Shown here: piece after piece, positions 1 to 56,233 of the stretch | Position numbering within the stretch: the first letter of the stretch is position 1 | Layout: each line of letters begins with the position of its first letter | NCBI GenBank assembly: GCA_919901585.1 | Contig: CAKKPH010000085.1 | Coordinates: forward strand, 1 to 56,233 | Length of the DNA: 56,233 nucleotides | DNA from: Thermodesulfovibrionales bacterium | Lineage (GTDB): Bacteria; Nitrospirota; Thermodesulfovibrionia; Thermodesulfovibrionales; UBA9159 | Reading direction: 5' to 3' | Notes under the pieces: model-generated | The model's input: only the letters and a program-made list of their open reading frames with translations | The model's database searches: none | Told to the model about the DNA's origin: nothing | Made by a program: the position numbers and the translations under genes

Positions 1-15
1 AAAATTAATAGACCT

Positions 16-50
16 TCCCAATTAGGCTTTACGTCCCAATTAGGCTTTAC
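16..50. repeat. Two tandem copies of a 17-nt unit TCCCAATTAGGCTTTAC (period 18) just 3' of the rlmI-like gene
   Basis: Direct reading shows the identical 17-mer at 16-32 and 34-50, separated by one G. It lies at the window edge, so the context is incomplete. Confidence 0.6.
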
Positions 51-79
51 ACACGGCTCCCCGATCGTGATATACCGGT

Positions 80-1243
80 TCAGATTATCTCCATAAACGC
101 GCATTTGAGATATTCCGTCTCCGGCATTGACAGCAGCACCGGGTGGTCCTTTGCCTGCGACCGCATCTCTATGAGCCTGACCTGCCTGCATGCGTCTCTG
201 GCGGCTGACCGTAACATATCTATGAATGATTCTTTATCTATGTGATACGAACACGAGGACGTTGCAAGCAGCCCGCCTTTCTTTAAAATACGCATTGCAT
301 TGGCATTTATCTCCCTGTAACCCCTTAAGGCATCTTTTACCTGTGTCTTGCTCTTTACGAATGCCGGGGGGTCAAGGACTATGAAATCGTATTGCTTCTT
401 TAATGATATCTCTTCCTTCAGGAACCCAAAGACATCAGCCTTAATGAATCTGCACTTCTCTGAAAGTCTGTTAAGCTCAGCATTCCTCTCTGCAACCGAG
501 ATCGCAGTTTCTGACCCGTCAACGAATATTACGGATTCATTATTTCTAACAAGATGAATTCCCCACGCCCCTGTATTGCAGAAAAGGTCGAGCCCCTCTC
601 CGCCTTTCACAAGCCTGCTAAATGCGATACGGTTTTCCCTCTGGTCAAGGAAAAAGCCTGTCTTCTGGCCAGACATAGGATTTATCTCAAAAGAGAGCGA
701 TTTTTCGTGAATTATCGGAAGCCTGTCAAGAGCGCCCTTAACTATCCTCTTATCCTGCCTTAGCCCTTCAAGCTGACGCGAATGGCTGTCATTTCGGAGT
801 ACGATCAAAGAAGGCGAAAAAATTTCATCAAGAATCCCGAGGATAACATCAGTCCATCCCTCCATACCCATAGTCAGTATCTGTACTGAAAGACAGTCCG
901 CATACTTGTCAACAATAAGGCCGGGGATAAGGTCTCCCTCGCTGAAGACTACCCTGAAGGAATCAAAATCACTTAAAAACCTTTTGCGGTATTCTATTGC
1001 TGCTATGATCCTTTGCCTGAAAAACTCAGTATTTATATCTTCCCTCTGTGTGGTGAGAATCCTCACGGCGATAAGGGAGTGAGGGTTTATATAGCCTAAA
1101 CCGAGAAAGGCGTCCTTCCTGTCTCTAAGTTCAACAAGAGACCCGGGGCTGAACTTCTTCGGGTTCGTCTTCAGCTCATTAGAGAAAACCCACAAATGGC
1201 CCGCGAGTATCCTCGATGTGCGGTTAAGATAGACAACGTCCAT
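80..1243 (-). CDS. rlmI: Class I SAM-dependent rRNA (cytosine-C5) methyltransferase, RlmI/YwbD-like (PUA-like N-terminus plus Rossmann MTase)
   Basis: 387-aa ORF. It has the SAM motif I-like GLDLFCNTGAWG, motif IV VLDPPAF, and the catalytic-Cys region LATSSCS. Confidence 0.75.
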   Translation of the reverse strand: MDVVYLNRTSRILAGHLWVFSNELKTNPKKFSPGSLVELRDRKDAFLGLGYINPHSLIAVRILTTQREDINTEFFRQRIIAAIEYRKRFLSDFDSFRVVFSEGDLIPGLIVDKYADCLSVQILTMGMEGWTDVILGILDEIFSPSLIVLRNDSHSRQLEGLRQDKRIVKGALDRLPIIHEKSLSFEINPMSGQKTGFFLDQRENRIAFSRLVKGGEGLDLFCNTGAWGIHLVRNNESVIFVDGSETAISVAERNAELNRLSEKCRFIKADVFGFLKEEISLKKQYDFIVLDPPAFVKSKTQVKDALRGYREINANAMRILKKGGLLATSSCSYHIDKESFIDMLRSAARDACRQVRLIEMRSQAKDHPVLLSMPETEYLKCAFMEII

Positions 1244-1353
1244 GTACTATAATGGAGCATACTGATTTTGAAATGCAAATTGCCTTGTCTGGAATCTTTG
1301 CATTTTTGGCTTATGAGGTGATAAAATTTATAATTCTTATATAATCACGGGGA

Positions 1354-2814
1354 ATGAAGGTGGAACTCTCGAAGCTCACAATATCAGAACTCAGAGGACT
1401 CCTTGACAGGAAAGAGGTCACTGTCAGGGAAGTAGTCGATTCCGTCTATAAAAGGATTGATTCTGTCGAGGACAGGATCAGGGCTTTTGTCACAATTACG
1501 CGGGACAAGGCATATGAAATGGCCTCTGTTTCAGGCAACAGAGCAGTAAACGATAATTCCATGCCGCTCAGAGGCATACCAATAGCAGTAAAAGACAATA
1601 TGTGCACAAAGGGCATAAGGACAACATGCTCTTCAAAGATACTCCACAGCTTTATCCCTCCGTATGAGAGCACAGCCACAGCGCGTCTGATTGAGAACGG
1701 CTATATACTCACCGGCAAGACAAATCTTGATGAGTTCGCAATGGGGTCATCAACGGAAAATTCAGGATTTCATACTACGAGAAACCCGTGGGATCTCGAA
1801 AGGATTCCCGGGGGCAGCAGCGGCGGTTCTGCAGCAGCAGTCGCCTCTGATGAATGCATTGCTGCCCTCGGTTCTGACACGGGCGGGTCAATAAGACAGC
1901 CCGCAGCGCTCTGCGGCATTGTCGGCCTTAAACCTACGTATGGACGCGTATCGAGATATGGCCTTGTCGCGTTTGCATCATCCCTTGACCAGATAGGGCC
2001 TCTGACCAAGAATGTAATGGACTCTGCAATAATGCTGAATGCCATATCAGGACATGACCCTCTCGATTCTACATCAGCAGAGGCCGGTGTGCCTGACCAT
2101 ACATCCACTCTCGGAAGAGATATAAAGGGCATGAAGATCGGGATCCCGAATGAATATTTTATCGATGGGATGGACAAGGATGTGGAAGGAGCGGTAAAAA
2201 AAGCTATAAACCAGCTTGAATCACTCGGTGCCGTACCCGTTGAAGTTACCCTGCCTCACACCAGCTATGCTGTCGCGGCATATTACATCCTCGCCACGTC
2301 AGAGGCATCGTCTAACCTTGCAAGGTATGACGGGGTGAAGTACGGGTTCAGGGCGGCGGGCAAGGACCTGCTCGAGACATATATGAACACAAGGGCTCAG
2401 GGATTCAGCCCTGAGGTGAAGAGAAGGATAATGCTCGGCACGTATGCCCTTTCCTCAGGCTATTACGATGCATACTATAAAAAGGCACAGCAGGTGAGGA
2501 CATTAATAAAAAGAGACTTCGAAGAGGCGTTCAAGGCTGTGGATGTGATTGTTACTCCGACAACGCCCACTGCAGCATTTAAGATTGGAGAAAAGGCTGA
2601 TGATCCTTTACAGATGTATCTATCTGATATATTCACTATCTCTGTCAATCTTGCAGGTGTGCCTGGAATTTCTATCCCCTGCGGATTCACATCAAACAGT
2701 TTACCTATCGGCTTGCAGATAATTGGAAAACACTTTGACGAGGAAACTGTACTAATGGCCGCTTACGCCTATGAACAGAGTACAGAGTGGCACAAGAGGA
2801 AACCATGTCTATAA
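1354..2814 (+). CDS. gatA: Glutamyl-tRNA(Gln)/aspartyl-tRNA(Asn) amidotransferase subunit A
   Basis: 486 aa with the amidase signature [15 protein letters not shown]. It sits immediately upstream of gatB. Confidence 0.95.
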
Positions 2815-2837
2815 GGAATTATAAGGAATTAGATATT

Positions 2838-4265
2838 ATGACCTACGAAGCAGTGATAGGCCTCGAAGTCCATGCTCAGATGATGACAGAATCGAAGATG
2901 TTCTGCGGATGTCCGACAAAATTCGGCTCTGAACCGAATAGCCAGACATGTCCTGTATGCATCGGCATGCCTGGCGTCCTGCCTGTGATAAACAGGAAGG
3001 CAGTCGAATTCGCGGTCAGGACAGGCCTTGCTGCTGACTGCACGATATCATCCTACAGCCGGTTCGCCAGGAAAAACTATTTTTACCCTGATCTGCCGAA
3101 AGGTTACCAGATTAGCCAGTATGAACTGCCAATGTGTGAAGGCGGTCACATAGATATAGTTGTCGATGGCGTAAAGAAAAGAGTTGGACTGACGCGCATT
3201 CACATGGAAGAAGACGCCGGCAAGAATATCCATGAAGGTACAGGCAATTACAGTTTTGTTGATCTGAACCGTGCAGGGACTCCCCTGATGGAGATAGTGT
3301 CCGAACCTGATATAAGGAGCCCAAAAGAGGCTGCGGAATATATGAAAAAAATAAGAGCCATAGTGCGTTATCTTGGCGTCTGTGACGGCAATATGGAACA
3401 AGGCTCCCTCCGGTGTGATGCAAATGTCTCTGTACGACCTCTGGGACAAAAAGAATTTGGTGTTAAGGCCGAAATAAAAAATATAAACTCCTTCAGGTTT
3501 GTTGAGAAGGCTCTGGAATACGAGATAAAACGACAGATTGGCATACTTGATGATGGAGGTAGGATTATACAGGAGACGAGACTCTGGGATCCATCGACAA
3601 ACACCACACAGTCCATGAGGACAAAGGAAGAGGCGCATGATTACAGGTATTTCCCTGAGCCGGACCTTGTGCCTATTGTTGCTGATGAGAAATGGATTGA
3701 TGAGATACGGGACTCTCTTCCTGAACTGCCTGATGCAAAGAGAGAAAGGTTTATATCAGAATACGGTTTGCCGGAATATGATGCTGACTTCCTGACATCA
3801 GAAAAAGCAATTGCACAATGGTTTGAAGATGCTGTCAAGGCAGGAGCAAATCCTAAAGCGGCATCAAATTGGATGATGGTCGAGCTAACGGGCCTTCTTA
3901 ATGAAGAAAATAAAAACATGGATGAATGCCCTCTTAAGCCTGTTCAACTTGCGGGTATGTTACGACTCATCGATAATGGAACTATCAGCGGCAAGATTGC
4001 GAAGACCGTTTTTGAGGAGATTTATAAAACAGGCAAGGATGCAGATGCAATAGTCAAAGAAAAAGGGCTTATTCAGATAAGCGATACCGGAGAGATAGAG
4101 AAGATCGTAGATGAGGTGATTGCCAAAAACCATGCAGAAGCAGAGAGATTCAGGGCTGGAGATGAAAAGCTCATAGGCTTCTTTGTCGGCCAGGTGATGA
4201 AACTGACAAAGGGAAAAGCTAACCCACAGGTCGTGAATGACCTGCTCAGGAAGAAACTCTCTTGA
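2838..4265 (+). CDS. gatB: Glutamyl-tRNA(Gln)/aspartyl-tRNA(Asn) amidotransferase subunit B
   Basis: Canonical N-terminus [15 protein letters not shown], the [11 protein letters not shown] motif, and a C-terminal GatB/YqeY domain. The ATG at 2838 fits homologues better than the ORF-track start at 2787, which overlaps gatA. Confidence 0.93.
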
Positions 4266-4268
4266 ACA

Positions 4269-4853
4269 CTAAACCTTGAATCCTGAATTGTCCCTTCCCG
4301 ATCTCCAGACTGCGTACGCCCTCTGAATAACGGTTACATGCGTCAGCACAAACATTATCCAGAGCACAGGCAATAACCAGCCTGTCAATAAAGCAAAAAT
4401 CAGCATGATTATCCTCTCAGGTCTTTCCATCAGTCCTTCCCTGTTGTCTATCCCGAGCCCCTCTGCCCTTGCCCTTGCATAACTAACAAGCAAGGCGCCG
4501 AGCATTGTCCCGAGGCTCAGGAAGGAGCCTGTATGGTCGCCGCCTGACGCGAGATACCATGCTATCGAGAGCAGTATAAAGGCATCAGAGTATCTGTCGA
4601 GAAGGGAGTCGAGGAATGCGCCGAACCTCGATGTCCTGCCGTTGACCCTTGCAACCACACCATCAAGGATATCGAAAATGCCCCCGGAAAGGATCAGCAA
4701 TCCTCCTGCAAGCAAGTTAAAGGGTATAACAAGTGCAGCAATGGTCGTTATCAGGAAACCAGCTAAGGTCAGGAAATTGGGGTGTATGCTGATCACCCTC
4801 GCAACAGGGAAAAGAGGCTTATCGAGAAAATGACCCAACCTGTGGCTGATCAT
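4269..4853 (-). CDS. CDP-alcohol phosphatidyltransferase family protein (size and motif fit phosphatidylinositol-phosphate or DIPP-synthase-like enzymes)
   Basis: 194-aa polytopic membrane protein. It carries the exact family motif D-G-x2-A-R-x8-G-x3-D-x3-D in DGVVARVNGRTSRFGAFLDSLLD. Confidence 0.85.
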   Translation of the reverse strand: MISHRLGHFLDKPLFPVARVISIHPNFLTLAGFLITTIAALVIPFNLLAGGLLILSGGIFDILDGVVARVNGRTSRFGAFLDSLLDRYSDAFILLSIAWYLASGGDHTGSFLSLGTMLGALLVSYARARAEGLGIDNREGLMERPERIIMLIFALLTGWLLPVLWIMFVLTHVTVIQRAYAVWRSGRDNSGFKV

Positions 4854-4902
4854 CTTTGTTTGGTCCTGTCTGAAGATACTGTTAAATTACAACCTCTCAC
4901 CA

Positions 4903-6159
4903 TCAGAAGAGTATTACCTCAACCGTATCACCTTCCTGAATCCCCCTTACATGAGACGGCAATACAACAACCCCTGCTGCCTTGACCAGGGTGCGGATAA
5001 GCCCGGACTTGCCGAGCACGGGCACTGCCCATAATTCACCGCCTCTCTCTTCTATCGAGACCCTGACATGTTCTTCCCTTCCTGAGCCCGAGGATATATT
5101 TTTTGCAATCCTTGCATGAACAGACCTCCTCGTGTTCAGACTTATATTTTCAGTTGCACCTGTGAGCCTCCTTATGACCGGCCTCACGAACAACTCAAAA
5201 CATACAGTCACTGCAGCAGGGTGTCCCGGAAGCCCAAAAACCGGTTTCCCTCCTATTACCCCTCCGATAGTAGGTTTGCCTGGCTTAAGTGCGACCCCGT
5301 GAAACAGGACACCCGGAGAACCGAGACTGTCGATGATGCTGTGTGTCATATCCTTTGTGCCAACAGAACTCCCGCCTGTAATAATAACCATATCAGAGTC
5401 CTCAATAGACTCCCTGACAACATCCCTTATCGCATCGTAAGAGTCCTTGAACAGGCCCTTTTTTACAGGAACCGCTCCGCACTCCATTGTCAGGCCAAAG
5501 AGGTTGTATGAATTAACATCCCTCACCTGTCCAGGCTTAAGAGGACTTTCAGCAGGCACTATCTCATCACCTGTAGATATTATTGAGACACGGGGTTCAG
5601 CGTATACATCCACCAAGGTTATCCCGAGTGCAGCGAGCGCAGCGATGTCCTGAGGCCTAAGCGTGCTGCCCCTTGCGAGCACCATCTCACCCTTTTTTAT
5701 ATCCTCGCCTGCTGATATCACATTTTCTCCGGGAGCTGCAGGTTTGAGCACCTCGATAAGGCCTCCGTCAACCTGCTGCGTATGCTCGAACATCACAACT
5801 GCATCGCTGCCCCCGGGCAGCATCCCGCCCGTCGCTATCTTTGCTGCAGCCCCTCTTTTGACGATAAAACGAGGCTCCTCGCCCATAAGGATATCGCCGG
5901 TTATGTTCAGATATGCAGGCAAGCCCTCAGTTGCGCCGAAGGTGTCTGCTGAAATAACTGCATAACCATCAACAGTCGACCGCGAAAAGGCAGGTAGGTC
6001 TTCTGAAGAGTAAATGTTTTCGGACAGGACCCGCTGATATGCTTTCTCGATCAATATCCTGACTGTGGTGGAGGGCTCTCTAACACTGATATGCTCAAAC
6101 AGCAGTCTCTGAGCCTCATGGACAGGGATGGCATCCTCTCTGCCGAGCATATCGCGCAT
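4903..6159 (-). CDS. moeA: Molybdopterin molybdotransferase MoeA
   Basis: 418 aa with the MoeA N/linker domains, an MoCF-biosynthesis domain (SIISTGDEIV, VIITGGSSVG) and the MoeA C-terminal barrel. Confidence 0.9.
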   Translation of the reverse strand: MRDMLGREDAIPVHEAQRLLFEHISVREPSTTVRILIEKAYQRVLSENIYSSEDLPAFSRSTVDGYAVISADTFGATEGLPAYLNITGDILMGEEPRFIVKRGAAAKIATGGMLPGGSDAVVMFEHTQQVDGGLIEVLKPAAPGENVISAGEDIKKGEMVLARGSTLRPQDIAALAALGITLVDVYAEPRVSIISTGDEIVPAESPLKPGQVRDVNSYNLFGLTMECGAVPVKKGLFKDSYDAIRDVVRESIEDSDMVIITGGSSVGTKDMTHSIIDSLGSPGVLFHGVALKPGKPTIGGVIGGKPVFGLPGHPAAVTVCFELFVRPVIRRLTGATENISLNTRRSVHARIAKNISSGSGREEHVRVSIEERGGELWAVPVLGKSGLIRTLVKAAGVVVLPSHVRGIQEGDTVEVILF

Positions 6160-6194
6160 TATTACAGTATATGCATCAACCTTTTATTGTAATA

Positions 6195-6938
6195 TCAATG
6201 GACAACAGCTATAGGATTGTCATTGATAACTGCCGAATCCCTTCCATTGCTCAGGATGTCAACTATCCTGTCGATGGATTCGATATGGAACTGCTGTATC
6301 TCCTCCCTCGAAAAGTACGGGAAGATTGAGGCACTGATGGCAGTTCTATGTGCAAGGCTGACAGGCCTCTCCTTATTAAAGACTGAAAGAAAAAGCATTC
6401 CCTTAAATATCCTCTTGTTCGTCTTAAATGAAAACAGCGCCCTCTCGAGTGACTTTTCGAGAAAGATATCATTCCTCTGCTGCACATTCCTGTCTATCCT
6501 CACTGCCTGCACCCAGTATTTCCTGTCAATAATCCTGTCTGCCCTTATCTCGTTTAGGGTATGGCCGATGTTCTTTGTATTATTTGTGAAACTCCCGTGC
6601 GCAACCGTATCTGCTGCAAGATGGCTCATATAACCATAAACAAAGGCCTTCTGCTGCTGAGTCCTTGCAGAGTCAAGCAGGTTCAGCGCAACATCCCAGC
6701 TATGAGGATGCTTGTCATCGGGAAGGAACTTCTTTCCTATTATGATGTCTGCCATCAGATTGCCGTAGAGAAAGTCATGTCTGTACTTTTTAAGCAGGGA
6801 ATATATGCCTGCAGGAAGGAGATAACCGAGAGAGAGTATCTCGCTGCCGAGATAGACATGAGTAAGCGGCCCCCAGGCAAATGCAATAGACGGCAATAGC
6901 AGGACAGAAAGAAAAAATACTATCTTTAAAAACCTCAT
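6195..6938 (-). CDS. Secreted zinc-dependent phospholipase C family protein
   Basis: The predicted signal-peptide cleavage AFA|WGPLTH would expose an N-terminal Trp followed by His, as in Zn-PLC family proteins. Further His/Asp clusters are HPHSWD and HLAADTVAH. Confidence 0.55.
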   Translation of the reverse strand: MRFLKIVFFLSVLLLPSIAFAWGPLTHVYLGSEILSLGYLLPAGIYSLLKKYRHDFLYGNLMADIIIGKKFLPDDKHPHSWDVALNLLDSARTQQQKAFVYGYMSHLAADTVAHGSFTNNTKNIGHTLNEIRADRIIDRKYWVQAVRIDRNVQQRNDIFLEKSLERALFSFKTNKRIFKGMLFLSVFNKERPVSLAHRTAISASIFPYFSREEIQQFHIESIDRIVDILSNGRDSAVINDNPIAVVH

Positions 6939-8392
6939 TTCATCTCCTTTAATAAAGTCGACAGGAGCCTGACTCCAACGCCGGTTGCTCCCTTAAGTGT
7001 ATACGGCCTGTCCTTGTCAGCCCAGGCTACAGAGGCGATGTCGAGATGCACCCATGGAACCTCGCCAGCGAACTCTTTCAAAAAATATGCTGCTGTAACA
7101 AGCGAACCTGTCTTGCCTCCTGTATTTTTAATGTCGGCAATATCGCTCTTTATGTACTCTCCGTATTCCTCGTAAAGCGGCATCTGCCACACCCTCTCGT
7201 ATGTCTCGTCACCTGCAGCCTTCATCCTGCTTATCAGAGGATCATCATTACCCATCATAGCAATCGCCTCATTGCCGAGGGCCACTGAGCAGGCTCCTGT
7301 AAGTGTTGCTATATCTATTATAGCCTTTGGCTTTAATTTTTTTGCATATCCTATGGCGTCTGCAAGTGCGAGCCTGCCCTCTGCATCGGTATTTATTATC
7401 TCGACTGTCTTGCCGTTTATGGTCCTGACAATGTCACCGGGTTTTGATGCAGAGCCACCGGGCAGGTTCTCTGCTGCAGGCAAAATACCTATAAGGTTCA
7501 GCGGCAGCTTATATCCAGAAGCGAGCCTTATGACAGCAAGCACAACAGCACCCCCTGCCATATCGTACTTCATTTTTTCCATGCCCTCACCCGGCTTTAT
7601 AGAGATGCCTCCGCTGTCAAAGGTGATGGACTTCCCGATTAATGCAACAGGCGCTCCATCGCCTCCATTATATCTCAGTACAATGAACTTAGGCGGCTCG
7701 ACCGAGCCTTTCGAGACAGAAAGGTAAGCTCCCATGCCTTCTCTTTCCGAATCTTTCCTCTCCAAAACCCTTACCGATACCTTTCCTTTTGCAAGCGATT
7801 TAGCCACATCTGCAAGCCTGCCCGGAGTCATATCATTTGACGGTGTATTAATAAGGTCCTTGGCAAAGTTCACAGTTGACGCAAGCGCTGTAACCCATTT
7901 GATTGATTCACGGAGATGCTTATCAGGCCTGCTGATGACCATCATGCTTTTGAGGCCCTTTGCCTCTTTATCTGATTTATACTTACTGAATTTATAAACA
8001 GCCAGCAGGCTCCCCTCGACAAAATCTGACGGCAAATGCCCGAGAGATGATAAATAACGTGCGGATAGCGCAATATCCTTCAGCCCGAGGCCGGCAAGAA
8101 GAGATGCTGCCTTGCCGCCTGCCTGTCTTATCTTCTCTCTTGATATCTCTTTCTTCCTGCCAAGACCGGCCAATAAAATCCTGTCCGGCCTTATCATGTC
8201 ACTTGTATGCAGCAATGTCATTTGATTATGTTTACCCTCAAACTCGCCTGAGGAAATTATTTTTTTGATGAGGCTGCCTGCTGCAGGACCAATATACTTT
8301 AAACTGGCTCCTGCATCACCTTCGCATAAAGGCAGGATGAGTGCGTCAGAGGCGCAATCTGCCTCTTTTATATCTTTGAGGTAGACTTTCAT
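6935..8392 (-). CDS. pepA: Leucyl aminopeptidase (M17 family)
   Basis: 485 aa with the M17 signature NTDAEGRLALAD and metal-ligand regions. Confidence 0.92.
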   Translation of the reverse strand: MKVYLKDIKEADCASDALILPLCEGDAGASLKYIGPAAGSLIKKIISSGEFEGKHNQMTLLHTSDMIRPDRILLAGLGRKKEISREKIRQAGGKAASLLAGLGLKDIALSARYLSSLGHLPSDFVEGSLLAVYKFSKYKSDKEAKGLKSMMVISRPDKHLRESIKWVTALASTVNFAKDLINTPSNDMTPGRLADVAKSLAKGKVSVRVLERKDSEREGMGAYLSVSKGSVEPPKFIVLRYNGGDGAPVALIGKSITFDSGGISIKPGEGMEKMKYDMAGGAVVLAVIRLASGYKLPLNLIGILPAAENLPGGSASKPGDIVRTINGKTVEIINTDAEGRLALADAIGYAKKLKPKAIIDIATLTGACSVALGNEAIAMMGNDDPLISRMKAAGDETYERVWQMPLYEEYGEYIKSDIADIKNTGGKTGSLVTAAYFLKEFAGEVPWVHLDIASVAWADKDRPYTLKGATGVGVRLLSTLLKEMK

Positions 8393-8544
8393 AGATTCAA
8401 CACGGCTTTTTTTATTTTATCATAAATCATGACAGGATGCCATCAAAACTTGTTCTGTCTTGTGATTATTGCTTTTGATTATTGCTGTTGACTAAGCCGG
8501 AGCTTTTGTGTTAATTTTTCTGAATATCCCTAATAGGAGACCTT

Positions 8545-9174
8545 ATGGCAAGCAAGAAATCTAAGCAACCTAAAAAGAATATCCAGGCAAGAAAGCCTGC
8601 AGTCAAGGTGAAGAAGTCTGACAAGAAAATGGAAAAGGTCAATAAATCCAATAAAACAAAGGGCATCACCAAGACAACAAAAACCATAAAAACAACGAAA
8701 CCAAAAGTGGTGGGCAAGCCGGCCGCCATAAAAACAAAAAAGAGCATAGCGACTGCAAAAACTGCTAAGAACAGATCAAAGGAACCTTTCGATAAAACAA
8801 AGAAAAATCTGACCCCAAGAGAAAAGGCAATACAGAGGATGAGACAGAAGCTGCTGATGCAGAGGGCATCTTTGCTCGCTGAGGCTGAACAGGCGTTGAA
8901 TTCACTGCCCGGCCAGACAATATTCCCTGACCTCGGTGACCAGGCAAGCGCAGAGGTAGACAGAAACTTTATGCTCCGGCTCAGGGGCCGCGAACAGAAG
9001 CTCCTGAAGAAGATCGATTCGTCCATAGAAAAGGTCGACAACGGCACATTCGGCATATGCGAGGTATGCGGGCAGGATATAGACCTCAAGAGATTAGAGG
9101 TGAGGCCTGTAACAACCATGTGCATACAATGCAAGTTGGAGCAGGAAGAGGAAGAGAAGCTGAGGGGGACATAA
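8545..9174 (+). CDS. DksA/TraR-family C4 zinc-finger protein with a long lysine-rich N-terminal extension
   Basis: The C-terminus has C-x2-C-x17-C-x2-C (CEVCGQDIDLKRLEVRPVTTMCIQC), preceded by a DksA-like coiled coil. An AGGAGA SD lies 4 nt before the ATG. About 31 of the first 95 residues are Lys. Confidence 0.7.
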   Translation: MASKKSKQPKKNIQARKPAVKVKKSDKKMEKVNKSNKTKGITKTTKTIKTTKPKVVGKPAAIKTKKSIATAKTAKNRSKEPFDKTKKNLTPREKAIQRMRQKLLMQRASLLAEAEQALNSLPGQTIFPDLGDQASAEVDRNFMLRLRGREQKLLKKIDSSIEKVDNGTFGICEVCGQDIDLKRLEVRPVTTMCIQCKLEQEEEEKLRGT

Positions 9175-9302
9175 GTTATATTGCCGTTAACTTAATCGCT
9201 AAATCCTTAAAGCCTTTTTTGCCCGCCAGGACCGATACCCGGGATCCATCACCCGCACTTCTCCTTAAAATATGATGGAGGCCCTTCATATCGCCTTAAA
9301 TC

Positions 9303-9330
9303 TTGACAGAATCAGGCAAGTTAATATATA
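9303..9330 (+). promoter_or_regulatory. Candidate sigma-70 promoter for hsp20 (TTGACA-N16-TATATA)
   Basis: TTGACA lies at 9303-9308 and TATATA at 9325-9330, about 40 nt upstream of the hsp20 ATG. This is a motif match only. Confidence 0.4.
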
Positions 9331-9369
9331 AAATCAGAATGAATGAATATCTTAAAATAAGGCATATTT

Positions 9370-9807
9370 ATGATAAAGCGTGATTCCCTGCGGGACCTCA
9401 TTTCGATACAGGACAGGGTAAACCGGCTATTTGAGGATGCTCTTAATACAGGCAAAACGACCGGCGAGACCCCGAAAGGGACATGGTCTCCTGCTGTCGA
9501 CATCTTCGAGACAGAAAATGAATTTGTCGTCAAGGCTGAGGTGCCTGAGATAAAACAGTCCGACATAGACATAAGGGTTCAGGGCAATATCCTTACCATC
9601 GAGGGCGAGCGTAAGCTCTATACTACTACGCTGGAGGGCTATCACAGGATAGAGCGTGCCCACGGAAGGTTTGTGAGGTCATTCCTCCTCCCGGGTACTG
9701 TAGATCAGGACAATATCAGGGCTACCCTTAAGGACGGCATACTGACGGTCTCACTCCCTAAGATGATTGAAGTAATGCCCAAACAAATAGAGATAACAGA
9801 GAGATAG
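9370..9807 (+). CDS. Hsp20/alpha-crystallin family small heat-shock protein
   Basis: 145 aa with an alpha-crystallin domain (AEVPEIKQSDIDIRVQGNILTIEGERK ... GRFVRSFLLPG). Confidence 0.92.
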   Translation: MIKRDSLRDLISIQDRVNRLFEDALNTGKTTGETPKGTWSPAVDIFETENEFVVKAEVPEIKQSDIDIRVQGNILTIEGERKLYTTTLEGYHRIERAHGRFVRSFLLPGTVDQDNIRATLKDGILTVSLPKMIEVMPKQIEITER

Positions 9808-9907
9808 GTGTTATTAAGGCAGTATTAAGTGCCTTGTATTCATCTTAGGTAATTAGTCTTTAGTCTTTATTTCCAGATACTAACTTATTTTTGCTGAAAG
9901 GAAGCTG

Positions 9908-11011
9908 ATGGGAACGATACGCGTTGCGATCGCAGGCGTCGGAAACTGTGCAAGCTCACTGGTTCAGGGAGTAAATTACTATAGAGAGCTCGGAGAAGAC
10001 CATCCGGACAGGTCTCTGGGCCTCATGCATTACGACATCGGTGGCTATAAGCTGCATGATATCGATTTTGTTGCAGCCTTTGACATCGATAAAAGAAAAA
10101 CAGGAAGGCCACTTTCTGAGGCTGTGTTTGCGAAACCAAACATCACTAAGGTCTTTAATCCGGACCTGCCTGACTATCCCGTCAAGGTCGAGATGGGAAC
10201 AGTGCTTGACGGTGTAGCCCCGCATATGAAGGACTTTCCTGAGGACAGAAGGTTCATCGTCTCTGACAGAAAGCCGTGCAATGTTGTACAGGTCTTAAAA
10301 AAATCAGGGGCTGACATCCTTATCAGCTATATGCCTGTCGGCGCAGTGAAGGCGACCGAACATTATGCTGAGGCCTGTCTGAAGGCTGGCGTAGGTTTTA
10401 TAAATTGTATCCCTGTCTTTATAGCCTCTGACAAGTCCTGGGCAAGGCGTTTTGAAGAAAGGCGCATCCCTGTAATAGGTGATGATATCAAGAGTCAGAT
10501 CGGTGCAACGATCATCCACAGGACCCTGACCCGGCTCTTTGAAGACAGGGGCGTGAAATTTGACAGCACTTACCAGCTCAACGTAGGCGGCAATACGGAT
10601 TTCCTTAACATGCTCAACCGCAGCCGCCTTAAGCTAAAAAAGATATCCAAGACAGAGGCTGTCCAGTCCCAGATGAACAGCCCGCTAAACAGCGAAAGCA
10701 TTCATATCGGCCCTTCTGATTATATCCCATGGCTCCATGACAACAAGGTCTGTTTCCTCAGGATGGAAGGAAGGATCTTCGGCAATATCCCCATAAATCT
10801 CGAGATGAGGCTTTCTGTGGAAGACTCTCCCAACAGCGCAGGGGTCGTCATCGATGCAGTCAGATGCTGCAAGCTCGCTCTCGACCGCAGGACAGGAGGT
10901 GTTCTGTTATCTCCGTCTGCATATTTCATGAAGCACCCCATAAAACAGTTCTCTGACGAGACAGCGAGGGAGATGCTCAATGAGTTTATCTCAGGCAACA
11001 GGGAGAGATAG
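9908..11011 (+). CDS. ino1: Inositol-3-phosphate synthase (myo-inositol-1-phosphate synthase, short bacterial/archaeal type)
   Basis: 367 aa. The N-terminal NAD-binding motif RVAIAGVGNCASSLVQGVNYY is typical of actinobacterial/archaeal-type MIPS. Confidence 0.85.
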   Translation: MGTIRVAIAGVGNCASSLVQGVNYYRELGEDHPDRSLGLMHYDIGGYKLHDIDFVAAFDIDKRKTGRPLSEAVFAKPNITKVFNPDLPDYPVKVEMGTVLDGVAPHMKDFPEDRRFIVSDRKPCNVVQVLKKSGADILISYMPVGAVKATEHYAEACLKAGVGFINCIPVFIASDKSWARRFEERRIPVIGDDIKSQIGATIIHRTLTRLFEDRGVKFDSTYQLNVGGNTDFLNMLNRSRLKLKKISKTEAVQSQMNSPLNSESIHIGPSDYIPWLHDNKVCFLRMEGRIFGNIPINLEMRLSVEDSPNSAGVVIDAVRCCKLALDRRTGGVLLSPSAYFMKHPIKQFSDETAREMLNEFISGNRER

Positions 11012-11022
11012 GAGGTAACGTT

Positions 11023-11229
11023 ATGACAGAGATCGCATTAAAAGTCGATGGCATGAGCTGCCGGCACTGCGTCATGAGGATCAAAAAGGCTCTTGATTCC
11101 CTGAAAGGCGTCATCTCCGCTGATGTGGCTATCGGGCTTGTTAAAGTCAAATTTGACGCTTCAGTTATCAGAAAAGAGGATATCGGAAAGGCTATTGAAA
11201 ATTCAGGCTACAAGGTAACCGGCGGTTAA
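11023..11229 (+). CDS. copZ: Heavy-metal-associated (HMA) domain metallochaperone, CopZ-like
   Basis: 68 aa with the GMSCRHC (M-x-C-x2-C) metal-binding motif and a ferredoxin-like fold pattern. Confidence 0.85.
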   Translation: MTEIALKVDGMSCRHCVMRIKKALDSLKGVISADVAIGLVKVKFDASVIRKEDIGKAIENSGYKVTGG

Positions 11230-11252
11230 CAACAGAGTGCTGCATAATTACC

Positions 11253-13310
11253 TTAGGCCCCTCTCAAGGCACCTCCGGTTCTCTTGACAAGGGTTTCCAC
11301 AATATCCCTATGGACAGACTCTATCTCAAGGTCGGTCAATGTCCTGTCCTTTGCCCTGTACCGTATATTAAAGGCAAGACTCTTCATGCCGTCAGGGATG
11401 TTTTTGCCCTTGTAAGAATCGAAGATAACTGCTTCTTCAATCAAGTCCGATTTATAGTTCCTGATAAGGTCTATGACATCTCCTGCCCTGAGAGACTCAT
11501 CAACGATCATTGCTATGTCCCTCTCGATATAGGGGTATCTTGGTATAGGAGTGTATACCATCGCATCCGGGATCAGAGACATAAGCATATCGAGGTCGGT
11601 CTCGAGCATAACCACCTCAGGTTTTGAGAGCTTAAGAGAGAGAGCTTCTGTTATATCTGGGTGCAGCACACCGATATAACCGGCCTTCTTCCCTGACAGG
11701 TATATATCAGATGACTTGCCTTTATGCAGGAACATCTCGGACGATGGCTGAAACCTGACATCTTCAATTTTTAATTCCTTAATGACAGCCTCAAGCGCAC
11801 CTTTTACAGTATATAAATCCGGAGCGTCCTCTTTCCAGAGGACTGGCGACTTATCCCTCAGGTATATAGCTCCGAGATGGTGCACTTCATGAGGCAGGGG
11901 TTCTCCTGATGCAGTGAATACCCTCGCTGTTTCAAAAAGTCTTACATCCCTGATGCCCATAGAAACATTATGAACGAGATTCCGGATAAGCGAAGGTGTT
12001 ATGGTTGTCCTCAGGTGTGACTCCTCAACATTAAGGGGGTTTCTCAGGACAACCGTCTTCCTGCGCGGGTCATCCTGACTTATGTTCAGCAGGTCGAGCA
12101 TAGAATAGTTCATAAAGCTGTAGTTAACGACCTCGGAGAAACCGGACCTCCTCAGAGACTCTTTAATAAGCGACATATACGAATAGTGCTTGCTCTTCCT
12201 GCCTCCGGACACAGGGACCCTCGGCACTGTAACAGGTATCCTATCATAGCCGTGGAACCTCGCAATCTCCTCTACTATGTCAATCTCGTTCTTCACGTCT
12301 GTTCTAAAAGATGGCGCTGTTGCAAAAAAACAGTCGGCCGCCTTTTCGACACCGAAACCGAGTCTCTTCATTATGCCTGTCATCTCATCCTCTGACAGTG
12401 CAGTGCCGAGTGTCCTGTTTATCTTCTGATACCTTGCCTTTATCTTCTTGGAATCATACGGTCTGGGATATGCATCCACCCTTTTTGATACAGTCCCGCC
12501 TGTTATGCGTGCAATCAGCCCTGCAGCCCTGTCGAGCGCCTTTACGAGGCCTTCTATATCTGTTCCCCTCTCAAACCTGTACGAGGCCTCGGTCTTCAAT
12601 CCGAGTGTCCTTGACGTCCTCCTTATGGATGACGGATAAAAATATGCGCTCTCGAGAAATACGTTCTTTGTCTTCCCGCTCACCTCTGTATCAGCACCGC
12701 CCATGACTCCTGCTATCGCAACAGGCCTTGCCGAATCCCATATTAGCAGGGCATTTTCAGAGAGATCGCGATCAACGCCGTCGAGTGTCTTTATCTTGCT
12801 GCCTGCTGAAGCCCTCGCAACCCGTATGGCCCTGGCATTCAGCGTGTCCATATCAAAGGCGTGAAGCGGATGTCCCATTTCGAGAAGCATATAGTTTGTT
12901 ATATCGACTATATTGTTTATGGGTCTCATGCCGCACTTCTCTATCCTCTTTTTTATCCAGTCAGGCGAATCTGCTGTTTTAACGCCTATTATTGCCCTTC
13001 CGGCATACCTTTGGCAAAGGTCGTCGTCAATAATCCCGACATTCACCTCACAAGGTCCGCCCTCTTCCCCTATATCAGATTCAGGCATCTTAAGAGGCAG
13101 GTCCAAAAGCGCTGCCAGCTCCCTTGCTATTCCGATGATACTCAGGCAATCCGGCCTGTTAGGGGTCACATTAACCTCGAGCACAGTGTCGCCGTCAATT
13201 TCTTCAGAAGCCTCTACCTCAAGCCCTACCATAGTCAGCTTCATGCTGACCTCGCCTGCACTCAGGTCAAAATCGAGAAACTCTCTTAACCATTCTATCG
13301 GGATACGCAT
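11253..13310 (-). CDS. pheT: Phenylalanine--tRNA ligase beta subunit (short form lacking the B2/OB tRNA-binding domain)
   Basis: 685 aa. The N-terminus MRIPIEWLREF...GLEVE runs directly into NVTPNRPDCLSIIGIAREL. B3/4, B5 and the C-terminal FDX-ACB domain are present. It lies downstream of pheS. Confidence 0.95.
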   Translation of the reverse strand: MRIPIEWLREFLDFDLSAGEVSMKLTMVGLEVEASEEIDGDTVLEVNVTPNRPDCLSIIGIARELAALLDLPLKMPESDIGEEGGPCEVNVGIIDDDLCQRYAGRAIIGVKTADSPDWIKKRIEKCGMRPINNIVDITNYMLLEMGHPLHAFDMDTLNARAIRVARASAGSKIKTLDGVDRDLSENALLIWDSARPVAIAGVMGGADTEVSGKTKNVFLESAYFYPSSIRRTSRTLGLKTEASYRFERGTDIEGLVKALDRAAGLIARITGGTVSKRVDAYPRPYDSKKIKARYQKINRTLGTALSEDEMTGIMKRLGFGVEKAADCFFATAPSFRTDVKNEIDIVEEIARFHGYDRIPVTVPRVPVSGGRKSKHYSYMSLIKESLRRSGFSEVVNYSFMNYSMLDLLNISQDDPRRKTVVLRNPLNVEESHLRTTITPSLIRNLVHNVSMGIRDVRLFETARVFTASGEPLPHEVHHLGAIYLRDKSPVLWKEDAPDLYTVKGALEAVIKELKIEDVRFQPSSEMFLHKGKSSDIYLSGKKAGYIGVLHPDITEALSLKLSKPEVVMLETDLDMLMSLIPDAMVYTPIPRYPYIERDIAMIVDESLRAGDVIDLIRNYKSDLIEEAVIFDSYKGKNIPDGMKSLAFNIRYRAKDRTLTDLEIESVHRDIVETLVKRTGGALRGA

Positions 13311-13318
13311 ATTATCAC

Positions 13319-14332
13319 CTAAAATTGCCTAAGGAACCTGATATCGTTCTCGAAAAACATCCTTAAATCATCAATCGAGTACTTAAGCATTGTTATCCTC
13401 TCAACGCCCATCCCGAAGGCAAAGCCTGTATAGGCATCAGGGTCATAACCGGCCATCTCGAATACCCTCGGGTTTACCATTCCGGCTCCGAGCACCTCTA
13501 TCCATCCGGAACCTTTGCAGACCCTGCAGCCTGTGCCGCCGCAGAGTATGCAGCCTATATCGACCTCAGCGCTCGGCTCGGTAAAAGGGAAATAGCTCGG
13601 TCTGAACCTCACAGGCACATCCTTATCAAATATACGGCGGACAAAGACCTCAAGTATTCCCTTAAGGTCGCTGAAAGATATGTCAGTGTCAACCATCAGT
13701 CCCTCAACCTGATGAAACATGGGCGTGTGAGAGACATCTGCATCACACCTGTATACCTTGCCGGGTGCTATGAAACTGAGGGGCGGTTTCTTCTTCTCCA
13801 TCACCCTGACCTGAACAGGCGAGGTATGGGTCCTCAGGAGGACATCATCGTTTATGTAGAATGTGTCCTGCATGTCTCGCGCAGGATGGTCTTTCGGTAT
13901 ATTTAAAGCCTCGAAATTATAGTAGTCCTGCTCGACTTCCGGTCCAACCTCTATATCGAAACCCATGCTTACGAATATATCAATAATCTCTTTCAACACC
14001 CTGTTTATCGGGTGGACACTGCCTGCTGCTGTATATTTGCCTGGCAGTGTGATATCAAGCGCTTCAGACGCAAGCTTTTTGTCCAGCTCTATCCTCTTAA
14101 GAAAGCGCTCCCTCGCATCCGTCTCATTTTCGATAAATACCTTTACTTCATTGACAAGCCTTCCGAAGGCAGGCCTCTCGCTTTCTGAAACTGTCGAAAG
14201 TGATTTCAGCTTTGCAGTCAGGATACCCTTTTTGCCGAGGTATTTTATCCTTATCTGCTGAAGGTCATATAATGAGCCTGCTGCGGCCAGCTCATGTATG
14301 AATCTGTTTTTTATTTCCTGTATATCCAGCAT
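13319..14332 (-). CDS. pheS: Phenylalanine--tRNA ligase alpha subunit
   Basis: Class II motifs HPARDMQDTFY, FRPSYFPFTEPS and GFAFGMGVERI. The start at 14332 (MLDIQEIKNRF...YLGKKG) is preferred over the ORF-track start at 14377. Confidence 0.93.
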   Translation of the reverse strand: MLDIQEIKNRFIHELAAAGSLYDLQQIRIKYLGKKGILTAKLKSLSTVSESERPAFGRLVNEVKVFIENETDARERFLKRIELDKKLASEALDITLPGKYTAAGSVHPINRVLKEIIDIFVSMGFDIEVGPEVEQDYYNFEALNIPKDHPARDMQDTFYINDDVLLRTHTSPVQVRVMEKKKPPLSFIAPGKVYRCDADVSHTPMFHQVEGLMVDTDISFSDLKGILEVFVRRIFDKDVPVRFRPSYFPFTEPSAEVDIGCILCGGTGCRVCKGSGWIEVLGAGMVNPRVFEMAGYDPDAYTGFAFGMGVERITMLKYSIDDLRMFFENDIRFLRQF

Positions 14333-14411
14333 TATCTTCCCGGTGAGTTTAAAGGTTGGAGGGCAGTCAGGGTGCATCTGTAATGGACACTGACTGCCGG
14401 TTGCTGTTTAT

Positions 14412-14771
14412 CTAAGATGCAAGCTTCTGCTTTACTGTCTCTGCAATCCGGGTGAAGGCAGCAGGGTCATTGTATGCAATATGGGCAAGCGCCTTTCTAT
14501 CGAGACCAATCTGCGCCTTTTTAAGGCCTGATATTAACTGGCTGTAGGTCAAGCCCGCAGCCCTTGCAGCAGCGTTGATCCTTATAATCCAGAGGGACCT
14601 GAATTCTCTTTTCTTTGCCTTCCTGTCCCTGTAGGCATACTGAAGTGCCTTATCAACAGCCTCAGTAGCTATCCTGTAGAGGCGGCTCTTGGCGCCGTAA
14701 TAACCCTTTGCCTTTTCAAGGATCTTCTTTCTCCTTCTCCTTGTCTTGAATCCACCTTTTGCTCTCGGCAT
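14412..14771 (-). CDS. rplT: 50S ribosomal protein L20
   Basis: 119 aa starting [18 protein letters not shown]..., in the conserved operon position. Confidence 0.97.
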
Positions 14772-14840
14772 CTATCTGTCCTCCTTAATCCTTTGGTTTT
14801 GCGAATGTTTAATTCAACAGTTGTCTTGCTGCCGGCATCC

Positions 14841-15038
14841 TTATGAATACGGCAGAAGGCTCTTTATGTTTTTTGAATCGACCTTGGCAACGAGTGTTGC
14901 AGTCCTAAGGCGCCTTGTCCTCTTGGAGGGCTTGCCAGTGAGGATATGGCTCTTGTTTGCCCTGCTCCGTTTTACCTTGCCGCCTCCTGTAATACTGAAT
15001 CTCTTTGCTGCTCCTTTATGTGTCTTAAGTTTCGGCAT
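14841..15038 (-). CDS. rpmI: 50S ribosomal protein L35
   Basis: 65 aa starting [14 protein letters not shown]. Confidence 0.97.
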
Positions 15039-15091
15039 AAAAAATCTCCTTCTTAAAATTTAATCTATATCAATGGTTACTAAAGTTTTCT

Positions 15092-15604
15092 TTATTTCAC
15101 GCCCGGGCCTATAACCATCGTTATATGATTCCCTTCAAGTTTGGGCGTATGCTCTACACTGAATTTACCTTCAAGCAACTGAGTCAGTTTTTCGAATACC
15201 TTCATGCCGAGGTCCGTCCTTGCCATCTCCCTTCCCCTGAAGAACATTATGACCTTAGCCTTGTTGCCGTCATCGAGGAAACGCCTTATGTTTCTAACCT
15301 TAAGCTGAAGGTCATGGTCTCCTATCTGTGGTCTGATCTTTATCTCTTTTACGTCTATAGTCTTCTTGGCTGTGTGTTTTTTGCTAAGCTGGTATTTGTA
15401 CTTGCCAAAATCCATTATTTTGCATACAGGAGGCGCTGAATTGGGCGCTACCTCTACAAGATCAAATCCCCTTTCCTCTGCCAGCTTTAACGCGTCCCTC
15501 GTCGGGATAACACCAACCTGTGCGCCGTCAACATCGATCAACCTGACTGACTTTGCCTGAATCCTGTAGTTAATCCTTATCTCCTTGCCTATCTCCTTAC
15601 TTAT
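15092..15604 (-). CDS. infC: Translation initiation factor IF-3, probably initiating at a non-canonical ATA codon
   Basis: IF-3 N- and C-domains are present. The conserved N-terminal segment I-S-K-E-I-G-K-E-I-R-I-N-Y-R-I-Q-A-K-S-V-R-L-I-D is in frame upstream of the ORF-track TTG start. ATA at 15604-15602 follows a GGAGGTGA SD that overlaps the thrS stop. Confidence 0.85.
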   Translation of the reverse strand: MSKEIGKEIRINYRIQAKSVRLIDVDGAQVGVIPTRDALKLAEERGFDLVEVAPNSAPPVCKIMDFGKYKYQLSKKHTAKKTIDVKEIKIRPQIGDHDLQLKVRNIRRFLDDGNKAKVIMFFRGREMARTDLGMKVFEKLTQLLEGKFSVEHTPKLEGNHITMVIGPGVK

Positions 15605-15608
15605 ACTA

Positions 15609-17378
15609 TCACCTCCTGAGTTTAATATCCTCTCTTAACATATCCAAAAACTGAGCCTCTGTCATCGAACCGAGGTTGTCTCCATTACGCTTTCTCACAG
15701 AGAGCCCGCCTTCCGAAACCTCTTTGTCGCCTATTATAACCAAATATGACATTTTTCTGATAGTGGCTTCCCTTATTTTATGCCCTATCTTCTCATTGTC
15801 AAGATTCGACTCTGTTCTTATGCCTTCTGTCTTGAGTCTTGAAGCAAGGCTCAGGGCATAATCAGCATGCCTTTCTGCAATTGTGAGCACCGCAACCTGC
15901 ACGGGGGCGAGCCAGACAGGAAATGCGCCTGCATGGTGCTCAATTAGTATACCAAAAAACCTCTCGAGAGAACCCATCAATGCCCTATGGATCATAATGG
16001 GAGCATGGTCTTTGCCGTCACTGGCCCTGTAAGCGATATCGAACCTCTCAGGGTTATTGAAATCAACCTGAATGGTGCTGCATTGCCATGCCCTCTTAAG
16101 CGAATCCTTTACCTTTATATCAATCTTGGGGCCGTAGAATACACCCTCACCCGGGTCTATAGCATAAGCAAGGCCTTTAGAATCGAGCGCATGCTTCAGT
16201 GCATGAGTGGAGCGTTCCCAGTTCTCAGTCGTCCCTACATATTTATCGGGCCTTGTAGAGAGATAGACATCGTATTCTGTAAAGCCGAAGGTCTTCAGCA
16301 CAAAGAGGGTAAAATCGAGGACCCTCATTATCTCGTCTTCGATCTGGTCTTCCCTGCAGAATATATGGGCATCATCCTGAGTAAATCCCCTCACCCTCAT
16401 AAGGCCGTGCAAAACGCCTGAGCGCTCATATCTGTAAACAGTCCCGAGCTCTGCGTATCTTACAGGAAGCTCCCTGTAACTCCTGAGTGAGCTCTTGTAA
16501 ACCTGAATATGGAAGGGGCAGTTCATCGGCTTTAGCTCGTACTCTATGTTGTCTATCTCCATCGGGGAATACATGTTCTCCCTGTAGAAATCGAGGTGTC
16601 CGCTCCTCTGCCAAAGGTTAAGCCTTGCTATATGGGGCGTATAGAGTATTTTGTAATCAGCCTTCGCGTGTTCATTCCTCCAGAAGTCCTCTATCTCCTT
16701 CCTGATCACTGCACCGTTCGGATGCCAGAGGATAAGTCCGGGCCCTATCTCATCATTTATGCTGAAGAGGTCGAGGTCCTTTCCGAGCCTCCTGTGGTCC
16801 CTCTTCTTAACCTCTTCAAGGAATGAGAGGTAATCCTTCAGATCCTTTTCATTCGAATAGGCAGTGCCGTATATACGCTGGAGCATCTTGTTCTTCTCGC
16901 TCCCCCTCCAGTATGCACCGGCAATACTCAAAAGCTTGAATGCCTTTATAACGCCTGCAGAAGGCAGATGCGGCCCCCTGCATAAATCAACAAAACCGCC
17001 TTCCTCATAAACCGAGACCTCATCATCTGCTATCTCTTCAAGCAACTCAACTTTATATGACTCACCCATCTTTCTGAACAGGTCTATTGCATCAGCCTTT
17101 TTCAGGACCTTCCTTATAAACCGGCTGTCGTCCTTGATTATCTCCTTCATCTTCCCTTCGATCCTCTCAAGGTCTTCAGGAGTCAATGGCCTCTCAAGGT
17201 CAAAGTCATAATAAAAACCATCTTCTGTGGCAGGGCCAATGGCGAGCTTTGCGTCAGGAAAGAGCATCTTGACAGCATGAGCCATCACATGCGAAGTGCT
17301 GTGCCTGTATATATCCTTCTCTTCCTTTGTATCAGAAACGATATTTCGAGCCAAAGTCTTCTCTCCAGTTCCCTTCAT
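15609..17378 (-). CDS. thrS: Threonine--tRNA ligase (N-terminally short, TGS domain largely absent)
   Basis: 589 aa with the editing-domain motif RHSTSHVMAHAV and class II catalytic motifs (YRELPVRYAELGTVYRYERSG, GFTQDDAHIFC), plus an anticodon-binding domain. An in-frame TAA sits immediately 5' of the ATG. Confidence 0.95.
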   Translation of the reverse strand: MKGTGEKTLARNIVSDTKEEKDIYRHSTSHVMAHAVKMLFPDAKLAIGPATEDGFYYDFDLERPLTPEDLERIEGKMKEIIKDDSRFIRKVLKKADAIDLFRKMGESYKVELLEEIADDEVSVYEEGGFVDLCRGPHLPSAGVIKAFKLLSIAGAYWRGSEKNKMLQRIYGTAYSNEKDLKDYLSFLEEVKKRDHRRLGKDLDLFSINDEIGPGLILWHPNGAVIRKEIEDFWRNEHAKADYKILYTPHIARLNLWQRSGHLDFYRENMYSPMEIDNIEYELKPMNCPFHIQVYKSSLRSYRELPVRYAELGTVYRYERSGVLHGLMRVRGFTQDDAHIFCREDQIEDEIMRVLDFTLFVLKTFGFTEYDVYLSTRPDKYVGTTENWERSTHALKHALDSKGLAYAIDPGEGVFYGPKIDIKVKDSLKRAWQCSTIQVDFNNPERFDIAYRASDGKDHAPIMIHRALMGSLERFFGILIEHHAGAFPVWLAPVQVAVLTIAERHADYALSLASRLKTEGIRTESNLDNEKIGHKIREATIRKMSYLVIIGDKEVSEGGLSVRKRNGDNLGSMTEAQFLDMLREDIKLRR

Positions 17379-17452
17379 TTACAGAATATCCTTGATGCCC
17401 TTGATAGATTTTTATTTATACACGGGACCCTCAACAAATCAAATAGGGCATA

Positions 17453-17458
17453 TTATAC
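17453..17458 (-). promoter_or_regulatory. Candidate -10 element (TGTATAAT on the minus strand) upstream of thrS
   Basis: The reverse complement of 17453-17458 is TATAAT, preceded by TG, about 75 nt upstream of the thrS ATG. There is no convincing -35 element. Confidence 0.3.
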
Positions 17459-17548
17459 ATAATTTCTTTCTTATATTTCACAAAAAGTTAAAGGAAACAA
17501 CCGGCTAAAAAGATGAGCTAAACACAGTGACCGGCCTAATATTTGGCC

Positions 17549-18322
17549 TCAGGGTATCTGCAATGAATCTAGTATGCCGAATAACCCCCTGACAGACCCT
17601 GCATCATCAGGGAGCTCCATCAAAGGCCTGCCTTCAAGGTCAAACCTGAAGACCATTTCGTCCTGAGGTACAATGCCTGCTACAGAAAGGCCTTTCTCTT
17701 CTGCCGTTTTCTTCAGCAGGTCTCCTTCCTGTCCGGACACCCTGTTGATTATCAGAACCTTCCTGTCGACTTCGAGCTGGAGTTCGTCCACGAGGTCGCT
17801 TATCCTCTTCCCCGTCATAATACCCTTTGCAGTCGGGTCACTCACAATCATAAGCAGGTCGACCTTATGTGTAGTCCTCCTGCTCAGGTGCTCCATACCG
17901 GCCTCATTGTCTATGACAACATACGGATAAGTCTCTGAGAGCCTGTCAGTGTATTTGCGGATAATGTTGTTTGCAGCGCAGTAACAACCAGCGCCCTCAG
18001 GCCTGCCCATTACCATCAGGTCAACACCCCTTGATTCAATGATAGACTGCTGCACCTGATAATCGAATAACTGCTCCATGTTCATGCCTCCTGGCCTCTC
18101 TCCACCGCTCCTTATGGTCTCGAGAGACTTCTCCCTGAGCTTCCCTATTGTGGTATGCACATGGACGCCGAGCGCCTCATTCAGGCACGAATTGCTGTCA
18201 GCATCAACAGCAAGCACAGGGCCCTGCCGGTTATTCACCAGATAACGCACTGTCAGAGCTGCAACGCTCGTCTTGCCTGTGCCGCCTTTTCCTGCAAGCG
18301 CAATAACATAAGCCATAGTCAT
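17549..18322 (-). CDS. cooC: CooC/AcsF-family nickel-insertion ATPase (CO dehydrogenase maturation factor-like)
   Basis: 257 aa with the deviant Walker A LAGKGGTGKTS and the CooC-type C-x-C metal motif GAGCYCAANN. No CODH gene is in the window. Confidence 0.75.
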   Translation of the reverse strand: MTMAYVIALAGKGGTGKTSVAALTVRYLVNNRQGPVLAVDADSNSCLNEALGVHVHTTIGKLREKSLETIRSGGERPGGMNMEQLFDYQVQQSIIESRGVDLMVMGRPEGAGCYCAANNIIRKYTDRLSETYPYVVIDNEAGMEHLSRRTTHKVDLLMIVSDPTAKGIMTGKRISDLVDELQLEVDRKVLIINRVSGQEGDLLKKTAEEKGLSVAGIVPQDEMVFRFDLEGRPLMELPDDAGSVRGLFGILDSLQIP

Positions 18323-18355
18323 TTATTATACACTAATGAACTTACTGCAATGAAC

Positions 18356-19375
18356 TTACTGCCGATCAGGGACAATAGCAACCTTTAATGATTCCGCGCC
18401 TTCCGAGACAAGACTGAATCCCTGCTGAATATCAGAGAGGTGGATCTTGTGTGTTATCATCTTCCGCACATTCACTGAACCGTTCTCAATGAGGTCCAGA
18501 GCCTTCTTTAGGTCATCCGGTGCAGCACCGTAAGAAAATGCCACTGTTATCTCGTCCCTCCAGAACCTCACTGACGGCAGTGGAATGTCATCATTTGGAA
18601 CAGCAAAAAAAAGTATCCTGCCCCTTCTATCTACAGAAGAGAGCCCGGCTTCGACCGCCTGTTTAGCTCCGGCACACACAATAACCCGCTCAGCGAGCCT
18701 CCCCTGATTAAGGTCTTTCAGTCTGCCGGCGGAATAATCAGATGCATGAAGCGCATGATCAGCGCCGAATTCGAGCGCCATGTTCAGCCGGTATTTATTA
18801 ATATCAGTTGCGATGACTGTTGCCCCGAGTAATTTTGCCATCCGGATCTGCAACAACCCTGAGATGCCGGAGCCTATTATCAGGACTGTTTGCCCTTTTT
18901 TAAGTCCGAGATTTTTCTGGGCGAGGAACACACACGCCAAAGGCTCGACCATCACAGCATCTTCACAGCTTATGCCTGCCGGCAGCAGAAATGTCCCGAA
19001 CTCCACATTCTCTCTGGGCACCCGTATGTACTCAGAAAAACCTCCGGGCTCGTAATTTCCGGTGTGGAGGGATTCACAGGCAGTATAATTACCATCCTCA
19101 CAATAGTGACACCTGTAGCACGGGACATGGTGCGATACAAATACCCTGTCGCCTTCCCTGAACCTTTCAACGCCGGCACCAACCTCAACAACCTCGCCTG
19201 CCATCTCATGCCCGAGAACGCGCGGGGCCTTTTTAATCCTGTACCACTCCATTACATCAGTCCCGCAGATCCCGCAGGCCCTCATCTTCACGAGCATCTC
19301 ACCCTTGCCTATACGGGGGATAGGGCGCTCCTCTATCCGTATATCACTATTGCTGTAGTAGACTGCGACTTTCAC
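18356..19375 (-). CDS. Zinc-dependent medium-chain alcohol/polyol dehydrogenase (threonine/sorbitol dehydrogenase-like)
   Basis: 339 aa with GICGTDVMEW, GHEMAGEVVEVG, a structural-Zn Cys cluster (CYRCHYCEDGNYTAC) and the Rossmann motif IIGSGISG. Confidence 0.85.
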   Translation of the reverse strand: MKVAVYYSNSDIRIEERPIPRIGKGEMLVKMRACGICGTDVMEWYRIKKAPRVLGHEMAGEVVEVGAGVERFREGDRVFVSHHVPCYRCHYCEDGNYTACESLHTGNYEPGGFSEYIRVPRENVEFGTFLLPAGISCEDAVMVEPLACVFLAQKNLGLKKGQTVLIIGSGISGLLQIRMAKLLGATVIATDINKYRLNMALEFGADHALHASDYSAGRLKDLNQGRLAERVIVCAGAKQAVEAGLSSVDRRGRILFFAVPNDDIPLPSVRFWRDEITVAFSYGAAPDDLKKALDLIENGSVNVRKMITHKIHLSDIQQGFSLVSEGAESLKVAIVPDRQ

Positions 19376-19384
19376 CGGCAGGGA

Positions 19385-20155
19385 TTATCTCTTTTTGTAA
19401 ATCTCAAGAGCCTCTTTTGCAGACGCGCCCTTATGTACGATAGCCCTTACCGCCTTGATCATACCGACAGGGTTATCGCTCTGGAATATATTTCTTCCCA
19501 TATCTACGCCTGATGCCCCTGCCTTTATAGCGTCTTCTGTCATCTGCAGGGCATCCGTCTCGGGTATCTTCTTGCCTCCTGCGATAACGACCGGCACCGG
19601 ACACCCCTCAACCACCTTGTGAAAATCATCGCAGTAATAAGTCTTGACAAAATGCGCTCCGATCTCTGCCGCTATCCTGCATGCCAGTCCGAGATACCGC
19701 GCATCCCGCGCCATGTCCTTGCCCACTGCTGTTATCGCAAGGACCGGCATGCCGTACCTCTCAGCCTCATTTACCAACCTGCCCAAATTTGCTATGGTCC
19801 TGTCCTCGTTAGGCGCCCCGACAAAGATCGACATGCCTACACCCGAGGCATTGAGCCGTATAGCCTCTTCCATAGAAGTTGTGATATCCTCATTCGTCAG
19901 TTCACCGAGTATGCTCGGGCCTCCTGACACCCTCAGGCAGATTGAGGTATCCGTTTTAGGATCAATGCAGTTACGCAAAACACCTCTGGTAACGAACAGG
20001 CTGTCTGCGTAGGGGACAAGGGGAATGACATTCTTCATATCCCTCAGGCCTGTTGTAGGCCCTTGAAAATAGCCATGATCCACAGCAAGCATTACCGTCT
20101 TTCCGGTCTTCGGGTTAAAAATCCTCGAAAGTCTGTTTTTAATGCCAAAGTCCAT
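19385..20155 (-). CDS. DhnA/LsrF-family class I aldolase (LsrF-like 3-hydroxy-5-phosphonooxypentane-2,4-dione thiolase / FbaB-like)
   Basis: 256 aa. The N-terminal stretch NRLSRIFNPKTGKTVMLAVDHGYFQGPTTGL is nearly identical to my recollection of the E. coli LsrF N-terminal region. It has a TIM-barrel aldolase pattern. Confidence 0.7.
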   Translation of the reverse strand: MDFGIKNRLSRIFNPKTGKTVMLAVDHGYFQGPTTGLRDMKNVIPLVPYADSLFVTRGVLRNCIDPKTDTSICLRVSGGPSILGELTNEDITTSMEEAIRLNASGVGMSIFVGAPNEDRTIANLGRLVNEAERYGMPVLAITAVGKDMARDARYLGLACRIAAEIGAHFVKTYYCDDFHKVVEGCPVPVVIAGGKKIPETDALQMTEDAIKAGASGVDMGRNIFQSDNPVGMIKAVRAIVHKGASAKEALEIYKKR

Positions 20156-20205
20156 TCTACCGCTCCCTCCTTTGGTTTTTCAGAGCATCGATGTTTTTGC
20201 ATTTG

Positions 20206-20234
20206 TTGAATAAAGATCACATCTTGATTATAGT
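20206..20234 (+). promoter_or_regulatory. Candidate sigma-70 promoter TTGAAT-N17-TATAGT for the permease operon
   Basis: TTGAAT lies at 20206-20211 and TATAGT at 20229-20234, 45 nt upstream of the ATG at 20279. This is a motif match only. Confidence 0.45.
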
Positions 20235-20278
20235 AATAATAATGAGTCTTCTCCTGTAAATGCAAGACGAAACCGGAT

Positions 20279-21493
20279 ATGGACAGACTTTTAAAGATTA
20301 TATCGCAGTCAATAAAGGCAGTGCGTGCCTTCAAGCTAAGGACATTCTTCTGCCTCCTTAGCGTTGCGCTCGGAATCGCTTCTATAACAATAATCGTGGC
20401 CTCTGTAGAAGGCGCATACAAAAGGGCGTTCGAAATGGTTGCACGTTTCGGGCCAGACTCCCTGCTGGTATTCAGCGGCGGCGAAGAGGCAAGGGCCAGG
20501 GGTGAGAGGCAGAAGACGATCACCTTTGACGACCTTGAGGCTGTCAGACAGCAGTTCGACTCTGCATATCTGGCAGTCCCGATGTTCTCTGCCAGCAGCA
20601 TCAATGTCTCTTATATGGACAAGAAATACCAGACTCAGGTGATAGGCTCTACAAGCGACTACACCCGCGCCTGGACCTGGCCTGTGATACAGGGCTCTGA
20701 CTTCACAGAGGAAGATACAAAGGGGCTGGCCAATGTAGGGCTTATCGGACAACACCTACTGAACGAGCTTTTTGGAGACAAAGACCCTGTCGGCAAATAC
20801 GTGCTTGTCAAAGGCATTCCTGTCCAGATTGTCGGCGTGCTATCAGAGAGGGGGGCCTCAATTTCAGGCTCAACACTCGACAACAGGATTGTCATGCCTA
20901 TAACGACCGTGATGCGCAAGATAAGAAACGAAACAAAATATATATCTGCATTCAGGATCAGGTTCCTTGATCAGGAAAACCTTTATGTTCATGCCGACAG
21001 GCTCAGGGAGTTCCTGAGACAGCGGCATATGATACCTGACGGCGAGCCTGACGACTTCAGGATCGTATCCCCCAAAGAAATAGTTAAATTCCTTGTATCG
21101 CTTACAGGCTCACTCGTTCTCTTCCTCGGGATCACAGGGGTCATATCGTTGGCAGTCGCAGGTTTTGTGCTGGCAAACCTCTTTCTCTTGTCTGTGAAGG
21201 AAAGGACAAAGGAGATAGGCATAAGGAGGGCGACCGGTGCAAAAAAAAGTGATATCCTCATACAATTCCTCGGTGAATCCGTAATAATCACTACCTCGGG
21301 AGGACTGCTCGGTTTTATACTGGGTCTGCTGTCATCAAAGTTATTGGTGCTGATAGCACAGTTCCCTATTCACTTTTCATGGAAGGCATTCGCGATAGGG
21401 CTTGTGCTGTCATGGACTGTCGGCATTGGTTTTGGCCTGCAGCCCGCCACTCGTGCTGCAAACCTGAAACCGATTGAGGCGATAAGGGAATGA
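20279..21493 (+). CDS. ABC transporter permease, MacB-like (MacB periplasmic core domain plus FtsX)
   Basis: 404 aa with an N-terminal TM helix, a large periplasmic domain, and a C-terminal FtsX module carrying the conserved KEIGIRRATGAKKSDI. Confidence 0.88.
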   Translation: MDRLLKIISQSIKAVRAFKLRTFFCLLSVALGIASITIIVASVEGAYKRAFEMVARFGPDSLLVFSGGEEARARGERQKTITFDDLEAVRQQFDSAYLAVPMFSASSINVSYMDKKYQTQVIGSTSDYTRAWTWPVIQGSDFTEEDTKGLANVGLIGQHLLNELFGDKDPVGKYVLVKGIPVQIVGVLSERGASISGSTLDNRIVMPITTVMRKIRNETKYISAFRIRFLDQENLYVHADRLREFLRQRHMIPDGEPDDFRIVSPKEIVKFLVSLTGSLVLFLGITGVISLAVAGFVLANLFLLSVKERTKEIGIRRATGAKKSDILIQFLGESVIITTSGGLLGFILGLLSSKLLVLIAQFPIHFSWKAFAIGLVLSWTVGIGFGLQPATRAANLKPIEAIRE

Positions 21494-22713
21494 AAAGAAT
21501 AGGACTTAATATCAGGATCGCCTTTCATTCTCTCTCTAATTTCAAGCTCAGGACGGCCCTCGCTATGCTCGGCGTCTTTCTCGGCACATTCTCTCTGATT
21601 GTCGTATCAAACCTCTCAGACTCTCTATCCAAAAAAACAGAGACCGAGGTAGAGAGTCTCGGCAAGAACCTTCTTATAGTAAGAAGCGGGGTAGTGCTAA
21701 AAGTGACCAGCAGGACAAACCTATTAAGCGAGGCAACAAACCTGACGTTGGACGATGCAGAGGCCATTGCTGCCGGTTCGGGGTCTGTCAAAGAGGTATC
21801 ACCCTCGAGCAACAGGGCATTTCCTGTCAGGTATAAAAATACAAGCCTCACCAACACCCTCATAGTAGGGGTCACCCCCAATTATCCTGATATCAGGAAT
21901 TTTTTTGTAAAGGAAGGAACCTTTGTAAGTGATAACGATAACAGGGAACTGAACAGAGTTGCAGTCATCGGGAAAAATGTCGCCGAGAGACTCTTCGGCA
22001 ATGAGACACCTCTTGGCAAGAATATACTGATATACAGGGTGCCGTGTCAGGTAATCGGCGTTATGGAGGAAAAAGGGGTTGATATATCAGGCATCGATCA
22101 GGACAACCAGATATTCCTACCTCTTAACACATACCTCAGGAGGTTTGTAAACAAGGACTTTATAAACAGCATCTATGTCCAGACAAACGACGAAAAGTCG
22201 ATCCAGCAAGCCAAGTCAGAGATTGAGTCTGTACTGAGGAAGAGACACAAGATAAAGCCCGGCAATAAAGATGACTTCACAGTCATAGACCTGAAGGACG
22301 TAACAGCGCTTAAGGCTCAGGCTATGGACACCATAACAGTGCTCGGCAGGATATCATCAGTAGTCTCGTTCCTGATCGGAGGCATCGGTATCCTCTCTAT
22401 CATGATACTCATCGTGAACGAGAGAAAGATCGAGATAGGCATAAGAAGGGCAGTAGGGTCGAGAAAAAGGGACATAATCCTCCAGTTCCTTATGGAGTCT
22501 TCGCTTATATCCCTGTCAGGGGGTGTTGTAGGCATGGCGATAGGTTTTGGCGCAAGCCTGGTAATCCTGAAACTGTCCGAGCTGCCTCCGGTAGTATCCC
22601 TGAAAGGCCTTTTATTGTCGTTTATAGTATCCACTGCAGTCGGTATCCTTGCAGGCATATACCCTTCAAAAAAGGCGACAACAATACAGCCTGTGGATAT
22701 AATAAGGTCATAG
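21490..22713 (+). CDS. ABC transporter permease, MacB-like (second copy)
   Basis: 407 aa with the same architecture and IEIGIRRAVGSRKRDI. It overlaps the upstream permease by 4 nt. Confidence 0.88.
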   Translation: MKRIGLNIRIAFHSLSNFKLRTALAMLGVFLGTFSLIVVSNLSDSLSKKTETEVESLGKNLLIVRSGVVLKVTSRTNLLSEATNLTLDDAEAIAAGSGSVKEVSPSSNRAFPVRYKNTSLTNTLIVGVTPNYPDIRNFFVKEGTFVSDNDNRELNRVAVIGKNVAERLFGNETPLGKNILIYRVPCQVIGVMEEKGVDISGIDQDNQIFLPLNTYLRRFVNKDFINSIYVQTNDEKSIQQAKSEIESVLRKRHKIKPGNKDDFTVIDLKDVTALKAQAMDTITVLGRISSVVSFLIGGIGILSIMILIVNERKIEIGIRRAVGSRKRDIILQFLMESSLISLSGGVVGMAIGFGASLVILKLSELPPVVSLKGLLLSFIVSTAVGILAGIYPSKKATTIQPVDIIRS

Positions 22714-22744
22714 GCTTTGTGTTGTATAATTTAGAAGATTGGAT

Positions 22745-23248
22745 ATGCAGACTAAAACTAAAATACCAATAATCCTGCTCTTGACTGTTCTGCTTCTCAC
22801 CTCCTGCACAACAGGAATGAGGCTGAACACAGAGTACATAAATACCCCGGGCGAGTTTCCGGAAAAATTCAGCGTAATACTCTACGGCGCAAGGCATGCC
22901 GAAGACGTCGAGACCGTTGCAATCCTCGATATGGAAGGGGACGGCTATGAGATGATTCCCTTTGCCCCGGAGTATGACTTCACTATAATAAAGGGGCTCA
23001 CGGGTAATGAGGCCTTCCGGAAGGCAAGGGAATTTATCGGTTTTCATCGCGACTATTGGACATACGGCACAAGGAAAATATTCGATGAAAAAGGGAATCC
23101 GATAGGCTACGAGTTGAAGCCTCTTTACACCTCGAGAGGGAACCCTCTGAGATTAAGCTACTATCTTGAAGGAGAAGGCCGGGTGAAGGTATATATACAA
23201 GCCATTCCTGAATTCAGAAAACTGTTTTCTCCCCTGAGGGATGATTAA
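22745..23248 (+). CDS. Uncharacterised lipoprotein
   Basis: Signal peptide with the lipobox LLLTSC. I recognise no family. It directly follows the two permeases. An alternative TTG start lies at 22739. Confidence 0.6.
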   Translation: MQTKTKIPIILLLTVLLLTSCTTGMRLNTEYINTPGEFPEKFSVILYGARHAEDVETVAILDMEGDGYEMIPFAPEYDFTIIKGLTGNEAFRKAREFIGFHRDYWTYGTRKIFDEKGNPIGYELKPLYTSRGNPLRLSYYLEGEGRVKVYIQAIPEFRKLFSPLRDD

Positions 23249-23277
23249 GCTGTCTCACTACCGCCCAACGTATCTTC

Positions 23278-23451
23278 CTGAAGGGCTGGAGGCCGAAGAA
23301 ACATAATAACGACACCTTATAAAATTAATCCAGACTTAATATCATATAAGAATCTTCACTCAGATGCCAATTGCCTTACACATCAATACGAGTTCTGACA
23401 TCTTAATATTATGTCGATCTTATTATGTTTATGAGGTCTTCAGCCCTTCAG
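23278..23451. repeat. Long imperfect inverted repeat (about 36-39-nt arms flanking about 100 nt of AT-rich DNA) between convergent genes
   Basis: The left arm is CTGAAGGGCTGGAGGCCGAAGAAACATAATAACGAC (23278-23313). The right arm (23413-23451) reverse-complements to CTGAAGGGCTGAAGACCTCATAAACATAATAAGATCGAC. The outer 11 nt are perfect and about 30 of 39 positions pair. Confidence 0.6.
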
Positions 23452-23510
23452 TTGTCTTTATCCTGAATAGGCTCGAAACTGTCTGTAAGGTCAAATTGAA
23501 TAAGCTGCAC

Positions 23511-24359
23511 CTAATTATTATTGGTCATCGTCAGGTAGCCTGAAAAGAGTATAAGCCCACCGCCCAGAACAGTCGCGAGATTCAGGGCTTCGTTCAGGAA
23601 GAGCACGCCGAGCATAATAGCCAATACAGGCTCGAGATAGCCGAGTATCGCTGCCCTGTTAGCCGTAACAACCCTTAGCCCCTTGTAATACAAGACAGGC
23701 GCTATAGTGGAATGGACAATCCCCATTACGGCAAGTGCCCAAAGGCTGGAGATAAAATTAACCTTTGTACTTGCAAATGGCAGCAGTATGAGGGCAATGA
23801 TCGAATTCTGAAAAAACGCAATAATAAATGGATGAAACCCCATGGACATAACCCGCATAATGATTAGAAGTATGGCGTAAGCGACCCCTGACAGGAGTCC
23901 TGCAATTATACCTCCGGTATTCCTGTCGCCTTCCATGATCAGGCCGAAAAACTCCTTTACTGATATGCCCAGCATTATCCATAGTCCGGCAGTCGCAACC
24001 GCTATAGAAAGGAGTATCCTTATTGTCAGCTTTTCTTTTAAAAATATCGGCGCGAGGAAGGCCACAAATATAGGCGCAGTGTAATGAGTTAATACTGCAT
24101 TGGCTATTGATGTATGTTTGTATGCATAGAAAAAAGAGAACGTATTTATAAGGCTCAAAGGGCCGAGTATCACGAAATACAAGAAACTTTTTGGTTTTGG
24201 AATCTCCTTTCTGTATCTCTTACTGAAAAACATGAGCCCGAATATAAGGCTCGAAATAACGCAGGAATAAAATATTAATATATGTATCGGAATCCCTGAC
24301 AGTCTGATAACCAGACCAAGTGAACTCCACATAAACAATGCAGCGAGTATATAAAGCAT
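23511..24359 (-). CDS. EamA/DMT-family transporter
   Basis: 282 aa with about 10 TM helices in two EamA-like halves. Confidence 0.8.
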   Translation of the reverse strand: MLYILAALFMWSSLGLVIRLSGIPIHILIFYSCVISSLIFGLMFFSKRYRKEIPKPKSFLYFVILGPLSLINTFSFFYAYKHTSIANAVLTHYTAPIFVAFLAPIFLKEKLTIRILLSIAVATAGLWIMLGISVKEFFGLIMEGDRNTGGIIAGLLSGVAYAILLIIMRVMSMGFHPFIIAFFQNSIIALILLPFASTKVNFISSLWALAVMGIVHSTIAPVLYYKGLRVVTANRAAILGYLEPVLAIMLGVLFLNEALNLATVLGGGLILFSGYLTMTNNN

Positions 24360-24431
24360 AATCTTGAAACCTCCGGATTATACAACCTGACACTGTTTAG
24401 TTTAACATACGTCCGGAGCACTGGACTTATT

Positions 24432-25691
24432 ATGTCCGATAGGTTAAATTTTTATATGGACCTGTTTGGAGGCAACACATCCCGGAGCGAGCCTCTTGCA
24501 TACCGTATGAGCCCTCTTAAGCTCGAGGAATATGCAGGGCAGAAACATATACTCGGCGAAGACAAGCTGCTCAGAAGGGCAATAGAGGCTGACCGGATAA
24601 CATCACTTATCCTTTACGGGCCCCCCGGCACAGGCAAGACAGCGCTTGCAAGGATCATTGCTGCAAGAACTGAGGCACACTTTGAATGGCTGAATGCCGC
24701 CACTGCTGGGCTTGATGACCTTAGAAAGGTGATTCTGTCAGCAAGGTCAAGGAAGTCAAGGGGTGCGCGCACCATACTCTTCCTCGATGAGATACACCGG
24801 TTCAACAAACTTCAGCAGGATGCGCTCCTCCCTGATGTTGAGGAAGGTAATGTCATACTTATTGCTGCTACAGTCGAAAACCCCTTTTTCTATGTGAATT
24901 CTGCACTACTATCACGCAGTCAGGTCTTTGAACTCAAACCTCTGGCTGAGGGAGATATCATTACAATATTAAGAAATGCCCTGCATGACGATAAAAGAGG
25001 GCTGGGCAATATAAAGGTATCTGCAGACGAGGATGCCCTCAGCCACATCACGAGGATGTCTGACGGGGATGCGAGAAAGGCCTTATCTGCTCTCGAAATA
25101 GCTGCGCTCACAACCTCTGAAGGCAAGAACGGCACCATACACATAACCCTCCAGGTTGCAGAAGAATCGATACAGAGAAAGGCAGTTGTATACGACAAAA
25201 ATGGTGACCAGCACTACGACACAATCTCTGCTTTCATTAAAAGCATGAGAGGCTCTGACCCTGATGCTGCGGTCTATTATCTCGCAAAGATGCTTTATGC
25301 AGGCGAAGACCCCAGGTTCATTGCGAGGAGGATAGTCATCTGTGCTTCCGAGGATGTCGGCGAAGCAGACTCTATGGCGCTCGTCATCGCTGTGTCTGCA
25401 TTAAAGGCAGTTGAGTTTGTCGGTATGCCTGAGGCAAGGATACCACTTGCTCAGGCAGTCATATATATTGCCAAAGCGCCCAAGAGCAACGCATGTTACA
25501 GGGCGATTGAGGCTGCTCTTGAAGACATTAAAAACGAGCAGACAATGGAGGTCCCCGACCACCTTAAAGGCACCGGTTATTCAGGGGCCGAGAAACTCGG
25601 GCACGGCAAGGGCTACAAATACCCCCATGATTACGGCGGCTATGTAGAACAGGAGTACCTGCCAAAAAAGAAAAAATACTACAACCCTTAA
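24432..25691 (+). CDS. rarA: Replication-associated recombination protein A (MgsA/RarA AAA+ ATPase)
   Basis: 419 aa with Walker A GPPGTGKT, Walker B ILFLDEIHRFNK and the MgsA C-terminal domain (DQHYDTISAFIKSMRGSDPDAAVYYLAKM). Confidence 0.93.
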   Translation: MSDRLNFYMDLFGGNTSRSEPLAYRMSPLKLEEYAGQKHILGEDKLLRRAIEADRITSLILYGPPGTGKTALARIIAARTEAHFEWLNAATAGLDDLRKVILSARSRKSRGARTILFLDEIHRFNKLQQDALLPDVEEGNVILIAATVENPFFYVNSALLSRSQVFELKPLAEGDIITILRNALHDDKRGLGNIKVSADEDALSHITRMSDGDARKALSALEIAALTTSEGKNGTIHITLQVAEESIQRKAVVYDKNGDQHYDTISAFIKSMRGSDPDAAVYYLAKMLYAGEDPRFIARRIVICASEDVGEADSMALVIAVSALKAVEFVGMPEARIPLAQAVIYIAKAPKSNACYRAIEAALEDIKNEQTMEVPDHLKGTGYSGAEKLGHGKGYKYPHDYGGYVEQEYLPKKKKYYNP

Positions 25692-25707
25692 TACGTATAA
25701 TTAAAAA

Positions 25708-27447
25708 ATGAGACTTACTGAAAACGCACTCAAAGTCCTCAAGGCAAGGTATCTACTTAAGGACAAGAGTGGGGATGTCATTGAAAGGCCTGAGGATATG
25801 TTCAGGCGTGTCGCATCCACAATCGCTTCAGCAGAAAAACAGTTCGGCAGTGACCCCCTTTTATGGGAAGATAAATTCTATGAGCTTATGACAGACCTAA
25901 GGTTCCTTCCAAACTCCCCTGCCCTTATGAATGCAGGAAGGGAGATAGGCCAGTTGGCAGCATGCTTTGTGCTCCCTGTTGATGACTCAATCCACAGCAT
26001 CTTTGACACACTAAGGAACTCTGCCCTGATACTCCAGAGCGGCGGAGGGACAGGCTTTTCCTTCTCGAGGCTCAGGCCAAAGACAGACCTTGTACGCTCG
26101 ACCGGCGGAATAGCGAGCGGCCCTGTATCGTTCATGAAGATATACAATACAGCCACAGAGGTTATCAAACAGGGCGGAGCAAGGCGAGGCGCCAACATGG
26201 GGATACTGCGCATAGACCATCCAGATATCCTCGACTTCATCCGTGTAAAGAGGAACGAGAATGAGCTTGCAAACTTTAACATATCAGTAGCCGTCACTGA
26301 CTCTTTTATGGATGCACTGAAGGCTGACACTGAGTACAGACTGATAAACCCAAGGAACAAGGCTACTACCGGCTCTGTTAAGGCCAGAGACGTATTCGAT
26401 GAGATAGTAGAAAGCGCATGGGAGACAGGAGACCCCGGCCTTATATTCATAGACAGGATAAACAGGTCCAACCCAACTCCTCAGTTGGGGGAAATAGAGA
26501 GCACAAACCCGTGCGGAGAACAGCCACTGCTCCCATATGAGGCATGCATCCTCGGGTCTATCAACCTTTCAAAATACGTGAGAAGGGCATCAGGAGGCAA
26601 CAAACCATCACTCAGGGATATCAGGAAGCATATTGATCTTGATGCGCTTTCGAGTGACATCAGGACTGCTGTCAGATTCCTTGACAATGCCATCGAGGTC
26701 AATAAATATCCCTTGCCTGACATTGAGGTTATGCATAAAGGCAACCGCAAGATAGGCCTCGGTGTCATGGGCTGGGCCGACATGCTGATACTGCTCGGGC
26801 TGCCGTATAACAACAAAACGGCCTTCAGACTCGCAAGAGAGATTATGCGTTTTATAAGCACTACCTCTAAAGAGGTATCAGCAGGGCTTGCAAATGAGAG
26901 AGGCTCCTTCCCAAATTTCGAGGCCTCTGTTTATAATACTTCAGGTATGCCCGGACTCAGGAATGCAACTACGACCACAATTGCACCAACCGGTACGCTC
27001 TCTATAATCGCCGACTGCTCTAACGGCATAGAGCCCATATTTGCAGTTGCATATAAGCGGCTGATACTCAATACAGAACTAATCGAGATAAATAAGTATT
27101 TTTTCAAAATAGCGAGGGAACAGGGCTTTTATACCAAGGAGCTCGAAGAAAAAATAATCAGGGAGGGAAGGCTGACAGGCTTAAAAGAGATCCCCCCTGA
27201 TATAAGGCGCATCTTCAGGACAGCCCACGAGATACTGCCGGACGACCATATAGAGATGCAGGCTGCATTTCAGGAGTACACAGACAATGCGGTCTCAAAG
27301 ACCATAAACATGCCGAAACACGCAAAGAAGGAAGAGATAAGCAGGGCCTTCCTGCTCGCCTACGAAAAAGGGCTCAAAGGGATAACCATATTCAGATACG
27401 GGACTGCAAAGGGGGGAACGCTTGTCAGGTTTGCAGAGTCCGATTAG
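25708..27447 (+). CDS. nrdJ: Adenosylcobalamin-dependent (class II) ribonucleotide reductase
   Basis: 579 aa with the N-terminal ALKVLKARYLLKD motif, the active-site NPCGEQPLLPYEACILGSINL, and class II length and organisation. Confidence 0.88.
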   Translation: MRLTENALKVLKARYLLKDKSGDVIERPEDMFRRVASTIASAEKQFGSDPLLWEDKFYELMTDLRFLPNSPALMNAGREIGQLAACFVLPVDDSIHSIFDTLRNSALILQSGGGTGFSFSRLRPKTDLVRSTGGIASGPVSFMKIYNTATEVIKQGGARRGANMGILRIDHPDILDFIRVKRNENELANFNISVAVTDSFMDALKADTEYRLINPRNKATTGSVKARDVFDEIVESAWETGDPGLIFIDRINRSNPTPQLGEIESTNPCGEQPLLPYEACILGSINLSKYVRRASGGNKPSLRDIRKHIDLDALSSDIRTAVRFLDNAIEVNKYPLPDIEVMHKGNRKIGLGVMGWADMLILLGLPYNNKTAFRLAREIMRFISTTSKEVSAGLANERGSFPNFEASVYNTSGMPGLRNATTTTIAPTGTLSIIADCSNGIEPIFAVAYKRLILNTELIEINKYFFKIAREQGFYTKELEEKIIREGRLTGLKEIPPDIRRIFRTAHEILPDDHIEMQAAFQEYTDNAVSKTINMPKHAKKEEISRAFLLAYEKGLKGITIFRYGTAKGGTLVRFAESD

Positions 27448-27451
27448 GGAT

Positions 27452-29143
27452 ATGGCAGGGGGTTTTAAAAAAAGCCTCGCGTTTAAGTACCTTATTTTTT
27501 GCGGGTTCCTGACGACAGTAACTATTTCGCTGCTGACTCTCTTTTTCGTAGGGAACAATGAGAGGATCATATATAACAGCGTCGAAAATGAGGCGAGGGC
27601 CCTGTTTAAACAGCTTGTGATAACAAGGAGGTGGATTGCTGACCATGGCGGAGTCTTTGTCGAGAAACTGCCGTGGGTGAAACCAAACCCATACCTCTCC
27701 GGCAAGGACGCTGAGATAACAGACATAAAAGGCAGGGTTTTTGTCAAGGCGAGCCCCGCAATGGTGACAAAAGACCTTTCAAGGTATACAAGAGATATGG
27801 GTGGTTACTGGTTCCATATAACAAGCCTCAAGCTAATGAACCCTGAGAATGCCCCTGATGCCTTTGAGAAAGAGTCCCTGAGTGTCTTTGAACAAGGGGC
27901 AGTGAGAGAGATATCGAGGATGGAAAAGATAGATAACCTCCACTACCTGCGATATATTGCACCCTTATATATTGAGTCAGCATGCCTCGACTGCCATGCA
28001 AAACACGGCTACAGGATTGGAGACGTAAGAGGCGCAATAAGTGTCTCTATGCCTGTCGAAAATGTGCTCTCTCAAATAAAGCAAACCAGGAGATATGCCG
28101 CCTTTGCAGCCTTACTCACAATAGTCCTGCTGACCGCATCCCTATACCTGATAATGAACAGGCTTTTCATGCTGCCTGTACGCAGGATGAATTCCCACAT
28201 CAGGGAATTCATGCCAAAAAGTTGCTGTATAAATACGGTTGAGGGGTCAGGAGATGAGCTTGATGAATTAGCCTCGTCTCTTAAGGAGATGGTCAGCACC
28301 ATCAAGGAATACCATTTCTGCATGGAAGAAAAGATAAAGAGTGCGGTGAGCGATCTTGAAGATACAAACATAAGGCTGATGGAGGCAAATAAAAAACTGC
28401 TGGACATCGACAAGAGAAAATCGGACTTTGTGGCAAAGGTCTCGCATGAGCTCAGGACACCGCTCACATCAATAAAGGGAGCGATGGACTATATATCTGC
28501 AAGACTACAGTCCGTAACTGCAGGGGGGAGCAAAAATATCAGCATCCAAGAGTTAAAGAAGCTTGATGACCTCCTCGCCTTCTTCGATATCATAAAGAAT
28601 AACTCTGAAAGGCTGATAAGGATGGTAAACGACATACTCGACCTCGAAAGGATTGAGCAGGGGAATGCTGAAATGCATTTCACAGAAATTGACATGGCCG
28701 CTGTTATAGATGAAACCGTCAAGGGCATCTCTGCTTCTTCTGCTGAGAGAGGCATCGGCATCCATGTCGAGGCTGAAATCGGCGCTTTGGTGCGTGCTGA
28801 TGAGGACAGGATTAAACAGGTGATCATAAACCTGATCTCAAATGCGATAGAATACAGTCCGGTCAACTCCGATATCCAGATCAAGGTGCTCTCAAAGGAC
28901 GGCTCAGCAATTGTTATAGTAAAAGACAATGGCCCCGGCATACCAAAAGAAGAACAGGAGAGGATCTTCGACCGCTTTTACACTATAGGCAGTAAAAAAG
29001 GCACCGGGCTCGGGCTCGCAATATCAAAGGGTATAATAGAGGCACACGGAGGCATTATAGGTATTGTGAGCGACAGCCACAGCGGAAGCTCGTTTTATTT
29101 AAAACTGCCGTTGGCAGCAGAGGCGACATCGTGCAAAACTTAA
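27452..29143 (+). CDS. Sensor histidine kinase with a periplasmic/extracytoplasmic DUF3365-type c-haem (CxxCH) sensor domain
   Basis: N-terminal TM helix and a DUF3365-like segment containing ACLDCHAKHGYRIGDVRGAISVSMP. A second TM/HAMP region follows, then the H-box SHELRTPLTSI and G-boxes DNGPGIP and GTGLGLAISK. The ATG at 27452 avoids overlap with nrdJ. Confidence 0.85.
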   Translation: MAGGFKKSLAFKYLIFCGFLTTVTISLLTLFFVGNNERIIYNSVENEARALFKQLVITRRWIADHGGVFVEKLPWVKPNPYLSGKDAEITDIKGRVFVKASPAMVTKDLSRYTRDMGGYWFHITSLKLMNPENAPDAFEKESLSVFEQGAVREISRMEKIDNLHYLRYIAPLYIESACLDCHAKHGYRIGDVRGAISVSMPVENVLSQIKQTRRYAAFAALLTIVLLTASLYLIMNRLFMLPVRRMNSHIREFMPKSCCINTVEGSGDELDELASSLKEMVSTIKEYHFCMEEKIKSAVSDLEDTNIRLMEANKKLLDIDKRKSDFVAKVSHELRTPLTSIKGAMDYISARLQSVTAGGSKNISIQELKKLDDLLAFFDIIKNNSERLIRMVNDILDLERIEQGNAEMHFTEIDMAAVIDETVKGISASSAERGIGIHVEAEIGALVRADEDRIKQVIINLISNAIEYSPVNSDIQIKVLSKDGSAIVIVKDNGPGIPKEEQERIFDRFYTIGSKKGTGLGLAISKGIIEAHGGIIGIVSDSHSGSSFYLKLPLAAEATSCKT

Positions 29144-29811
29144 TCCTTGTTGTTGATGACGACACGGACATCCTGAAGGTCTTAAAGGCGAACCTTGAGC
29201 TCCACGGGTTCAGGGTCATGACATCCGACAGGTGGTCTGCTGCGGAAAAACTACTCTCAGAAAAGGTGCCTGACCTCATCATACTTGACCTTATGCTGCC
29301 TGACGGCAACGGGATAGACATATGCCGCACACTCCGTTCCAGGTTCCCGTCCATACCGGTCATAATGCTCACTGCAATGGACAAGGTTTCCGACAAGGTC
29401 ATAGGGCTCGAAAGCGGTGCTGACGATTATATTGTGAAGCCTTTTGAGACACTTGAGCTGATTGCGAGGATAAAGGTCTGTCTGAGAAGGACAATGCCGG
29501 CAACGTCAAACAAGTCGGTCATCGGAGGCCTCGCAGTGGATTACAGGACAAGGAGTGTTACTATTAAAGGCAAGGAAGTCACCCTCACACCAAAGGAATA
29601 TGAGCTGCTCTGCTTCTTCATTTCGAGGAGGGGTGAGGTCATAGACAGGAATATGCTGAGACAGCACCTCTGGAAGGACTCACAGATTTATTCATGGAGC
29701 AGGGTGATAGATGTGCATATACAGCACCTGAGGCAGAAGATCGAGAAAGACCCTGCAGACCCGGAGTACATACTCACTGTGCCGGGTGCAGGATACCGGT
29801 TCAGAGAGTGA
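29131..29811 (+). CDS. OmpR/PhoB-family response regulator
   Basis: 226 aa with a receiver domain (VVDDD, DLMLPDG) and a winged-helix domain (LTPKEYELLCFF, TVPGAGYRF). The GTG start overlaps the kinase gene. Confidence 0.92.
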   Translation: MQNLILVVDDDTDILKVLKANLELHGFRVMTSDRWSAAEKLLSEKVPDLIILDLMLPDGNGIDICRTLRSRFPSIPVIMLTAMDKVSDKVIGLESGADDYIVKPFETLELIARIKVCLRRTMPATSNKSVIGGLAVDYRTRSVTIKGKEVTLTPKEYELLCFFISRRGEVIDRNMLRQHLWKDSQIYSWSRVIDVHIQHLRQKIEKDPADPEYILTVPGAGYRFRE

Positions 29812-29851
29812 TTGAATCGAGGCAAAAAGACAGATACATAAAGAATGGCGG

Positions 29852-31087
29852 TTATCCCAGCAACAGATACTCAATCACAGCAGCGACAAAGAGTATCCCG
29901 CAAGACGGCAGGGTTTTCTTATAAATCCCCCACATATCTGCCCTGAAATACTCCCTCGTAAGCACCAGACAGAGGTGAACCGGTGAGAGCAACACGCCTA
30001 TATAACCTGCAGCAAAAGCAAATAACATCTGATTAAGGTGCACCCCGGCAAGGCTGATTAAGAGAGGGAAGGTGCTTCCGACAAACCCGACTGTAAGGCC
30101 AGTGAGCAACCCTGTAATAAAAGGCAAAACAAAGAGCACTGAGATAACCGGGATGCCGCTCTCTGAAAAATATCGGTTAAGCTGTGTTACAGCCCCTGAA
30201 CCCTCCATCGCAAATTTAAACAGCATTACTCCGAAGATCATCACAATGACATTAAGGGCAAAACCATACCTGATGACCTTTATAACCTCCGCAACCCTGA
30301 GCCTGTAAAAGAGGACGATGGAAAAAACTGTCAGGCCGAGAGAATAGTGCAATTCAATATGAAAAACAATCACAAGCAAAAGAACCGCCGCAAGCGGGAA
30401 AAAACTCATCAGGTCGCTTGAATTGCGTTGTCCGGAATAATTATCATGACCGTTTTCTTTCGCTAACGGGACAGCCATCTCCGTCTTAGCAAATCTACCC
30501 TTAATATTTCTCATGCTGAATAAAAAGCCTGTCAACACTATCAGCAGCGCATAAGGCATATTTGCGAGAATAAATCCCCTGAGTTCAATCCCTGTAAGGG
30601 CAGATGCAAGCAGAACGCCCGGGTAAAGAGGCAGTATCAGCTCCCACGGGTGTCTGAACCAGTAATTAATAAAGCCTTTTTCCTCAGGCGGCATGTTCAA
30701 ATCTTTTGTAGTCTCATCAACCATAGGCGCTGAGAAATATGCTCCGCCGAGTGAAGGGAGCAGTCCTATAAGCATCGGCATAGAGACAATAACAGCCCTC
30801 TTCTCCTTAAGAAGATGCCTCGAGGCATCTGTCATCCTTGCAAGCACCTGTTTTTCACGCAATATAATCTCGAACATCCTTATCAGGGTGAGCGCAAAGA
30901 AGAGTTTTATAGTAACGGCATCAGTGATTGTTGTTTTAATCGTCGTAACTATTTTAGGAGCGGGCACGAGATATAGCAAAAAGAGCATGCACGAGGCTAT
31001 AACCAAGACGTAACCGATATCCCATTTTAGCCGCAGGAATACGAGTATGACGACAAAAACAATTGCTATCTTGAAAATATCCACCAT
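29852..31087 (-). CDS. Polytopic inner-membrane protein, possibly a DUF401-family transporter-like protein
   Basis: 411 aa with at least 10 predicted TM helices. The family assignment comes from general resemblance only. Confidence 0.4.
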   Translation of the reverse strand: MVDIFKIAIVFVVILVFLRLKWDIGYVLVIASCMLFLLYLVPAPKIVTTIKTTITDAVTIKLFFALTLIRMFEIILREKQVLARMTDASRHLLKEKRAVIVSMPMLIGLLPSLGGAYFSAPMVDETTKDLNMPPEEKGFINYWFRHPWELILPLYPGVLLASALTGIELRGFILANMPYALLIVLTGFLFSMRNIKGRFAKTEMAVPLAKENGHDNYSGQRNSSDLMSFFPLAAVLLLVIVFHIELHYSLGLTVFSIVLFYRLRVAEVIKVIRYGFALNVIVMIFGVMLFKFAMEGSGAVTQLNRYFSESGIPVISVLFVLPFITGLLTGLTVGFVGSTFPLLISLAGVHLNQMLFAFAAGYIGVLLSPVHLCLVLTREYFRADMWGIYKKTLPSCGILFVAAVIEYLLLG

Positions 31088-31255
31088 AGTGGATTATAAC
31101 CCAATTAACTATCTTACGGACAGTTTGTCTGCTCGCTACAAAGCAGGAAGATTTGCTTGACATTTCCCTTGATTAATATAAAATTAGACTCGAAGGTTGG
31201 TTTTTTCCCTTATTGAAGCAGTAATGGCTTTTTTATTAACCCGTAGAAGGGCAGC

Positions 31256-32548
31256 ATGATAAAACTTAAAGACGTTTCCCAGCCATATTTTATATTATGG
31301 GGTTCTCTATTACTTTCTCTCGCCATAAGCCTCACAGATTCAATATCGACAGCGCATGCCGAAGAATATCCTGCATATTTTTCATCACGTACATATCTGG
31401 GGTTTTACGAAGATATGTACGGCAACCGATATGCTCCTCTCTATGAATACTTTGAAGTTGAATACAATAGGCCCTCAAACGGAATGAAGTTTTATTCTGC
31501 AGGATGGCTTAAGTATGATTTCAGGACATCCGGCGAAAAAAGGACAAACTCTGACCTTGGCCTTGCATATGTTACCTACTCTCCTCCGTCTGATTCAAAC
31601 CTTGTCTTCAACGCAGGAAGGCATTATGTATTTGAAGGCGTCGCCTCGGAACAGATTGACGGCGTTAGCGCAAGATGGGATTTTGCCCGGAACACCGGTC
31701 TTTCACTTTACGGCGGGATACCTGTAGAGACAGATAAGGACGGCAGAGACTCCGACACGATTTACGGATGCAGGCTGTTTGGGAGGATATCAGGCAAGGC
31801 AGAAGCAGGTGTATCATTTCTCAGGGAGGATAATGCAGGAATACGGTACCGCGAGGAGATAGGATTAGACCTATGGGCGATTCCATTCCGGGGAATTGAA
31901 ATACAGGGCATTTCTTCCTACAATGCCATTACAGGAGGTTTCATTGAGCATTCCTACAGCGCAAAAGCTGCCGTATCGAGAAAGATAACCTTAAGAGGCT
32001 TTTTTGTTCATTCGAATTACAGAGACGCATTTTCTTCAGCAACCTTGAGTGTCTTTTCACCGGACAATATTGGGATTAACGGTAAAATGACAAAGTCAGG
32101 GATCTCTGCAGAATACCTTATCTCAGAAGGTATTGCTACAACATTGAATTATACAGGCTATACTTACCAAACTTCAGGTGATGCCCGGCATTACGGCGCA
32201 AGGCTCCACTACAAAGGAACAGACATACATGCCGGTGGCGCATTCAACCGCATGGAAGGAGACACTGCAAGGCTGAGATATACTGAAATGCGTCTATATA
32301 CGGTCAAGCGGCTTGACAAACACAATTTCTCGCTTGATTTCATCACCCTTCGCTATGACAGACCATACAACAATATGAACATCGCTTATAATTTAAACGG
32401 AACTGCAGAGTATGTTATAAACAACAATTTATCTGCATCTCTGAGCATTGACAAGGGCAGGGACCCTGATTATAATCACTTTACAAAGGTGATGCTTTCG
32501 CTTGCCTATACTTTTAAAGGCGCACTTTCGGTTCAGGCAGGCTATTAA
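31256..32548 (+). CDS. Predicted outer-membrane beta-barrel (porin-like) protein, no haem motif
   Basis: Sec signal peptide (cleavage about AHA|EE). It has a long run of alternating hydrophobic/aromatic beta-strand patterns, many Tyr/Gly/Asn turns, and a C-proximal ...LSLAYTF strand. Confidence 0.55.
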   Translation: MIKLKDVSQPYFILWGSLLLSLAISLTDSISTAHAEEYPAYFSSRTYLGFYEDMYGNRYAPLYEYFEVEYNRPSNGMKFYSAGWLKYDFRTSGEKRTNSDLGLAYVTYSPPSDSNLVFNAGRHYVFEGVASEQIDGVSARWDFARNTGLSLYGGIPVETDKDGRDSDTIYGCRLFGRISGKAEAGVSFLREDNAGIRYREEIGLDLWAIPFRGIEIQGISSYNAITGGFIEHSYSAKAAVSRKITLRGFFVHSNYRDAFSSATLSVFSPDNIGINGKMTKSGISAEYLISEGIATTLNYTGYTYQTSGDARHYGARLHYKGTDIHAGGAFNRMEGDTARLRYTEMRLYTVKRLDKHNFSLDFITLRYDRPYNNMNIAYNLNGTAEYVINNNLSASLSIDKGRDPDYNHFTKVMLSLAYTFKGALSVQAGY

Positions 32549-32560
32549 TGAGGAGTTGCG

Positions 32561-33040
32561 ATGAGGTATGATGAATTTAGATATTTAGGAATTTTCCTCA
32601 CAGCTCTCATGGCGCTGAACCATATCTATGCGCTGCCTGCTTTATCAGAGGAAAAAAGAGTTTCTCCCAATAGCCACCACTTTGACCTTATCGAAAAACC
32701 TCTATGCACAGAGTGCCACATGAGCGATGACAGCGCAGATCTGAAGCCCATCTCCTCATTTAACCACAGCAGTGATTTCATCAGCAGCCACAGGTTCTAT
32801 GCAATGCAGCGTTCACAGATATGCACAGTATGCCACAGGGCATCTTTCTGCTCAGACTGCCATACCAACAAATCAGGGCTGAAACCTTCAGACAGGTATC
32901 AGGGCTCCCCTGAACGGTGGCTGCCACACAGGGGAAATTATCTCTTCCAACACAGGATAGACGGCAGCATTGACCCAACAAGCTGCTTCAGGTGTCACGG
33001 AAGACGGAACAACAAGCTATGCGTAAAATGCCACAAATAA
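32561..33040 (+). CDS. Small periplasmic multihaem cytochrome c (5 CxxCH motifs)
   Basis: 159 aa with a signal-like N-terminus. The motifs are CTECH, CTVCH, CSDCH, CFRCH and CVKCH. Confidence 0.8.
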   Translation: MRYDEFRYLGIFLTALMALNHIYALPALSEEKRVSPNSHHFDLIEKPLCTECHMSDDSADLKPISSFNHSSDFISSHRFYAMQRSQICTVCHRASFCSDCHTNKSGLKPSDRYQGSPERWLPHRGNYLFQHRIDGSIDPTSCFRCHGRRNNKLCVKCHK

Positions 33041-33762
33041 GAACCCCCTTTCCTTTACAACATGCATGCTTATGCATCAGGCTTGCCCTCTGTATGTTCT
33101 GCAGTCTAAACATTGCCTTTTTCCTGTGCGCATGCGGCACCAGTTCAGAGTCCGGCGTTTATGACATCAATAAAGGGCATAAATCAGCATGGGCTAATCC
33201 TGAATATATAGGCAAAGACGGATTTCATGGTTCACATGTCAGAGTCGTTGATGGCGAACCGCTGGGGACTGCGCTGTTTTTAAGGAGGTGCGCCGGCTGC
33301 CACGGGAACGAAGGTTCCGGAAAGATCGGCCCTGACATCCGGGGCAGTACTGCCACTCAGATCCGGTATTGCCTTGAGTCTGTCACTTATATGAAATGGC
33401 TTCGGATTATGCGCGATGAAGACCTTCAGGCAATCTCTGATTATCTTGCGAGTTCGCAACCTGCCGGCACGGTGAGCAGGCCTTCCGCTGTAAGCGCTGA
33501 TTCCTGCACTGAGTGCCACGGCACAGACTTAAAAGGAGGTATTTCTAAAATAAGTTGTTATTCGTGCCATAGCGGTCCGGACGGAACAGTAGGACACCCG
33601 GATGGATGGCTTTCACAAAATAGCAACCTTTCGAACTATCACGGCAGATATGCAAAGGACTATGCAACAGCATGTACTGCATGTCATGGCCCTGACCTTA
33701 GAGGTCCGGCTTTGCCAAGCTGCTATAACTGCCATGACGGCAGCGAATGGGCCCCCTTTTAA
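33019..33762 (+). CDS. Lipoprotein multihaem cytochrome c (class I cytochrome c domain plus two doubled-CxxCH units; 5 CxxCH)
   Basis: Lipobox-like FFLCAC. CAGCHGNEGSGKIGPDIRG is a class I domain. CTECHGTDLKGGISKISCYSCH and CTACHGPDLRGPALPSCYNCH are paired CxxCH units. The start codon is uncertain (32992, 33019 or 33028). Confidence 0.75.
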   Translation: MRKMPQIRTPFPLQHACLCIRLALCMFCSLNIAFFLCACGTSSESGVYDINKGHKSAWANPEYIGKDGFHGSHVRVVDGEPLGTALFLRRCAGCHGNEGSGKIGPDIRGSTATQIRYCLESVTYMKWLRIMRDEDLQAISDYLASSQPAGTVSRPSAVSADSCTECHGTDLKGGISKISCYSCHSGPDGTVGHPDGWLSQNSNLSNYHGRYAKDYATACTACHGPDLRGPALPSCYNCHDGSEWAPF

Positions 33763-33814
33763 TGGGGATGGCAAAGGAACAGAGTCCATTATGTAACCGA
33801 AAAGGAGGTTTACA

Positions 33815-34591
33815 ATGATTAAGAAAGTATCATTTTTGTCACCTGCATTACTTTCCCTTTTTTTGCTTGCCGCTGCCTCTAATGCTGCGGACTATCAAAT
33901 CAACATATGGGACAACTTCTTTGACCCGCAGACCATCACTATAAATGCCGGCGACACGGTAACATGGCAGAACTATGGGAACTTCATCCACACTGCAACG
34001 AGCGGCACAAACTGCAATTCCGACGGGAAATTCAATAGCGGCAATCTCTCAAAAAACCAGGCATATACTGTCCAGTTCAACGAGGCAGGGACTTACACTT
34101 ATTTCTGCATACCCCATTGCATGGCAGGCATGACAGGCACAATTACTGTAAATCCATCCACCCTCCCGCTGCCAAGCAGCCAGCAGAGCTTCAGTTATGC
34201 GCCTATATCATCCGCTGTGCTTAACCCGGACCCTTCTCAGGCAAAACCTATCGGCGTAGGTGATATCGCTACCGGAGGCGTTAACCTGGAGTTGGCTGTA
34301 AGCACAACTACATTCTCCGGCCCGGCAGACGTCTATTTTGCAATCGCAGCCCCTGCAATTGATTCCGACATCTACCTGCTTGATAAGAATTATGTCCTGC
34401 AGAAGCTCTCAGCGGCCGGCCTTGTACCATGGAAAGAGGATGTAACTGTGGTGAATGAACAGCTTTTCGGGAAGATAAACGTAACAACATCGGGCTTGCC
34501 GAAAACAACATACTACCTTTATCTTGCGGTAACTCCGGCAAACAGCTTTGGAACATATTATCTCTGGACGACCTATTTCATAGTACAATAG
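33815..34591 (+). CDS. Secreted type-1 copper (cupredoxin, plastocyanin/amicyanin-like) protein with an uncharacterised ~150-aa C-terminal domain
   Basis: Signal peptide, then the cupredoxin pattern ITINAGDTVTWQN...FIHTATSG. The ligand loop YFCIPHCMAGM matches C-x2-H-x4-M. Confidence 0.8.
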   Translation: MIKKVSFLSPALLSLFLLAAASNAADYQINIWDNFFDPQTITINAGDTVTWQNYGNFIHTATSGTNCNSDGKFNSGNLSKNQAYTVQFNEAGTYTYFCIPHCMAGMTGTITVNPSTLPLPSSQQSFSYAPISSAVLNPDPSQAKPIGVGDIATGGVNLELAVSTTTFSGPADVYFAIAAPAIDSDIYLLDKNYVLQKLSAAGLVPWKEDVTVVNEQLFGKINVTTSGLPKTTYYLYLAVTPANSFGTYYLWTTYFIVQ

Positions 34592-34646
34592 GCGTGAATG
34601 GACTCCTCTGCGGGAATGACACCTGACTTATGTACTTTTTAGTATA

Positions 34647-35057
34647 TCACTTTTTTACATTTCTGAATGTAAAAACTACCTGGTCCTCTTGCTTGTTCTT
34701 AGCTATTTTAACTATAAGGTCCCACTCGCCTTCCATTGTAAAATATACGTCCTCTATTGTATAAACACCATCCCCTTTTTCTTTTATCTTTGTCTTTTTG
34801 GAAGAGCCATGGCTGTGCACAGTCATCCATGGAGTTACTTCAATGAGCGCTCCTTCAACTTTTACCTTTGAATCACGTTCAAAAACTTTCAGTATAGCAG
34901 TATTGTTAATCCCCATTTGTGGAGGGTCAGGTTTCACCTGAAGTTGAACTACGAAGGTTCCGTTAAGTGATTTCTGTTCTATAACGTCTGCCGCACTGTC
35001 TTGACTAAAGCTGAATATCCATAAAAATATAACAAATACTGCCGTCTTAAGTATCAT
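34647..35057 (-). CDS. YtkA/FixH-like secreted small protein (possible metal-handling Ig-like domain)
   Basis: 136 aa with a signal peptide and the pattern ...VQLQVKPDPPQMGINNTAILKVF...IEVTPWMTVHSHGSS...GDGVYTIEDVYFTMEGEWDLIV, typical of YtkA-like domains. It has a Met/His cluster WMTVHSH. Confidence 0.6.
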   Translation of the reverse strand: MILKTAVFVIFLWIFSFSQDSAADVIEQKSLNGTFVVQLQVKPDPPQMGINNTAILKVFERDSKVKVEGALIEVTPWMTVHSHGSSKKTKIKEKGDGVYTIEDVYFTMEGEWDLIVKIAKNKQEDQVVFTFRNVKK

Positions 35058-35081
35058 GACATCCTCCTTTTTTATAACACC

Positions 35082-35693
35082 TTAATGTGGCGGCATCGGT
35101 ATCCATACCGGAATGATATTATTTACAAACGTAAATTTTTTTGCCAGTTCCCTGTCGTCAGCAAAATAGGGTTTCAGATAGATATAAAAGTCTTCATTCT
35201 TTTCTGCTATGTCTTCCTTGGAAATGGCATCTGAAGCTACATAGGCAACACTGTTTACTCTCAGATGCATATACCCTGGAAACACCTGCTCAAAATTCTT
35301 GAAAGGCACCTCTATCAGTTTTTCAACGGCGAGCGGTTTCTCCAGCTTGATTACGCTGGTCTCTCCTGTCTTATTTGCCAGATCATGAAGGGGAACTTCC
35401 TTCCATAATGTCCCTACCTGAACAAAACACCTGATCGAAGGCGTCATGAGGTAAAGATCATCCGTTGGAAATGGGTTGTCATAGTTGAGTTTTAACCTGT
35501 ACCGGTCTCCTGCATATGTGATGTCCTTGATATCAGATTTCAGTGAATACCACGCGAGTCTTTCCAGTTTTTTCTTGAGGGCAGCTCTTTCCTCTAAAAA
35601 CTTATTCTGCCGGTGGCCTATGAAGTAATCTATCGCCAGGGCAGAAAGCAAGATCAAGAGTACAGTAATTATAATCTTATATCTTTTTTCCAT
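35082..35693 (-). CDS. Uncharacterised N-terminally membrane-anchored protein (paralogue A)
   Basis: 203 aa with one N-terminal TM helix. It shares blocks with the next gene (LEERAALKKKLERLAWY, FVQVGTLWKEVPL, GYMHLRVNSVAYVASDAI). I recognise no family. Confidence 0.6.
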   Translation of the reverse strand: MEKRYKIIITVLLILLSALAIDYFIGHRQNKFLEERAALKKKLERLAWYSLKSDIKDITYAGDRYRLKLNYDNPFPTDDLYLMTPSIRCFVQVGTLWKEVPLHDLANKTGETSVIKLEKPLAVEKLIEVPFKNFEQVFPGYMHLRVNSVAYVASDAISKEDIAEKNEDFYIYLKPYFADDRELAKKFTFVNNIIPVWIPMPPH

Positions 35694-35746
35694 CCTATTT
35701 TATAAGTCCAGTACTTGTGTTGTACGTCAAACTCATGTTACTCCGC

Positions 35747-36346
35747 CTATCGCAACAGGGTTTTCACCCTACCTTTCTTCTTATCATCTCTAATGTAAAT
35801 GAACATTTCTTCATCTTTCTCAATTATATCTTCCCGGACTATAGCCTCTGCAGCTACATAAGAAATACTCTTAACCTTGACATGCATGTATCCTGACATG
35901 AGTTCTTCATAATTTTTATGGGGTATAGTAAATTTTACTGCTAAGGTGTACGGGGCATCAAGCCTCTCCACCGGATACTCCCCCCGTTTCTCCCTTGTGT
36001 CAATTACAGGGACCTCCCTCCATAGAGTGCCGACCTGTACAAAGACCTTCACTGCGAATATCATTATCCACATTTCCTCTTCAGGACGGATATTTTCGTA
36101 TATAAGCTTCATCGCATACTTTCTATCTTTTGGGTTATATGAGATTTCACCTATATTGGTTCTCTCAAGGTAATACGCAAGACGCTCAACTTTTTTCTTA
36201 TGAGCCATCCTTTCTTCGAGCAGTCTATTCTGCCTGTACTCCACTACAAAATCCACAATGAGTAATATTAATATCAGGAAGATGATACCAGTTAATAAAC
36301 GGTATGCGGTATTTTCTCTTTTCACATTCCTTCTCTGTGGATCCAT
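35747..36346 (-). CDS. Uncharacterised N-terminally membrane-anchored protein (paralogue B)
   Basis: 199 aa with one TM helix. Its shared blocks are LEERMAHKKKVERLAYY, FVQVGTLWREVPV and GYMHVKVKSISYVAAEAI. Confidence 0.6.
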   Translation of the reverse strand: MDPQRRNVKRENTAYRLLTGIIFLILILLIVDFVVEYRQNRLLEERMAHKKKVERLAYYLERTNIGEISYNPKDRKYAMKLIYENIRPEEEMWIMIFAVKVFVQVGTLWREVPVIDTREKRGEYPVERLDAPYTLAVKFTIPHKNYEELMSGYMHVKVKSISYVAAEAIVREDIIEKDEEMFIYIRDDKKKGRVKTLLR

Positions 36347-36789
36347 CGGTCGGTACGTGGACTTATCCAGTAGTACTCATCGCCGCTCTTTGTGAAGACC
36401 TCTTTTCCGCTGTCAGCAGTAAATCGTAATCTATACGTTAATATCAGGGAAACATCACCTTCATATGTCCTGTAAAGCTGTGGCATATCAAGCGGCACCT
36501 TTGCAATAACGATCATTTTCCTCTGTGCCGTCGAATATAAAATTCCGGATAGGCTGTCGGTGATCCTGTCGCTCAATAAATCACGCCCTGTGTCTGTCTG
36601 GACATAAAACCTTTTTTCAAAACCCGTGACCATGATGTTTTGCTTTGAGTTGTTCATCATGATGATTTCTATCCTGTATTCATCGTTGCCTGAGTAAGAT
36701 ATATTACTGACCTCTATACCCATATAGTCGATCAGCAATCGCTTTTCAAAAGAAAAGGCATCATTTAGGGGAAAGAATAATACCAACAA
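36322..36789 (-). CDS. Uncharacterised protein (155 aa), beta-rich
   Basis: The ORF lies in an operon-like position between the ABC ATPase and paralogue B. The TTG start is uncertain and there is no clear signal peptide or recognisable family. Confidence 0.4.
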   Translation of the reverse strand: MLVLFFPLNDAFSFEKRLLIDYMGIEVSNISYSGNDEYRIEIIMMNNSKQNIMVTGFEKRFYVQTDTGRDLLSDRITDSLSGILYSTAQRKMIVIAKVPLDMPQLYRTYEGDVSLILTYRLRFTADSGKEVFTKSGDEYYWISPRTDRWIHREGM

Positions 36790-36841
36790 AACTGTACCTA
36801 TGTGACAGATATAAAAAATATCATTCCTCCAAAAAATGCCA

Positions 36842-37558
36842 TCAAACTTCGCAGATTACGAACTTATGGTTGTACGTATCTTCAATAACTTCACCGTCCC
36901 GAAGCCTTATCACACGCTTGGCATGGCTTGCCTTCTGGGGGTCATGAGTAACCATCACGATTGTCAGACCCTCACTGTTCAGGTTCGCAAAGAGGTCCAT
37001 GATTTCTTCTCCTGTCTTTGAATCGAGGTTTCCGGTAGGCTCATCTGCAAGGATTATGGCAGGGTCATTCATAAGGGCCCTTGCAATAGAAACCCTCTGA
37101 GCCTCTCCGCCGCTCAGTTGGTGGGGAAGATGTGTTGCCCTTTTTCCAAGCCCAACCTTTTCTAACATTTTGAGAGCATACTCTTTATCCTTTGCCTTCC
37201 CCTTAACAGGACGGAAGGCAAAAGGAAGCATCACATTTTCAATAGCTGTCAGTGAAGATAGCAGTCTCGCCTCTTGAAATATATATGCCACCTTTGAACG
37301 CCTGAGATTAAGGAGTGCCTTTTCCGACAGGTTGTCTATCCTTGTATTCCCGATATATACCTCCCCTTCTGTAGGGAAGTCTATGCCTCCCAGTATGTTA
37401 AGAAGCGTAGACTTGCCCGAGCCGCTTGGTCCCATCACAGCGATATACTCGCCGGTTTTGATCTCAAGGCTGACATTGTTCAGCGCTGCTACCGGTGATT
37501 CGCCGATCTTGTATTGCTTCGAAATATTTTTTAACAGTACGATGCCATCATTAACCAT
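36842..37558 (-). CDS. ABC transporter ATP-binding protein (MacB/LolD-like)
   Basis: 238 aa with Walker A GPSGSGKST, signature LSGGEAQRVSIARA and Walker B ILADEPTGNLD. Confidence 0.92.
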   Translation of the reverse strand: MVNDGIVLLKNISKQYKIGESPVAALNNVSLEIKTGEYIAVMGPSGSGKSTLLNILGGIDFPTEGEVYIGNTRIDNLSEKALLNLRRSKVAYIFQEARLLSSLTAIENVMLPFAFRPVKGKAKDKEYALKMLEKVGLGKRATHLPHQLSGGEAQRVSIARALMNDPAIILADEPTGNLDSKTGEEIMDLFANLNSEGLTIVMVTHDPQKASHAKRVIRLRDGEVIEDTYNHKFVICEV

Positions 37559-37567
37559 AACCCCTCC

Positions 37568-38350
37568 CTACAGAGACTTGAAGGCTTCCGCAACCCTTAT
37601 CTTTGACGCATAGATTGCAGGATAAATACTGGCTGCAATCGTGGTTACAGTACCGAGTATTATTGCCATAACAAAAAATGACGGATTAATCTTTATCGCT
37701 ATATCTTTGAAGAGTATCGGGCCGACGATATATGCCAGGCCGCTCCCGATAATAAAGCCAATGACTCCCCCGGTAATACCGATCAGGGCTGCCTCGTAAA
37801 GGAACAACCTGATAAGCTGGCCTTTTGATGCACCCATTGCCTTCAGGAGCCCTATGTCCCGCAAACGGCTGTGGATGGAACCGAGTATTATATTGAAGAC
37901 CCCAATACAACTGATTATTAGCGCCGCTACCACAAAGCTCAAGAGCAGTGTAGCTGTTTTCTGAAATATCTTTGATTGTGCAGTAGCTATCTCACTCTGT
38001 GATGTGGCCCTTACACCCAGTATCTTTTTATTTATCTCGATAGCAGCATCTCCTACAGGACATTTTGGACACATTGCCCTAACATTCATCATCGAGACCT
38101 TTCCCAGCTTCCCGAATACGGTCTGGCAGGCCTTAAGGTTCATGAAAACCATATAATCGTCAGGGGAGTCAGTCTCTCGTAAAATACCTGTAACCTTCAT
38201 TTTGCTCTGCGCTATATCAAGGACATCTCCCACCTTTGTGTCCGTTATGACAGCGAAAAGCTTCCCGGCCATTACCTCATCGTCATTTACCATGAATCTG
38301 CCCTCAGAAATTTCCCACCAGAACCTCGCCACCTGTTCTTTCTGCAGCAT
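37568..38350 (-). CDS. C-terminal part (periplasmic domain remainder plus FtsX module) of a MacB-like ABC permease interrupted by an in-frame TAG
   Basis: 260 aa with the FtsX TM bundle and DIGLLKAMGASKGQLI. It is in the same reading frame as 38390-38782, separated by one TAG plus 13 sense codons. Confidence 0.7.
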   Translation of the reverse strand: MLQKEQVARFWWEISEGRFMVNDDEVMAGKLFAVITDTKVGDVLDIAQSKMKVTGILRETDSPDDYMVFMNLKACQTVFGKLGKVSMMNVRAMCPKCPVGDAAIEINKKILGVRATSQSEIATAQSKIFQKTATLLLSFVVAALIISCIGVFNIILGSIHSRLRDIGLLKAMGASKGQLIRLFLYEAALIGITGGVIGFIIGSGLAYIVGPILFKDIAIKINPSFFVMAIILGTVTTIAASIYPAIYASKIRVAEAFKSL

Positions 38351-38389
38351 TACACCACCGACAATGACATCTCTACCCTTGACCGTAGT

Positions 38390-38782
38390 CTATTCATATA
38401 GCCTGGGGGCAAAGGTAGGCGGCGGGAAGGCTGCTCCGCCTATAGTGCCATCCTGAAACACAAGGGCGCCCATTTTTTCCCATCCTGAAACTATTGCATC
38501 CTGGTAAACCTTTTCTATTTCAGGAATGGCAGCCTCGGGTATATACGTTCCTGTACCAATTCCAAAGGTCTTCAGACTCTGCTGCGATTTGCTATCCACA
38601 GGTGTTATGGTGAGGCTGTGTCCGTAACGTGCGATCACCTGGAAAACCTCCCTCTGGCCTGAAGATGCTGTTATCATAACGGATATGAGCATAGAGACCG
38701 CTATCGCTATCCCAAGAGAGGTATATATGGTCCTCATCTTCCTTTTTCTTACCTCTTTCATAGCGATCATGTAAAGCTTCAT
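38390..38782 (-). CDS. N-terminal part (TM1 plus start of periplasmic domain) of the same interrupted MacB-like permease
   Basis: 130 aa starting MKLYMIAMKEVRKRKMRTIYTSLGIAIAV..., the typical FtsX-family N-terminus. It ends at TAG (38392-38390). The two fragments plus the linker total about 404 codons, the same size as the three intact permeases in this window. Confidence 0.7.
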   Translation of the reverse strand: MKLYMIAMKEVRKRKMRTIYTSLGIAIAVSMLISVMITASSGQREVFQVIARYGHSLTITPVDSKSQQSLKTFGIGTGTYIPEAAIPEIEKVYQDAIVSGWEKMGALVFQDGTIGGAAFPPPTFAPRLYE

Positions 38783-38800
38783 AGCATCCCCCTCAATGTA

Positions 38801-39478
38801 CTATTCTGAGAAAACTCCGTCTTTCATCTTATATATTTTATCAGTCATTGCTGCAAGCTCAAGGCTGTGTGTGACGAGCAGGAAAGTGATCTGATCCTTC
38901 TCATTCGCATCAGAAAAAAAGTCCATTACTTCAGATTCTGTCTCTGCATCCAGATCACCTGTAGGCTCGTCAGCAATGATAATAGAGGGTTTGTTAATAA
39001 ATGCCCGCGCGATCGCAACCCTCCTTTGCTGCCCCCCGGATAATTCTGATGGAAATGAATTCATCTTGTCTGACATCCCCATAGCTGACAAAATCTCTTC
39101 AGCATAATCATAAATTTCCTTCCTGTTCCCTTTCTTTTTAAAAATTACCGGGAGCACAACATTGTCAATCGTACGGAGGGTCGGTATAAGACTCGCAAAT
39201 TGGAAAATAAAACCAAACCTTTCGTTCCTTACAGTAGACAGGTTACTGTCGTTTAATTTCCATATGTCTGTATTGTCAATATAAACAGTTCCTTTAGTCG
39301 GCTCTGTTAATCCGCCGATAATACTTAGGAGCGTAGTCTTTCCTGAGCCTGAATGGCCCACTATGGAAATAAAACTGCCCTTTTCTATTTCGAGGTTCAC
39401 GGAACGTAGTGCTTCAATCTTCTGGCCGCCTACATCATAGACCTTCCATAGATCTTTTATAACTATTAAATTTCCCAT
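38801..39478 (-). CDS. ABC transporter ATP-binding protein (MacB/LolD-like)
   Basis: 225 aa with Walker A GHSGSGKTT, signature LSGGQQRRVAIARA and Walker B IIADEPTGDLD. Confidence 0.92.
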   Translation of the reverse strand: MGNLIVIKDLWKVYDVGGQKIEALRSVNLEIEKGSFISIVGHSGSGKTTLLSIIGGLTEPTKGTVYIDNTDIWKLNDSNLSTVRNERFGFIFQFASLIPTLRTIDNVVLPVIFKKKGNRKEIYDYAEEILSAMGMSDKMNSFPSELSGGQQRRVAIARAFINKPSIIIADEPTGDLDAETESEVMDFFSDANEKDQITFLLVTHSLELAAMTDKIYKMKDGVFSE

Positions 39479-40711
39479 CTATTCACCGGTACGTATCGCA
39501 TCATAGGGATGCAGTTTGCTGCCCTTGAGTGCAGGATAAAAGGTCCCTGCTATTCCGACAAGGATTGCTACACAGATCGATCCAAGAGCAATAAAAACTA
39601 TAGAATCAACTGAGGGCCATATATACGGCATATTGAGGGCCTTAAGGTTGAATATAATCGTCCTCTGATATATACGCATGATGGCTATACCAAAGACCAC
39701 ACCCAGAAATCCCCCCAGGCCTGTAAGGAGGGTTGCCTCATACAAGATCAATCTGAATATAGATGCCTTTCTTGCTCCGAGTGCCCTTAAAAGACCTAAT
39801 TCTCTCTTCCTTTCATTGATAATTGTCGAAAAAATGGCGCCTATCATCAGAGTATTTGCAATAATCAGCACTCCACTAAGTATAATTGTACTGCTAAAAA
39901 GTGTAACAAGGTTCTGCCTGACGGACGTTATTATATTGCCGGCAGTTATTACCTTCACACCGGGATCTTTGCTGATGGTAAAAGAGATATACGGCAGTTT
40001 AGCTCCGACTTCTAACTGAATCAGGGCGGCTGATATCTCGCCTCTCACGAGTTTTAAGGGGACAACGCCTTTAATGTTTTGGGATTCCTCTGCCATGGAA
40101 TAGGCCTTCTCTATATTTATGAATATAGCATTGTCATAAAGGCCGATCCCTGTCCTGCCGAGCTTGCCGTAAACCCTAAGGGTCTGGCCATAAAAAAAGA
40201 CCTTATCCCCCACATTATAGGTATTTAATCCTCCGATTATCGCATCATCAATCTGGAGAGGACCTTCGAGTTTGTCTTCAAGCCACGGCATTACGGTAAA
40301 GTCACTCTGCGGGTCAAAACCGATAATAAATGCGTTGCCGATAACGCAGCAGTCACCTTCTACACTCGTAAGGAAGAGCTGAGGAGACACTTTTCTTACT
40401 CCCTTTACTGACGATATTGTCTGCATTAACCCTCTATTCATATAAAAGACCGAAGGCTCACCGGTCAGAAGGGCAGACTTCATGCTTATCATCGAACCTT
40501 TGGGCACAACGAGGAGGTCTGCACCGAATTTTGACAGACCTTTCTTCAGGCTGCTATTGACCCCCCACATCAGTGTAGAAGTGGAAAAAATAGCTCCGCT
40601 CACAATGGCTATTGCGAGAACCAGTGCTGAAGTCCTAAAGGTTCTGCGCATTAGGTTCTGAGAAGCCAGGTATATAAGTGACAGCTTATCGCTTATTTGT
40701 TTATCTGTCAT
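39479..40711 (-). CDS. ABC transporter permease, FtsX/MacB-like
   Basis: 410 aa with an N-terminal TM helix, a periplasmic domain, and a C-terminal FtsX module containing RELGLLRALGARKASIF. Its stop abuts the ATPase start. Confidence 0.88.
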   Translation of the reverse strand: MTDKQISDKLSLIYLASQNLMRRTFRTSALVLAIAIVSGAIFSTSTLMWGVNSSLKKGLSKFGADLLVVPKGSMISMKSALLTGEPSVFYMNRGLMQTISSVKGVRKVSPQLFLTSVEGDCCVIGNAFIIGFDPQSDFTVMPWLEDKLEGPLQIDDAIIGGLNTYNVGDKVFFYGQTLRVYGKLGRTGIGLYDNAIFINIEKAYSMAEESQNIKGVVPLKLVRGEISAALIQLEVGAKLPYISFTISKDPGVKVITAGNIITSVRQNLVTLFSSTIILSGVLIIANTLMIGAIFSTIINERKRELGLLRALGARKASIFRLILYEATLLTGLGGFLGVVFGIAIMRIYQRTIIFNLKALNMPYIWPSVDSIVFIALGSICVAILVGIAGTFYPALKGSKLHPYDAIRTGE

Positions 40712-40720
40712 ATCAAGTTA

Positions 40721-40761
40721 CTCTGCCCCCGTATTTGAAGGAGGTGAACCAGGGGGCAGAG
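40721..40761 (-). promoter_or_regulatory. Perfect 10-bp stem / 21-nt loop hairpin between the TcDH-like gene and the ABC permease; the loop carries an anti-SD-like UCACCUCCUU
   Basis: CTCTGCCCCC (40721-40730) and GGGGGCAGAG (40752-40761) are exact reverse complements. On the mRNA strand the hairpin ends 9 nt before the permease ATG, and no SD is present there. Confidence 0.5.
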
Positions 40762-40783
40762 TAAGCGTAAGATATTTACACGA

Positions 40784-42256
40784 TCACGTAGTGGTGCTGC
40801 GACTTATCGCCAGCTCTTTCAGGCTTCTCGGCACTATAACACTGTCATGATGTCCTGCGCCGCTCGGGAGGAAACCTATAAGCTTATCACTCTTCACATC
40901 TATTATAAACATACCTGATACTGTTTTTTGGTATCCGCTAAAGACTCCGAGGAGATGTTTGCCGTCGCCTGTCACACCCATTGTATGGACGTCTGGTCCG
41001 ATCTCTATCTCCTTTATAACCTCCCATTTAACAGCATCTATCACTGCAACACTGTTAGGAGTCGGAGATGGCCACCACAAGGCAACATAGACCTTTTTTG
41101 CATCAGGAGTGAATCCCATATGGAAGGTCTGAGGGTAAGTTCCTCTCCATTCCGGTTTCGTTACAACAGCTTTCTGCTTCCAGTTCATAGGATTTGATTG
41201 GTCGGTTGAATCATACACATATATGGCATTCTCCATTACCGCACCCATGAAGAGGAAGTGTTTCCCGTCAGGCGAAAACCCTGCCTGATGACCATAGTTC
41301 TCTACTTTTGCTACGGAGATCTCCCAGGTGTCTTTATCGATTTTCTTGAGTGCCTGCATCGGCTTGTTTCTGGCTGAGTACATAGCTGCAACAGGCTCAT
41401 AATTGGCCGTGTCAAAGACTACTGAGACACCTGATGTCCTGAGTGCAGCTACTGCCCATTTGCCCCTTGGGTCAAAGAGGACTGCGTCAAGTCCGCATAC
41501 ATTCGTTGCCCTCGGACCTGAAACCTTGCCCTCAACGAGAAAATTCTCTCCGCCGGGAACGAGTTCCCAATCAATCTTGATACCCTTTAGGCCTTTGTAG
41601 TCATATTTACCTGTCTTCGGGTCAGGGTGCAATTTCTTTACTATGAGTTTGCCCCCACCGCTCCATGCCTCTTTTACATTCTTGATATTAGGTATCCAGT
41701 CAAAGAAAACAGCTGCGTCAACCTTTGATGTTTCCCTATCGAATACACCAAAAATGTCCTTCTGCCCGTCTGAAACAGTAAACTTCTTTGCATCGTGTGA
41801 GATAGTCACATGGACTCCTATGCCGAGTCCGGTTGTCTCTGCAACATCCTCAATGAGATTCATCTTTGTACCGTCGTACTTAACCCTGTAGATATGAAAA
41901 CCCTCGGCGGGTTCTTTGACTTTAGTGGGAATACCGTAAATATAGAGGTTTTTTCCTCCCTGCGAATTCACAATAAACTCAAAACCCTTATAGGGGTCTT
42001 CAGATGGGAATGCAGCTATATGATGGATAATCGGATTTGTGTCACCATAGTTAACAAAAGAAATCCATGCAAGGGTTCTCCCTGTTGACATATCGTGAGC
42101 TGCAACAGTCCCGGCAAATTTCCCAGGCAAAAGGAAAATATATTTTCCTATTTTCTCGTAAACATCATTTAACGACGCACCCTGCGAAGCTGCCGGCAGA
42201 CTAAATATGGAAAGCAAAATAAAAAGAGCAACAATCTTTTTCTTACAGTGCTGCAT
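40784..42256 (-). CDS. Secreted beta-propeller copper enzyme, thiocyanate dehydrogenase (TcDH)-like
   Basis: 490 aa with a Sec signal peptide (AAS|QGA region) and repeated propeller-blade patterns. K46, H78-H79, H149, E231, D257, H323, F378-H379, H424 and H470 reproduce the spacing of the TcDH active-site residues as I remember them (K103, H135/H136, H206, E288, D314, H381, F436/H437, H482, H528). A strong AGGAGGT SD is present. Confidence 0.7.
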   Translation of the reverse strand: MQHCKKKIVALFILLSIFSLPAASQGASLNDVYEKIGKYIFLLPGKFAGTVAAHDMSTGRTLAWISFVNYGDTNPIIHHIAAFPSEDPYKGFEFIVNSQGGKNLYIYGIPTKVKEPAEGFHIYRVKYDGTKMNLIEDVAETTGLGIGVHVTISHDAKKFTVSDGQKDIFGVFDRETSKVDAAVFFDWIPNIKNVKEAWSGGGKLIVKKLHPDPKTGKYDYKGLKGIKIDWELVPGGENFLVEGKVSGPRATNVCGLDAVLFDPRGKWAVAALRTSGVSVVFDTANYEPVAAMYSARNKPMQALKKIDKDTWEISVAKVENYGHQAGFSPDGKHFLFMGAVMENAIYVYDSTDQSNPMNWKQKAVVTKPEWRGTYPQTFHMGFTPDAKKVYVALWWPSPTPNSVAVIDAVKWEVIKEIEIGPDVHTMGVTGDGKHLLGVFSGYQKTVSGMFIIDVKSDKLIGFLPSGAGHHDSVIVPRSLKELAISRSTTT

Positions 42257-42356
42257 TTCGTTACCTCCTACATTGTTATTTAAAATCTCCGTACAACATT
42301 GCTGACCTGATTTTTTTCACCTCCCTTGAGCCTATGTGATCTGGCCTTTTATATAA

Positions 42357-42372
42357 TGCAATTTGGGTGCCA
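42357..42372 (-). promoter_or_regulatory. Sigma-54 (-24/-12) promoter upstream of the TcDH-like gene
   Basis: The reverse complement is TGGCACCCAAATTGCA, an exact TGGCAC-N5-TTGC, about 100 nt upstream of the ATG at 42256. A sigma-54-dependent activator is encoded 0.8 kb away. Confidence 0.8.
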
Positions 42373-42623
42373 TTCATTATTTCAGAAAATATTTTTGAAC
42401 TGTATTCTCTTGAATCTGGTTCATTGTCAAGCTGAAGCCTGTAACCTGTTGTAATTTAAAGGGCCTCTTCCGGCAGTTCTCCTTTCTGCCTTGCGCTGCG
42501 GTACGTGTCTATGCCTTAACAGCACAAGACCGGGCATTTTTTAACTTTTCAGGTTTTCATTTTGAAACGCCCTGCTTTCCATTCTGGAAACAAATGAAAC
42601 TACGGATTTACTGAAAGGGCTTG

Positions 42624-42917
42624 CTATAATCTCTCCAGATGGGGGTGACAACGCCGGCAATCAAGGTGAGGACAACCCTTGAAAGGCTCCTTCATCAGGT
42701 TAGAATGTATTGACTCAATCCAGAGTTTTTTCAGCAGATCAAGGTTGAATGTACGGGATGTATGGCATGAGATTGTCCTCTCATGACACTCGCTGCAGAG
42801 ACGGTATGTTTTCACAGTACTGCTGCTTAATAAAACAGTTGAGAAGCCTATTGCGATAAAAGCAACCAGTAGGCTTGTCAGGATTAAATGCCTCCGGCTT
42901 GTCTTGAACATATGCAT
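42624..42917 (-). CDS. Small membrane-anchored dihaem cytochrome c
   Basis: 97 aa with an N-terminal TM helix (LILTSLLVAFIAIGFSTVLL) and two CxxCH motifs (CSECH, CRRCH). It has its own sigma-54 promoter. The SD is weak. Confidence 0.55.
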   Translation of the reverse strand: MHMFKTSRRHLILTSLLVAFIAIGFSTVLLSSSTVKTYRLCSECHERTISCHTSRTFNLDLLKKLWIESIHSNLMKEPFKGCPHLDCRRCHPHLERL

Positions 42918-42945
42918 AGTATTTCACGGTACATGCCTTTCATAG

Positions 42946-42961
42946 AGCAATTTGGGTGCCA
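42946..42961 (-). promoter_or_regulatory. Second sigma-54 (-24/-12) promoter, upstream of the dihaem cytochrome gene
   Basis: The reverse complement is TGGCACCCAAATTGCT. The 15-nt core is identical to the first promoter, and the flanks are also similar (about 45-nt duplicated cassette). Confidence 0.75.
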
Positions 42962-43018
42962 TACTTTCTTTGAAAAACAGCTGGACATAAAACCGGGGAT
43001 TATCGCTGAACAGATATG

Positions 43019-44404
43019 TCAGGAAGCCCGTGACCTTAAGGAACAGAGGTCAATATTATACTCCTTCATTTTTCTCCAGAGGGTAGTCCGTCCGATTTTC
43101 AGCTCCCGGCATACCTCAGCAAGATTGTGAGGGTGCCTTTCGATGCTCTGGATTATTATTTTTTTCTCCCACTCGTCAAAATCCATGGGTCTGTTTTCAG
43201 AAGCAGCTTGTTTCGAAGCAGGACAGGAGACCTTTGAAAGGGGAAACGGCATGCTATCAGAACTGATCATGCCCGAATCAGTCAGAGCGACTGCATAACA
43301 GATTATGTTATAAAGCTCCCTGACATTGCCGGGATAATCATAGGCACAGATCCTCTCGATAACGCCTGGGGCAAAACCGGTAATTTTTTCACCTTTTTTG
43401 CCGCCACTGCATTCTGACAGAAACTTCTGAGCCAGAAAAGGTATATCTTCCTTATGCTCTCTGAGCGGAGGCATATTAATATGCAATACATTTATCCTGT
43501 AATAGAGGTCTTCCCGGAACTCATGCTTTTGTACAGACTCCAGAAGATCGGCGTTTGTAGCAGCAAGCACCCTAACGTCCACAGGAATCCCGTGGTCACT
43601 GCCGACCTTTCTGATAATCTTATCCTGCAGTACGCCGAGCAGCTTAGCCTGAAGGGGTTTAGGTATTGACCCTATCTCATCGAGCAGTATGCTTCCCCCG
43701 TTGGCAGCCTCAAAGAGACCTTTCCTTCCCATTATGGCACTGGTAAAAGCACCTCTTGTATGCCCGAACACTTCGCTCTCAAAGAGGTTTTCGGGTATAG
43801 ATGTGCAATTCACCGATATGAAGGGCCCCTTTGCCCTTGAGCTGTTCAAGTGAATTGCCCTGGCAAGAAGATTCTTACCGGTGCCGGTCTCTCCTGTTAT
43901 GAGAACCGGAAAGTCATTGCCGGCAATCTTGCGGAGACGAGCCTTTACATCCATCATCAAAGGACTCTTTCCTACAATCATTGAAAGGCCTTCATCTTCA
44001 GCAGCAATGTCATAGAGCATCCTGCTCATCTCAGCATCTGTTTCAGCTGTCTGAATAGCCTTTTTTGCCCTGTGCAGTATCTCGTCATATTCAAACGGCT
44101 TGGTTATATAATCATAAGCACCCATTTTCATCGCAATAACCGCCGATTCAATAGTCCCGTACCCCGTCATTATTATTACCGGTGTCTTCCGGCCTTTGTT
44201 CTTTATATGTTCGAGCAGACCTATGCCGTCCATGCCGTCCATGCGGAGATCGGTAATCACCAGATCTATATTGTTGCAGTTCATTTGTTTAACAGCGTTT
44301 TCTCCGCCGTCAGCCTGAAATATCTGATAGCCCTCTCTCCTGAAAAGGATCGAGAGGCTTTTTCTCATCCCTTCTTCATCATCTACTATTAGTATTGACG
44401 ACAT
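43019..44404 (-). CDS. Sigma-54-dependent (NtrC-family) response regulator
   Basis: 461 aa with a receiver domain (ILIVDDEEGMRKSL, DLRMDGMDG) and an AAA+ sigma-54 interaction domain (GETGTGKN, a GAFTSA variant of the GAFTGA loop). It ends in a C-terminal Fis-type HTH. Confidence 0.93.
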   Translation of the reverse strand: MSSILIVDDEEGMRKSLSILFRREGYQIFQADGGENAVKQMNCNNIDLVITDLRMDGMDGIGLLEHIKNKGRKTPVIIMTGYGTIESAVIAMKMGAYDYITKPFEYDEILHRAKKAIQTAETDAEMSRMLYDIAAEDEGLSMIVGKSPLMMDVKARLRKIAGNDFPVLITGETGTGKNLLARAIHLNSSRAKGPFISVNCTSIPENLFESEVFGHTRGAFTSAIMGRKGLFEAANGGSILLDEIGSIPKPLQAKLLGVLQDKIIRKVGSDHGIPVDVRVLAATNADLLESVQKHEFREDLYYRINVLHINMPPLREHKEDIPFLAQKFLSECSGGKKGEKITGFAPGVIERICAYDYPGNVRELYNIICYAVALTDSGMISSDSMPFPLSKVSCPASKQAASENRPMDFDEWEKKIIIQSIERHPHNLAEVCRELKIGRTTLWRKMKEYNIDLCSLRSRAS

Positions 44405-46094
44405 TCACTTCCTCCGTTTTATTGTTCGCTGTGTTTGGAGAAATAGGAAGCTCAATCCTCAGTTCCGTCCCTCTGCCTATTTCGCTCAAGCCATAAACCT
44501 GCCCTCCATGCTGCCTTATTATCTGCTGGACGATAGAAAGTCCGAGCCCTGACCCTTTCGCCTTTGTGGAATAAAACGGCTGAAAAGCCCTCGCAAGTGT
44601 TTCGTTAGCCATCCCAGAACCCGTATCTGTTATAACAATGGTTACTGAGTCATGCTGTTTGTAAGGCTCTACCTTTGCGACATAAAGGGCAGTCACCTTA
44701 AGGGTTCCTCCCATAGGCATTGACTGTATCGAATTAATTAATACGTTCCAAAAAACCTGTTTTACAGCACCCCTGTCCGCAAATATGTCAGGCATTCCCC
44801 TGTCGTAAGACCGCTGAACCGTAATAGCCGGGTTATTCATTCCATCGCTTGTGAGCAAAGACAATGTCTCGTCTATAAGACTGCAAAGGTTTATATATGA
44901 TCTGTTCAGGTCAGGAGGCTTCGCAAAGCGCAGAAAATCAGAAATAATGGTATTGAGTCTGTTAACCTCCTGTTCGATAATATCAAGCAGTTCCGTATCC
45001 TCACCGGCAAGCCTTGTATGACGCTTGAATATGCCGACCGAGTTCTTTATTGCGCCGAGAGGGTTCCTTATCTCATGCGCTATAGTGGCTGCCAGTTTTC
45101 CTACAGATGCGAGCTTTTCGGATTCGAGGAGCTCGCTCTGGGTGTTCTTGAGGTTCTCATATGCCATTCTGAGTTGTCCGACGATATCCGTCAGTTTCTT
45201 TCTTGAGGACTGCAGCTCGTCAAACGACTTGGTAAATCCATGGGCTAACCCTATTATAAGACCGGAAAATATGACCAGCTTAATCACATGCCAATACCAC
45301 CAACTGGGGTCCCATAACCGGGAGAGTGAAAAAAGCACCTCGCTTTCAAAAAAAAGAAAGGACGACAAGGCAAAGATATGAAAAAGGATGTCATTGGTCC
45401 GGTTGAAATACTTTAAGAAAAAATAGCCCGCAAGCAGGAAAAAAACGGAAGAAAGGACATTGAATACTATGGTCGAGGAGGTGAATTCACCTCTTATGGG
45501 AAAAGTTACCGGCGTGTGATGAGAAGCGCTTATTTCAATAACATTAGGGAGTGGAGAAGGATATTTTGAGAGCAATAATGCAAAAGCGAAAATTGCTGTA
45601 ATCCCGGTTATTAGCATCATCTGTCTGATATAGGGAGAATCTTTATTGTCCCTGGCTACAGACAATGAGCTCAGGAAAAAAAATAAGCCACCGCCAAAGG
45701 CACTTAGTGAATGAAACCAGACAAAAAGGTTGGTGCAGTGATTGGAATAGGCATGGAACATGTCAAAGACCCCCATCGAGACGAAACCGAGGAAAAGGTA
45801 AAAATTGCACCTCTTGCCGGATGAACGGTATTCCCTGTAAATCACATAGGCTATTATAATTGAGATTATTCCACAGTAAGACTCAAAGAGGGAGTGTGTA
45901 AACGTGTCTGTCCAGAATACATTATTACGGCTAAACAACTTGCTCGCAGCAGACATCAAAAATATGACAATGATCAGAGCCCCAGAAAGCAGATAAAATC
46001 TGTTTTTGAGATGAGCGGCCTCGTTACTGGAAGGGTCGATCCGGTAGACTATATTGTCAAAAAGGGCTTTCTCCTCATTTTCCCGGACTTCCAT
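44379..46094 (-). CDS. Sensor histidine kinase with a multi-pass membrane N-terminal sensor domain
   Basis: 571 aa with about 7 TM helices. It has a coiled coil, the H-box AHEIRNPLGAI, and the HATPase motifs DTGSGM and GSGLGLSIV. It overlaps the regulator gene by 26 nt. Confidence 0.9.
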   Translation of the reverse strand: MEVRENEEKALFDNIVYRIDPSSNEAAHLKNRFYLLSGALIIVIFLMSAASKLFSRNNVFWTDTFTHSLFESYCGIISIIIAYVIYREYRSSGKRCNFYLFLGFVSMGVFDMFHAYSNHCTNLFVWFHSLSAFGGGLFFFLSSLSVARDNKDSPYIRQMMLITGITAIFAFALLLSKYPSPLPNVIEISASHHTPVTFPIRGEFTSSTIVFNVLSSVFFLLAGYFFLKYFNRTNDILFHIFALSSFLFFESEVLFSLSRLWDPSWWYWHVIKLVIFSGLIIGLAHGFTKSFDELQSSRKKLTDIVGQLRMAYENLKNTQSELLESEKLASVGKLAATIAHEIRNPLGAIKNSVGIFKRHTRLAGEDTELLDIIEQEVNRLNTIISDFLRFAKPPDLNRSYINLCSLIDETLSLLTSDGMNNPAITVQRSYDRGMPDIFADRGAVKQVFWNVLINSIQSMPMGGTLKVTALYVAKVEPYKQHDSVTIVITDTGSGMANETLARAFQPFYSTKAKGSGLGLSIVQQIIRQHGGQVYGLSEIGRGTELRIELPISPNTANNKTEEVNVVNTNSR

Positions 46095-46164
46095 TTATAC
46101 CTCTATCTAATAGCACTTAGTCTTGAGGGGTATAGGTGAAAACATGCAAAGCCTTATCGGTCAT

Positions 46165-46241
46165 TGGTCGGGGCGGCGAGATTTGAACTCACGGCCACTC
46201 GCACCCCAAGCGAGTGCGCTACCAGGCTGCGCTACGCCCCG
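46165..46241 (-). tRNA. tRNA-Pro (anticodon GGG), CCA encoded
   Basis: The reverse complement is CGGGGCGTAGCGCAGCCTGGTAGCGCACTCGCTTGGGGTGCGAGTGGCCGTGAGTTCAAATCTCGCCGCCCCGACCA. It folds by hand into a cloverleaf with a 7-bp acceptor, D-stem GCGC/GCGC, anticodon stem CTCGC/GCGAG with loop TTGGGGT, and T-arm GTGAG-TTCAAAT-CTCGC. Confidence 0.92.
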
Positions 46242-46242
46242 A

Positions 46243-46617
46243 TTACCGCATCTGGCTCAGTATGCTCCTGAGCCTCATTTTGACCTTCTCTACAATCTCT
46301 CTGGAAGATGGCGCTACATGAGCGGCTTGCCTTGCAGGCCTGTTGTCCCCGAACCTCTTTCTGACGCCTTCTATAGTATATCTTTCTTCATACAGGAGTC
46401 TCTTTATCTGGAGCACCATATCGAGGTCTTTCCTTGCATATACCCTCTGTCCGGACCTGTTCTTGCGCGGCTCAAGAAAGGAAAACTCGGTCTCCCAGTA
46501 CCTCAGCACATAAGGTTCAACTCCCGCAATCCTGCTGACCTCACCGATCTTGTAAAAGAGTTTCTCAGGGAAAAAATTCTGAGTCTTTACAATATGCTCA
46601 GCATGAGATCTATGCAT
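46243..46617 (-). CDS. MerR-family transcriptional regulator (the ihfA-linked type)
   Basis: 124 aa with the HTH YKIGEVSRIAGVEPYVLRYWETEF. It lies downstream of ihfA and upstream of tRNA-Pro, as in many Proteobacteria. Confidence 0.85.
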   Translation of the reverse strand: MHRSHAEHIVKTQNFFPEKLFYKIGEVSRIAGVEPYVLRYWETEFSFLEPRKNRSGQRVYARKDLDMVLQIKRLLYEERYTIEGVRKRFGDNRPARQAAHVAPSSREIVEKVKMRLRSILSQMR

Positions 46618-46894
46618 CTATTTTTTCAATTGCTTTTTCGAGCTTGTTGCTCGCCTTGAATTTAATGACCCTGCGAGGGGTTATTTTGAGGTCTTCGCCT
46701 GTCTTGGGGTTTCTCCCGCGCCTTTCGTTCTTTTTCTTCACGTCAAAGGTACCGAACCCCGAGATCTTTACTGATTCTCCCTCGGCAAGGGTCTGCCTGA
46801 CAGTATCAAAGATCAGCTCGATTATATTCTGCGATTCGATCTTCGAGAGCCCTATCTTTCCGAATACCGTATCTACCAGATCAGCCTTGGTCAT
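46610..46894 (-). CDS. ihfA: Integration host factor subunit alpha (HU/IHF family)
   Basis: 94 aa starting MTKADLVDTV..., containing GFGTFDVKKKNERRGRNPKTGEDLKITPRRVIKFKAS. Confidence 0.9.
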   Translation of the reverse strand: MTKADLVDTVFGKIGLSKIESQNIIELIFDTVRQTLAEGESVKISGFGTFDVKKKNERRGRNPKTGEDLKITPRRVIKFKASNKLEKAIEKIDA

Positions 46895-46999
46895 ATTAAC
46901 CTCACTATTTATTTAATATTATGATAATATTTAATAGGCATATGCTCTAATTTTTTAATTATATTAGTAAGATATGCCGTTGTCAAGGAAAAACAATTG

Positions 47000-47029
47000 T
47001 TGACACCCTTTAATTTTTTCTGGTATCTT
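47000..47029 (+). promoter_or_regulatory. Candidate sigma-70 promoter TTGACA-N18-TATCTT
   Basis: TTGACA lies at 47000-47005 and TATCTT at 47024-47029, just upstream of the ATG at 47036. The leader would be very short. This is a motif match only. Confidence 0.3.
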
Positions 47030-47035
47030 GAATAG

Positions 47036-47821
47036 ATGAAAAAAACCCTTCTCTTCCTTCTTTTTGTTTCATTGATAAGCACTGGGCCTTCCTATGCTTT
47101 TGACATAAAAGGGCTTCAGCCGTTGGCGCCGTATGGTGTCTATTCAACCTTCAGCGCTGAGAGCCTTAAGGAGAAGACCTTAGGTATCGCTATAGGGATA
47201 GAGCGTTCAAACCAGCCCGATTACAACAGGTTCACTGCCCAGTTTGCTTATGGCATAAAGGACAATATCGAGATCGACCTTACAATCCCATATATCACAG
47301 GCTGGAATGACTCTGCCGACAATGTTGAGGACATCTCTCTCGGTCTCAAGCACAGGTTTTTTGATGAAGGCAGCTATGGCCCTGCCCTCGCATATATCCT
47401 GAATATCTCATTTCCGACAGGTAAAAAGGACCTTACGACTGAAGGGAGCTTCGGAGGAGGTTTGATAATAAGCAAGAAGATCGGGCCTGTGTATGGACAT
47501 GTAAACATACTCTATTCAAGACCCGGCACAAACAGGTTTAAGGATGATGTGACCTTTGCCGCAGGCATTGATTTCTCTGCATCAAATAACTTTAAAATCC
47601 TGAGTGAGCTTTACGGCAAAAAAGGCTATTCAGGGAGACTCGACAAGCTCGAATGGCGCTTCGGATACAGGCTCCAGACGACTGAGAGCATCTATACAAC
47701 AGTAGGCGCCGGCATAGACATTAAAAACAGCAGTCCTGAATACAGGCTGATGCTTTCACTCACGTATCTGTTCAAGCGTGAGGCTGAAAATATAAAAAGG
47801 ATATATGAACGGGAGGATTGA
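47036..47821 (+). CDS. Predicted outer-membrane beta-barrel protein (possibly MetA-pathway/transporter-like family)
   Basis: 261 aa with a signal peptide (SYA|FD), alternating beta-strand pattern and the terminal strand ...LMLSLTYLF. The family call is tentative. Confidence 0.5.
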
Positions 47822-48123
47822 TGTTTGATCTCGGCATTCAGGAGCTTATCGTCATATTCATAGTCGCCCTTATCGTCTTCGGCCCGAAGAGACTCCCTGA
47901 ACTCGGCAGGACCATAGGCAAAGGCATGTCAGAGTTAAAGAGAGCCATGAACGGCGTCAGAGACCAGATGCAGTCTGAGTTTGAATCTGTAAACAAAACC
48001 GCTGAACTGAAATATCCTCCTGAGCATACAGAGGCAGAAAGTGGAAAAAGTGAAACCAGCCCTGAACAGGACAATAATCAGGGCAAAGAGGAGAGAAAGG
48101 AAGACAAGGCAGATGGCCGATAA
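47818..48123 (+). CDS. tatA: Twin-arginine translocase TatA/TatB-family protein
   Basis: 101 aa starting [36 protein letters not shown]. An amphipathic helix and an acidic tail follow. Confidence 0.9.
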
Positions 48124-48892
48124 CAAGTTGCCTATCACAGATCACCTCTCAGACCTAAGGAAAAGGATTACAAATTCACTTATTGCCCTCCTCGGAGGCT
48201 TTCTCGTAACCTTCAGTTTCTCTGAAAATATATTTAAGGTCCTTACCCTGCCCATGAGGACAGAGATAACCTTCAGCATGATATCCCCTTTCGTGCAGCT
48301 TGTGCCCTCAAAGGCCCATAACACAAGCCTTGTATTCCTCGCTCCTGCAGAGGCATTCTGGATGCACATGAAGGTCGCGCTTGTGGCAGCAATAATGCTC
48401 ACATTCCCGGTTATTCTTTACCAGTTGTGGAAATTCATCTCTCCGGGCCTGCTTCCGAAGGAGAAGAAATATATTGTACCGTTTATAGTCTTTGCGTCAT
48501 TCCTTTTTTTTGCCGGCATAGCGTTCTGCTTTTTTATTGTACTTCCCTTTGCAATGGGCTTCCTCCTGACGTATAAGACAGAATCAATGACCCCCATGCT
48601 CTCTGTTGGCAATTATGTTGACTTCTGCCTTAAATTCATCCTTGCCTTTGGCGCTGTTTTTGAGCTTCCTATAGTCATTGTATTCCTGACAAGGATGGGG
48701 ATAGTGACTCCCAATACCCTCGCAAAGAACCGGAAATATGCGATCTTAGTTGCATTCATGCTGGCTGCTTTGCTCACGCCGACGCCTGATGCATTCAACC
48801 AGATACTCATGGCCATACCTATCTATGTCCTTTATGAGACAGGCATATTCGTATCAAGGTTCTTTGTAAGAAAGAGGGAGGAAGATGCCTAA
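48113..48892 (+). CDS. tatC: Twin-arginine translocase subunit TatC
   Basis: The start [19 protein letters not shown] is canonical for TatC, and there are 6 TM helices. The ATG at 48113 overlaps the end of tatA. Confidence 0.92.
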
Positions 48893-49163
48893 TATCAAGG
48901 GCAAAGGGCTCAAGGCAATAGCCAACGATGTGGCCGAAGGCTATGTAACCGTGAACCCGATCTTTCTTAAGCCTTTTGAACAGGAGACAATAAAATCTTT
49001 TTTTCATGAGATAATGAAGTCACAGGCGACTATAAGAAGCGAGAGGTTCCCCCACAATAACGTAATGCTCATAAGGTCACGGAACATGCGGCTACAGAGG
49101 CTTCACACTGCTGTAATGATAATCAAGACCTATGCGAGGGAACGTAGGATCCAAATCCTCTGA
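48885..49163 (+). CDS. Small hypothetical protein (92 aa)
   Basis: ORF overlapping the tatC stop by 8 nt. I recognise no domain. Confidence 0.35.
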   Translation: MPNIKGKGLKAIANDVAEGYVTVNPIFLKPFEQETIKSFFHEIMKSQATIRSERFPHNNVMLIRSRNMRLQRLHTAVMIIKTYARERRIQIL

Positions 49164-49187
49164 TACTGTTAAATTCCCAAATGAGAC

Positions 49188-50840
49188 ATGAACACATTCG
49201 AAGAAACAGCAATTGTCAAAGAGATAATCCAGACCCTCATAAAGGCAAAGAAGACCATCAGGACATATCCTGAAAACAACCCTGTATATTCAAAGATAAT
49301 AGCTACGACCTTCTCAAAATTTTCGGTCTTCTTCATCTCTAACGAAGAGCTTGTCCTGAAGATTAAGCTCAACGAGATCCTCTTTGGATCAGAACGGGTC
49401 TATTTTAATCAGGAAAAAGAGGACAACCTCGCCATGTTTTTCTTCAAGGACGGCATCAGGGAGCTGCAGTTCAGGAACGGGCTCACCCCGCAAGAACTCG
49501 AAGAGTTTCTGAAGATCATAACTCTGGATTTCGAGAGGGAGGCTGTTGATGACGATATCGTAACCCTGCTCTGGGAAAAGGACTTTCAGGACATAAAATA
49601 CGTCGCAGATGAGAATTTCCTTGTCGAAGATGAGGAATACGGACTCAAGGCTGAAAATGAAATAAAGGGCAAGTCGCCTGCAAGCCATGAATTCCAGAGG
49701 GCCTATACAGATGCGTTCAAGGCAGAAGATCTGGGTGAAGTCGCAGTAATAAACCTTACGGAAGAGGACCTTGCGAGGCTTGCAGGCGAGATAAACGAAG
49801 ACAATGCCGAAGACAAGCTCGAAAAATTATCCGGCCTGTTGTTTGACATACTATTCATCGCTGAACGTCCTTCAGATTATGAAGACTTGGTTAATTTTAT
49901 TAAAGAGGCGATGCAATACGCCGCAAGAAGCGGTGACTTAAGGACATTCACCTATATCCTGAGAAGGTTGAGAAAGTACTCTGGTGATGCCGGCATTAAT
50001 GAAACTTACAGGAAGCATTTCAGCTCACTTATCAGTCTCGCAAGCTCTGAGGAGTCAATAAAACATATAAGCGGGATATTCGATTCGGAGATTGAAACCG
50101 ATGATTCCTTTCTCAACGAATACACAGAATTTCTCGACAGGAATGCTGTCTCTCCGCTTATCTCAGCCCTTGGTGAGATGAAGACTATAAAGGGGCGAAG
50201 AAAGGTCATAAGCATACTTGTTGATCTCGGCAAAAAGGACATCCAGACGCTTGTCAAAGGACTCAAGGATTCCCGGTGGTATGTAGTCAGAAACATCATA
50301 TACATACTGCGACATATCGGCGATAAGAAAGCGGTCGAATACCTTCTCAACTCTGCAAGGCATCCTGACGTAAGGGTCAGGAGAGAGGCGATAAGGACAC
50401 TCGGCGAGCTTAAGAGCATCCATACGCTCCAGGCGCTGAGGCACAGTCTCGATGACCCTGACCTCTCTGTAAGAAAGGCCTCTGTCGAAGCCTTATGCAG
50501 CATAGGCAGCGACACAGCCAAGCGCATAATACTCGCAAAGATATCCGAAAAGGACTTCGGAGAAAGGGATTTTGACGAAAAAAAGGCGTTCTACGAGGGC
50601 CTGTCAGCATGGGATGATCCTGATGTTTCAGAATTTATGATTAAGACTCTCGCCAGAACCTCGTTATTCAAAAAATCCCAGATGGATGAAGACAAGGCTT
50701 GTGCAGCGCACTGCCTGGGGCTGATGGGCAAAAAGGAGGCTATACCCTCAATCGAAAAACTCAAAGACTCGGGCAATAGGCTGCTCAACGACTACGCAAT
50801 AAACGCACTGAAAAGGCTCGAATATGACAGACAGAAATGA
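49188..50840 (+). CDS. HEAT-repeat (PBS-lyase-type) protein
   Basis: 550 aa. The C-terminal half has repeated HEAT-like units (SRWYVVRNIIYILRHIGDKKAVEYLL, HPDVRVRREAIRTLGELKS, DPDLSVRKASVEALCSIGS). Confidence 0.7.
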   Translation: MNTFEETAIVKEIIQTLIKAKKTIRTYPENNPVYSKIIATTFSKFSVFFISNEELVLKIKLNEILFGSERVYFNQEKEDNLAMFFFKDGIRELQFRNGLTPQELEEFLKIITLDFEREAVDDDIVTLLWEKDFQDIKYVADENFLVEDEEYGLKAENEIKGKSPASHEFQRAYTDAFKAEDLGEVAVINLTEEDLARLAGEINEDNAEDKLEKLSGLLFDILFIAERPSDYEDLVNFIKEAMQYAARSGDLRTFTYILRRLRKYSGDAGINETYRKHFSSLISLASSEESIKHISGIFDSEIETDDSFLNEYTEFLDRNAVSPLISALGEMKTIKGRRKVISILVDLGKKDIQTLVKGLKDSRWYVVRNIIYILRHIGDKKAVEYLLNSARHPDVRVRREAIRTLGELKSIHTLQALRHSLDDPDLSVRKASVEALCSIGSDTAKRIILAKISEKDFGERDFDEKKAFYEGLSAWDDPDVSEFMIKTLARTSLFKKSQMDEDKACAAHCLGLMGKKEAIPSIEKLKDSGNRLLNDYAINALKRLEYDRQK

Positions 50841-52233
50841 TATTGGAAAAACAGACGCCCCAAAGAATATTATAAATACCTTTGCCGTCATAATCAGGAA
50901 TGCCCAGATCCACGATCTTAACAACATCGCTGTAAAAAATGCGGTAGAAAAGTTCATGGCTATTCTGAATCCGATAACAGCAAAATACGGCATCCTGACC
51001 CTTGACCTCATCGGCGAGTTCTTTTTCATAAACCAGACAAGGATCAGATACTCAATGGAGTATCTCCTCAATTTTGACTTTCTCTTAAGGGAATTCAAGA
51101 AACGCAAGCTCGGCAGCATAGCCTTCAACAACACCCTGACAACTCATGACCTCCAGACATTCCTGAGTCTCTTCATATCTTCTGCGTTCTCTGAGGAGCC
51201 TTTTGAGGCATTGTCAGAAGGCACCCGCCATATAGTTTCAATCGAGGTCGGGCCTCCTAAAACATTACGCGACAGGGAAGAAGGCGAATATGACATTAGG
51301 AAAACAGTCAAGGAGACCTATTTCAATGCCGTCTCATTCACCAAAGGTGTGATGAACAGGATAAAATCAGGCGAAAAGGAGAGTATAAAAAAAGCAAAAA
51401 GGATTGTGGAGTCGATTGTCGACATAATGCTCGAACAGGACGAATTGCTGATCGGCATGACCGCAATCAAAGACTATGACGAATACACTTATCACCATTC
51501 CGTCAATGTGAGTATCCTTTCTGTCACACTCGGCCACAGGCTCGGACTCGGCAAGAAAGCGCTCACAGAGCTTGGACTTGTCGCTCTGTTCCATGACATT
51601 GGCAAGCTTGAGGTGCCGCAGGAGATCCTCAACAAGCCGACAAATTTCAATGAGGATGAATGGAAGATCATAAAAAAACACCCTATATGGAGCCTAAGGG
51701 CGATCCTTAAGCTGAAAGGCATAGACAGCCTCTCAATAAGGGCTGCGATCGTTGCCTTCGAACACCACCTCAACTATGACATCACAGGTTATCCAAAGCT
51801 TTCGAGGCTCGTCAAAACCGACCTTTATACGAGGGTTGTCTCGATAGCAGACCAGTATGACGGGATGACCTCATCAAGGGTGTATGCAAGGATAGCCATG
51901 GCACCTGACAAGGCACTCAGTGTTATGACAGAGAGGGCCGGCACGCAGATCGACCCCCTCCTTTTCAAATTCTTTGTAAATATGATAGGGGTCTTCCCTA
52001 TAGGCAGTCTCGTCCTGCTCGACACAAAAGAGCTCGGCCTTGTTTACGGAAACAACACAGCATTTCCTGACAGGCCGCGGGTCATGATAGTCACCGACAG
52101 CAACGGCAACAGGATTGAAGGCCATGCTGCTGACCTCTCTGAGAAGGACGGCAGCGGAAGGTATCTGAGGAAAATCATTAAAACAATAGACCCCAACAAA
52201 TACAGTATAAACCTCGCAGACTATCTCCTCTGA
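50824..52233 (+). CDS. HD-GYP domain protein (putative c-di-GMP phosphodiesterase)
   Basis: 469 aa with the HD motif HHSVNVS...LFHDIGK and HHLNYDITGYP (HD-GYP). It overlaps the HEAT-repeat gene by 17 nt. Confidence 0.85.
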   Translation: MTDRNDIGKTDAPKNIINTFAVIIRNAQIHDLNNIAVKNAVEKFMAILNPITAKYGILTLDLIGEFFFINQTRIRYSMEYLLNFDFLLREFKKRKLGSIAFNNTLTTHDLQTFLSLFISSAFSEEPFEALSEGTRHIVSIEVGPPKTLRDREEGEYDIRKTVKETYFNAVSFTKGVMNRIKSGEKESIKKAKRIVESIVDIMLEQDELLIGMTAIKDYDEYTYHHSVNVSILSVTLGHRLGLGKKALTELGLVALFHDIGKLEVPQEILNKPTNFNEDEWKIIKKHPIWSLRAILKLKGIDSLSIRAAIVAFEHHLNYDITGYPKLSRLVKTDLYTRVVSIADQYDGMTSSRVYARIAMAPDKALSVMTERAGTQIDPLLFKFFVNMIGVFPIGSLVLLDTKELGLVYGNNTAFPDRPRVMIVTDSNGNRIEGHAADLSEKDGSGRYLRKIIKTIDPNKYSINLADYLL

Positions 52234-52316
52234 ATATTGAGGGCGGACAGATGTAAAGATACGGAGATGGGAGACACGCTCAGGCCATCCCCGTATCCAT
52301 CAGCCAAAAAAGACGA

Positions 52317-53117
52317 TTAGTGCTTGAAGTATTCCTTTGGTGTATTATCAATAATATACTTGGCTGCCTCATACAGGCATGTCCTGATAGCCTTCTCCAT
52401 TGGAGTCTTGGCATAAGTGCCAAGGCCTCCTGCAAGCCCGACATCTCCGACTATGCCGCCGGCAAGAAACCCGAGGCTCACATCTGTAGCCTCACCCTCG
52501 ACCCTCGTTGCAGCAAGGACCTCTGAGGTGGCAGTGTCGATTATCCTGATATCCATAGCCATGGTTGATTTCTTTACAGAGACGCCTATACCGCCGAGAA
52601 AACCTCTTGTGCCGAACCCGATTCCACCTCCGGTGCCTGAAGAGCCCGGGTCCCAGCCTGTAATAGCACCCACCACCAGAATCTCGGCACCCTTGATCTT
52701 GCCTTTTTTAACAGCAGTCTTTTTCTCTGCATATCCCTGCTGACCGAGCGCTATCTCATCCTGTATCGATCCAAGCTCCTGTCTTTCAAGGACCCTGTAT
52801 TTCTTGCTCTGGACAAGGACCGTTGTGAGCATATCCCTCAATCCTGATGTATATCCAGACTGCTCATGTGTCACAGTAATAGGCCTATCCCCTACACCTC
52901 TGATTGTTGTTGTAGAACCTGCACCGCCAACCTTCCAGTCAAACTTTGCTACTGCCACGGCTGCCTTCGGCCCTGAATAAGGCGGGAACTGTGTCTCGAC
53001 TCCCTGATCCACCCTTGCCTTGGGCTGCGCCGTGCTCTCGACACAACCGCTTGCAAACAGCATAAGGCTGATAAGCACGGCTAATGAAAAAAATCTGGCT
53101 ATTGATACCATATACAC
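52317..53117 (-). CDS. CsgG-family (curli production/transport component-like) lipoprotein
   Basis: 266 aa with the lipobox LFASGC. The CsgG-like core is GLRDMLTTVLVQSKKYRVLERQELGSIQDEIALGQQGY. Confidence 0.65.
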   Translation of the reverse strand: MYMVSIARFFSLAVLISLMLFASGCVESTAQPKARVDQGVETQFPPYSGPKAAVAVAKFDWKVGGAGSTTTIRGVGDRPITVTHEQSGYTSGLRDMLTTVLVQSKKYRVLERQELGSIQDEIALGQQGYAEKKTAVKKGKIKGAEILVVGAITGWDPGSSGTGGGIGFGTRGFLGGIGVSVKKSTMAMDIRIIDTATSEVLAATRVEGEATDVSLGFLAGGIVGDVGLAGGLGTYAKTPMEKAIRTCLYEAAKYIIDNTPKEYFKH

Positions 53118-53260
53118 CCCCTTACGTTCTTATGTTTAATCATATCAAAAACCATCAACATTTTGAAGTATAACATTATGGCTCTTTAAAATTGTATTAG
53201 AGCTGGATTAATGCTCTGTAAAATGATACAATATTGTCAGATGAGAAAGGGAGAGTCATA

Positions 53261-53974
53261 TTGAAGAACACGGACTTATTAATGGTTCCTTATTTCAGGG
53301 ACCTCAATGAAGAGTGTCTTAAATTAATAGAAAACAACTCCACTCTAAAATCCTTTCCTAAGGGCTCATACGTATTCCATGCTGATGACAAATGCACACA
53401 TCTCTACATAGTCAAGAGCGGCCTTATCAGGATCTATATCAACGGCGAAGACGGCAGGGAGATAACAATTCACTATGTTGACGATGGAAAGTTTATGGGT
53501 GACACCATACTCTTCAATGAGGAGCGCTATGGTGCAAATGCATCTGCAATTGAAGACACAGAGCTTATTGTCATTGAGAACCGGTCGCTCGAAAAGATAA
53601 TCCACCAGTACCCGGAGATAGGCATCAGGATGCTTGCAGACTTCGGCCATAGGCTCAAGCGCATGATGTCGCTCATGGGCGAGATGGCCCTGAGCGACGT
53701 AAGAAAAAGGCTCCTCAGGCTGCTCTCTGAACTCGCAAAAGAACACGGGGCTAACAAGAACGGCAAGATAATCCTCGACAAGGTGACTACTCAGGAAGAG
53801 ATGGCATGGAGAATAGGCACCACAAGAGAGGTCTTATGCCGGGAACTCCACAGGCTCGAAAAAGAAGGGGTGCTCACTGCTGACAGGGGGAAGATCGTCA
53901 TTAATGATATAACTACGCTCAAAGGCAAGGTCCCTGTCCATGATGACCCTATCTTCCCTATGAAGCGATATTAA
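53261..53974 (+). CDS. Crp/Fnr-family transcriptional regulator
   Basis: It has a cNMP-binding beta-barrel (FPKGSYVFHADDKCTHLYIVKSGLIRIY) and a C-terminal HTH (QEEMAWRIGTTREVLCRELHRLEKEG). The TTG at 53261 has the SD AAGGGAGAG 5 nt upstream. An alternative TTG lies at 53234. Confidence 0.85.
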   Translation: MKNTDLLMVPYFRDLNEECLKLIENNSTLKSFPKGSYVFHADDKCTHLYIVKSGLIRIYINGEDGREITIHYVDDGKFMGDTILFNEERYGANASAIEDTELIVIENRSLEKIIHQYPEIGIRMLADFGHRLKRMMSLMGEMALSDVRKRLLRLLSELAKEHGANKNGKIILDKVTTQEEMAWRIGTTREVLCRELHRLEKEGVLTADRGKIVINDITTLKGKVPVHDDPIFPMKRY

Positions 53975-54012
53975 TAACCTCATCTTTGTATGCGCCGCTG
54001 AATCTAAGGGCG

Positions 54013-55008
54013 CTACATCAGCTCATAAACGTAAATACTCCCCTTCTGGTAATGCAGCTTAAACTTCTCAAGATTGAACGGGTTGGATGAGGTAAACGGC
54101 AAGAGCTTTGCTATGAGTTTGGCCTTATCCTCGTCTTTCGTAAGGTAATAGACCCTCACCGAGCCTTCACTTGAAGGTTCGACCATATAATTCTTTATCC
54201 CTTTTTCATTCATCCAGACCTTGACCTGCTTGATTGTCCCGTGAATATCGCCGGCCAAGACAAATTCCTTATATTCGACACCGAACTTCCCCTTTGTGAG
54301 TTCATTGAGGGCGGTCAGGTCCCTGAAGTCCGCAACAATAAAAGTCCTTTTGCCCTGAGAGAGGTCTTTCAGAATGCGGTAGCCTTCTTCCTCTCCGGAG
54401 AGCATGGCATCAGTATATTTTTTAAACCTCTCATGTCCTTCCTTCGTAGTCTTACCCTTCCAGAACCCTCTCTCAAAGTCTGATATCGCCTTTGAGTGCT
54501 TCTGCCATATATCAGGGATAAAGAGCGGATAGCCGATATGTTCATCTGCAAGCACAGCCCTCTCTGTAAAGAGTTTTATTCTTAGACAGTTGTCCCACCA
54601 CGACATCAGCAGGTCGCCCTCTCCGGTATTCTTGAGTATCTCCTTGTAGAGCGCCTGATATACCTCATTGCTGACCGGAAGTGTTATGACCGGAAACGGA
54701 CTGTCAGACTTGTAATCAATAAGCACAGGCGGACTATTCTTCCTTTCGGCTGTATAGAAAGTTGCTACAGGTTTATCAATGGTCGGAAGCCTGGTTTCGT
54801 ATTTTTTGATAGTAAGGTCTTCATTGCCGCTGATATTGAGATCAGTAAACTTTGAAGGTTTCCCTGTCTCTTTGAGGACATACTTGTAGGGAATATTTCC
54901 GCCAGAACTATAAAGGTTGTAAATATAGTACAAAAAAAGGGAAAGCCCTCCTGCAATCATCAGGAATCCGATGGTCAGGAGGGCCTTCTTCTTAAGACCG
55001 TCTTTCAC
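54013..55008 (-). CDS. Uncharacterised N-terminally membrane-anchored protein immediately downstream of the HAO-family gene (HaoB-like position and architecture)
   Basis: 331 aa with a single N-terminal TM helix (ALLTIGFLMIAGGLSLFLYYIY) and a large extracytoplasmic domain. It starts 25 nt after the HAO-like stop. Homology to HaoB cannot be verified from memory. Confidence 0.5.
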   Translation of the reverse strand: MKDGLKKKALLTIGFLMIAGGLSLFLYYIYNLYSSGGNIPYKYVLKETGKPSKFTDLNISGNEDLTIKKYETRLPTIDKPVATFYTAERKNSPPVLIDYKSDSPFPVITLPVSNEVYQALYKEILKNTGEGDLLMSWWDNCLRIKLFTERAVLADEHIGYPLFIPDIWQKHSKAISDFERGFWKGKTTKEGHERFKKYTDAMLSGEEEGYRILKDLSQGKRTFIVADFRDLTALNELTKGKFGVEYKEFVLAGDIHGTIKQVKVWMNEKGIKNYMVEPSSEGSVRVYYLTKDEDKAKLIAKLLPFTSSNPFNLEKFKLHYQKGSIYVYELM

Positions 55009-55032
55009 TCACTCGTCCGGAGCAGATGGATT

Positions 55033-56232
55033 TCACTTCTTTCTCGTTGTATGGTACAGGATCAGTCCTCCGACAAGCAGCAGGCCCATCCCTGTGAAGC
55101 CTACAGCGCTCGCCTTCAGTCTGTTGTTTGTCTGCTCCACACCCGCAATCTTCTTCTTGAGTGCAGCCATTTCCCTTATCTTTGTGTTCTCGTCCATTAT
55201 CCTTGCATATCTGCCGAGCAGCGGCACCCATCCGTGAGAGTATGTGTAACCTCCTGGGTTCATATGGGTAGCGCCTTTATAGAGCTTAATTAAATCATGC
55301 TCCCACATCTCAGCATATTCCCTCTCGATTGCAGACGGGTTATTCCCCTGTGCCCAGAAGAGCTGTAGGAAGTCACCCGGTCCGTCTTTAGTAGGTGCCG
55401 GAGGCATAGGACGGTTGGTCTTCTGTCCGGTAAGCAGGCCCTCATTGTATAAGGCCTGAACTACTTTCTTCGCCTCCTGCTCTTTCTCGATACCGGCAAA
55501 GATGGCCTGATCCGCAGTCTTGAGATATTCTTCTGCAAACCTTCCACTGTGGCAGTTCTGGCATGTTTTTACCCAGAGAGCCTGCCGCTTTGTGAACCAT
55601 TCGTGGTTGAGGTTGTTTGCGATCTCAGGTGTCGGATTAAAGGCCCACCTTACCTTCCTGACGAGATTATGACTGAATTCACCGTCTGTCTCGAAGTGGC
55701 AGAAAGCACATGTTGGAGCAGTCAAGCCGCCCTTGGAAATAGCATCCTTAAGCGGTGCTTCCCAGTCCCATTTGTTGCCCTGCGTGTAGTAAACAGTGCC
55801 ATGTTTTGAGAGCTGGTAATTCTCGAACTCATTGTGGTCAACACCGTTATGGCACATTGCACATGCCTCAGGCTTCCTTGCCTCTGCTGCTGAGAAGGTA
55901 TGCCTTGTGTGGCAGCCATCACACTTGTTCTGGTTGTAGTGGCAGGAGTCGCAGCCCTGTGCTATTGCGCGCTGCGGCATGCCGGCCCATATTGCGGTTT
56001 CTACATTTGCGCGGTAGTCAAGGGCATGCGAAGGCCTTCCGTCAGGCCACTGGCCTTGCGGCCATTTCAGCTCTTTTTCAGACTCGGATTCGACAAACTC
56101 CTTAAGGTGGCACGTGCCGCACGAAGCCCTGTCAGGCAGTTTAAGGTTTTTGGCATGGTCAACCTTTTTTACGCCTACACCTGCGTGGCAATCTATGCAG
56201 CCGACTTCCTTAAGCTGGGCGTCCTTGCCTAA
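55033..56232 (-). CDS. Hydroxylamine oxidoreductase (HAO)-family multihaem cytochrome c, 5'-partial (runs off the window), with a C-terminal TM helix
   Basis: The frame stays open upstream of the ORF-track Met through to the window edge (LGKDAQLKEVGCIDCHAG...). Seven CxxCH motifs lie in the window: CIDCH, CGTCH, CDSCH, CDGCH, CAMCH, CAFCH and CQNCH. The HAO-type motif CHNGVDHNEFENYQLSKHG is present, as is the C-terminal anchor GFTGMGLLLVGGLILY. Confidence 0.8.
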   Translation of the reverse strand, partial: LGKDAQLKEVGCIDCHAGVGVKKVDHAKNLKLPDRASCGTCHLKEFVESESEKELKWPQGQWPDGRPSHALDYRANVETAIWAGMPQRAIAQGCDSCHYNQNKCDGCHTRHTFSAAEARKPEACAMCHNGVDHNEFENYQLSKHGTVYYTQGNKWDWEAPLKDAISKGGLTAPTCAFCHFETDGEFSHNLVRKVRWAFNPTPEIANNLNHEWFTKRQALWVKTCQNCHSGRFAEEYLKTADQAIFAGIEKEQEAKKVVQALYNEGLLTGQKTNRPMPPAPTKDGPGDFLQLFWAQGNNPSAIEREYAEMWEHDLIKLYKGATHMNPGGYTYSHGWVPLLGRYARIMDENTKIREMAALKKKIAGVEQTNNRLKASAVGFTGMGLLLVGGLILYHTTRKK

Positions 56233-56233
56233 A

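Follow-up and report, generated by a model that had tools for sequence, protein, structure and literature searches.

The window analysed here, a 56,233-nucleotide contig (CAKKPH010000085.1, GenBank assembly GCA_919901585.1) from a Thermodesulfovibrionales bacterium of the phylum Nitrospirota, encodes a barrel-like protein, two multihaem cytochromes and a copper protein side by side, with a copper enzyme nearby on the opposite strand. Do these four genes specify an electron conduit across the outer membrane, and if so, in which direction would electrons move and what part would the copper protein and the neighbouring enzyme play?

A putative operon encoding a barrel, two cytochromes and a cupredoxin

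The preliminary description of the window placed four co-directional genes at positions 31256–34591, and an ORF check recovered all four as described on the forward strand (Table 1). Genes 1 and 2 are spaced by 12 nt, with a GAGGAG ribosome-binding site ahead of gene 2; genes 2 and 3 overlap; and genes 3 and 4 are spaced by 52 nt, with an AAGGAGG ribosome-binding site ahead of gene 4. The open reading frame of gene 3 spans 32992–33762 and opens at GTG 32992, but translation likely starts at ATG 33019 or 33028. The start codon (M-P-Q-I) falls within the final CxxCH motif of gene 2. A promoter candidate lies ~72 nt upstream of the barrel gene, within a gap of 168 nt, and the four genes would be expressed as a single operon. 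The gap comes after a divergent DUF401 gene. We identified no inner-membrane redox partner or terminal oxidase in the window.

Table 1. Features of the conduit-like locus and its neighbour, in window coordinates.
Feature	Position	Strand	Basis and proposed role
Sigma-70-like promoter candidate	31157..31184	+	TTGACA, 16 nt, TAAAAT; 11/12 consensus positions, consensus match only
Outer-membrane beta-barrel, 430 aa (gene 1)	31256..32548	+	Signal peptide, AlphaFold2 model, Foldseek; proposed sheath
Small pentahaem c-type cytochrome, 159 aa (gene 2)	32561..33040	+	Five CxxCH; proposed barrel-inserted haem wire
Lipoprotein pentahaem cytochrome, ~244–247 aa (gene 3)	33019..33762	+	Lipobox, class I domain, dihaem repeats; proposed cell-surface end
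Secreted two-domain type 1 copper protein, 258 aa (gene 4)	33815..34591	+	PF00127, AlphaFold2; proposed soluble redox partner
Cupredoxin domain of gene 4	aa 26–113, 33890–34153	+	pLDDT above 90 (AlphaFold2)
Disordered linker of gene 4	aa 117–154	+	AlphaFold2
Beta-sandwich module of gene 4	aa ~155–258, 34277–34588	+	AlphaFold2
Thiocyanate dehydrogenase (TcDH), 490 aa	40784–42256	-	Full-length homology to solved TcDH structures

The first gene encodes a plug-less barrel

Gene 1 had been described as a barrel-patterned protein without a haem motif, and a strand count from an AlphaFold model had been proposed. The protein has a signal peptide (helix 11–31, AHA/EE site), and a motif scan of its 430 residues found no CxxCH. 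The AlphaFold2 model (pLDDT 85.8) is a barrel of 22 antiparallel strands with short loops, in which we observed neither a plug domain nor a constriction loop. Foldseek searches with this model returned only large outer-membrane barrels, and MtrB was absent among the best 50 matches listed. The window barrel has no match in Pfam or NCBIfam. It belongs to a family of about 1045 representatives at 50% identity. Of 54 family members compared with Pfam, eight match Porin_4 and none matches MtrB_PioB; the comparison with the MtrB and PioB families that had been suggested earlier was thus negative for the window barrel and for these 54 family members.

The missing family assignment, the Porin_4 matches of some relatives and the generic character of the Foldseek matches could all be accommodated if gene 1 encoded an ordinary diffusion porin that stood by accident next to unrelated periplasmic carriers, namely the cytochromes and the cupredoxin. 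Diffusion porins have 16–18 strands, however, and the modelled barrel has 22 and neither constriction loop nor plug. An open barrel of this size would be expected to need an occupant. Fusions to OmpA, SPOR, class I cytochrome c or cytochrome c7-type domains occur among barrels of the family, and these fused domains mark periplasm-facing termini. Such barrel–cytochrome fusions also argue against a diffusion porin, as does the conservation described below.

Two five-haem cytochromes follow the barrel

Gene 2 was correctly recognised in the preliminary description as encoding a pentahaem cytochrome. Its CxxCH motifs lie at residues 49, 88, 97, 142 and 154, and its signal peptide contains no cysteine and no lipobox. 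Across 48 homologues, exactly five histidines outside the CxxCH motifs are invariant (H39, H69, H77, H123 and H131). At the level of sequence, five CxxCH motifs together with exactly five other invariant histidines imply five bis-His haems. The pentahaem family is large (more than 1100 clusters at 90% identity). In a set of 82 loci, the gene directly follows the barrel gene in 79 and carries exactly five CxxCH motifs wherever the complete gene was captured.

Gene 3 also encodes five CxxCH motifs (residues 100, 172, 189, 228 and 244). Motif and Pfam searches bore out each feature previously attributed to it. A lipobox-like LCAC is followed by the Gly/Ser linker GTSSESG; a lipobox is found in nearly all homologues. 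Residues 92–152 form a class I (His/Met-type) cytochrome c domain (PF13442, 2.7e-9; PF00034, 5.8e-9), and two doubled units follow the dihaem pattern C..CHG.DL.G....SC..CH.

The three-gene module is conserved across two phyla

We found the order barrel, pentahaem cytochrome, lipoprotein multihaem cytochrome in 79 of the 82 loci, which come from Nitrospirota and Geobacteraceae (including Geomonas isolates). The other three loci are cut by contig ends, and every testable locus keeps the order. Genes 1 and 2 are typically separated by, or overlap by, a few bases. The lipoprotein cytochrome varies from 5 to 26 haems, and many loci have decahaem cytochromes of 750–1000 aa nearby. Because the three-gene order is conserved across these 82 loci, a chance association of the first three genes is ruled out. 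Invariant order and translational coupling across two phyla make an accidentally placed diffusion porin extremely improbable.

A porin–cytochrome conduit across the outer membrane, as the preliminary description had proposed, is well supported and probably the correct reading of the module; the plug-less 22-strand barrel, the conserved gene order and the OmpA, SPOR and periplasmic cytochrome fusions all point to it. The barrel would act as an insulating sheath. Inside it, the mature pentahaem cytochrome (~125 residues, five bis-His haems) would form a haem wire of ~40 Å, an insertion suggested by its size and by synteny. The lipoprotein cytochrome would cap one face of the barrel, most likely at the cell surface, and would add one class I haem and four further haems in close spacing.

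A Nitrospirota subclade has added further redox carriers

In a tree of the barrels, the window lineage clusters with L001–L006, L087 and L088 in a distinct Nitrospirota subclade. A full class I domain on the lipoprotein cytochrome is confined to this subclade (above 90 bits in 13 of 13 entries), as are barrels fused to class I cytochrome c, in which a domain of ~100 aa occupies the N-terminus. The pentahaem cytochrome carries a lipobox in most homologues; it lacks one in the subclade lineages and in about ten loci outside them.

Cupredoxin neighbours likewise occur only in this subclade, consistent with the earlier remark that the combination with a cupredoxin is unusual. The two-domain cupredoxin adjoins the module in the window lineage, L004, L005 and L087 and is absent from L001, L002, L003 and L088; L088 has an extra monohaem cytochrome c. 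In total, seven of the nine subclade lineages have the module together with either a cupredoxin or an additional class I cytochrome c.

The module resembles Geobacter-type conduits

Published Geobacter porin–cytochrome (Pcc) systems combine a porin of 18–22 transmembrane motifs, smaller than MtrB, with a periplasmic cytochrome of 5–14 haems that co-evolves with it, and a variable lipoprotein cytochrome that co-evolves with neither (PMC4245776). The locus described here matches this class in layout: the gene order is present in the window and in the 79 ordered loci, lipoboxes occur on the third product, the modelled barrel has 22 strands, the middle cytochrome has five haems and the outer one varies over the range given above. 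The named members (OmbB/OmaB, ExtB/C, ExtE/F and GM18_3462/3463) were compared by description only, and no named Geobacter sulfurreducens protein was among the best 120 matches of the profile search. A five-haem Pcc type has been reported from Geobacter sp. M18 (GM18_3461–3463), beside a ten-haem protein (Shi et al., 2014, PMC4245776). A similar set is found in L030 and L037 of Geomonas, where the five-haem protein is accompanied by a decahaem protein of ~1000 aa and by a small lipoprotein cytochrome whose motifs are atypical.

Like OmbB-OmaB-OmcB, ExtBCD, ExtEFG and GM18_3461–3463, the window module places genes for a porin-like barrel, a small multihaem cytochrome and a lipoprotein multihaem cytochrome side by side, and its outer cytochrome belongs to a type built of doubled CxxCH units whose haem number varies widely. 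It differs from these systems in its host phylum, in the plain signal peptide of the pentahaem cytochrome, in the class I domain gained by the outer cytochrome, in the two-domain cupredoxin included in the operon and in having relatives with class I cytochrome c on the barrel N-terminus.

Other known conduits fit less well. MtoAB-MtoD of Sideroxydans and PioABC of Rhodopseudomonas palustris are Fe(II)-oxidising systems that likewise combine a barrel, an inserted multihaem cytochrome and a small, soluble one-electron carrier that takes electrons inward (PMC4412085, PMC10304953). Their MtrB/PioB barrels have 26–28 strands and hold a decahaem cytochrome, in contrast to the 22 strands and pentahaem cytochrome found here, and the carrier is a class I cytochrome (MtoD, +155 mV; PMC4412085) or a HiPIP (PioC; PMC10304953) rather than a cupredoxin. 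The strand number and the lack of an MtrB_PioB match exclude an MtrCAB, MtoAB or PioAB identity, and five haems in 159 aa exclude an MtrA-type decahaem cytochrome.

Cyc2 is a fused monohaem cytochrome–porin that oxidises Fe(II) (PMC13647500, PMC9040806). The window barrel, having no CxxCH and 22 strands compared with 16 in Cyc2, is not a Cyc2. Both families link an outer-membrane barrel to c-type haem, and some window-barrel relatives carry an N-terminal monohaem fusion; Cyc2, however, is one polypeptide chain in which a short haem segment with an N-terminal CxxCH precedes the barrel, whereas in the fused relatives the added class I domain is complete (~100 aa) and two multihaem cytochromes invariably come after the window barrel. 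In Acidithiobacillus, Cyc2 works together with a cupredoxin. The resemblance to the rus operon proposed in the preliminary description stands as a thematic one but does not extend to gene content, as the rus layout (cyc2, cyc1, coxBACD, rus) is not found here: no cox genes, dihaem cyc1 or Cyc2-type barrel lie in or beside the operon.

In neutrophilic Fe(II) oxidisers, PCC3 and PCC4 were proposed by a similar genomic logic as candidate porin–cytochrome clusters (He et al., 2017, PMC5566968). As described there, PCC3 has medians of 21 periplasmic and 34 extracellular haems and a conserved inner-membrane protein with five transmembrane helices, and an extracellular cytochrome is lacking from PCC4. 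The window module has 5 + 5 haems, and its operon encodes no membrane protein of that kind; it is not PCC3, and its proposed surface lipoprotein cytochrome sets it apart from PCC4.

The cupredoxin and the neighbouring thiocyanate dehydrogenase

Gene 4 encodes a type 1 copper protein of the plastocyanin/azurin family. Residues 36–113 match PF00127 (1.1e-13; 51.8 bits, cut-off 21.2), the model has the cupredoxin fold, and the sequence shows the copper ligands H59, C98, H101 and M106, which give the C-x2-H-x4-M loop noted previously. None of the specific models for plastocyanin, amicyanin and pseudoazurin is matched above its cut-off. Its C-terminal part, earlier left unassigned, likewise has no Pfam match. 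This beta-sandwich module recurs in NHL, BACON, fn3, PPC and CHRD proteins. Because the module is common to extracellular-looking fn3, BACON and NHL proteins, the cupredoxin may sit outside the periplasm.

The copper enzyme encoded convergently with the operon had been called TcDH-like and is a genuine TcDH homologue: residues 23–490 align with the solved structures 8q9x, 5f75 and 6uwe at E values of 1e-192 to 1e-200. Its cluster encodes two pairs of ABC transporters along with a two-component system of the sigma-54 type, the typical content described previously (PMC5328954), and has its own conserved small CxxCH protein.

TcDH is described as a thiocyanate:cytochrome c oxidoreductase (PMC5328954). 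One alternative is that this enzyme uses the whole module as its acceptor chain, or at a minimum the module's cupredoxin and class I haem, so that electrons from SCN- reach the cupredoxin and possibly leave through the conduit. A true TcDH, which needs a high-potential one-electron acceptor, is indeed the neighbour, and related genomes, with proteins that are 75–80% identical, keep the two units next to each other. Cytochrome c552 co-purifies with TcDH (PMC9456337), and the Thioalkalivibrio cluster is also flanked by electron-carrier genes on the opposite strand (PMC5328954). The two units are transcribed convergently, however, and two additional genes lie between them in L083. The 82 module loci yielded no TcDH. 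L091 has the complete TcDH cluster with no module after YtkA, and L004, L005 and L087 have both cupredoxin and module without a TcDH within 8–10 kb. The cluster has a small CxxCH protein of its own, and a periplasmic enzyme needs no outer-membrane barrel. The TcDH cluster is thus self-contained and its link to the conduit module confined to one lineage. The acceptor-chain role, which the preliminary description had offered as one of its two readings, fared poorly against these observations, and we consider it very unlikely.

The cupredoxin is probably a partner of the conduit instead. It would exchange electrons singly with the periplasmic end and connect the conduit with the other parts of the respiratory chain.

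Direction of electron flow

Outward flow is the default for the family because Geobacteraceae, in which it abounds, reduce Fe(III). As in Geobacter, the same architecture could serve here as a Pcc conduit that carries electrons from respiration out to acceptors such as humics, a partner cell or oxides of Fe(III) or Mn(IV), with the cupredoxin and class I domain adapting it to higher-potential acceptors such as Mn(IV). Several observations agree with this. First, the family is common to Geobacteraceae, Geomonas isolates among them. Second, published Pcc and Ext clusters have the same layout, and genetic work has shown that they act in the reduction of Fe(III), Mn(IV) and electrodes (Jimenez Otero et al., 2018, PMC6148476; PMC11389400). 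Finally, large decahaem cytochromes lie near many loci, and the plug haems all appear to be bis-His, a ligation more typical of low-potential chains and thus a point against inward flow.

The traits particular to the subclade point the other way. No other clade has the class I domain, the barrel fusions to class I cytochrome c or the cupredoxins, all of which resemble the carriers encoded with the oxidising conduits, MtoD and PioC. We know of no characterised reducing conduit that is encoded together with cupredoxins. These considerations make outward flow somewhat unlikely for the window module. The class I domain, the barrel-fused class I domains and the cupredoxins are all expected to be high-potential one-electron carriers, and because of this expectation inward flow is the most likely direction, which we propose tentatively and by analogy. 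Electrons from an extracellular donor, for example Fe(II), another cell acting as partner or a mineral in reduced form, would then pass through the conduit to the cupredoxin, as from PioAB to PioC or from MtoAB to MtoD. An operon encoding an inward conduit that feeds the cupredoxin is, with moderate confidence, the best overall explanation of the locus.

A more far-reaching possibility is that the subclade carries an undescribed, inward, high-potential Nitrospirota Pcc conduit leading from Fe(II), Mn(II) or reduced minerals through the five-haem plug to the two-domain cupredoxin, which in the window lineage would also take electrons from TcDH. We regard this as quite unlikely; if true, solid-phase donors and thiocyanate would feed one periplasmic pool of copper and haem carriers.

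Implications

Porin–cytochrome conduits mediate electron exchange between bacteria and minerals, electrodes and other cells, and their direction can seldom be read from genomes. The module looks like an undescribed variant of the Geobacter-type conduit, accompanied by a blue copper protein, within a family that is large yet essentially unannotated, its members being labelled ‘hypothetical protein’ or ‘cytochrome C’. The compact 5 + 5 haem system would be useful for structural and synthetic work. If inward flow holds, a class I haem domain found together with cupredoxins and with barrels fused to cytochromes would constitute a sequence signature of electron-uptake conduits of the Geobacter type. 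Such a signature would help to recognise oxidisers, rather than reducers, of iron or minerals among the uncultured Nitrospirota that are common in groundwater, soils and subsurface fractures.

Gene organisation of the module

The four open reading frames of the preliminary description were confirmed on the window sequence, all on the plus strand and at unchanged positions (see table). The window itself spans an entire contig (56,233 bp) of a Nitrospirota metagenome-assembled genome. The spacing of the four genes is as tight as in an operon. The 12-nt gap ahead of the pentahaem gene contains a GAGGAG ribosome-binding site, an AAGGAGG site precedes the copper protein gene, and no terminator-like hairpin was found in the gaps between the four genes. 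Judged from sequence, the most likely start of the lipoprotein cytochrome gene is ATG 33019 or 33028, so that the gene overlaps the pentahaem stop at 33040. A sigma-70-like candidate site precedes the barrel gene. The barrel gene also contains, at its 3' end, a perfect sigma-70 consensus (TTGACA, 17 nt, TATAAT) ~85 nt ahead of where the pentahaem gene starts; this match could have arisen by chance or could serve as an internal promoter.

In the lipoprotein cytochrome, a lipobox-like LCAC leads into a stretch rich in Gly/Ser; the protein also has a class I cytochrome c domain (PF13442, 2.7e-9; PF00034, 5.8e-9) and two doubled CxxCH units. The copper ligands of the fourth gene product are H59, C98, H101 and M106 (C-x2-H-x4-M), and its C-terminal part has no Pfam match.

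Upstream of the module, beyond a divergent DUF401 gene, lie genes for a histidine kinase and for a response regulator of the OmpR type. The kinase has a CLDCH motif in its periplasmic part, and this part is annotated as a Tll0287-like domain in the related locus L083. This arrangement is kept across the window lineage (L083, L085, L086), and the pair could regulate the module operon. Elsewhere in the window, near the contig end, a cytochrome gene matches the Multi-haem_cyto profile from position 79 of its 269 positions and adjoins a gene for a 331-aa protein.

Features of the window in and around the porin-cytochrome module
Feature	Position	Strand	Remarks
Histidine kinase and response regulator	27422-29811	+	
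Sigma-70-like candidate site	31157-31184		11/12 consensus positions
Gene 1, barrel	31256-32548	+	430 aa; signal peptide; 0 CxxCH motifs
Perfect sigma-70 consensus	32448-32476	+	
Gene 2, pentahaem	32561-33040	+	159 aa; five CxxCH; signal peptide without cysteine
Gene 3, lipoprotein cytochrome	32992-33762	+	ORF opens at GTG 32992; five CxxCH
Gene 4, type 1 copper protein	33815-34591	+	258 aa; PF00127 at 1.1e-13
Linker-plus-beta-sandwich module	34163-34588		cupredoxin aa 117-258; ~140 aa; no Pfam family
FtsX/MacB-type permease gene	37568-38782	-	
In-frame TAG	38390-38392	-	in place of a Glu codon
ORF in TcDH cluster	42624-42917	-	97 aa
Protein adjoining Multi-haem_cyto cytochrome	54013-55008	-	331 aa; no Pfam matches
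Multi-haem_cyto cytochrome	55033-55980	-	PF13447, E 1.6e-101

A 22-strand barrel associated with cytochromes

We modelled the barrel with AlphaFold2 from an alignment of 54 homologues. The model (mean pLDDT 85.8) consists of a signal helix and 22 beta-strands, with a single longer loop (255-276), otherwise short loops and no plug domain, which bears out the earlier assignment of an outer-membrane beta-barrel. The protein has no match in Pfam or NCBIfam. In a Foldseek comparison of the model with the PDB, the matches listed were generic large barrels only (FimD/PapC ushers, Occ porins, BtuB) at a TM-score of ~0.5, and structure therefore does not assign the barrel to a family. Among the 54 family members, eight match Porin_4, four match OMP_b-brl and none matches MtrB_PioB. 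An exhaustive profile search (E up to 1e-3) places 1045 representatives at 50% identity in the family.

Several family members are fused to other domains. One (P0313) has a C-terminal OmpA peptidoglycan-binding domain, and three (P0337, P0394, P0260) have SPOR domains; the last of these also has two cytochrome domains, one of class I cytochrome c and one of cytochrome c7 type. Another (P0258) contains four C-terminal CxxCH motifs. Closer relatives of the window barrel (P0004, P0005, P0021, P0034, P0057, P0256) carry a class I monohaem cytochrome c (~100 aa) at the N-terminus. These fusions locate both barrel termini on the periplasmic side and link the barrel physically to cytochromes.

Barrels of 22 strands are the size class of TonB-dependent receptors, whose plug comprises ~150 residues. 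A 22-strand barrel without a plug would need an occupant, for which the mature pentahaem (~125 residues) is the obvious candidate.

Conserved order of barrel, pentahaem and lipoprotein genes

We identified 82 loci for comparison, 80 with a barrel homologue in a scan of one genome per GTDB species and two further loci. They derive from Nitrospirota MAGs and from Geobacteraceae/Desulfuromonadales, including Geomonas isolates. In 79 of the 82, a five-CxxCH protein (131-232 aa, by longest-ORF calling) directly follows the barrel gene, mostly with no more than a few bases between the barrel stop and its start. The remaining three loci (L006, L056, L074) end at a contig edge.

In 48 aligned pentahaems, all five CxxCH motifs are invariant, as are exactly five histidines outside them (H39, H69, H77, H123, H131), implying five bis-His haems. 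The window pentahaem has only sub-threshold matches in Pfam and NCBIfam. Against PDB sequences, its profile finds only weak NrfH and NapB matches (E >= 0.008) and no convincing relative. Its family comprises >1100 clusters (1138 at 90% identity) in a profile search; the few clusters with a name are labelled just 'cytochrome C' or 'hypothetical protein', and no named Ext or Oma protein is among the best 120 matches.

The next gene encodes a multihaem cytochrome with 5 to 26 haems, eight being common. Nearly all of these proteins have an L-x-G-C lipobox and a Gly/Ser linker. Their conserved M-[SP]-Q-[IV] N-terminus arises because the start codon sits within the last CxxCH motif of the pentahaem gene, so that translation of the two genes is coupled. 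In one locus with a cytochrome-fused barrel (L002), the third-gene cytochrome (10200-11489, 429 aa, six haems) contains PKD domains. Such domains are usually extracellular, and their presence supports surface exposure of the lipoprotein component.

Relationship to known electron conduits

The porin-cytochrome (Pcc) class comprises porin-like proteins of 18-22 trans-membrane motifs, adjacent periplasmic cytochromes of 5-14 haems that co-evolve with the porin, and extremely variable outer lipoprotein cytochromes (Shi et al., 2014, PMC4245776). A five-haem Pcc type, GM18_3461-3463 of Geobacter sp. M18, is paired with a small cytochrome of atypical motifs and adjoins a ten-haem protein (PMC4245776). 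Two Geomonas loci in our set (L030, L037) are laid out in a like manner, with genes for a barrel, a 145-aa pentahaem and a 231-aa lipoprotein (three typical motifs, two atypical), then for a 498-509-aa lipoprotein and a decahaem of ~1020 aa. ExtBCD and ExtEFG of G. sulfurreducens, each a porin, a pentahaem lipoprotein and a larger cytochrome (PMC6148476), follow the same component logic, and most pentahaems of the window's family are likewise lipoproteins. We file the module under the Pcc class by its architecture. Pcc conduits are a known kind, and the Nitrospirota variant with a cupredoxin and a class I domain appears to be undescribed in the searchable literature.

Other conduit types were ruled out. 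For MtrCAB, MtoAB and PioAB, there was no HMM match, and strand number (22 against 26-28) and haem number (5 against 10) differ. Cyc2, which combines haem and a 16-strand barrel in one polypeptide (PMC13647500), differs in strand number, and the window barrel has no haem motif. PCC3 and PCC4 were rejected on haem counts and an inner-membrane protein mismatch, and a rus-type operon on the absence of cox and cyc1 genes.

A subclade with cupredoxins and class I cytochromes

The window lineage (window, L083, L085/L086) forms a clade with L001-L006, L087 and L088 in a neighbour-joining tree built from 85 barrels. The lipoprotein cytochrome has a complete class I domain in all 13 subclade entries (>90 bits), whereas matches outside the subclade are short (~20 bits) and confined to the surroundings of a CxxCH motif. 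The subclade pentahaem has a cysteine-free signal peptide in place of a lipobox, as do pentahaems of ~ten loci outside. Five subclade barrels (L002, L004, L005, L006, L087) carry class I cytochrome c at the N-terminus, and L088 encodes an extra 108-aa class I cytochrome c downstream.

The window lineage, L004, L005 and L087 all encode a window-type two-domain cupredoxin next to the module; L087 and L004 have further cupredoxins, and L001 has a weak Cupredoxin_1 protein upstream. We found no cupredoxin adjoining the module in the other ~70 loci. The combination with a cupredoxin is thus as unusual as first supposed, and this distribution indicates that the cupredoxin belongs with this version of the conduit. 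A small Cupredoxin_1 protein and a DUF4079 membrane protein also flank the module in L087 (7131-7972), and CHRD-domain proteins flank it in L001 and L089 (the same contig as L003). CHRD is fused to two homologues of the window cupredoxin (P0067, P0122). These flanking proteins could be further pathway components.

In the AlphaFold2 model of the window cupredoxin, residues 26-113 form a confident cupredoxin domain and residues ~155-258 a beta-sandwich (pLDDT 70-90), with a disordered linker between them (117-154). The linker-plus-sandwich module, also found in P0066-P0072, has a conserved PSQAKPIGVG motif. It occurs N-terminally, mid-protein or C-terminally in secreted NHL, BACON, fn3, PPC and CHRD proteins; the first two placements rule out a C-terminal sorting signal. 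The module is thus a mobile extracytoplasmic one, with docking or anchoring as a possible role.

The neighbouring thiocyanate dehydrogenase cluster

The convergent neighbour, described earlier as TcDH-like, is a genuine thiocyanate dehydrogenase (490 aa; E ~1e-200 to solved TcDH structures, the best-aligned ~65% identical). Its cluster encodes a MASE3 histidine kinase, a sigma-54 regulator, a small CxxCH protein, TcDH, two FtsX/ABC pairs, three unknown proteins and a YtkA-like protein, matching the content of the Thioalkalivibrio TcDH cluster (PMC5328954).

The module had also been proposed to be the electron-acceptor chain of this enzyme. Adjacency of the two clusters is kept solely within the window's lineage (75-80% protein identity), in which L083 has two extra genes between them. 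A metagenome scan for TcDH relatives returned three loci, too few for statistics. One of these, L091 from another organism (TcDH 67% identical), has the whole TcDH cluster in the same gene order and neither module nor cupredoxin after YtkA. Conservation thus lends no support to the acceptor-chain proposal; a looser coupling through a shared periplasmic carrier is conceivable.

Between the sigma-54 regulator and TcDH genes, an ORF encodes a protein with a hydrophobic segment at its N-terminus and with two CxxCH motifs (CSECH, CRRCH). L091 has a homologue at the same position (38% identity over 42 aa, pairwise E 2e-10), and the product may serve the TcDH cluster as a small cytochrome of its own. 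In the same cluster, an in-frame TAG splits an ABC transporter permease gene into ORFs of 130 aa and 260 aa. The L083 counterpart is intact (404 aa, 92.6% identical), and the TAG reflects either an error in sequencing or a nonsense mutation that makes the gene a pseudogene.

Proposed mechanism and direction of electron flow

The 22-strand barrel, the conserved gene order and the barrel-cytochrome fusions support the conduit originally proposed, and a Pcc-type conduit is the best-supported picture of the module. The barrel would form a sheath, with the bis-His pentahaem inserted within and the lipoprotein cytochrome at the outer face. Ten haems altogether would be sufficient for membrane crossing, an argument also made for the 5 + 6 haem complex of strain M18 (PMC4245776).

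The core components give no reading of the direction of flow. The subclade additions are small one-electron carriers throughout, of types that usually have a positive potential. No characterised reducing conduit is known to be encoded together with carriers of this kind. Known electron-uptake conduits have them: the mtoAB cluster encodes MtoD, a class 1 cytochrome of +155 mV (PMC4412085), and the pio operon encodes the HiPIP PioC (PMC10304953). By this analogy, we tentatively favour inward flow, in which electrons would pass to the cupredoxin; outward flow seems less likely. The TcDH gene suggests that the organism is a lithotroph whose periplasm has a high-potential electron pool, and this would fit inward flow through the conduit.

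Follow-up and report, generated by a model that had tools for sequence, protein, structure and literature searches.

What does a module of this kind do for the enzyme beside which it is encoded? In the window analyzed here, by which we mean the whole stretch of 56,233 nucleotides, a propeller gene is followed downstream by nine minus-strand open reading frames (ORFs), all recovered where the sequence-only reading had placed them, co-oriented and tightly packed; every feature located below is likewise on the minus strand. The propeller gene (positions 40784 to 42256, 490 aa) matched solved thiocyanate dehydrogenases (TcDH) with E values of 1e-200 (8q9x) and 4e-193 (5f75) in a phmmer search against the PDB, and His, Asp, Lys, and Glu columns are invariant among TcDHs in a 17-sequence alignment. 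Judged from these comparisons, it is a genuine TcDH orthologue, predicted to be a seven-bladed copper propeller. From TcDH onward, the ORF coordinates give intergenic gaps of 72, 0, 18, 9, 52, -25 (overlap), 53, and 24 nt; the range of 0 to 55 nt claimed earlier holds throughout, except for the 72 nt that separate TcDH from the first permease gene.

The core of the module consists of a permease of the FtsX/MacB type, an ATPase, and a protein of the 203-aa type. Its linkage to TcDH holds in 71 of 80 genomes across ~6 phyla, and eight of the nine loci lacking a complete core end at a contig edge. A permease homologue adjoins TcDH in 75/80 genome loci, and the MPPH-tail protein of the 203-aa type is found at 71/80, always on the same strand as TcDH. 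In the reverse direction, starting from the 203-aa profile, TcDH was present in all 7 metagenome loci with enough upstream DNA. The co-occurrence whose absence had been named beforehand as refuting was thus found strongly both ways. One TcDH homologue, in Tautonia, stands without the module and has a His-rich P-type ATPase as its neighbor. Since the gene arrangement recurs beside TcDH homologues in dozens of genomes, it is far beyond chance. We take the module to be a dedicated TcDH accessory system. Its universal members are the permease, the ATPase, and the 203-aa type only, the 155-aa and YtkA genes being restricted to Nitrospirota.

Part of this synteny was already on record. In Thioalkalivibrio, Berben et al. 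(2017) described TcDH together with two pairs of permease and ATPase, with hypothetical proteins, and with a two-component system of the sigma-54 type (PMC5328954), so that the locus content given in the sequence-only reading was correct. The core genes are co-induced there on thiocyanate (PMC5328954, PMC5744179), with logFC values in Tv. thiocyanoxidans of 7.5 for TcDH, 4.5 to 6.75 for the four ABC genes, and 5.1 for a single-helix hypothetical protein (PMC5744179). The view that the module looks undescribed does not therefore apply to the core synteny and thiocyanate co-induction, published in 2017, but it does apply to the function, which was left open with a proposal of copper uptake or acquisition (PMC5328954, PMC5744179).

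Permease 1 (39479 to 40711, 410 aa) belongs to the FtsX/MacB type (type VII ABC) according to Pfam (FtsX, E 1e-16; MacB_PCD, 28.6 bits for a cutoff of 27), and the solved structures closest to it are 5xu1, MacB, and LolF. Its periplasmic domain bears a Cys-Cys loop at residues 121-122; a CC or HC loop is found in 30/30 permease 1 copies from Nitrospirota and Beta/Gammaproteobacteria, and HH takes this place in Reyranella-type loci. ATPase 1 (38801 to 39478; Pfam ABC_tran, E 2e-34), a LolD/MacB/FtsE-like nucleotide-binding subunit whose best NCBIfam matches (LolD, MacB, and FtsE) each remain below the equivalog cutoff, is 40% identical to ATPase 2 (36842 to 37558; ABC_tran, E 7e-35; best NCBIfam matches MacB and LolD). 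The "interrupted permease" of the sequence-only reading turned out, from its translation and its orthologues, to be one gene, permease 2 (37568 to 38782), also of the FtsX/MacB type, which one in-frame TAG (38390-38392) interrupts. GAG occupies this site in the closest relative (L081), whose gene is otherwise 94% identical and intact, and every permease 2 orthologue examined has Glu there, within the motif FAPRLYEE. The TAG reads as a GAG-to-TAG nonsense codon; the module may be partly nonfunctional in this organism, or the base may have been miscalled. Stop-codon recoding was considered and rejected: there is no sign of it, and TAG terminates 12 of the 45 long ORFs of the window. Permease 2 carries a periplasmic RAMC-x-x-CPVGD (CxxC) motif, of which MC-x-x-C is kept in 23/23 orthologues. 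The fused minimal modules of Alphaproteobacteria lack the permease Cys motifs, which thus cannot be core to the mechanism. TcDH loci show no conserved partner of the membrane-fusion or outer-membrane kind.

The view of the module as nine independent parts did not survive, as the 155-, 199-, and 203-aa proteins appear to form one unnamed Ig-like family. As claimed before, none of the three has a nameable family in Pfam or NCBIfam. The 203-aa "B-type" protein (35082 to 35693), which also lacks a PDB relative, is built, from its alignment and its AF2 model (pLDDT 79), of a membrane helix, a long stalk helix, and an Ig-like beta-sandwich with a YMH motif, and ends in IPMPPH at the C terminus. Among 1.84 billion proteins, its profile matched only 218 representative clusters. 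Among 90 sequences from ~6 phyla, H143, M200, and H203 are present in 90/90 and M142 in 88/90. In many Alphaproteobacteria, the 203-aa type is fused to the C terminus of an ABC ATPase, as seen in independent gene calls (P0208, P0215, and P0226) with ABC_tran N-terminal; because the ATPase in front of it is cytoplasmic, the single helix has to run outwards through the membrane, so that the Ig-like domain comes to lie in the periplasm. As the partner of the ABC system, the 203-aa type is universal. The 199-aa "A-type" protein (35747 to 36346) is its paralogue, as proposed previously (44% identity, E 3e-49), with an N-terminal membrane helix, a stalk helix, and an Ig-like domain bearing YMH, without the MPPH tail. 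The A-type family (n = 41) has invariant Y, H, Q, W, and N columns and is limited to Nitrospirota and Beta/Gammaproteobacteria.

The 155-aa protein (36322 to 36789) is a probable third, anchorless Ig-like paralogue. Profile-profile comparison with the 203-aa family gave a probability of 94.5% (E 8e-8), or 72% (E 3e-5) with a small alignment, and its AF2 model (pLDDT 83) has the strand order of the 203-aa model and largely the same Foldseek structural neighbors. The Foldseek comparison suggested earlier for these AF2 models yielded no informative structural neighbor, the fold being a generic Ig-like sandwich. The 155-aa orthologues, confined to Nitrospirota loci, share a conserved C-terminal tail, W-x-H-R-E-G-M. 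The start of the ORF, a TTG, is uncertain: upstream in-frame residues resemble the hydrophobic core of a signal peptide, with no canonical start codon ahead of them, and the orthologues are 168 to 180 aa long with signal-like N termini.

The last gene encodes a secreted YtkA-like protein of 136 aa (34647 to 35057; PF13115, E 4e-12, 47 bits for a cutoff of 25.9), in which the WMTVHSH motif noticed earlier is indeed present; the motif PWM-x-x-H-x-HG is kept in 28 orthologues, all from Nitrospirota-type TcDH loci. CtaK, the founder of the YtkA family, has a role in CuA assembly in B. subtilis (PMC9145763, PMC13344008). Thioalkalivibrio TcDH loci carry CopC/CopD where Nitrospirota loci carry YtkA, and Sulfuritalea-type loci carry PCuAC (E 1e-33), SCO1/SenC (E 3e-47), and a TlpA-like protein. 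The copper context varies by lineage around a constant core.

Altogether, we propose that the module is an ATP-driven periplasmic copper-insertion machine maturing the trinuclear copper site of TcDH, a reading by analogy to which we give about an even chance and for which the Met/His motifs, the permease Cys motifs, and the neighboring chaperones are circumstantial support. These Met, His, and Cys residues could have other roles, e.g., sulfane sulfur handling or protein contacts. Type VII ABC systems, to which the module permeases belong, extract or extrude periplasmic or outer-leaflet substrates, and the ABC complex with its Ig-like subunits could likewise extract or relay zero-valent sulfur (or polysulfide) from TcDH, clearing the deep active-site funnel and feeding sulfur downstream in the manner of LolCDE/MacB cargo extraction. 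Persulfides could be carried on the CC/HC and CxxC motifs of the periplasmic domains. We nevertheless consider product handling unlikely, because the universal invariant residues of the 203-aa type are Met and His rather than Cys, the minimal alphaproteobacterial modules do without the Cys motifs, a conserved membrane-fusion or outer-membrane partner is missing, the lineage-specific neighbors are copper chaperones rather than sulfur carriers, and spending ATP on each two-electron turnover would presumably be costly to a lithotroph. Induction with TcDH only on thiocyanate fits a turnover role and maturation equally (PMC5744179).

Less probable still, the ABC system would supply periplasmic copper, or remove it as detoxification when copper demand is high, without acting directly on TcDH. 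Copper acquisition was the proposal of Berben et al. (PMC5328954, PMC5744179), and the copper-ligand-like motifs and copper chaperone neighbors agree with it. However, FtsX/MacB-type transporters are generally known to have no transmembrane import path, a general copper system would be expected with other cuproenzymes also, and the MPPH-tail family is very small and found beside TcDH only (7/7 informative reverse-test loci).

A perfect sigma-54 (-24/-12) promoter-like match, TGGCACCCAAATTGCA (42357 to 42372), lies upstream of TcDH, ~100 nt from its start codon, and a second (42946 to 42961) precedes the gene of a small membrane-anchored protein with two CxxCH heme motifs (42624 to 42917). They are the only two perfect matches to the consensus TGGCAC-N5-TTGCW in the 56-kb window, both on the coding strand of the same intergenic region upstream of TcDH, and perfect matches just upstream of TcDH also occur in L001, L019, L021, L029, and L081. 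The two-CxxCH protein has no Pfam family; weak homologues occupy the same position in L001, L004, L081, L085, L086, and L091. The adjacent sigma-54 response regulator (43019 to 44404) and MASE3 histidine kinase (44379 to 46094), recognized by their Pfam domains (Sigma54_activat, E 2e-64; Response_reg, HisKA, HATPase_c, and MASE3), likely regulate the TcDH genes, which would form an operon in the present organism; loci of Nitrospirota and Beta/Gammaproteobacteria keep the pair next to the module, and those of Alphaproteobacteria do not. That the ABC transporter instead serves this pair as a cosensor of thiocyanate or TcDH activity, as BceAB reports to the histidine kinase BceS, is very improbable even though FtsX-family permeases are generally known in Bce-type sensing, because ~45 alphaproteobacterial loci keep the permease, ATPase, and MPPH-tail protein with no two-component system nearby and the invariant Met/His tail has no obvious signaling role.

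Returning to copper insertion, the export signal of TcDH bears on where it would take place. The Sec-type signal claimed previously is real and specific to the present clade: the twin-arginine (Tat) motif is absent from 8/8 TcDH sequences of this clade, including the present one, and present in nearly all other TcDH clades. Copper loading must therefore be periplasmic in this clade. In the proposed model, the sigma-54 promoter would drive transcription of the operon, and TcDH would leave unfolded via Sec, thus folding and receiving copper in the periplasm. Cytoplasmic ATP hydrolysis by the type VII (MacB/FtsX-like) ABC complex would be converted into movement of the periplasmic domains, with no solute transported across the membrane. 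The 203-aa protein would belong to this complex as a subunit, with the N-terminal helix beside the permease in the membrane and the stalk helix holding the Ig-like domain in the periplasm, where YMH and the flexible Met-Pro-Pro-His tail would bind Cu(I) and offer it to the deep funnel at the center of the propeller. The permease CxxC and CC/HC loops and the YtkA-like protein would be the upstream copper donors, a role that PCuAC/Sco or CopCD would take in other lineages, and the 199- and 155-aa paralogues would be lineage-specific additional subunits. Copper binding, the direction of copper transfer, and mechanical coupling are what we infer from these features. Recombinant apo-TcDH was reportedly activatable in vitro with copper salts in the work of Tikhonova et al. 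in 2020, and the module is thus not chemically indispensable.

Our study adds to the published synteny the core-TcDH linkage in 71/80 genomes with its 7/7 reverse test, the unnamed Ig-like family with its near-invariant YMH and C-terminal IPMPPH (n = 90) and its alphaproteobacterial ATPase fusion, the permease CxxC and CC/HC motifs, the lineage-varying copper chaperones, and the Sec-type TcDH signal of the clade. Mechanotransmission is the mode of action of MacB-type transporters, and we know of no MacB-type system for metal handling. The CuZ center of NosZ depends on NosDFY, an ABC complex, and on NosL, a chaperone for Cu(I), and it is to this NosDFY-NosL system that the TcDH module would be analogous, not homologous.

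Altogether, our comparisons firmly support that the genes behind the thiocyanate dehydrogenase (TcDH) gene form a dedicated TcDH accessory system, consisting of a type VII ABC complex and a family-specific periplasmic subunit. On the minus strand of the window, a complete 56,233-bp contig from a Nitrospirota MAG, nine genes come after that of the 490-aa propeller (40784-42256), with intergenic gaps of 72, 0, 18, 9, 52, -25, 53, and 24 nt from the propeller gene to the module end; the proteins AABY42_04630 to _04670 are annotated "hypothetical protein" by NCBI. The sequence-only reading had described this nine-gene block correctly, and we add to it the detail of a TAG codon in permease 2 and a doubtful start of the 155-aa gene. 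It had also been right that no family could be named for the 155-, 199-, and 203-aa proteins, as none of them matches a Pfam, NCBIfam, or PDB family. Its claim that the module is undescribed has to be given up, since the core arrangement was already published for Thioalkalivibrio (PMC5328954, PMC5744179). The finding itself is real and more general than that reading knew: the window holds a Nitrospirota variant (TcDH exported by Sec, 155-aa and YtkA genes in addition, and permease 2 interrupted by a nonsense codon) of a published, functionally unsolved operon. New are the two-way linkage across phyla, the protein family with its MPPH signature, the ATPase fusion, and a pattern of motifs and chaperones pointing to copper insertion.

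By homology, the window propeller is a true TcDH, its residues 23-490 matching PDB entries 8q9x (E 1e-200) and 5f75 (E 4e-193) in phmmer. Residues H78, H79, H149, H323, H379, H470, D257, K46, and E231 are invariant in a 17-sequence alignment and, at an offset of 57-58, would correspond to the copper-ligand numbering of 5F75. A twin-arginine motif is found in TcDH of Nitrospirota clade 2 (12/12), Beta/Gammaproteobacteria (11/13), and Alphaproteobacteria (46/47), and all 8 sequences of the window's clade carry a Sec-type signal, so that folding and metallation of TcDH in this clade must be periplasmic. Tikhonova et al. reportedly found in 2020 that copper loading of apo-TcDH is achievable in vitro, and the module would thus answer a kinetic or low-copper need in vivo, not a chemical necessity. 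The in vivo assembly of the three-copper site was stated as open by Berben et al. (PMC5744179).

Permease 1 (39479-40711) and permease 2 (37568-38782) both possess the FtsX-type C-terminal transmembrane domain PF02687 (E 1e-16 and 9e-19, respectively). The MacB-type periplasmic domain PF12704 scores 28.6 bits on permease 1, against a cut-off of 27, and 17.8 and 19.6 bits, under the cut-off, on the two fragments of permease 2. ATPase 1 (38801-39478) and ATPase 2 (36842-37558) are 40% identical to each other and nearest to LolD, MacB, and FtsE, with scores far under every curated cut-off. As for the LolCDE families in NCBIfam, lolCE scores 28-47 bits against an equivalog cut-off of 362 and LolD 231 bits against 308. 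Permease 2 is interrupted by one in-frame TAG (38390-38392), apart from which it is intact and 94% identical to the copy of the closest relative (L081); the codon, a G-to-T change, is GAG in L081 and encodes Glu in all orthologues. It may have arisen recently as a nonsense mutation, vary among strains, or be a base-calling error. Pyrrolysine or readthrough was ruled out because TAG closes 12 of the 45 long ORFs and relatives have GAG. In Nitrospirota clade 2 (L018-L029 and L048; e.g., L019 6400-7590), a third FtsX-type permease without CxxC lies between permease 2 and ATPase 2, whose copies there bear Cys-rich C-terminal tails such as CxPC.

The 155-aa (36322-36789), 199-aa (A-type, 35747-36346), and 203-aa (B-type, 35082-35693) proteins appear, from profiles and structural models, to belong to one family. 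The last two are 44% identical, and AF2 models the 203-aa protein (pLDDT 79) as a 50-residue N-terminal helix, covering membrane segment and stalk, that leads into a beta-sandwich and a short tail. In the 90 B-type sequences compared, which represent all lineages, Q92, H143, L173, P175, P195, M200, P201, and H203 are invariant and M142 is present in 88; the B-type signature is Y-M-H plus the C-terminal I-P-M-P-P-H, and the A-type paralogues (n = 41) retain Y-x-H with differing tails. In hhalign, the 155-aa family aligned with the 203-aa domain with a probability of 94.5% (E 8e-8) from 13 orthologues only and, from a smaller alignment, of 72% (E 3e-5). The 155-aa protein, without a membrane anchor and with a conserved C-terminal W-x-H-R-E-G-M, was modeled by AF2 (pLDDT 83) with the same succession of strands as the 203-aa protein. 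Foldseek searches of both models against the PDB returned only generic Ig-like neighbours (TM-scores 0.3-0.5), largely common to the two (ApaG, 3isy, and the Kir C-terminal domain; TMEM106B was also among the matches), and gave no functional lead, and the 203-aa family profile against PDB sequences gave noise only. A 7327-aa protein (P0325) matches the central part of this profile weakly at six places, which suggests a distant relation of the 203-aa domain to the Ig-like repeats of giant surface proteins. All members of the family seen here are annotated "hypothetical protein", and the family, with its A, B, and 155-aa types, merits definition. The start of the 155-aa gene is doubtful: the in-frame upstream residues (36789-36841) resemble the hydrophobic core of a signal peptide, without ATG, GTG, or TTG, and in another frame a GGAGG precedes an ATG, a situation identical in L081 (~9384-9450). 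The gene may have a non-canonical start or a shared frameshift; in P0357, by contrast, the start is an ordinary ATG.

Many Alphaproteobacteria carry the B-type domain as a C-terminal fusion to the ABC ATPase (e.g., 466 aa in L030 and 474 aa in L039), and the same fusion, with ABC_tran at the N-terminus, is found in the independent gene calls P0208, P0215, and P0226. This makes the B-type protein a predicted subunit of the ABC complex and, since the fused ATPase is cytoplasmic, its single helix would cross the membrane outwards and its Ig-like domain would be periplasmic. For the neighbourhood searches, a clean profile of the 203-aa family was used, as the genuine ATPase fusions otherwise pull in ABC ATPases. 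All-against-all clustering of neighbourhood ORFs was noisy (antisense ORFs, high-GC genomes), and the candidates it yielded were checked with Pfam.

The linkage of the module to TcDH was examined in 80 genome loci around TcDH homologues from Nitrospirota, Beta/Gammaproteobacteria and Alphaproteobacteria, Terriglobia, Vulcanimicrobiota, one planctomycete, and one Mycobacterium MAG. A permease homologue adjoins TcDH in 75 of them and a 203-aa-type protein lies beside it in 71 (69 full-length and 2 fragmentary copies); all 69 full-length copies are on the TcDH strand, 53 downstream and 16 upstream. Among the nine loci without this type, eight run off the contig end on the side in question. Only that of Tautonia clearly has no module; in Tautonia sociabilis (L031 12179-14248), with full flanks and no ABC/MPPH module, TcDH adjoins a P-type ATPase that is His-rich at its N-terminus. 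Conversely, the 203-aa profile retrieved 30 metagenome loci, and TcDH was present in all 7 with enough upstream DNA; the family has 218 members at E <= 1e-3 among 1.84 billion representative proteins. The co-occurrence on which the sequence-only reading had staked its module is thus borne out for the permease and, in both directions, for the 203-aa type, and the 155-aa and YtkA genes occur only in Nitrospirota modules.

The minimal module, that of Alphaproteobacteria, comprises one permease, one ATPase, and one 203-aa-type protein. Beta/Gammaproteobacteria have two permease/ATPase pairs, with an A-type paralogue in most; Nitrospirota have two pairs, the A-type paralogue, and the 155-aa and YtkA genes, to which the second Nitrospirota clade adds a third permease. 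In 36 loci of Alphaproteobacteria and Terriglobia (L030-L079; e.g., L063 6107-6778), the minimal module has as its neighbour a ~223- to 240-aa membrane protein whose J-like (Pam16) match is weak (E 7e-5) and which is absent from other lineages. Moreover, a ~190-aa lipoprotein/secreted family follows the MPPH-tail (B-type) gene in Beta/Gammaproteobacteria (L005-L008, L012, L015, L017, and L100; e.g., L015 16666-17244), in the place of YtkA in Nitrospirota. This family, with conserved ENRG...P.H and YHDDATD, is the counterpart of the second "hypothetical" gene in the Thioalkalivibrio operon and has no Pfam/NCBIfam match and no detectable kinship to YtkA or the Ig-like family.

TcDH and the module are likely a single operon. 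The window contains only two perfect matches to the -24/-12 element TGGCAC-N5-TTGCW, both on the coding strand between the sigma-54 regulator gene and TcDH: one at 42357-42372 (minus strand), ~100 nt upstream of TcDH, and one 570 nt further upstream on the same strand, preceding a small protein with two haem motifs. A Sigma54_activat response regulator gene is adjacent, and perfect matches also lie upstream of TcDH in five related loci. Within the module, a scan for sigma-70 promoters and terminators gave counts near chance, with no internal signal standing out. In the RNA-seq data of Berben et al. comparing growth on thiocyanate and thiosulfate, TcDH (logFC 7.5), the four ABC genes (logFC 4.5-6.75), and the hypothetical protein with one N-terminal helix (logFC 5.1) were all raised on thiocyanate (PMC5744179).

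The 136-aa protein that ends the module (34647-35057) has a YtkA domain (PF13115, 47.1 bits against a cut-off of 25.9, E 4e-12), and its orthologues retain P-W-M-x-x-H-x-H-G. In B. subtilis, CuA assembly has been linked to CtaK, the founder of the YtkA family (PMC9145763, PMC13344008). PCuAC, SCO1/SenC, and a TlpA-like protein accompany TcDH in Sulfuritalea-type loci, and CopC/CopD do so in Thioalkalivibrio loci. Between the regulator gene and TcDH, a 97-aa ORF (42624-42961, minus strand) encodes one membrane helix and the haem motifs CSECH and CRRCH and is preceded by a perfect sigma-54 promoter match of its own. Weak homologues occupy this position in six related loci; the product of the ORF may be an electron acceptor or relay of TcDH. 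Convergent with the module, a plus-strand block (31256-34591) encodes a family-less OMP-like protein of 430 aa, proteins of 159 and 256 aa with five CxxCH each, and a 258-aa cupredoxin (PF00127, E 1e-13). It is common only to the window and L081 and may be a clade-specific electron-acceptor chain in place of the cytochrome c552 and FccAB of Thioalkalivibrio. A DUF401 membrane protein gene (29852-31087) flanks this block, and a TatC gene (48041-48892) lies 6 kb from TcDH, which in this clade has lost its Tat signal.

Copper-site maturation is the module function that best fits these sequence and comparative data, and we give it an even chance. It is favored because the universally invariant residues include Met and His, because the variable neighbours are copper chaperones, because the machine would face the periplasm, and because NosDFY-NosL offers a working precedent (PMC6530538, PMC8457098). 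A bolder and more tentative proposal, which we hold to be somewhat less probable, is that a MacB-like ABC complex with a Met/His-tailed single-pass Ig-domain subunit represents a hitherto unrecognised class of periplasmic, ATP-driven metallocentre insertases, universal for the trinuclear-copper propellers of the TcDH family and independent of NosDFY in origin. Type VII "mechanotransmission" would then push copper, borne by the C-terminal MPPH tail, into the buried active site. Also among the copper-related features are periplasmic motifs of the permeases. The permease 2 motif R-A-M-C-x-x-C-P-V-G is kept in 23/23 orthologues, and permease 1 has G-x-[C/H]-C in 30/30 Nitrospirota and Beta/Gammaproteobacteria copies; this CC/HC site is H-H in Reyranella-type copies and deleted in the fused alphaproteobacterial type. 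The module could instead extract a sulfur product, but the Cys motifs are dispensable and ATP spent at each turnover would be a high cost, which makes sulfur extraction unlikely. General copper traffic is less probable still, the MPPH-tail family being found only beside TcDH (7/7 informative loci of the reverse search). Bce-like co-sensing, finally, is very improbable, with no two-component system near the alphaproteobacterial loci.

The nine-gene puzzle is thereby reduced to a universal three-part core of permease, ATPase, and MPPH-tail protein, and naming M142, H143, M200, and H203 as mutable residues makes the maturation question directly testable. If copper-site maturation proves true, the module would be a second, independently evolved ABC-driven assembly system for a periplasmic copper centre and the first metal-related role of a MacB-type transporter. 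It should also make it easier to produce active TcDH in heterologous hosts for thiocyanate bioremediation.

Among known systems, the closest is the Thioalkalivibrio operon itself, in which TcDH stands ahead of two permease/ATPase pairs, one or two hypothetical proteins, and sigma-54 two-component genes, with copCD, tatA, and fccAB at its flanks (PMC5328954). Berben et al. in 2017 proposed a role in copper uptake and called for biochemical work on the function (PMC5328954, PMC5744179); we found no later literature on TcDH accessory genes. This operon shares with the window the order TcDH, permease, ATPase, permease, ATPase, and hypothetical protein with one N-terminal helix, which is the MPPH-tail orthologue (L017 15212-15958, ending in LFISMPPH), as well as the adjacent sigma-54 two-component system. 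It differs in its Tat-exported TcDH, its CopCD, TatA, and FccAB neighbours, and the unrelated ~190-aa lipoprotein after the MPPH-tail gene, with no 155-aa or YtkA gene and, in Tv. thiocyanoxidans, no A-type paralogue, whereas the window has a Sec signal on TcDH and its two-component genes upstream.

Likeness to CtaK (YtkA), PCuAC, and Sco is seen in the 136-aa protein, with its YtkA domain and conserved Met and His, and PCuAC and Sco replace YtkA in other TcDH loci. These chaperones serve CuA of haem-copper oxidases without an ABC motor, and the MPPH-tail family has no detectable relation to YtkA (hhalign probability ~1%). As for the Nos system, NosDFY-NosL builds its copper site in a seven-bladed periplasmic propeller. 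Its permease NosY is of the ABC-2 type, NosD adopts a beta-helix fold, NosL is a lipoprotein, and CuZ also requires sulfide. The module instead has FtsX/MacB-type permeases and a single-pass Ig-like partner. In the Nos system, an ABC ATPase/permease, a periplasmic partner, and a dedicated Cu(I) chaperone build the multinuclear copper site (PMC6530538, PMC8457098). NosDFY-NosL thus works as proposed for the module but is not homologous to it; NosD, NosY, and NosL families are absent from the Pfam/NCBIfam matches of the module proteins and, by this profile evidence, the module is not part of the Nos system.

Type VII ABC systems (MacAB-TolC, LolCDE, and FtsEX-EnvC) share with the module the four-helix FtsX domain, the MacB-like periplasmic domain, and LolD/MacB/FtsE-like ATPases, and its two differing permeases resemble the LolC/LolE situation. 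Unlike them, the module has no membrane-fusion protein, TolC, LolA, or EnvC partner; HlyD/TolC-family proteins, the MacAB-TolC partners, have no match among the nine module proteins, and none is conserved across the 80 loci. What sets the module apart from these systems is an extra single-pass, ATPase-fusable subunit, together with periplasmic CxxC and CC/HC motifs.

Follow-up and report, generated by a model that had tools for sequence, protein, structure and literature searches.

A predicted two-component, sigma-54 enhancer-dependent switch for the thiocyanate dehydrogenase operon of an uncultured Nitrospirota bacterium

The thiocyanate dehydrogenase (TcDH) operon of an uncultured Nitrospirota bacterium appears to be governed by a canonical two-component, sigma-54 enhancer-dependent switch, an assignment that is well supported by sequence comparison. 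The analysis covered a stretch of 56,233 nt (here called the window), the relevant features of which are listed in Table 1, and 37 TcDH loci from several phyla, which are referred to below by their L numbers. An earlier note on this DNA had proposed that a kinase, an NtrC-type activator and sigma-54 control the TcDH operon together with a small cytochrome gene, and the comparative evidence speaks for this model. The membrane kinase would detect a presumed inducing signal and phosphorylate the activator, which would oligomerise on two 13-bp palindromes situated 22 bp apart. By DNA looping and ATP hydrolysis, the activator would then open the closed complex formed by the sigma-54 holoenzyme at a promoter called P1, giving a transcript that would carry tcdh, two ABC transporters, three unknown genes and ytkA. 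A second promoter, P2, would drive the gene of a small dihaem cytochrome. Comparative support for sigma-54 and enhancer control of TcDH is strong, and it is probable that P1, the enhancer and the activator all belong to such a switch.

Table 1. Features of the TcDH locus in the window
Feature	Position	Strand	Basis and remarks
P1, sigma-54 -24/-12 core TGGCACCCAAATTGCA	42357..42372	-	Exact consensus match; GG 42371-42370, GC 42359-42358
P2, sigma-54 -24/-12 core TGGCACCCAAATTGCT	42946..42961	-	Exact consensus match; positional equivalents in L013 and L004
Extended P1 copy of the ~46-nt cassette	42344..42389	-	Local alignment score 45; repeat family D1
Extended P2 copy of the cassette	42935..42976	-	Gapped local alignment; repeat finder
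UAS1 palindrome TTCCATTCTGGAA	42577..42589	.	TTYCA-N3-TGRAA, 10/10 consensus positions; predicted activator site
UAS2 palindrome TTTCATTTTGAAA	42555..42567	.	TTYCA-N3-TGRAA; 22 bp centre to centre from UAS1
Extra GTTTCA half-site	42595..42600	-	5 nt upstream of UAS1; part of the second GAAAC repeat
TcDH homologue, 490 aa, Sec-type signal peptide	40784..42256	-	phmmer
Downstream co-directional genes	34647..40711	-	ORFs and Pfam; probably in the P1 transcript
Small membrane-anchored dihaem c-type cytochrome, 97 aa	42624..42917	-	Two CxxCH; orthologues
NtrC-family enhancer-binding protein (receiver, AAA+, Fis-type HTH)	43019..44404	-	Pfam
Multi-transmembrane sensor histidine kinase (MASE3-like membrane domain, HisKA, HATPase_c)	44379..46094	-	Pfam

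The minus strand carries two exact matches to TGGCAC-N5-TTGC, at 42372-42358 and 42961-42947, with the sequences that the earlier note had quoted, and the window contains no others. Only 0.11 matches would be expected by chance, and two or more were found in none of 100 shuffled sequences. The 15-nt core common to P1 and P2, TGGCACCCAAATTGC, likewise occurs exactly twice in the window, both times on the minus strand. Neither promoter has a mismatch to TGGCAC-N5-TTGCW, and the spacing from the GG to the GC doublet is exactly 10 nt in both. P1 is situated 116 nt before the TcDH gene in the same orientation. Transcription is predicted to begin near 42346, about 90 nt before the ATG of tcdh (42256), and the orthologous element in L001 is identical at 14 of 16 positions. 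P2 lies past the stop codon of the activator gene, 30 nt before the 97-aa cytochrome gene and again in the same orientation; its predicted start near 42935 is about 18 nt away from the ATG of the cytochrome gene (42917). Elements of the -24/-12 type also precede the TcDH gene in L001, L002, L004-L007, L009, L010, L012-L018, L021-L031 and L035-L037. In nearly all relatives this takes the form GG-N10-GC, in which the GG and the GC are constant and the spacer is variable. A six-frame translation of the window contains no RpoN box, and the intact dedicated activator is the sole reason for supposing that rpoN is present in the source genome.

The earlier note had also suggested that GAAAC-containing repeats between the cytochrome gene and P1 could be enhancer sites. 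The repeats are present, but the unit that is actually conserved is a pair of palindromes of the form TTYCA-N3-TGRAA, which refines the suggestion. One repeat, GTTTTCATTTTGAAAC, includes the conserved palindrome UAS2; the second, at 42586-42600, overlaps UAS1 by just 4 nt. The additional half-site within the second repeat is found in L002, L005 and L006 as well, and is degenerate in L001. The centres of UAS1 and UAS2 are 237 nt and 215 nt upstream of the predicted P1 start, a greater distance than at most other loci, and 352 nt and 374 nt downstream of the predicted P2 start. There are only two exact TTYCA-N3-TGRAA sites in the 56 kb, against 0.47 expected, and such a pair arose in none of 300 simulated windows. 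The enhancer block is identical to that of L001 at 33 of 35 positions.

Nitrospirota share the palindromes with Alpha-, Beta- and Gammaproteobacteria. In 31 of the 37 loci, belonging to Nitrospirota and Proteobacteria, the TcDH gene has a palindrome pair and then a -24/-12 element in front of it, so that the arrangement is conserved over at least 30 loci. When the upstream DNA was taken as up to 700 nt before TcDH at each of the 37 loci, 32 pairs were counted in its 25.9 kb versus four in the remaining 474 kb, an enrichment of about 146-fold; of these four, one lies ahead of a different sigma-54 promoter in L007. Matches to short consensus motifs can occur at random, and the 15-mers and palindromes might thus be accidental or serve some unrelated function while the genes are driven by sigma-70 promoters. 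This is extremely improbable in view of the shuffled and simulated sequences, the enrichment upstream of TcDH across phyla and the conservation of an adjacent dedicated sigma-54 activator. Nor is there a sigma-70-like promoter on the minus strand of either intergenic region. The predicted role of the palindromes is that of binding sites for this activator.

The earlier note had also pointed to IHF, which is often needed for DNA looping at sigma-54 promoters. A gene for IHF-alpha is indeed close by, at 46610-46894, but it is outside the conserved cluster, and no match to the IHF consensus WATCAANNNNTTR with up to one mismatch was found either upstream of P2 or in the stretch from the enhancer to P1. 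IHF-assisted looping was rejected on these two grounds.

The open reading frames and Pfam bear out the statement that an NtrC-family activator and a histidine kinase are encoded immediately upstream in the same orientation. The activator matches Sigma54_activat (2.1e-64), Response_reg (2.5e-31), AAA_lid_14 (4.6e-19) and HTH_8 (2.7e-11), and its helix-turn-helix sequence IGRTTLWRKMK is invariant in 12 loci. Its L1 loop (residues 218-223) reads GAFTSA in the window and in L001, not the canonical GAFTGA that is found in the orthologues of L002, L004, L005, L008 and L009; the F and the T are intact. When the second glycine of GAFTGA in NorR (G266) is a serine, transcription is still activated and there is a partial escape from negative control (Bush et al. 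2010, PMC2941729), so that by analogy a functional GAFTSA loop is plausible. NorR, however, is regulated by a GAF domain and is not a response regulator, whereas the activator of the window is controlled by a receiver. A literature search found no mention of 'GAFTSA'.

For the activator the best NCBIfam similarities are to AtoC, NtrC, GlrR and ZraR; for the kinase they are to AtoS and ZraS. All scores are below the equivalog cut-offs (436 bits versus 714 for AtoC, 371 versus 559 for NtrC), and the activator is therefore no orthologue of any named system. Kinase orthologues precede the activator gene in L001-L013, in which the order kinase, activator, small gene, TcDH and ABC transporter is conserved. 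In the proteobacterial loci and a second Nitrospirota clade the activator gene falls outside the fetched flanks, and the shared palindrome is the only basis on which an orthologous activator is presumed there.

By sequence, the protein of 490 aa is a true homologue of TcDH, and it is predicted to oxidise thiocyanate. The phmmer search gave E-values of 1.4e-200 to PDB entry 8q9x (residues 27-490) and 4e-193 to 5f75, with 6uwe and 5oex also matched; this full-length homology to solved structures secures the identity that had earlier been described as TcDH-like. Residues H78, H79, H149, D257, H323, H379 and H470 are invariant across 14 homologues, and we take them, from published structures, to be the copper ligands. 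A weak NCBIfam match to L-NosZ (15.9 bits, the cut-off being 700) was set aside and TcDH preferred. No database record was found for the exact protein, and all relatives recovered in a genome scan are at most 81% identical. Among the downstream genes are two permease and ATPase pairs of the MacB/FtsX ABC type; the others code for a YtkA-like protein and three conserved proteins of unknown function. The gene order is the same in L001, L002, L004, L005, L006 and L009. There is no terminator on the minus strand of either intergenic region. This includes the region after the cytochrome gene, and P2 transcripts should therefore read on into tcdh. A structured or riboswitch-like tcdh leader was rejected, the folding z-scores being 0.33 and -0.28, and an Rfam search of the whole window returned one tRNA only.

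A TcDH gene cluster has been described in Thioalkalivibrio thiocyanoxidans and T. paradoxus (Berben et al. 2017, PMC5744179, PMC5328954). It includes a kinase and a sigma-54 activator and is induced on thiocyanate, and its authors supposed the TcDH operon to be controlled by the activator; no promoter or enhancer is described, and the word 'promoter' does not occur in the paper (PMC5744179). The T. thiocyanoxidans gene, represented by L026, has a candidate -24/-12 element TGGCATGAATTTCGCT and a palindrome matching 9 of 10 consensus positions upstream. The clusters differ in several respects. The Thioalkalivibrio kinase has a GAF domain and that of the window a MASE3-like membrane domain; the two-component genes are downstream of the operon in Thioalkalivibrio and upstream in the window; the Thioalkalivibrio enzyme is a Tat substrate, whereas that of the window has a Sec-type leader; and the putative electron acceptor is fccAB in the former and the 97-aa dihaem protein in the latter. 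The presence of a sigma-54 regulator in TcDH clusters was thus already known from Thioalkalivibrio, and what appears to be new are the predicted DNA control sites and their occurrence in several phyla. No description of TcDH promoters was found in the literature search, nor any pairing of 'thiocyanate dehydrogenase' with 'sigma-54' in that spelling.

Like NtrBC with glnAp2, AtoSC and ZraSR, the system combines a response regulator, an AAA+ domain and HTH_8 with paired dyads upstream of a TGGCAC-N5-TTGC promoter. It is unlike them in its TTYCA-N3-TGRAA sites, its GAFTSA loop, its target genes and its sensor domain. The mechanism is that of a textbook sigma-54 switch, the sole unusual aspect being a possible shared internal enhancer.

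Thiocyanate oxidation by the 'cyanate pathway' has TcDH as its key copper enzyme and is relevant to the treatment of gold-mine and coke-plant effluents. The regulation of TcDH had so far only been guessed from gene neighbourhoods. The control elements can now be defined as a -24/-12 promoter and a 13-bp palindromic predicted activator site, TTYCA-N3-TGRAA. They could be used for predicting further members of the regulon, such as a TonB-dependent uptake operon in L007, for building thiocyanate or copper biosensors and for probing what the MASE3-type kinase senses.

The small cytochrome gene noticed earlier is, as judged from its conservation, a real gene for a dihaem protein. The product has an N-terminal hydrophobic anchor and two CxxCH motifs, in addition to a conserved SCH, W..S.H and C. 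Orthologues are found in L001, L005/L010, L006, L013 and L091; L002 has a copy with a frameshift. Comparison with L001 gives 14, 12 and 25 mismatches at the first, second and third codon positions. The protein has no Pfam or PDB match, and a word-indexed search of 5.8 billion proteins was empty; the family was recovered by exhaustive HMMER and synteny only, with 11 cluster representatives among 1.84 billion proteins. Residues C41, C44, H45, C51, H52, W66, S69, H71, C82 and H91 are invariant and C87 and C90 nearly so. Across 12 members of the family, the CxxCH motifs show no variation or next to none.

The cytochrome may be the electron acceptor of TcDH. Instead it might assist the sensory module, perhaps as a partner through which the MASE3-type kinase senses redox state or a ligand, although we regard this as somewhat unlikely. 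No separate promoter precedes the cytochrome gene of L002, L005 and L006, which begins 13 nt past the activator stop codon as the third gene of a kinase-activator unit. In L090 a distant relative is found beside tatA and a MASE3-HisKA kinase on a contig that has no TcDH gene, and the putative acceptor in Thioalkalivibrio is a flavocytochrome c, fccAB (PMC5744179). However, the L090 contig is merely 4 kb long, so that a TcDH gene may sit just beyond its end, and the other family members located so far are all in TcDH clusters. Moreover, in the window, L001 and L013 the cytochrome gene has its own predicted sigma-54 promoter and would be co-induced with tcdh.

The likeness of P1 and P2 had been described as a duplicated cassette reaching into both flanks. 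A gapped local alignment does pair 42344-42389 with 42935-42976 over about 46 nt, and a repeat search finds 36 nt that are 81% identical, the two copies being spaced 589 apart. When the flanks are scored without the core, however, the observed score is reached by 69 and 105 of 1000 shuffles, showing only a marginal excess. At positions that are free in the sigma-54 consensus, P1 and P2 have 21 of 40 in common (21-22 of 40 in the window/L001 lineage), against 11.0 +/- 3.1, with a maximum of 18, for promoters of unrelated genomes. L013 has the same two-promoter layout with only 6 of 40 positions shared between its promoters. The duplication is therefore a lineage-specific feature and not the origin of the layout, and among the loci compared the near-identity of P1 and P2 is confined to the window/L001 lineage. 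A sequence found 75 nt upstream of both cores in the same 589-nt register, AGGTYACRGGCTTC (D13), was considered as a sign of a longer duplication or a second activator site. It was rejected, because it is not significant without the core (105 of 1000 shuffles reach the observed score), overlaps the activator stop codon and loses its register in L001 through a 19-nt indel. A tandem duplication of 589 bp was also rejected, since the similarity ends with the cassette of about 46 nt.

No activator palindrome is found upstream of P2 when the search is extended to window position 55542. P2, if active, must therefore use the downstream pair, about 350-375 bp away, and would most likely be served by the same palindromes acting from about +350 to +375. 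This activity is less certain than the P1 part of the switch, its chances being even at best. The fuller reading, that a single enhancer (42555-42589) within the transcription unit and between two co-directional promoters activates both P1 (from -215/-237) and P2 (from +352/+374), is put forward tentatively. If it is true, transcription from P2 would pass the activator-occupied enhancer and then P1. Enhancer-binding proteins are able to act from downstream, and downstream or shared enhancers serve sigma-54 promoters at the FlbD ftr elements of Caulobacter and at NtrC sites relocated at glnAp2. As in these cases, the enhancer of the window lies in or past the transcribed region for P2, and one enhancer would serve two promoters. 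Unlike them, the promoters are co-directional with the enhancer between, and an entire gene of 294 nt separates P2 from the enhancer.

Such action from downstream counts against a rather unlikely reading, in which only P1 works and P2, having arisen by recent copying or gene conversion, is silent. The cytochrome gene would then be expressed by read-through from the kinase and activator genes. P2 is dispensable in relatives, because the cytochrome genes of L002, L005 and L006 manage without it, presumably by read-through. The want of an upstream activator site and the short predicted leader, in which there is no Shine-Dalgarno sequence, would also suit a silent P2, and the unusual likeness of P1 and P2 in the window and L001 only (21-22 of 40 versus a background of 11) suggests a recent copy. 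However, the P2 core is retained at 16 of 16 positions in L001, whereas its flanks are 68% and 79% identical. Promoters of unrelated sequence are also found at the equivalent position before the cytochrome gene of L013 and the ytkA gene of L004.

P2 might also be a real sigma-54 promoter served by another activator encoded elsewhere, or by the activator acting from solution. Genomes with sigma-54 usually encode several activators, which at high concentration can work from solution, and P2 has no cognate site upstream. This is nevertheless improbable, since the stretch upstream of P2, where the activator gene's coding sequence ends, has no other conserved dyad, and the AGGTYACRGGCTTC match there is neither significant nor in register in L001. 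Furthermore, the P2 core is identical to that of P1 over 15 nt, and P2 recurs specifically within TcDH clusters.

With regard to the shared enhancer, the order activator, P2, small gene, enhancer pair, P1 and tcdh is also found in L001, L013 and L004, the small gene of L004 being ytkA instead of the cytochrome gene. The occurrence of this layout in at least four lineages, including that of the window, suggests that selection has favoured an arrangement coupling an accessory gene to the operon. The GAFTSA variant of the window/L001 lineage might further tune the response of the activator.

The motif TGGCAC-N5-TTGC occurs exactly twice in the 56,233-nt window, both times on the minus strand. Only 0.11 matches are expected by chance and two hits were found in none of 100 shuffles, upholding the two sigma-54 promoter matches of the earlier note, whose quoted flank sequences are also correct. 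One promoter (P1) precedes tcdh, the gene of a thiocyanate dehydrogenase (TcDH) homologue, and the other (P2) precedes a small cytochrome gene; their cores are identical. A repeat finder detected a direct repeat of 36 nt (81%) at the two sites, with a spacing of 589 nt, and gapped local alignment widened the likeness to about 46 nt (42344-42389 and 42935-42976). With the 15-nt core removed, the likeness of the flanks is marginal, the observed scores being reached by 69 and 105 of 1000 shuffles. At positions not fixed by the sigma-54 consensus, P1 and P2 share 21 of 40, compared with 11.0 +/- 3.1 (maximum 18) for promoters of unrelated genomes. The alignments and this sharing make the earlier label, a duplicated cassette of ~45 bp, a fair description.

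Features of the locus and of related loci (window coordinates unless a locus is named)
Feature	Position	Strand	Description
P1 core	42372-42358	minus	TGGCACCCAAATTGC
P2 core	42961-42947	minus	TGGCACCCAAATTGC
UAS1	42577-42589		TTCCATTCTGGAA; TTYCA-N3-TGRAA, 13-bp palindrome
UAS2	42555-42567		TTTCATTTTGAAA; TTYCA-N3-TGRAA, 13-bp palindrome
Histidine kinase	44379-46094	minus	MASE3-like multi-transmembrane region, HisKA, HATPase_c
Activator	43019-44404	minus	Response_reg, Sigma54_activat (2e-64), AAA_lid_14, HTH_8
Small cytochrome	42624-42917	minus	97 aa, N-terminal membrane anchor, two CxxCH motifs
TcDH	40784-42256	minus	490 aa; thiocyanate dehydrogenase homologue
Genes after tcdh		minus	two MacB/FtsX-type ABC pairs, three conserved unknown proteins, YtkA-like protein
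L005, -24/-12 element before TcDH			TGGCACATGGCTTGCT
L002, -24/-12 element before TcDH			GGGCACGCAGCTTGCT
L004, -24/-12 element before TcDH			TGGTATAGGAATTGCT
L009, -24/-12 element before TcDH			TGGCACACAGAATGCT
L013, P2	5240		TGGCATTGAACTTGCT
L013, cytochrome gene	5285-5590		
L013, palindrome starts	5593, 5617		
L013, P1	5792		

The promoter was compared across 37 TcDH loci (L001-L037). L001-L013 are Nitrospirota MAG contigs with TcDHs 68-91% identical to that of the window. They retain the gene order kinase, activator, small variable gene, TcDH, ABC genes, unknown genes and ytkA, and nearly all have a near-consensus sigma-54 GG-N10-GC element before TcDH, in which the 5-nt spacer is variable. 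The element likewise precedes TcDH in nearly all of L014-L037, which belong to Beta-, Gamma- and Alphaproteobacteria and a second Nitrospirota clade. Both promoters are present in L001 (TcDH 91% identical), where the P2 core is identical to that of the window at 16 of 16 positions (flanks 68% and 79%) and the P1 core at 14 of 16. In L008 a ~100-nt inverted repeat, MITE- or REP-like (3780-3890), lies between the predicted promoter and a ygaP-like gene preceding tcdh.

The palindrome TTYCA-N3-TGRAA also has exactly two copies in the window, UAS1 and UAS2, which lie at a distance of 22 bp from each other in the interval separating P1 from the cytochrome stop codon. By chance 0.47 sites would be expected per window, and a pair occurred in none of 300 simulated windows. 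Pairs of sites 15-40 nt apart, each agreeing with the consensus at 9 or more of 10 positions, were sought in the 37 loci. The 700 nt upstream of TcDH (25.9 kb in total) contain 32 pairs, in 31 loci, and the remaining 474 kb contain four, one of them before a second sigma-54 promoter in L007. The usual distance from the pair to the -24/-12 element downstream of it is 75-200 nt. The recognition helix region of the activator, IGRTTLWRKMK, is invariant in the 12 loci with the activator gene on the contig. Phylogenetic footprinting, together with this invariance, thus argues strongly for the pair as a predicted activator-binding enhancer. The GAAAC repeats previously proposed as enhancer sites are refined into this palindrome: the first contains UAS2, and the second (42586-42600) overlaps UAS1 by four bases only but includes an extra GTTTCA half-site, found also in L002, L005 and L006.

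In L007 (609-760 and 1295-6503) the second pair and a TGGTATAGGGATTGCT promoter precede an operon inserted between the activator gene and tcdh. Its products are a TonB-dependent receptor, ExbB-ExbD-TonB, a YHS-domain protein and a ferredoxin-like protein, so an outer-membrane uptake system, possibly for copper, can belong to the regulon.

The 3' end of the activator gene directly precedes P2, and no palindrome with at least 9 of 10 positions was found from there to position 55542. If activated by the adjacent regulator, P2 must therefore use the downstream pair, whose centres lie 352 and 374 nt past the start predicted for P2. AGGTYACRGGCTTC matches in register 75 nt before each core; the match falls short of significance and is not retained in L001. 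The layout activator, P2, small gene, palindrome pair, P1, tcdh recurs in L001, L013 (TcDH 68% identical) and L004, the small gene of L004 being ytkA. P1 and P2 of L013 have 6 of 40 non-consensus positions in common, so the layout is not simply the product of the duplication in the window. For the window and L001, whose two promoters are nearly identical (21-22 of 40), gene conversion or a copying event particular to this lineage would be the best explanation. From the cytochrome gene to P1 there is no terminator and no significant RNA structure, so that P2 transcripts should read on into tcdh. The predicted P2 leader is ~18 nt long and lacks a Shine-Dalgarno sequence, as in L001 and L013. A possible shared enhancer inside the transcription unit would be the sole unusual aspect of the locus. 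Precedents for downstream enhancers are relocated NtrC sites at glnAp2 and the Caulobacter FlbD ftr elements.

The kinase and NtrC-family activator do lie upstream in the same orientation, and the main line proposed earlier, from kinase through activator to sigma-54, is supported by evidence of a comparative kind. The activator resembles AtoC, NtrC, ZraR and GlrR, scoring under the cut-off of each. Its sigma-54 contact loop (residues 218-223) is GAFTSA in the window and L001, as opposed to GAFTGA in the five other orthologues checked; "GAFTSA" was not found in the literature searched. In NorR, serine at the second glycine of GAFTGA still permits activation and partly escapes negative control (PMC2941729). 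No rpoN was found in the window. The suggested link to IHF is unsupported: the stretch from the enhancer to P1 has no IHF consensus, and the conserved neighbourhood does not include the IHF gene. A tRNA-Pro(GGG) gene (46165-46241, minus) lies ~70 nt upstream of the kinase gene. Given this gap and the shared strand, the kinase-activator unit may be co-transcribed with the tRNA or start just after it. Directly past the tRNA come a MerR-family gene (46243-46617) and then IHF-alpha (46610-46894).

In Thioalkalivibrio the TcDH cluster was shown to be induced on thiocyanate, and its activator was presumed to regulate the operon, with no promoter or binding site described (Berben et al. 2017, PMC5744179). 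No description of TcDH promoters was found in the literature searched. T. thiocyanoxidans (L026) has a candidate TGGCATGAATTTCGCT element and a 9/10 palindrome before its TcDH gene. The regulon is of the known NtrC-type two-component sigma-54 type; what is new is the definition of the TcDH cis-elements and their conservation across phyla.

The 97-aa cytochrome has no match in Pfam, PDB or a word-indexed protein search. Orthologues occupy the equivalent position in L001, L005/L010, L006, L013 and L091, and exhaustive HMMER search of 1.84 billion proteins gave 11 cluster representatives. C41, C44, H45, C51, H52, W66, S69, H71, C82 and H91 are invariant in this family, C87 and C90 nearly so. Substitutions relative to L001 fall mostly at third codon positions (14, 12 and 25 at positions 1, 2 and 3). 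Judged by its orthologues, family conservation and this bias, the ORF is a real gene. The family is rare and undescribed (90-150 aa), with the signature CxxCH-x3-SxSCH ... W..S.H ... C....CxxCHP and, in many members, a lipoprotein-type LxGC signal. The L002/L003 gene (6437-6720) is frameshifted, with the first CxxCH and the C-terminal CxxCHP in separate frames. In L002, L005 and L006 the gene begins 13 nt past the activator stop codon, without its own promoter. In L090, a 4-kb contig without a TcDH gene, a distant member (380-802) adjoins tatA and a MASE3-HisKA histidine kinase gene (2264-4033), which hints that the small cytochrome, the presumed electron acceptor of the earlier note, may be tied to the sensor and not the enzyme. 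On the plus strand past the end of the TcDH operon, genes for a cytochrome c (32992-33762) and a plastocyanin/azurin-like cupredoxin (33815-34591) encode alternative candidate electron acceptors for TcDH; L001 has different genes there.

Sequence comparison identifies the 490-aa protein as a genuine homologue of thiocyanate dehydrogenase, with a full-length match to PDB 8q9x (E = 1.4e-200) and further matches to 5f75, 6uwe and 5oex; the invariant His and Asp columns are retained. Its signal peptide (MQHCKKKIVALFILLSIF...) is Sec-type without a twin-arginine motif, whereas the proteobacterial enzymes are exported by Tat (SRRKFL in L026; the PDB entries bear the name of Tat-signal proteins). Export in an unfolded state would imply periplasmic insertion of the copper, in keeping with the operon's YtkA-like and ABC genes. 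The second FtsX/MacB-type permease gene has a lone in-frame stop (38390-38392, minus; ORFs 38390-38782 and 37568-38350), reading LYE*TTVKG against LYEETTVKG in L001; apart from the stop, its identity to the intact 404-aa L001 gene is 94%. The stop reflects a nonsense mutation or a sequencing error, or possibly recoding.

The tcdh leader has no significant structure (z = -0.28). It contains a Shine-Dalgarno-like GGAGGTGA (42317-42324, minus), ~22 nt past the start predicted for P1 and ~60 nt ahead of the real ribosome-binding site; this Shine-Dalgarno-like element is kept in all Nitrospirota loci examined (window, L001, L002, L004-L009, L013). Any tiny ORFs that follow it lack conservation (ATG-TAA, ATG-GAA-TAG or none). 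The element may serve as a STAB-SD-like stabiliser or standby site at the 5' end of the mRNA, or as a target of the CsrA type.
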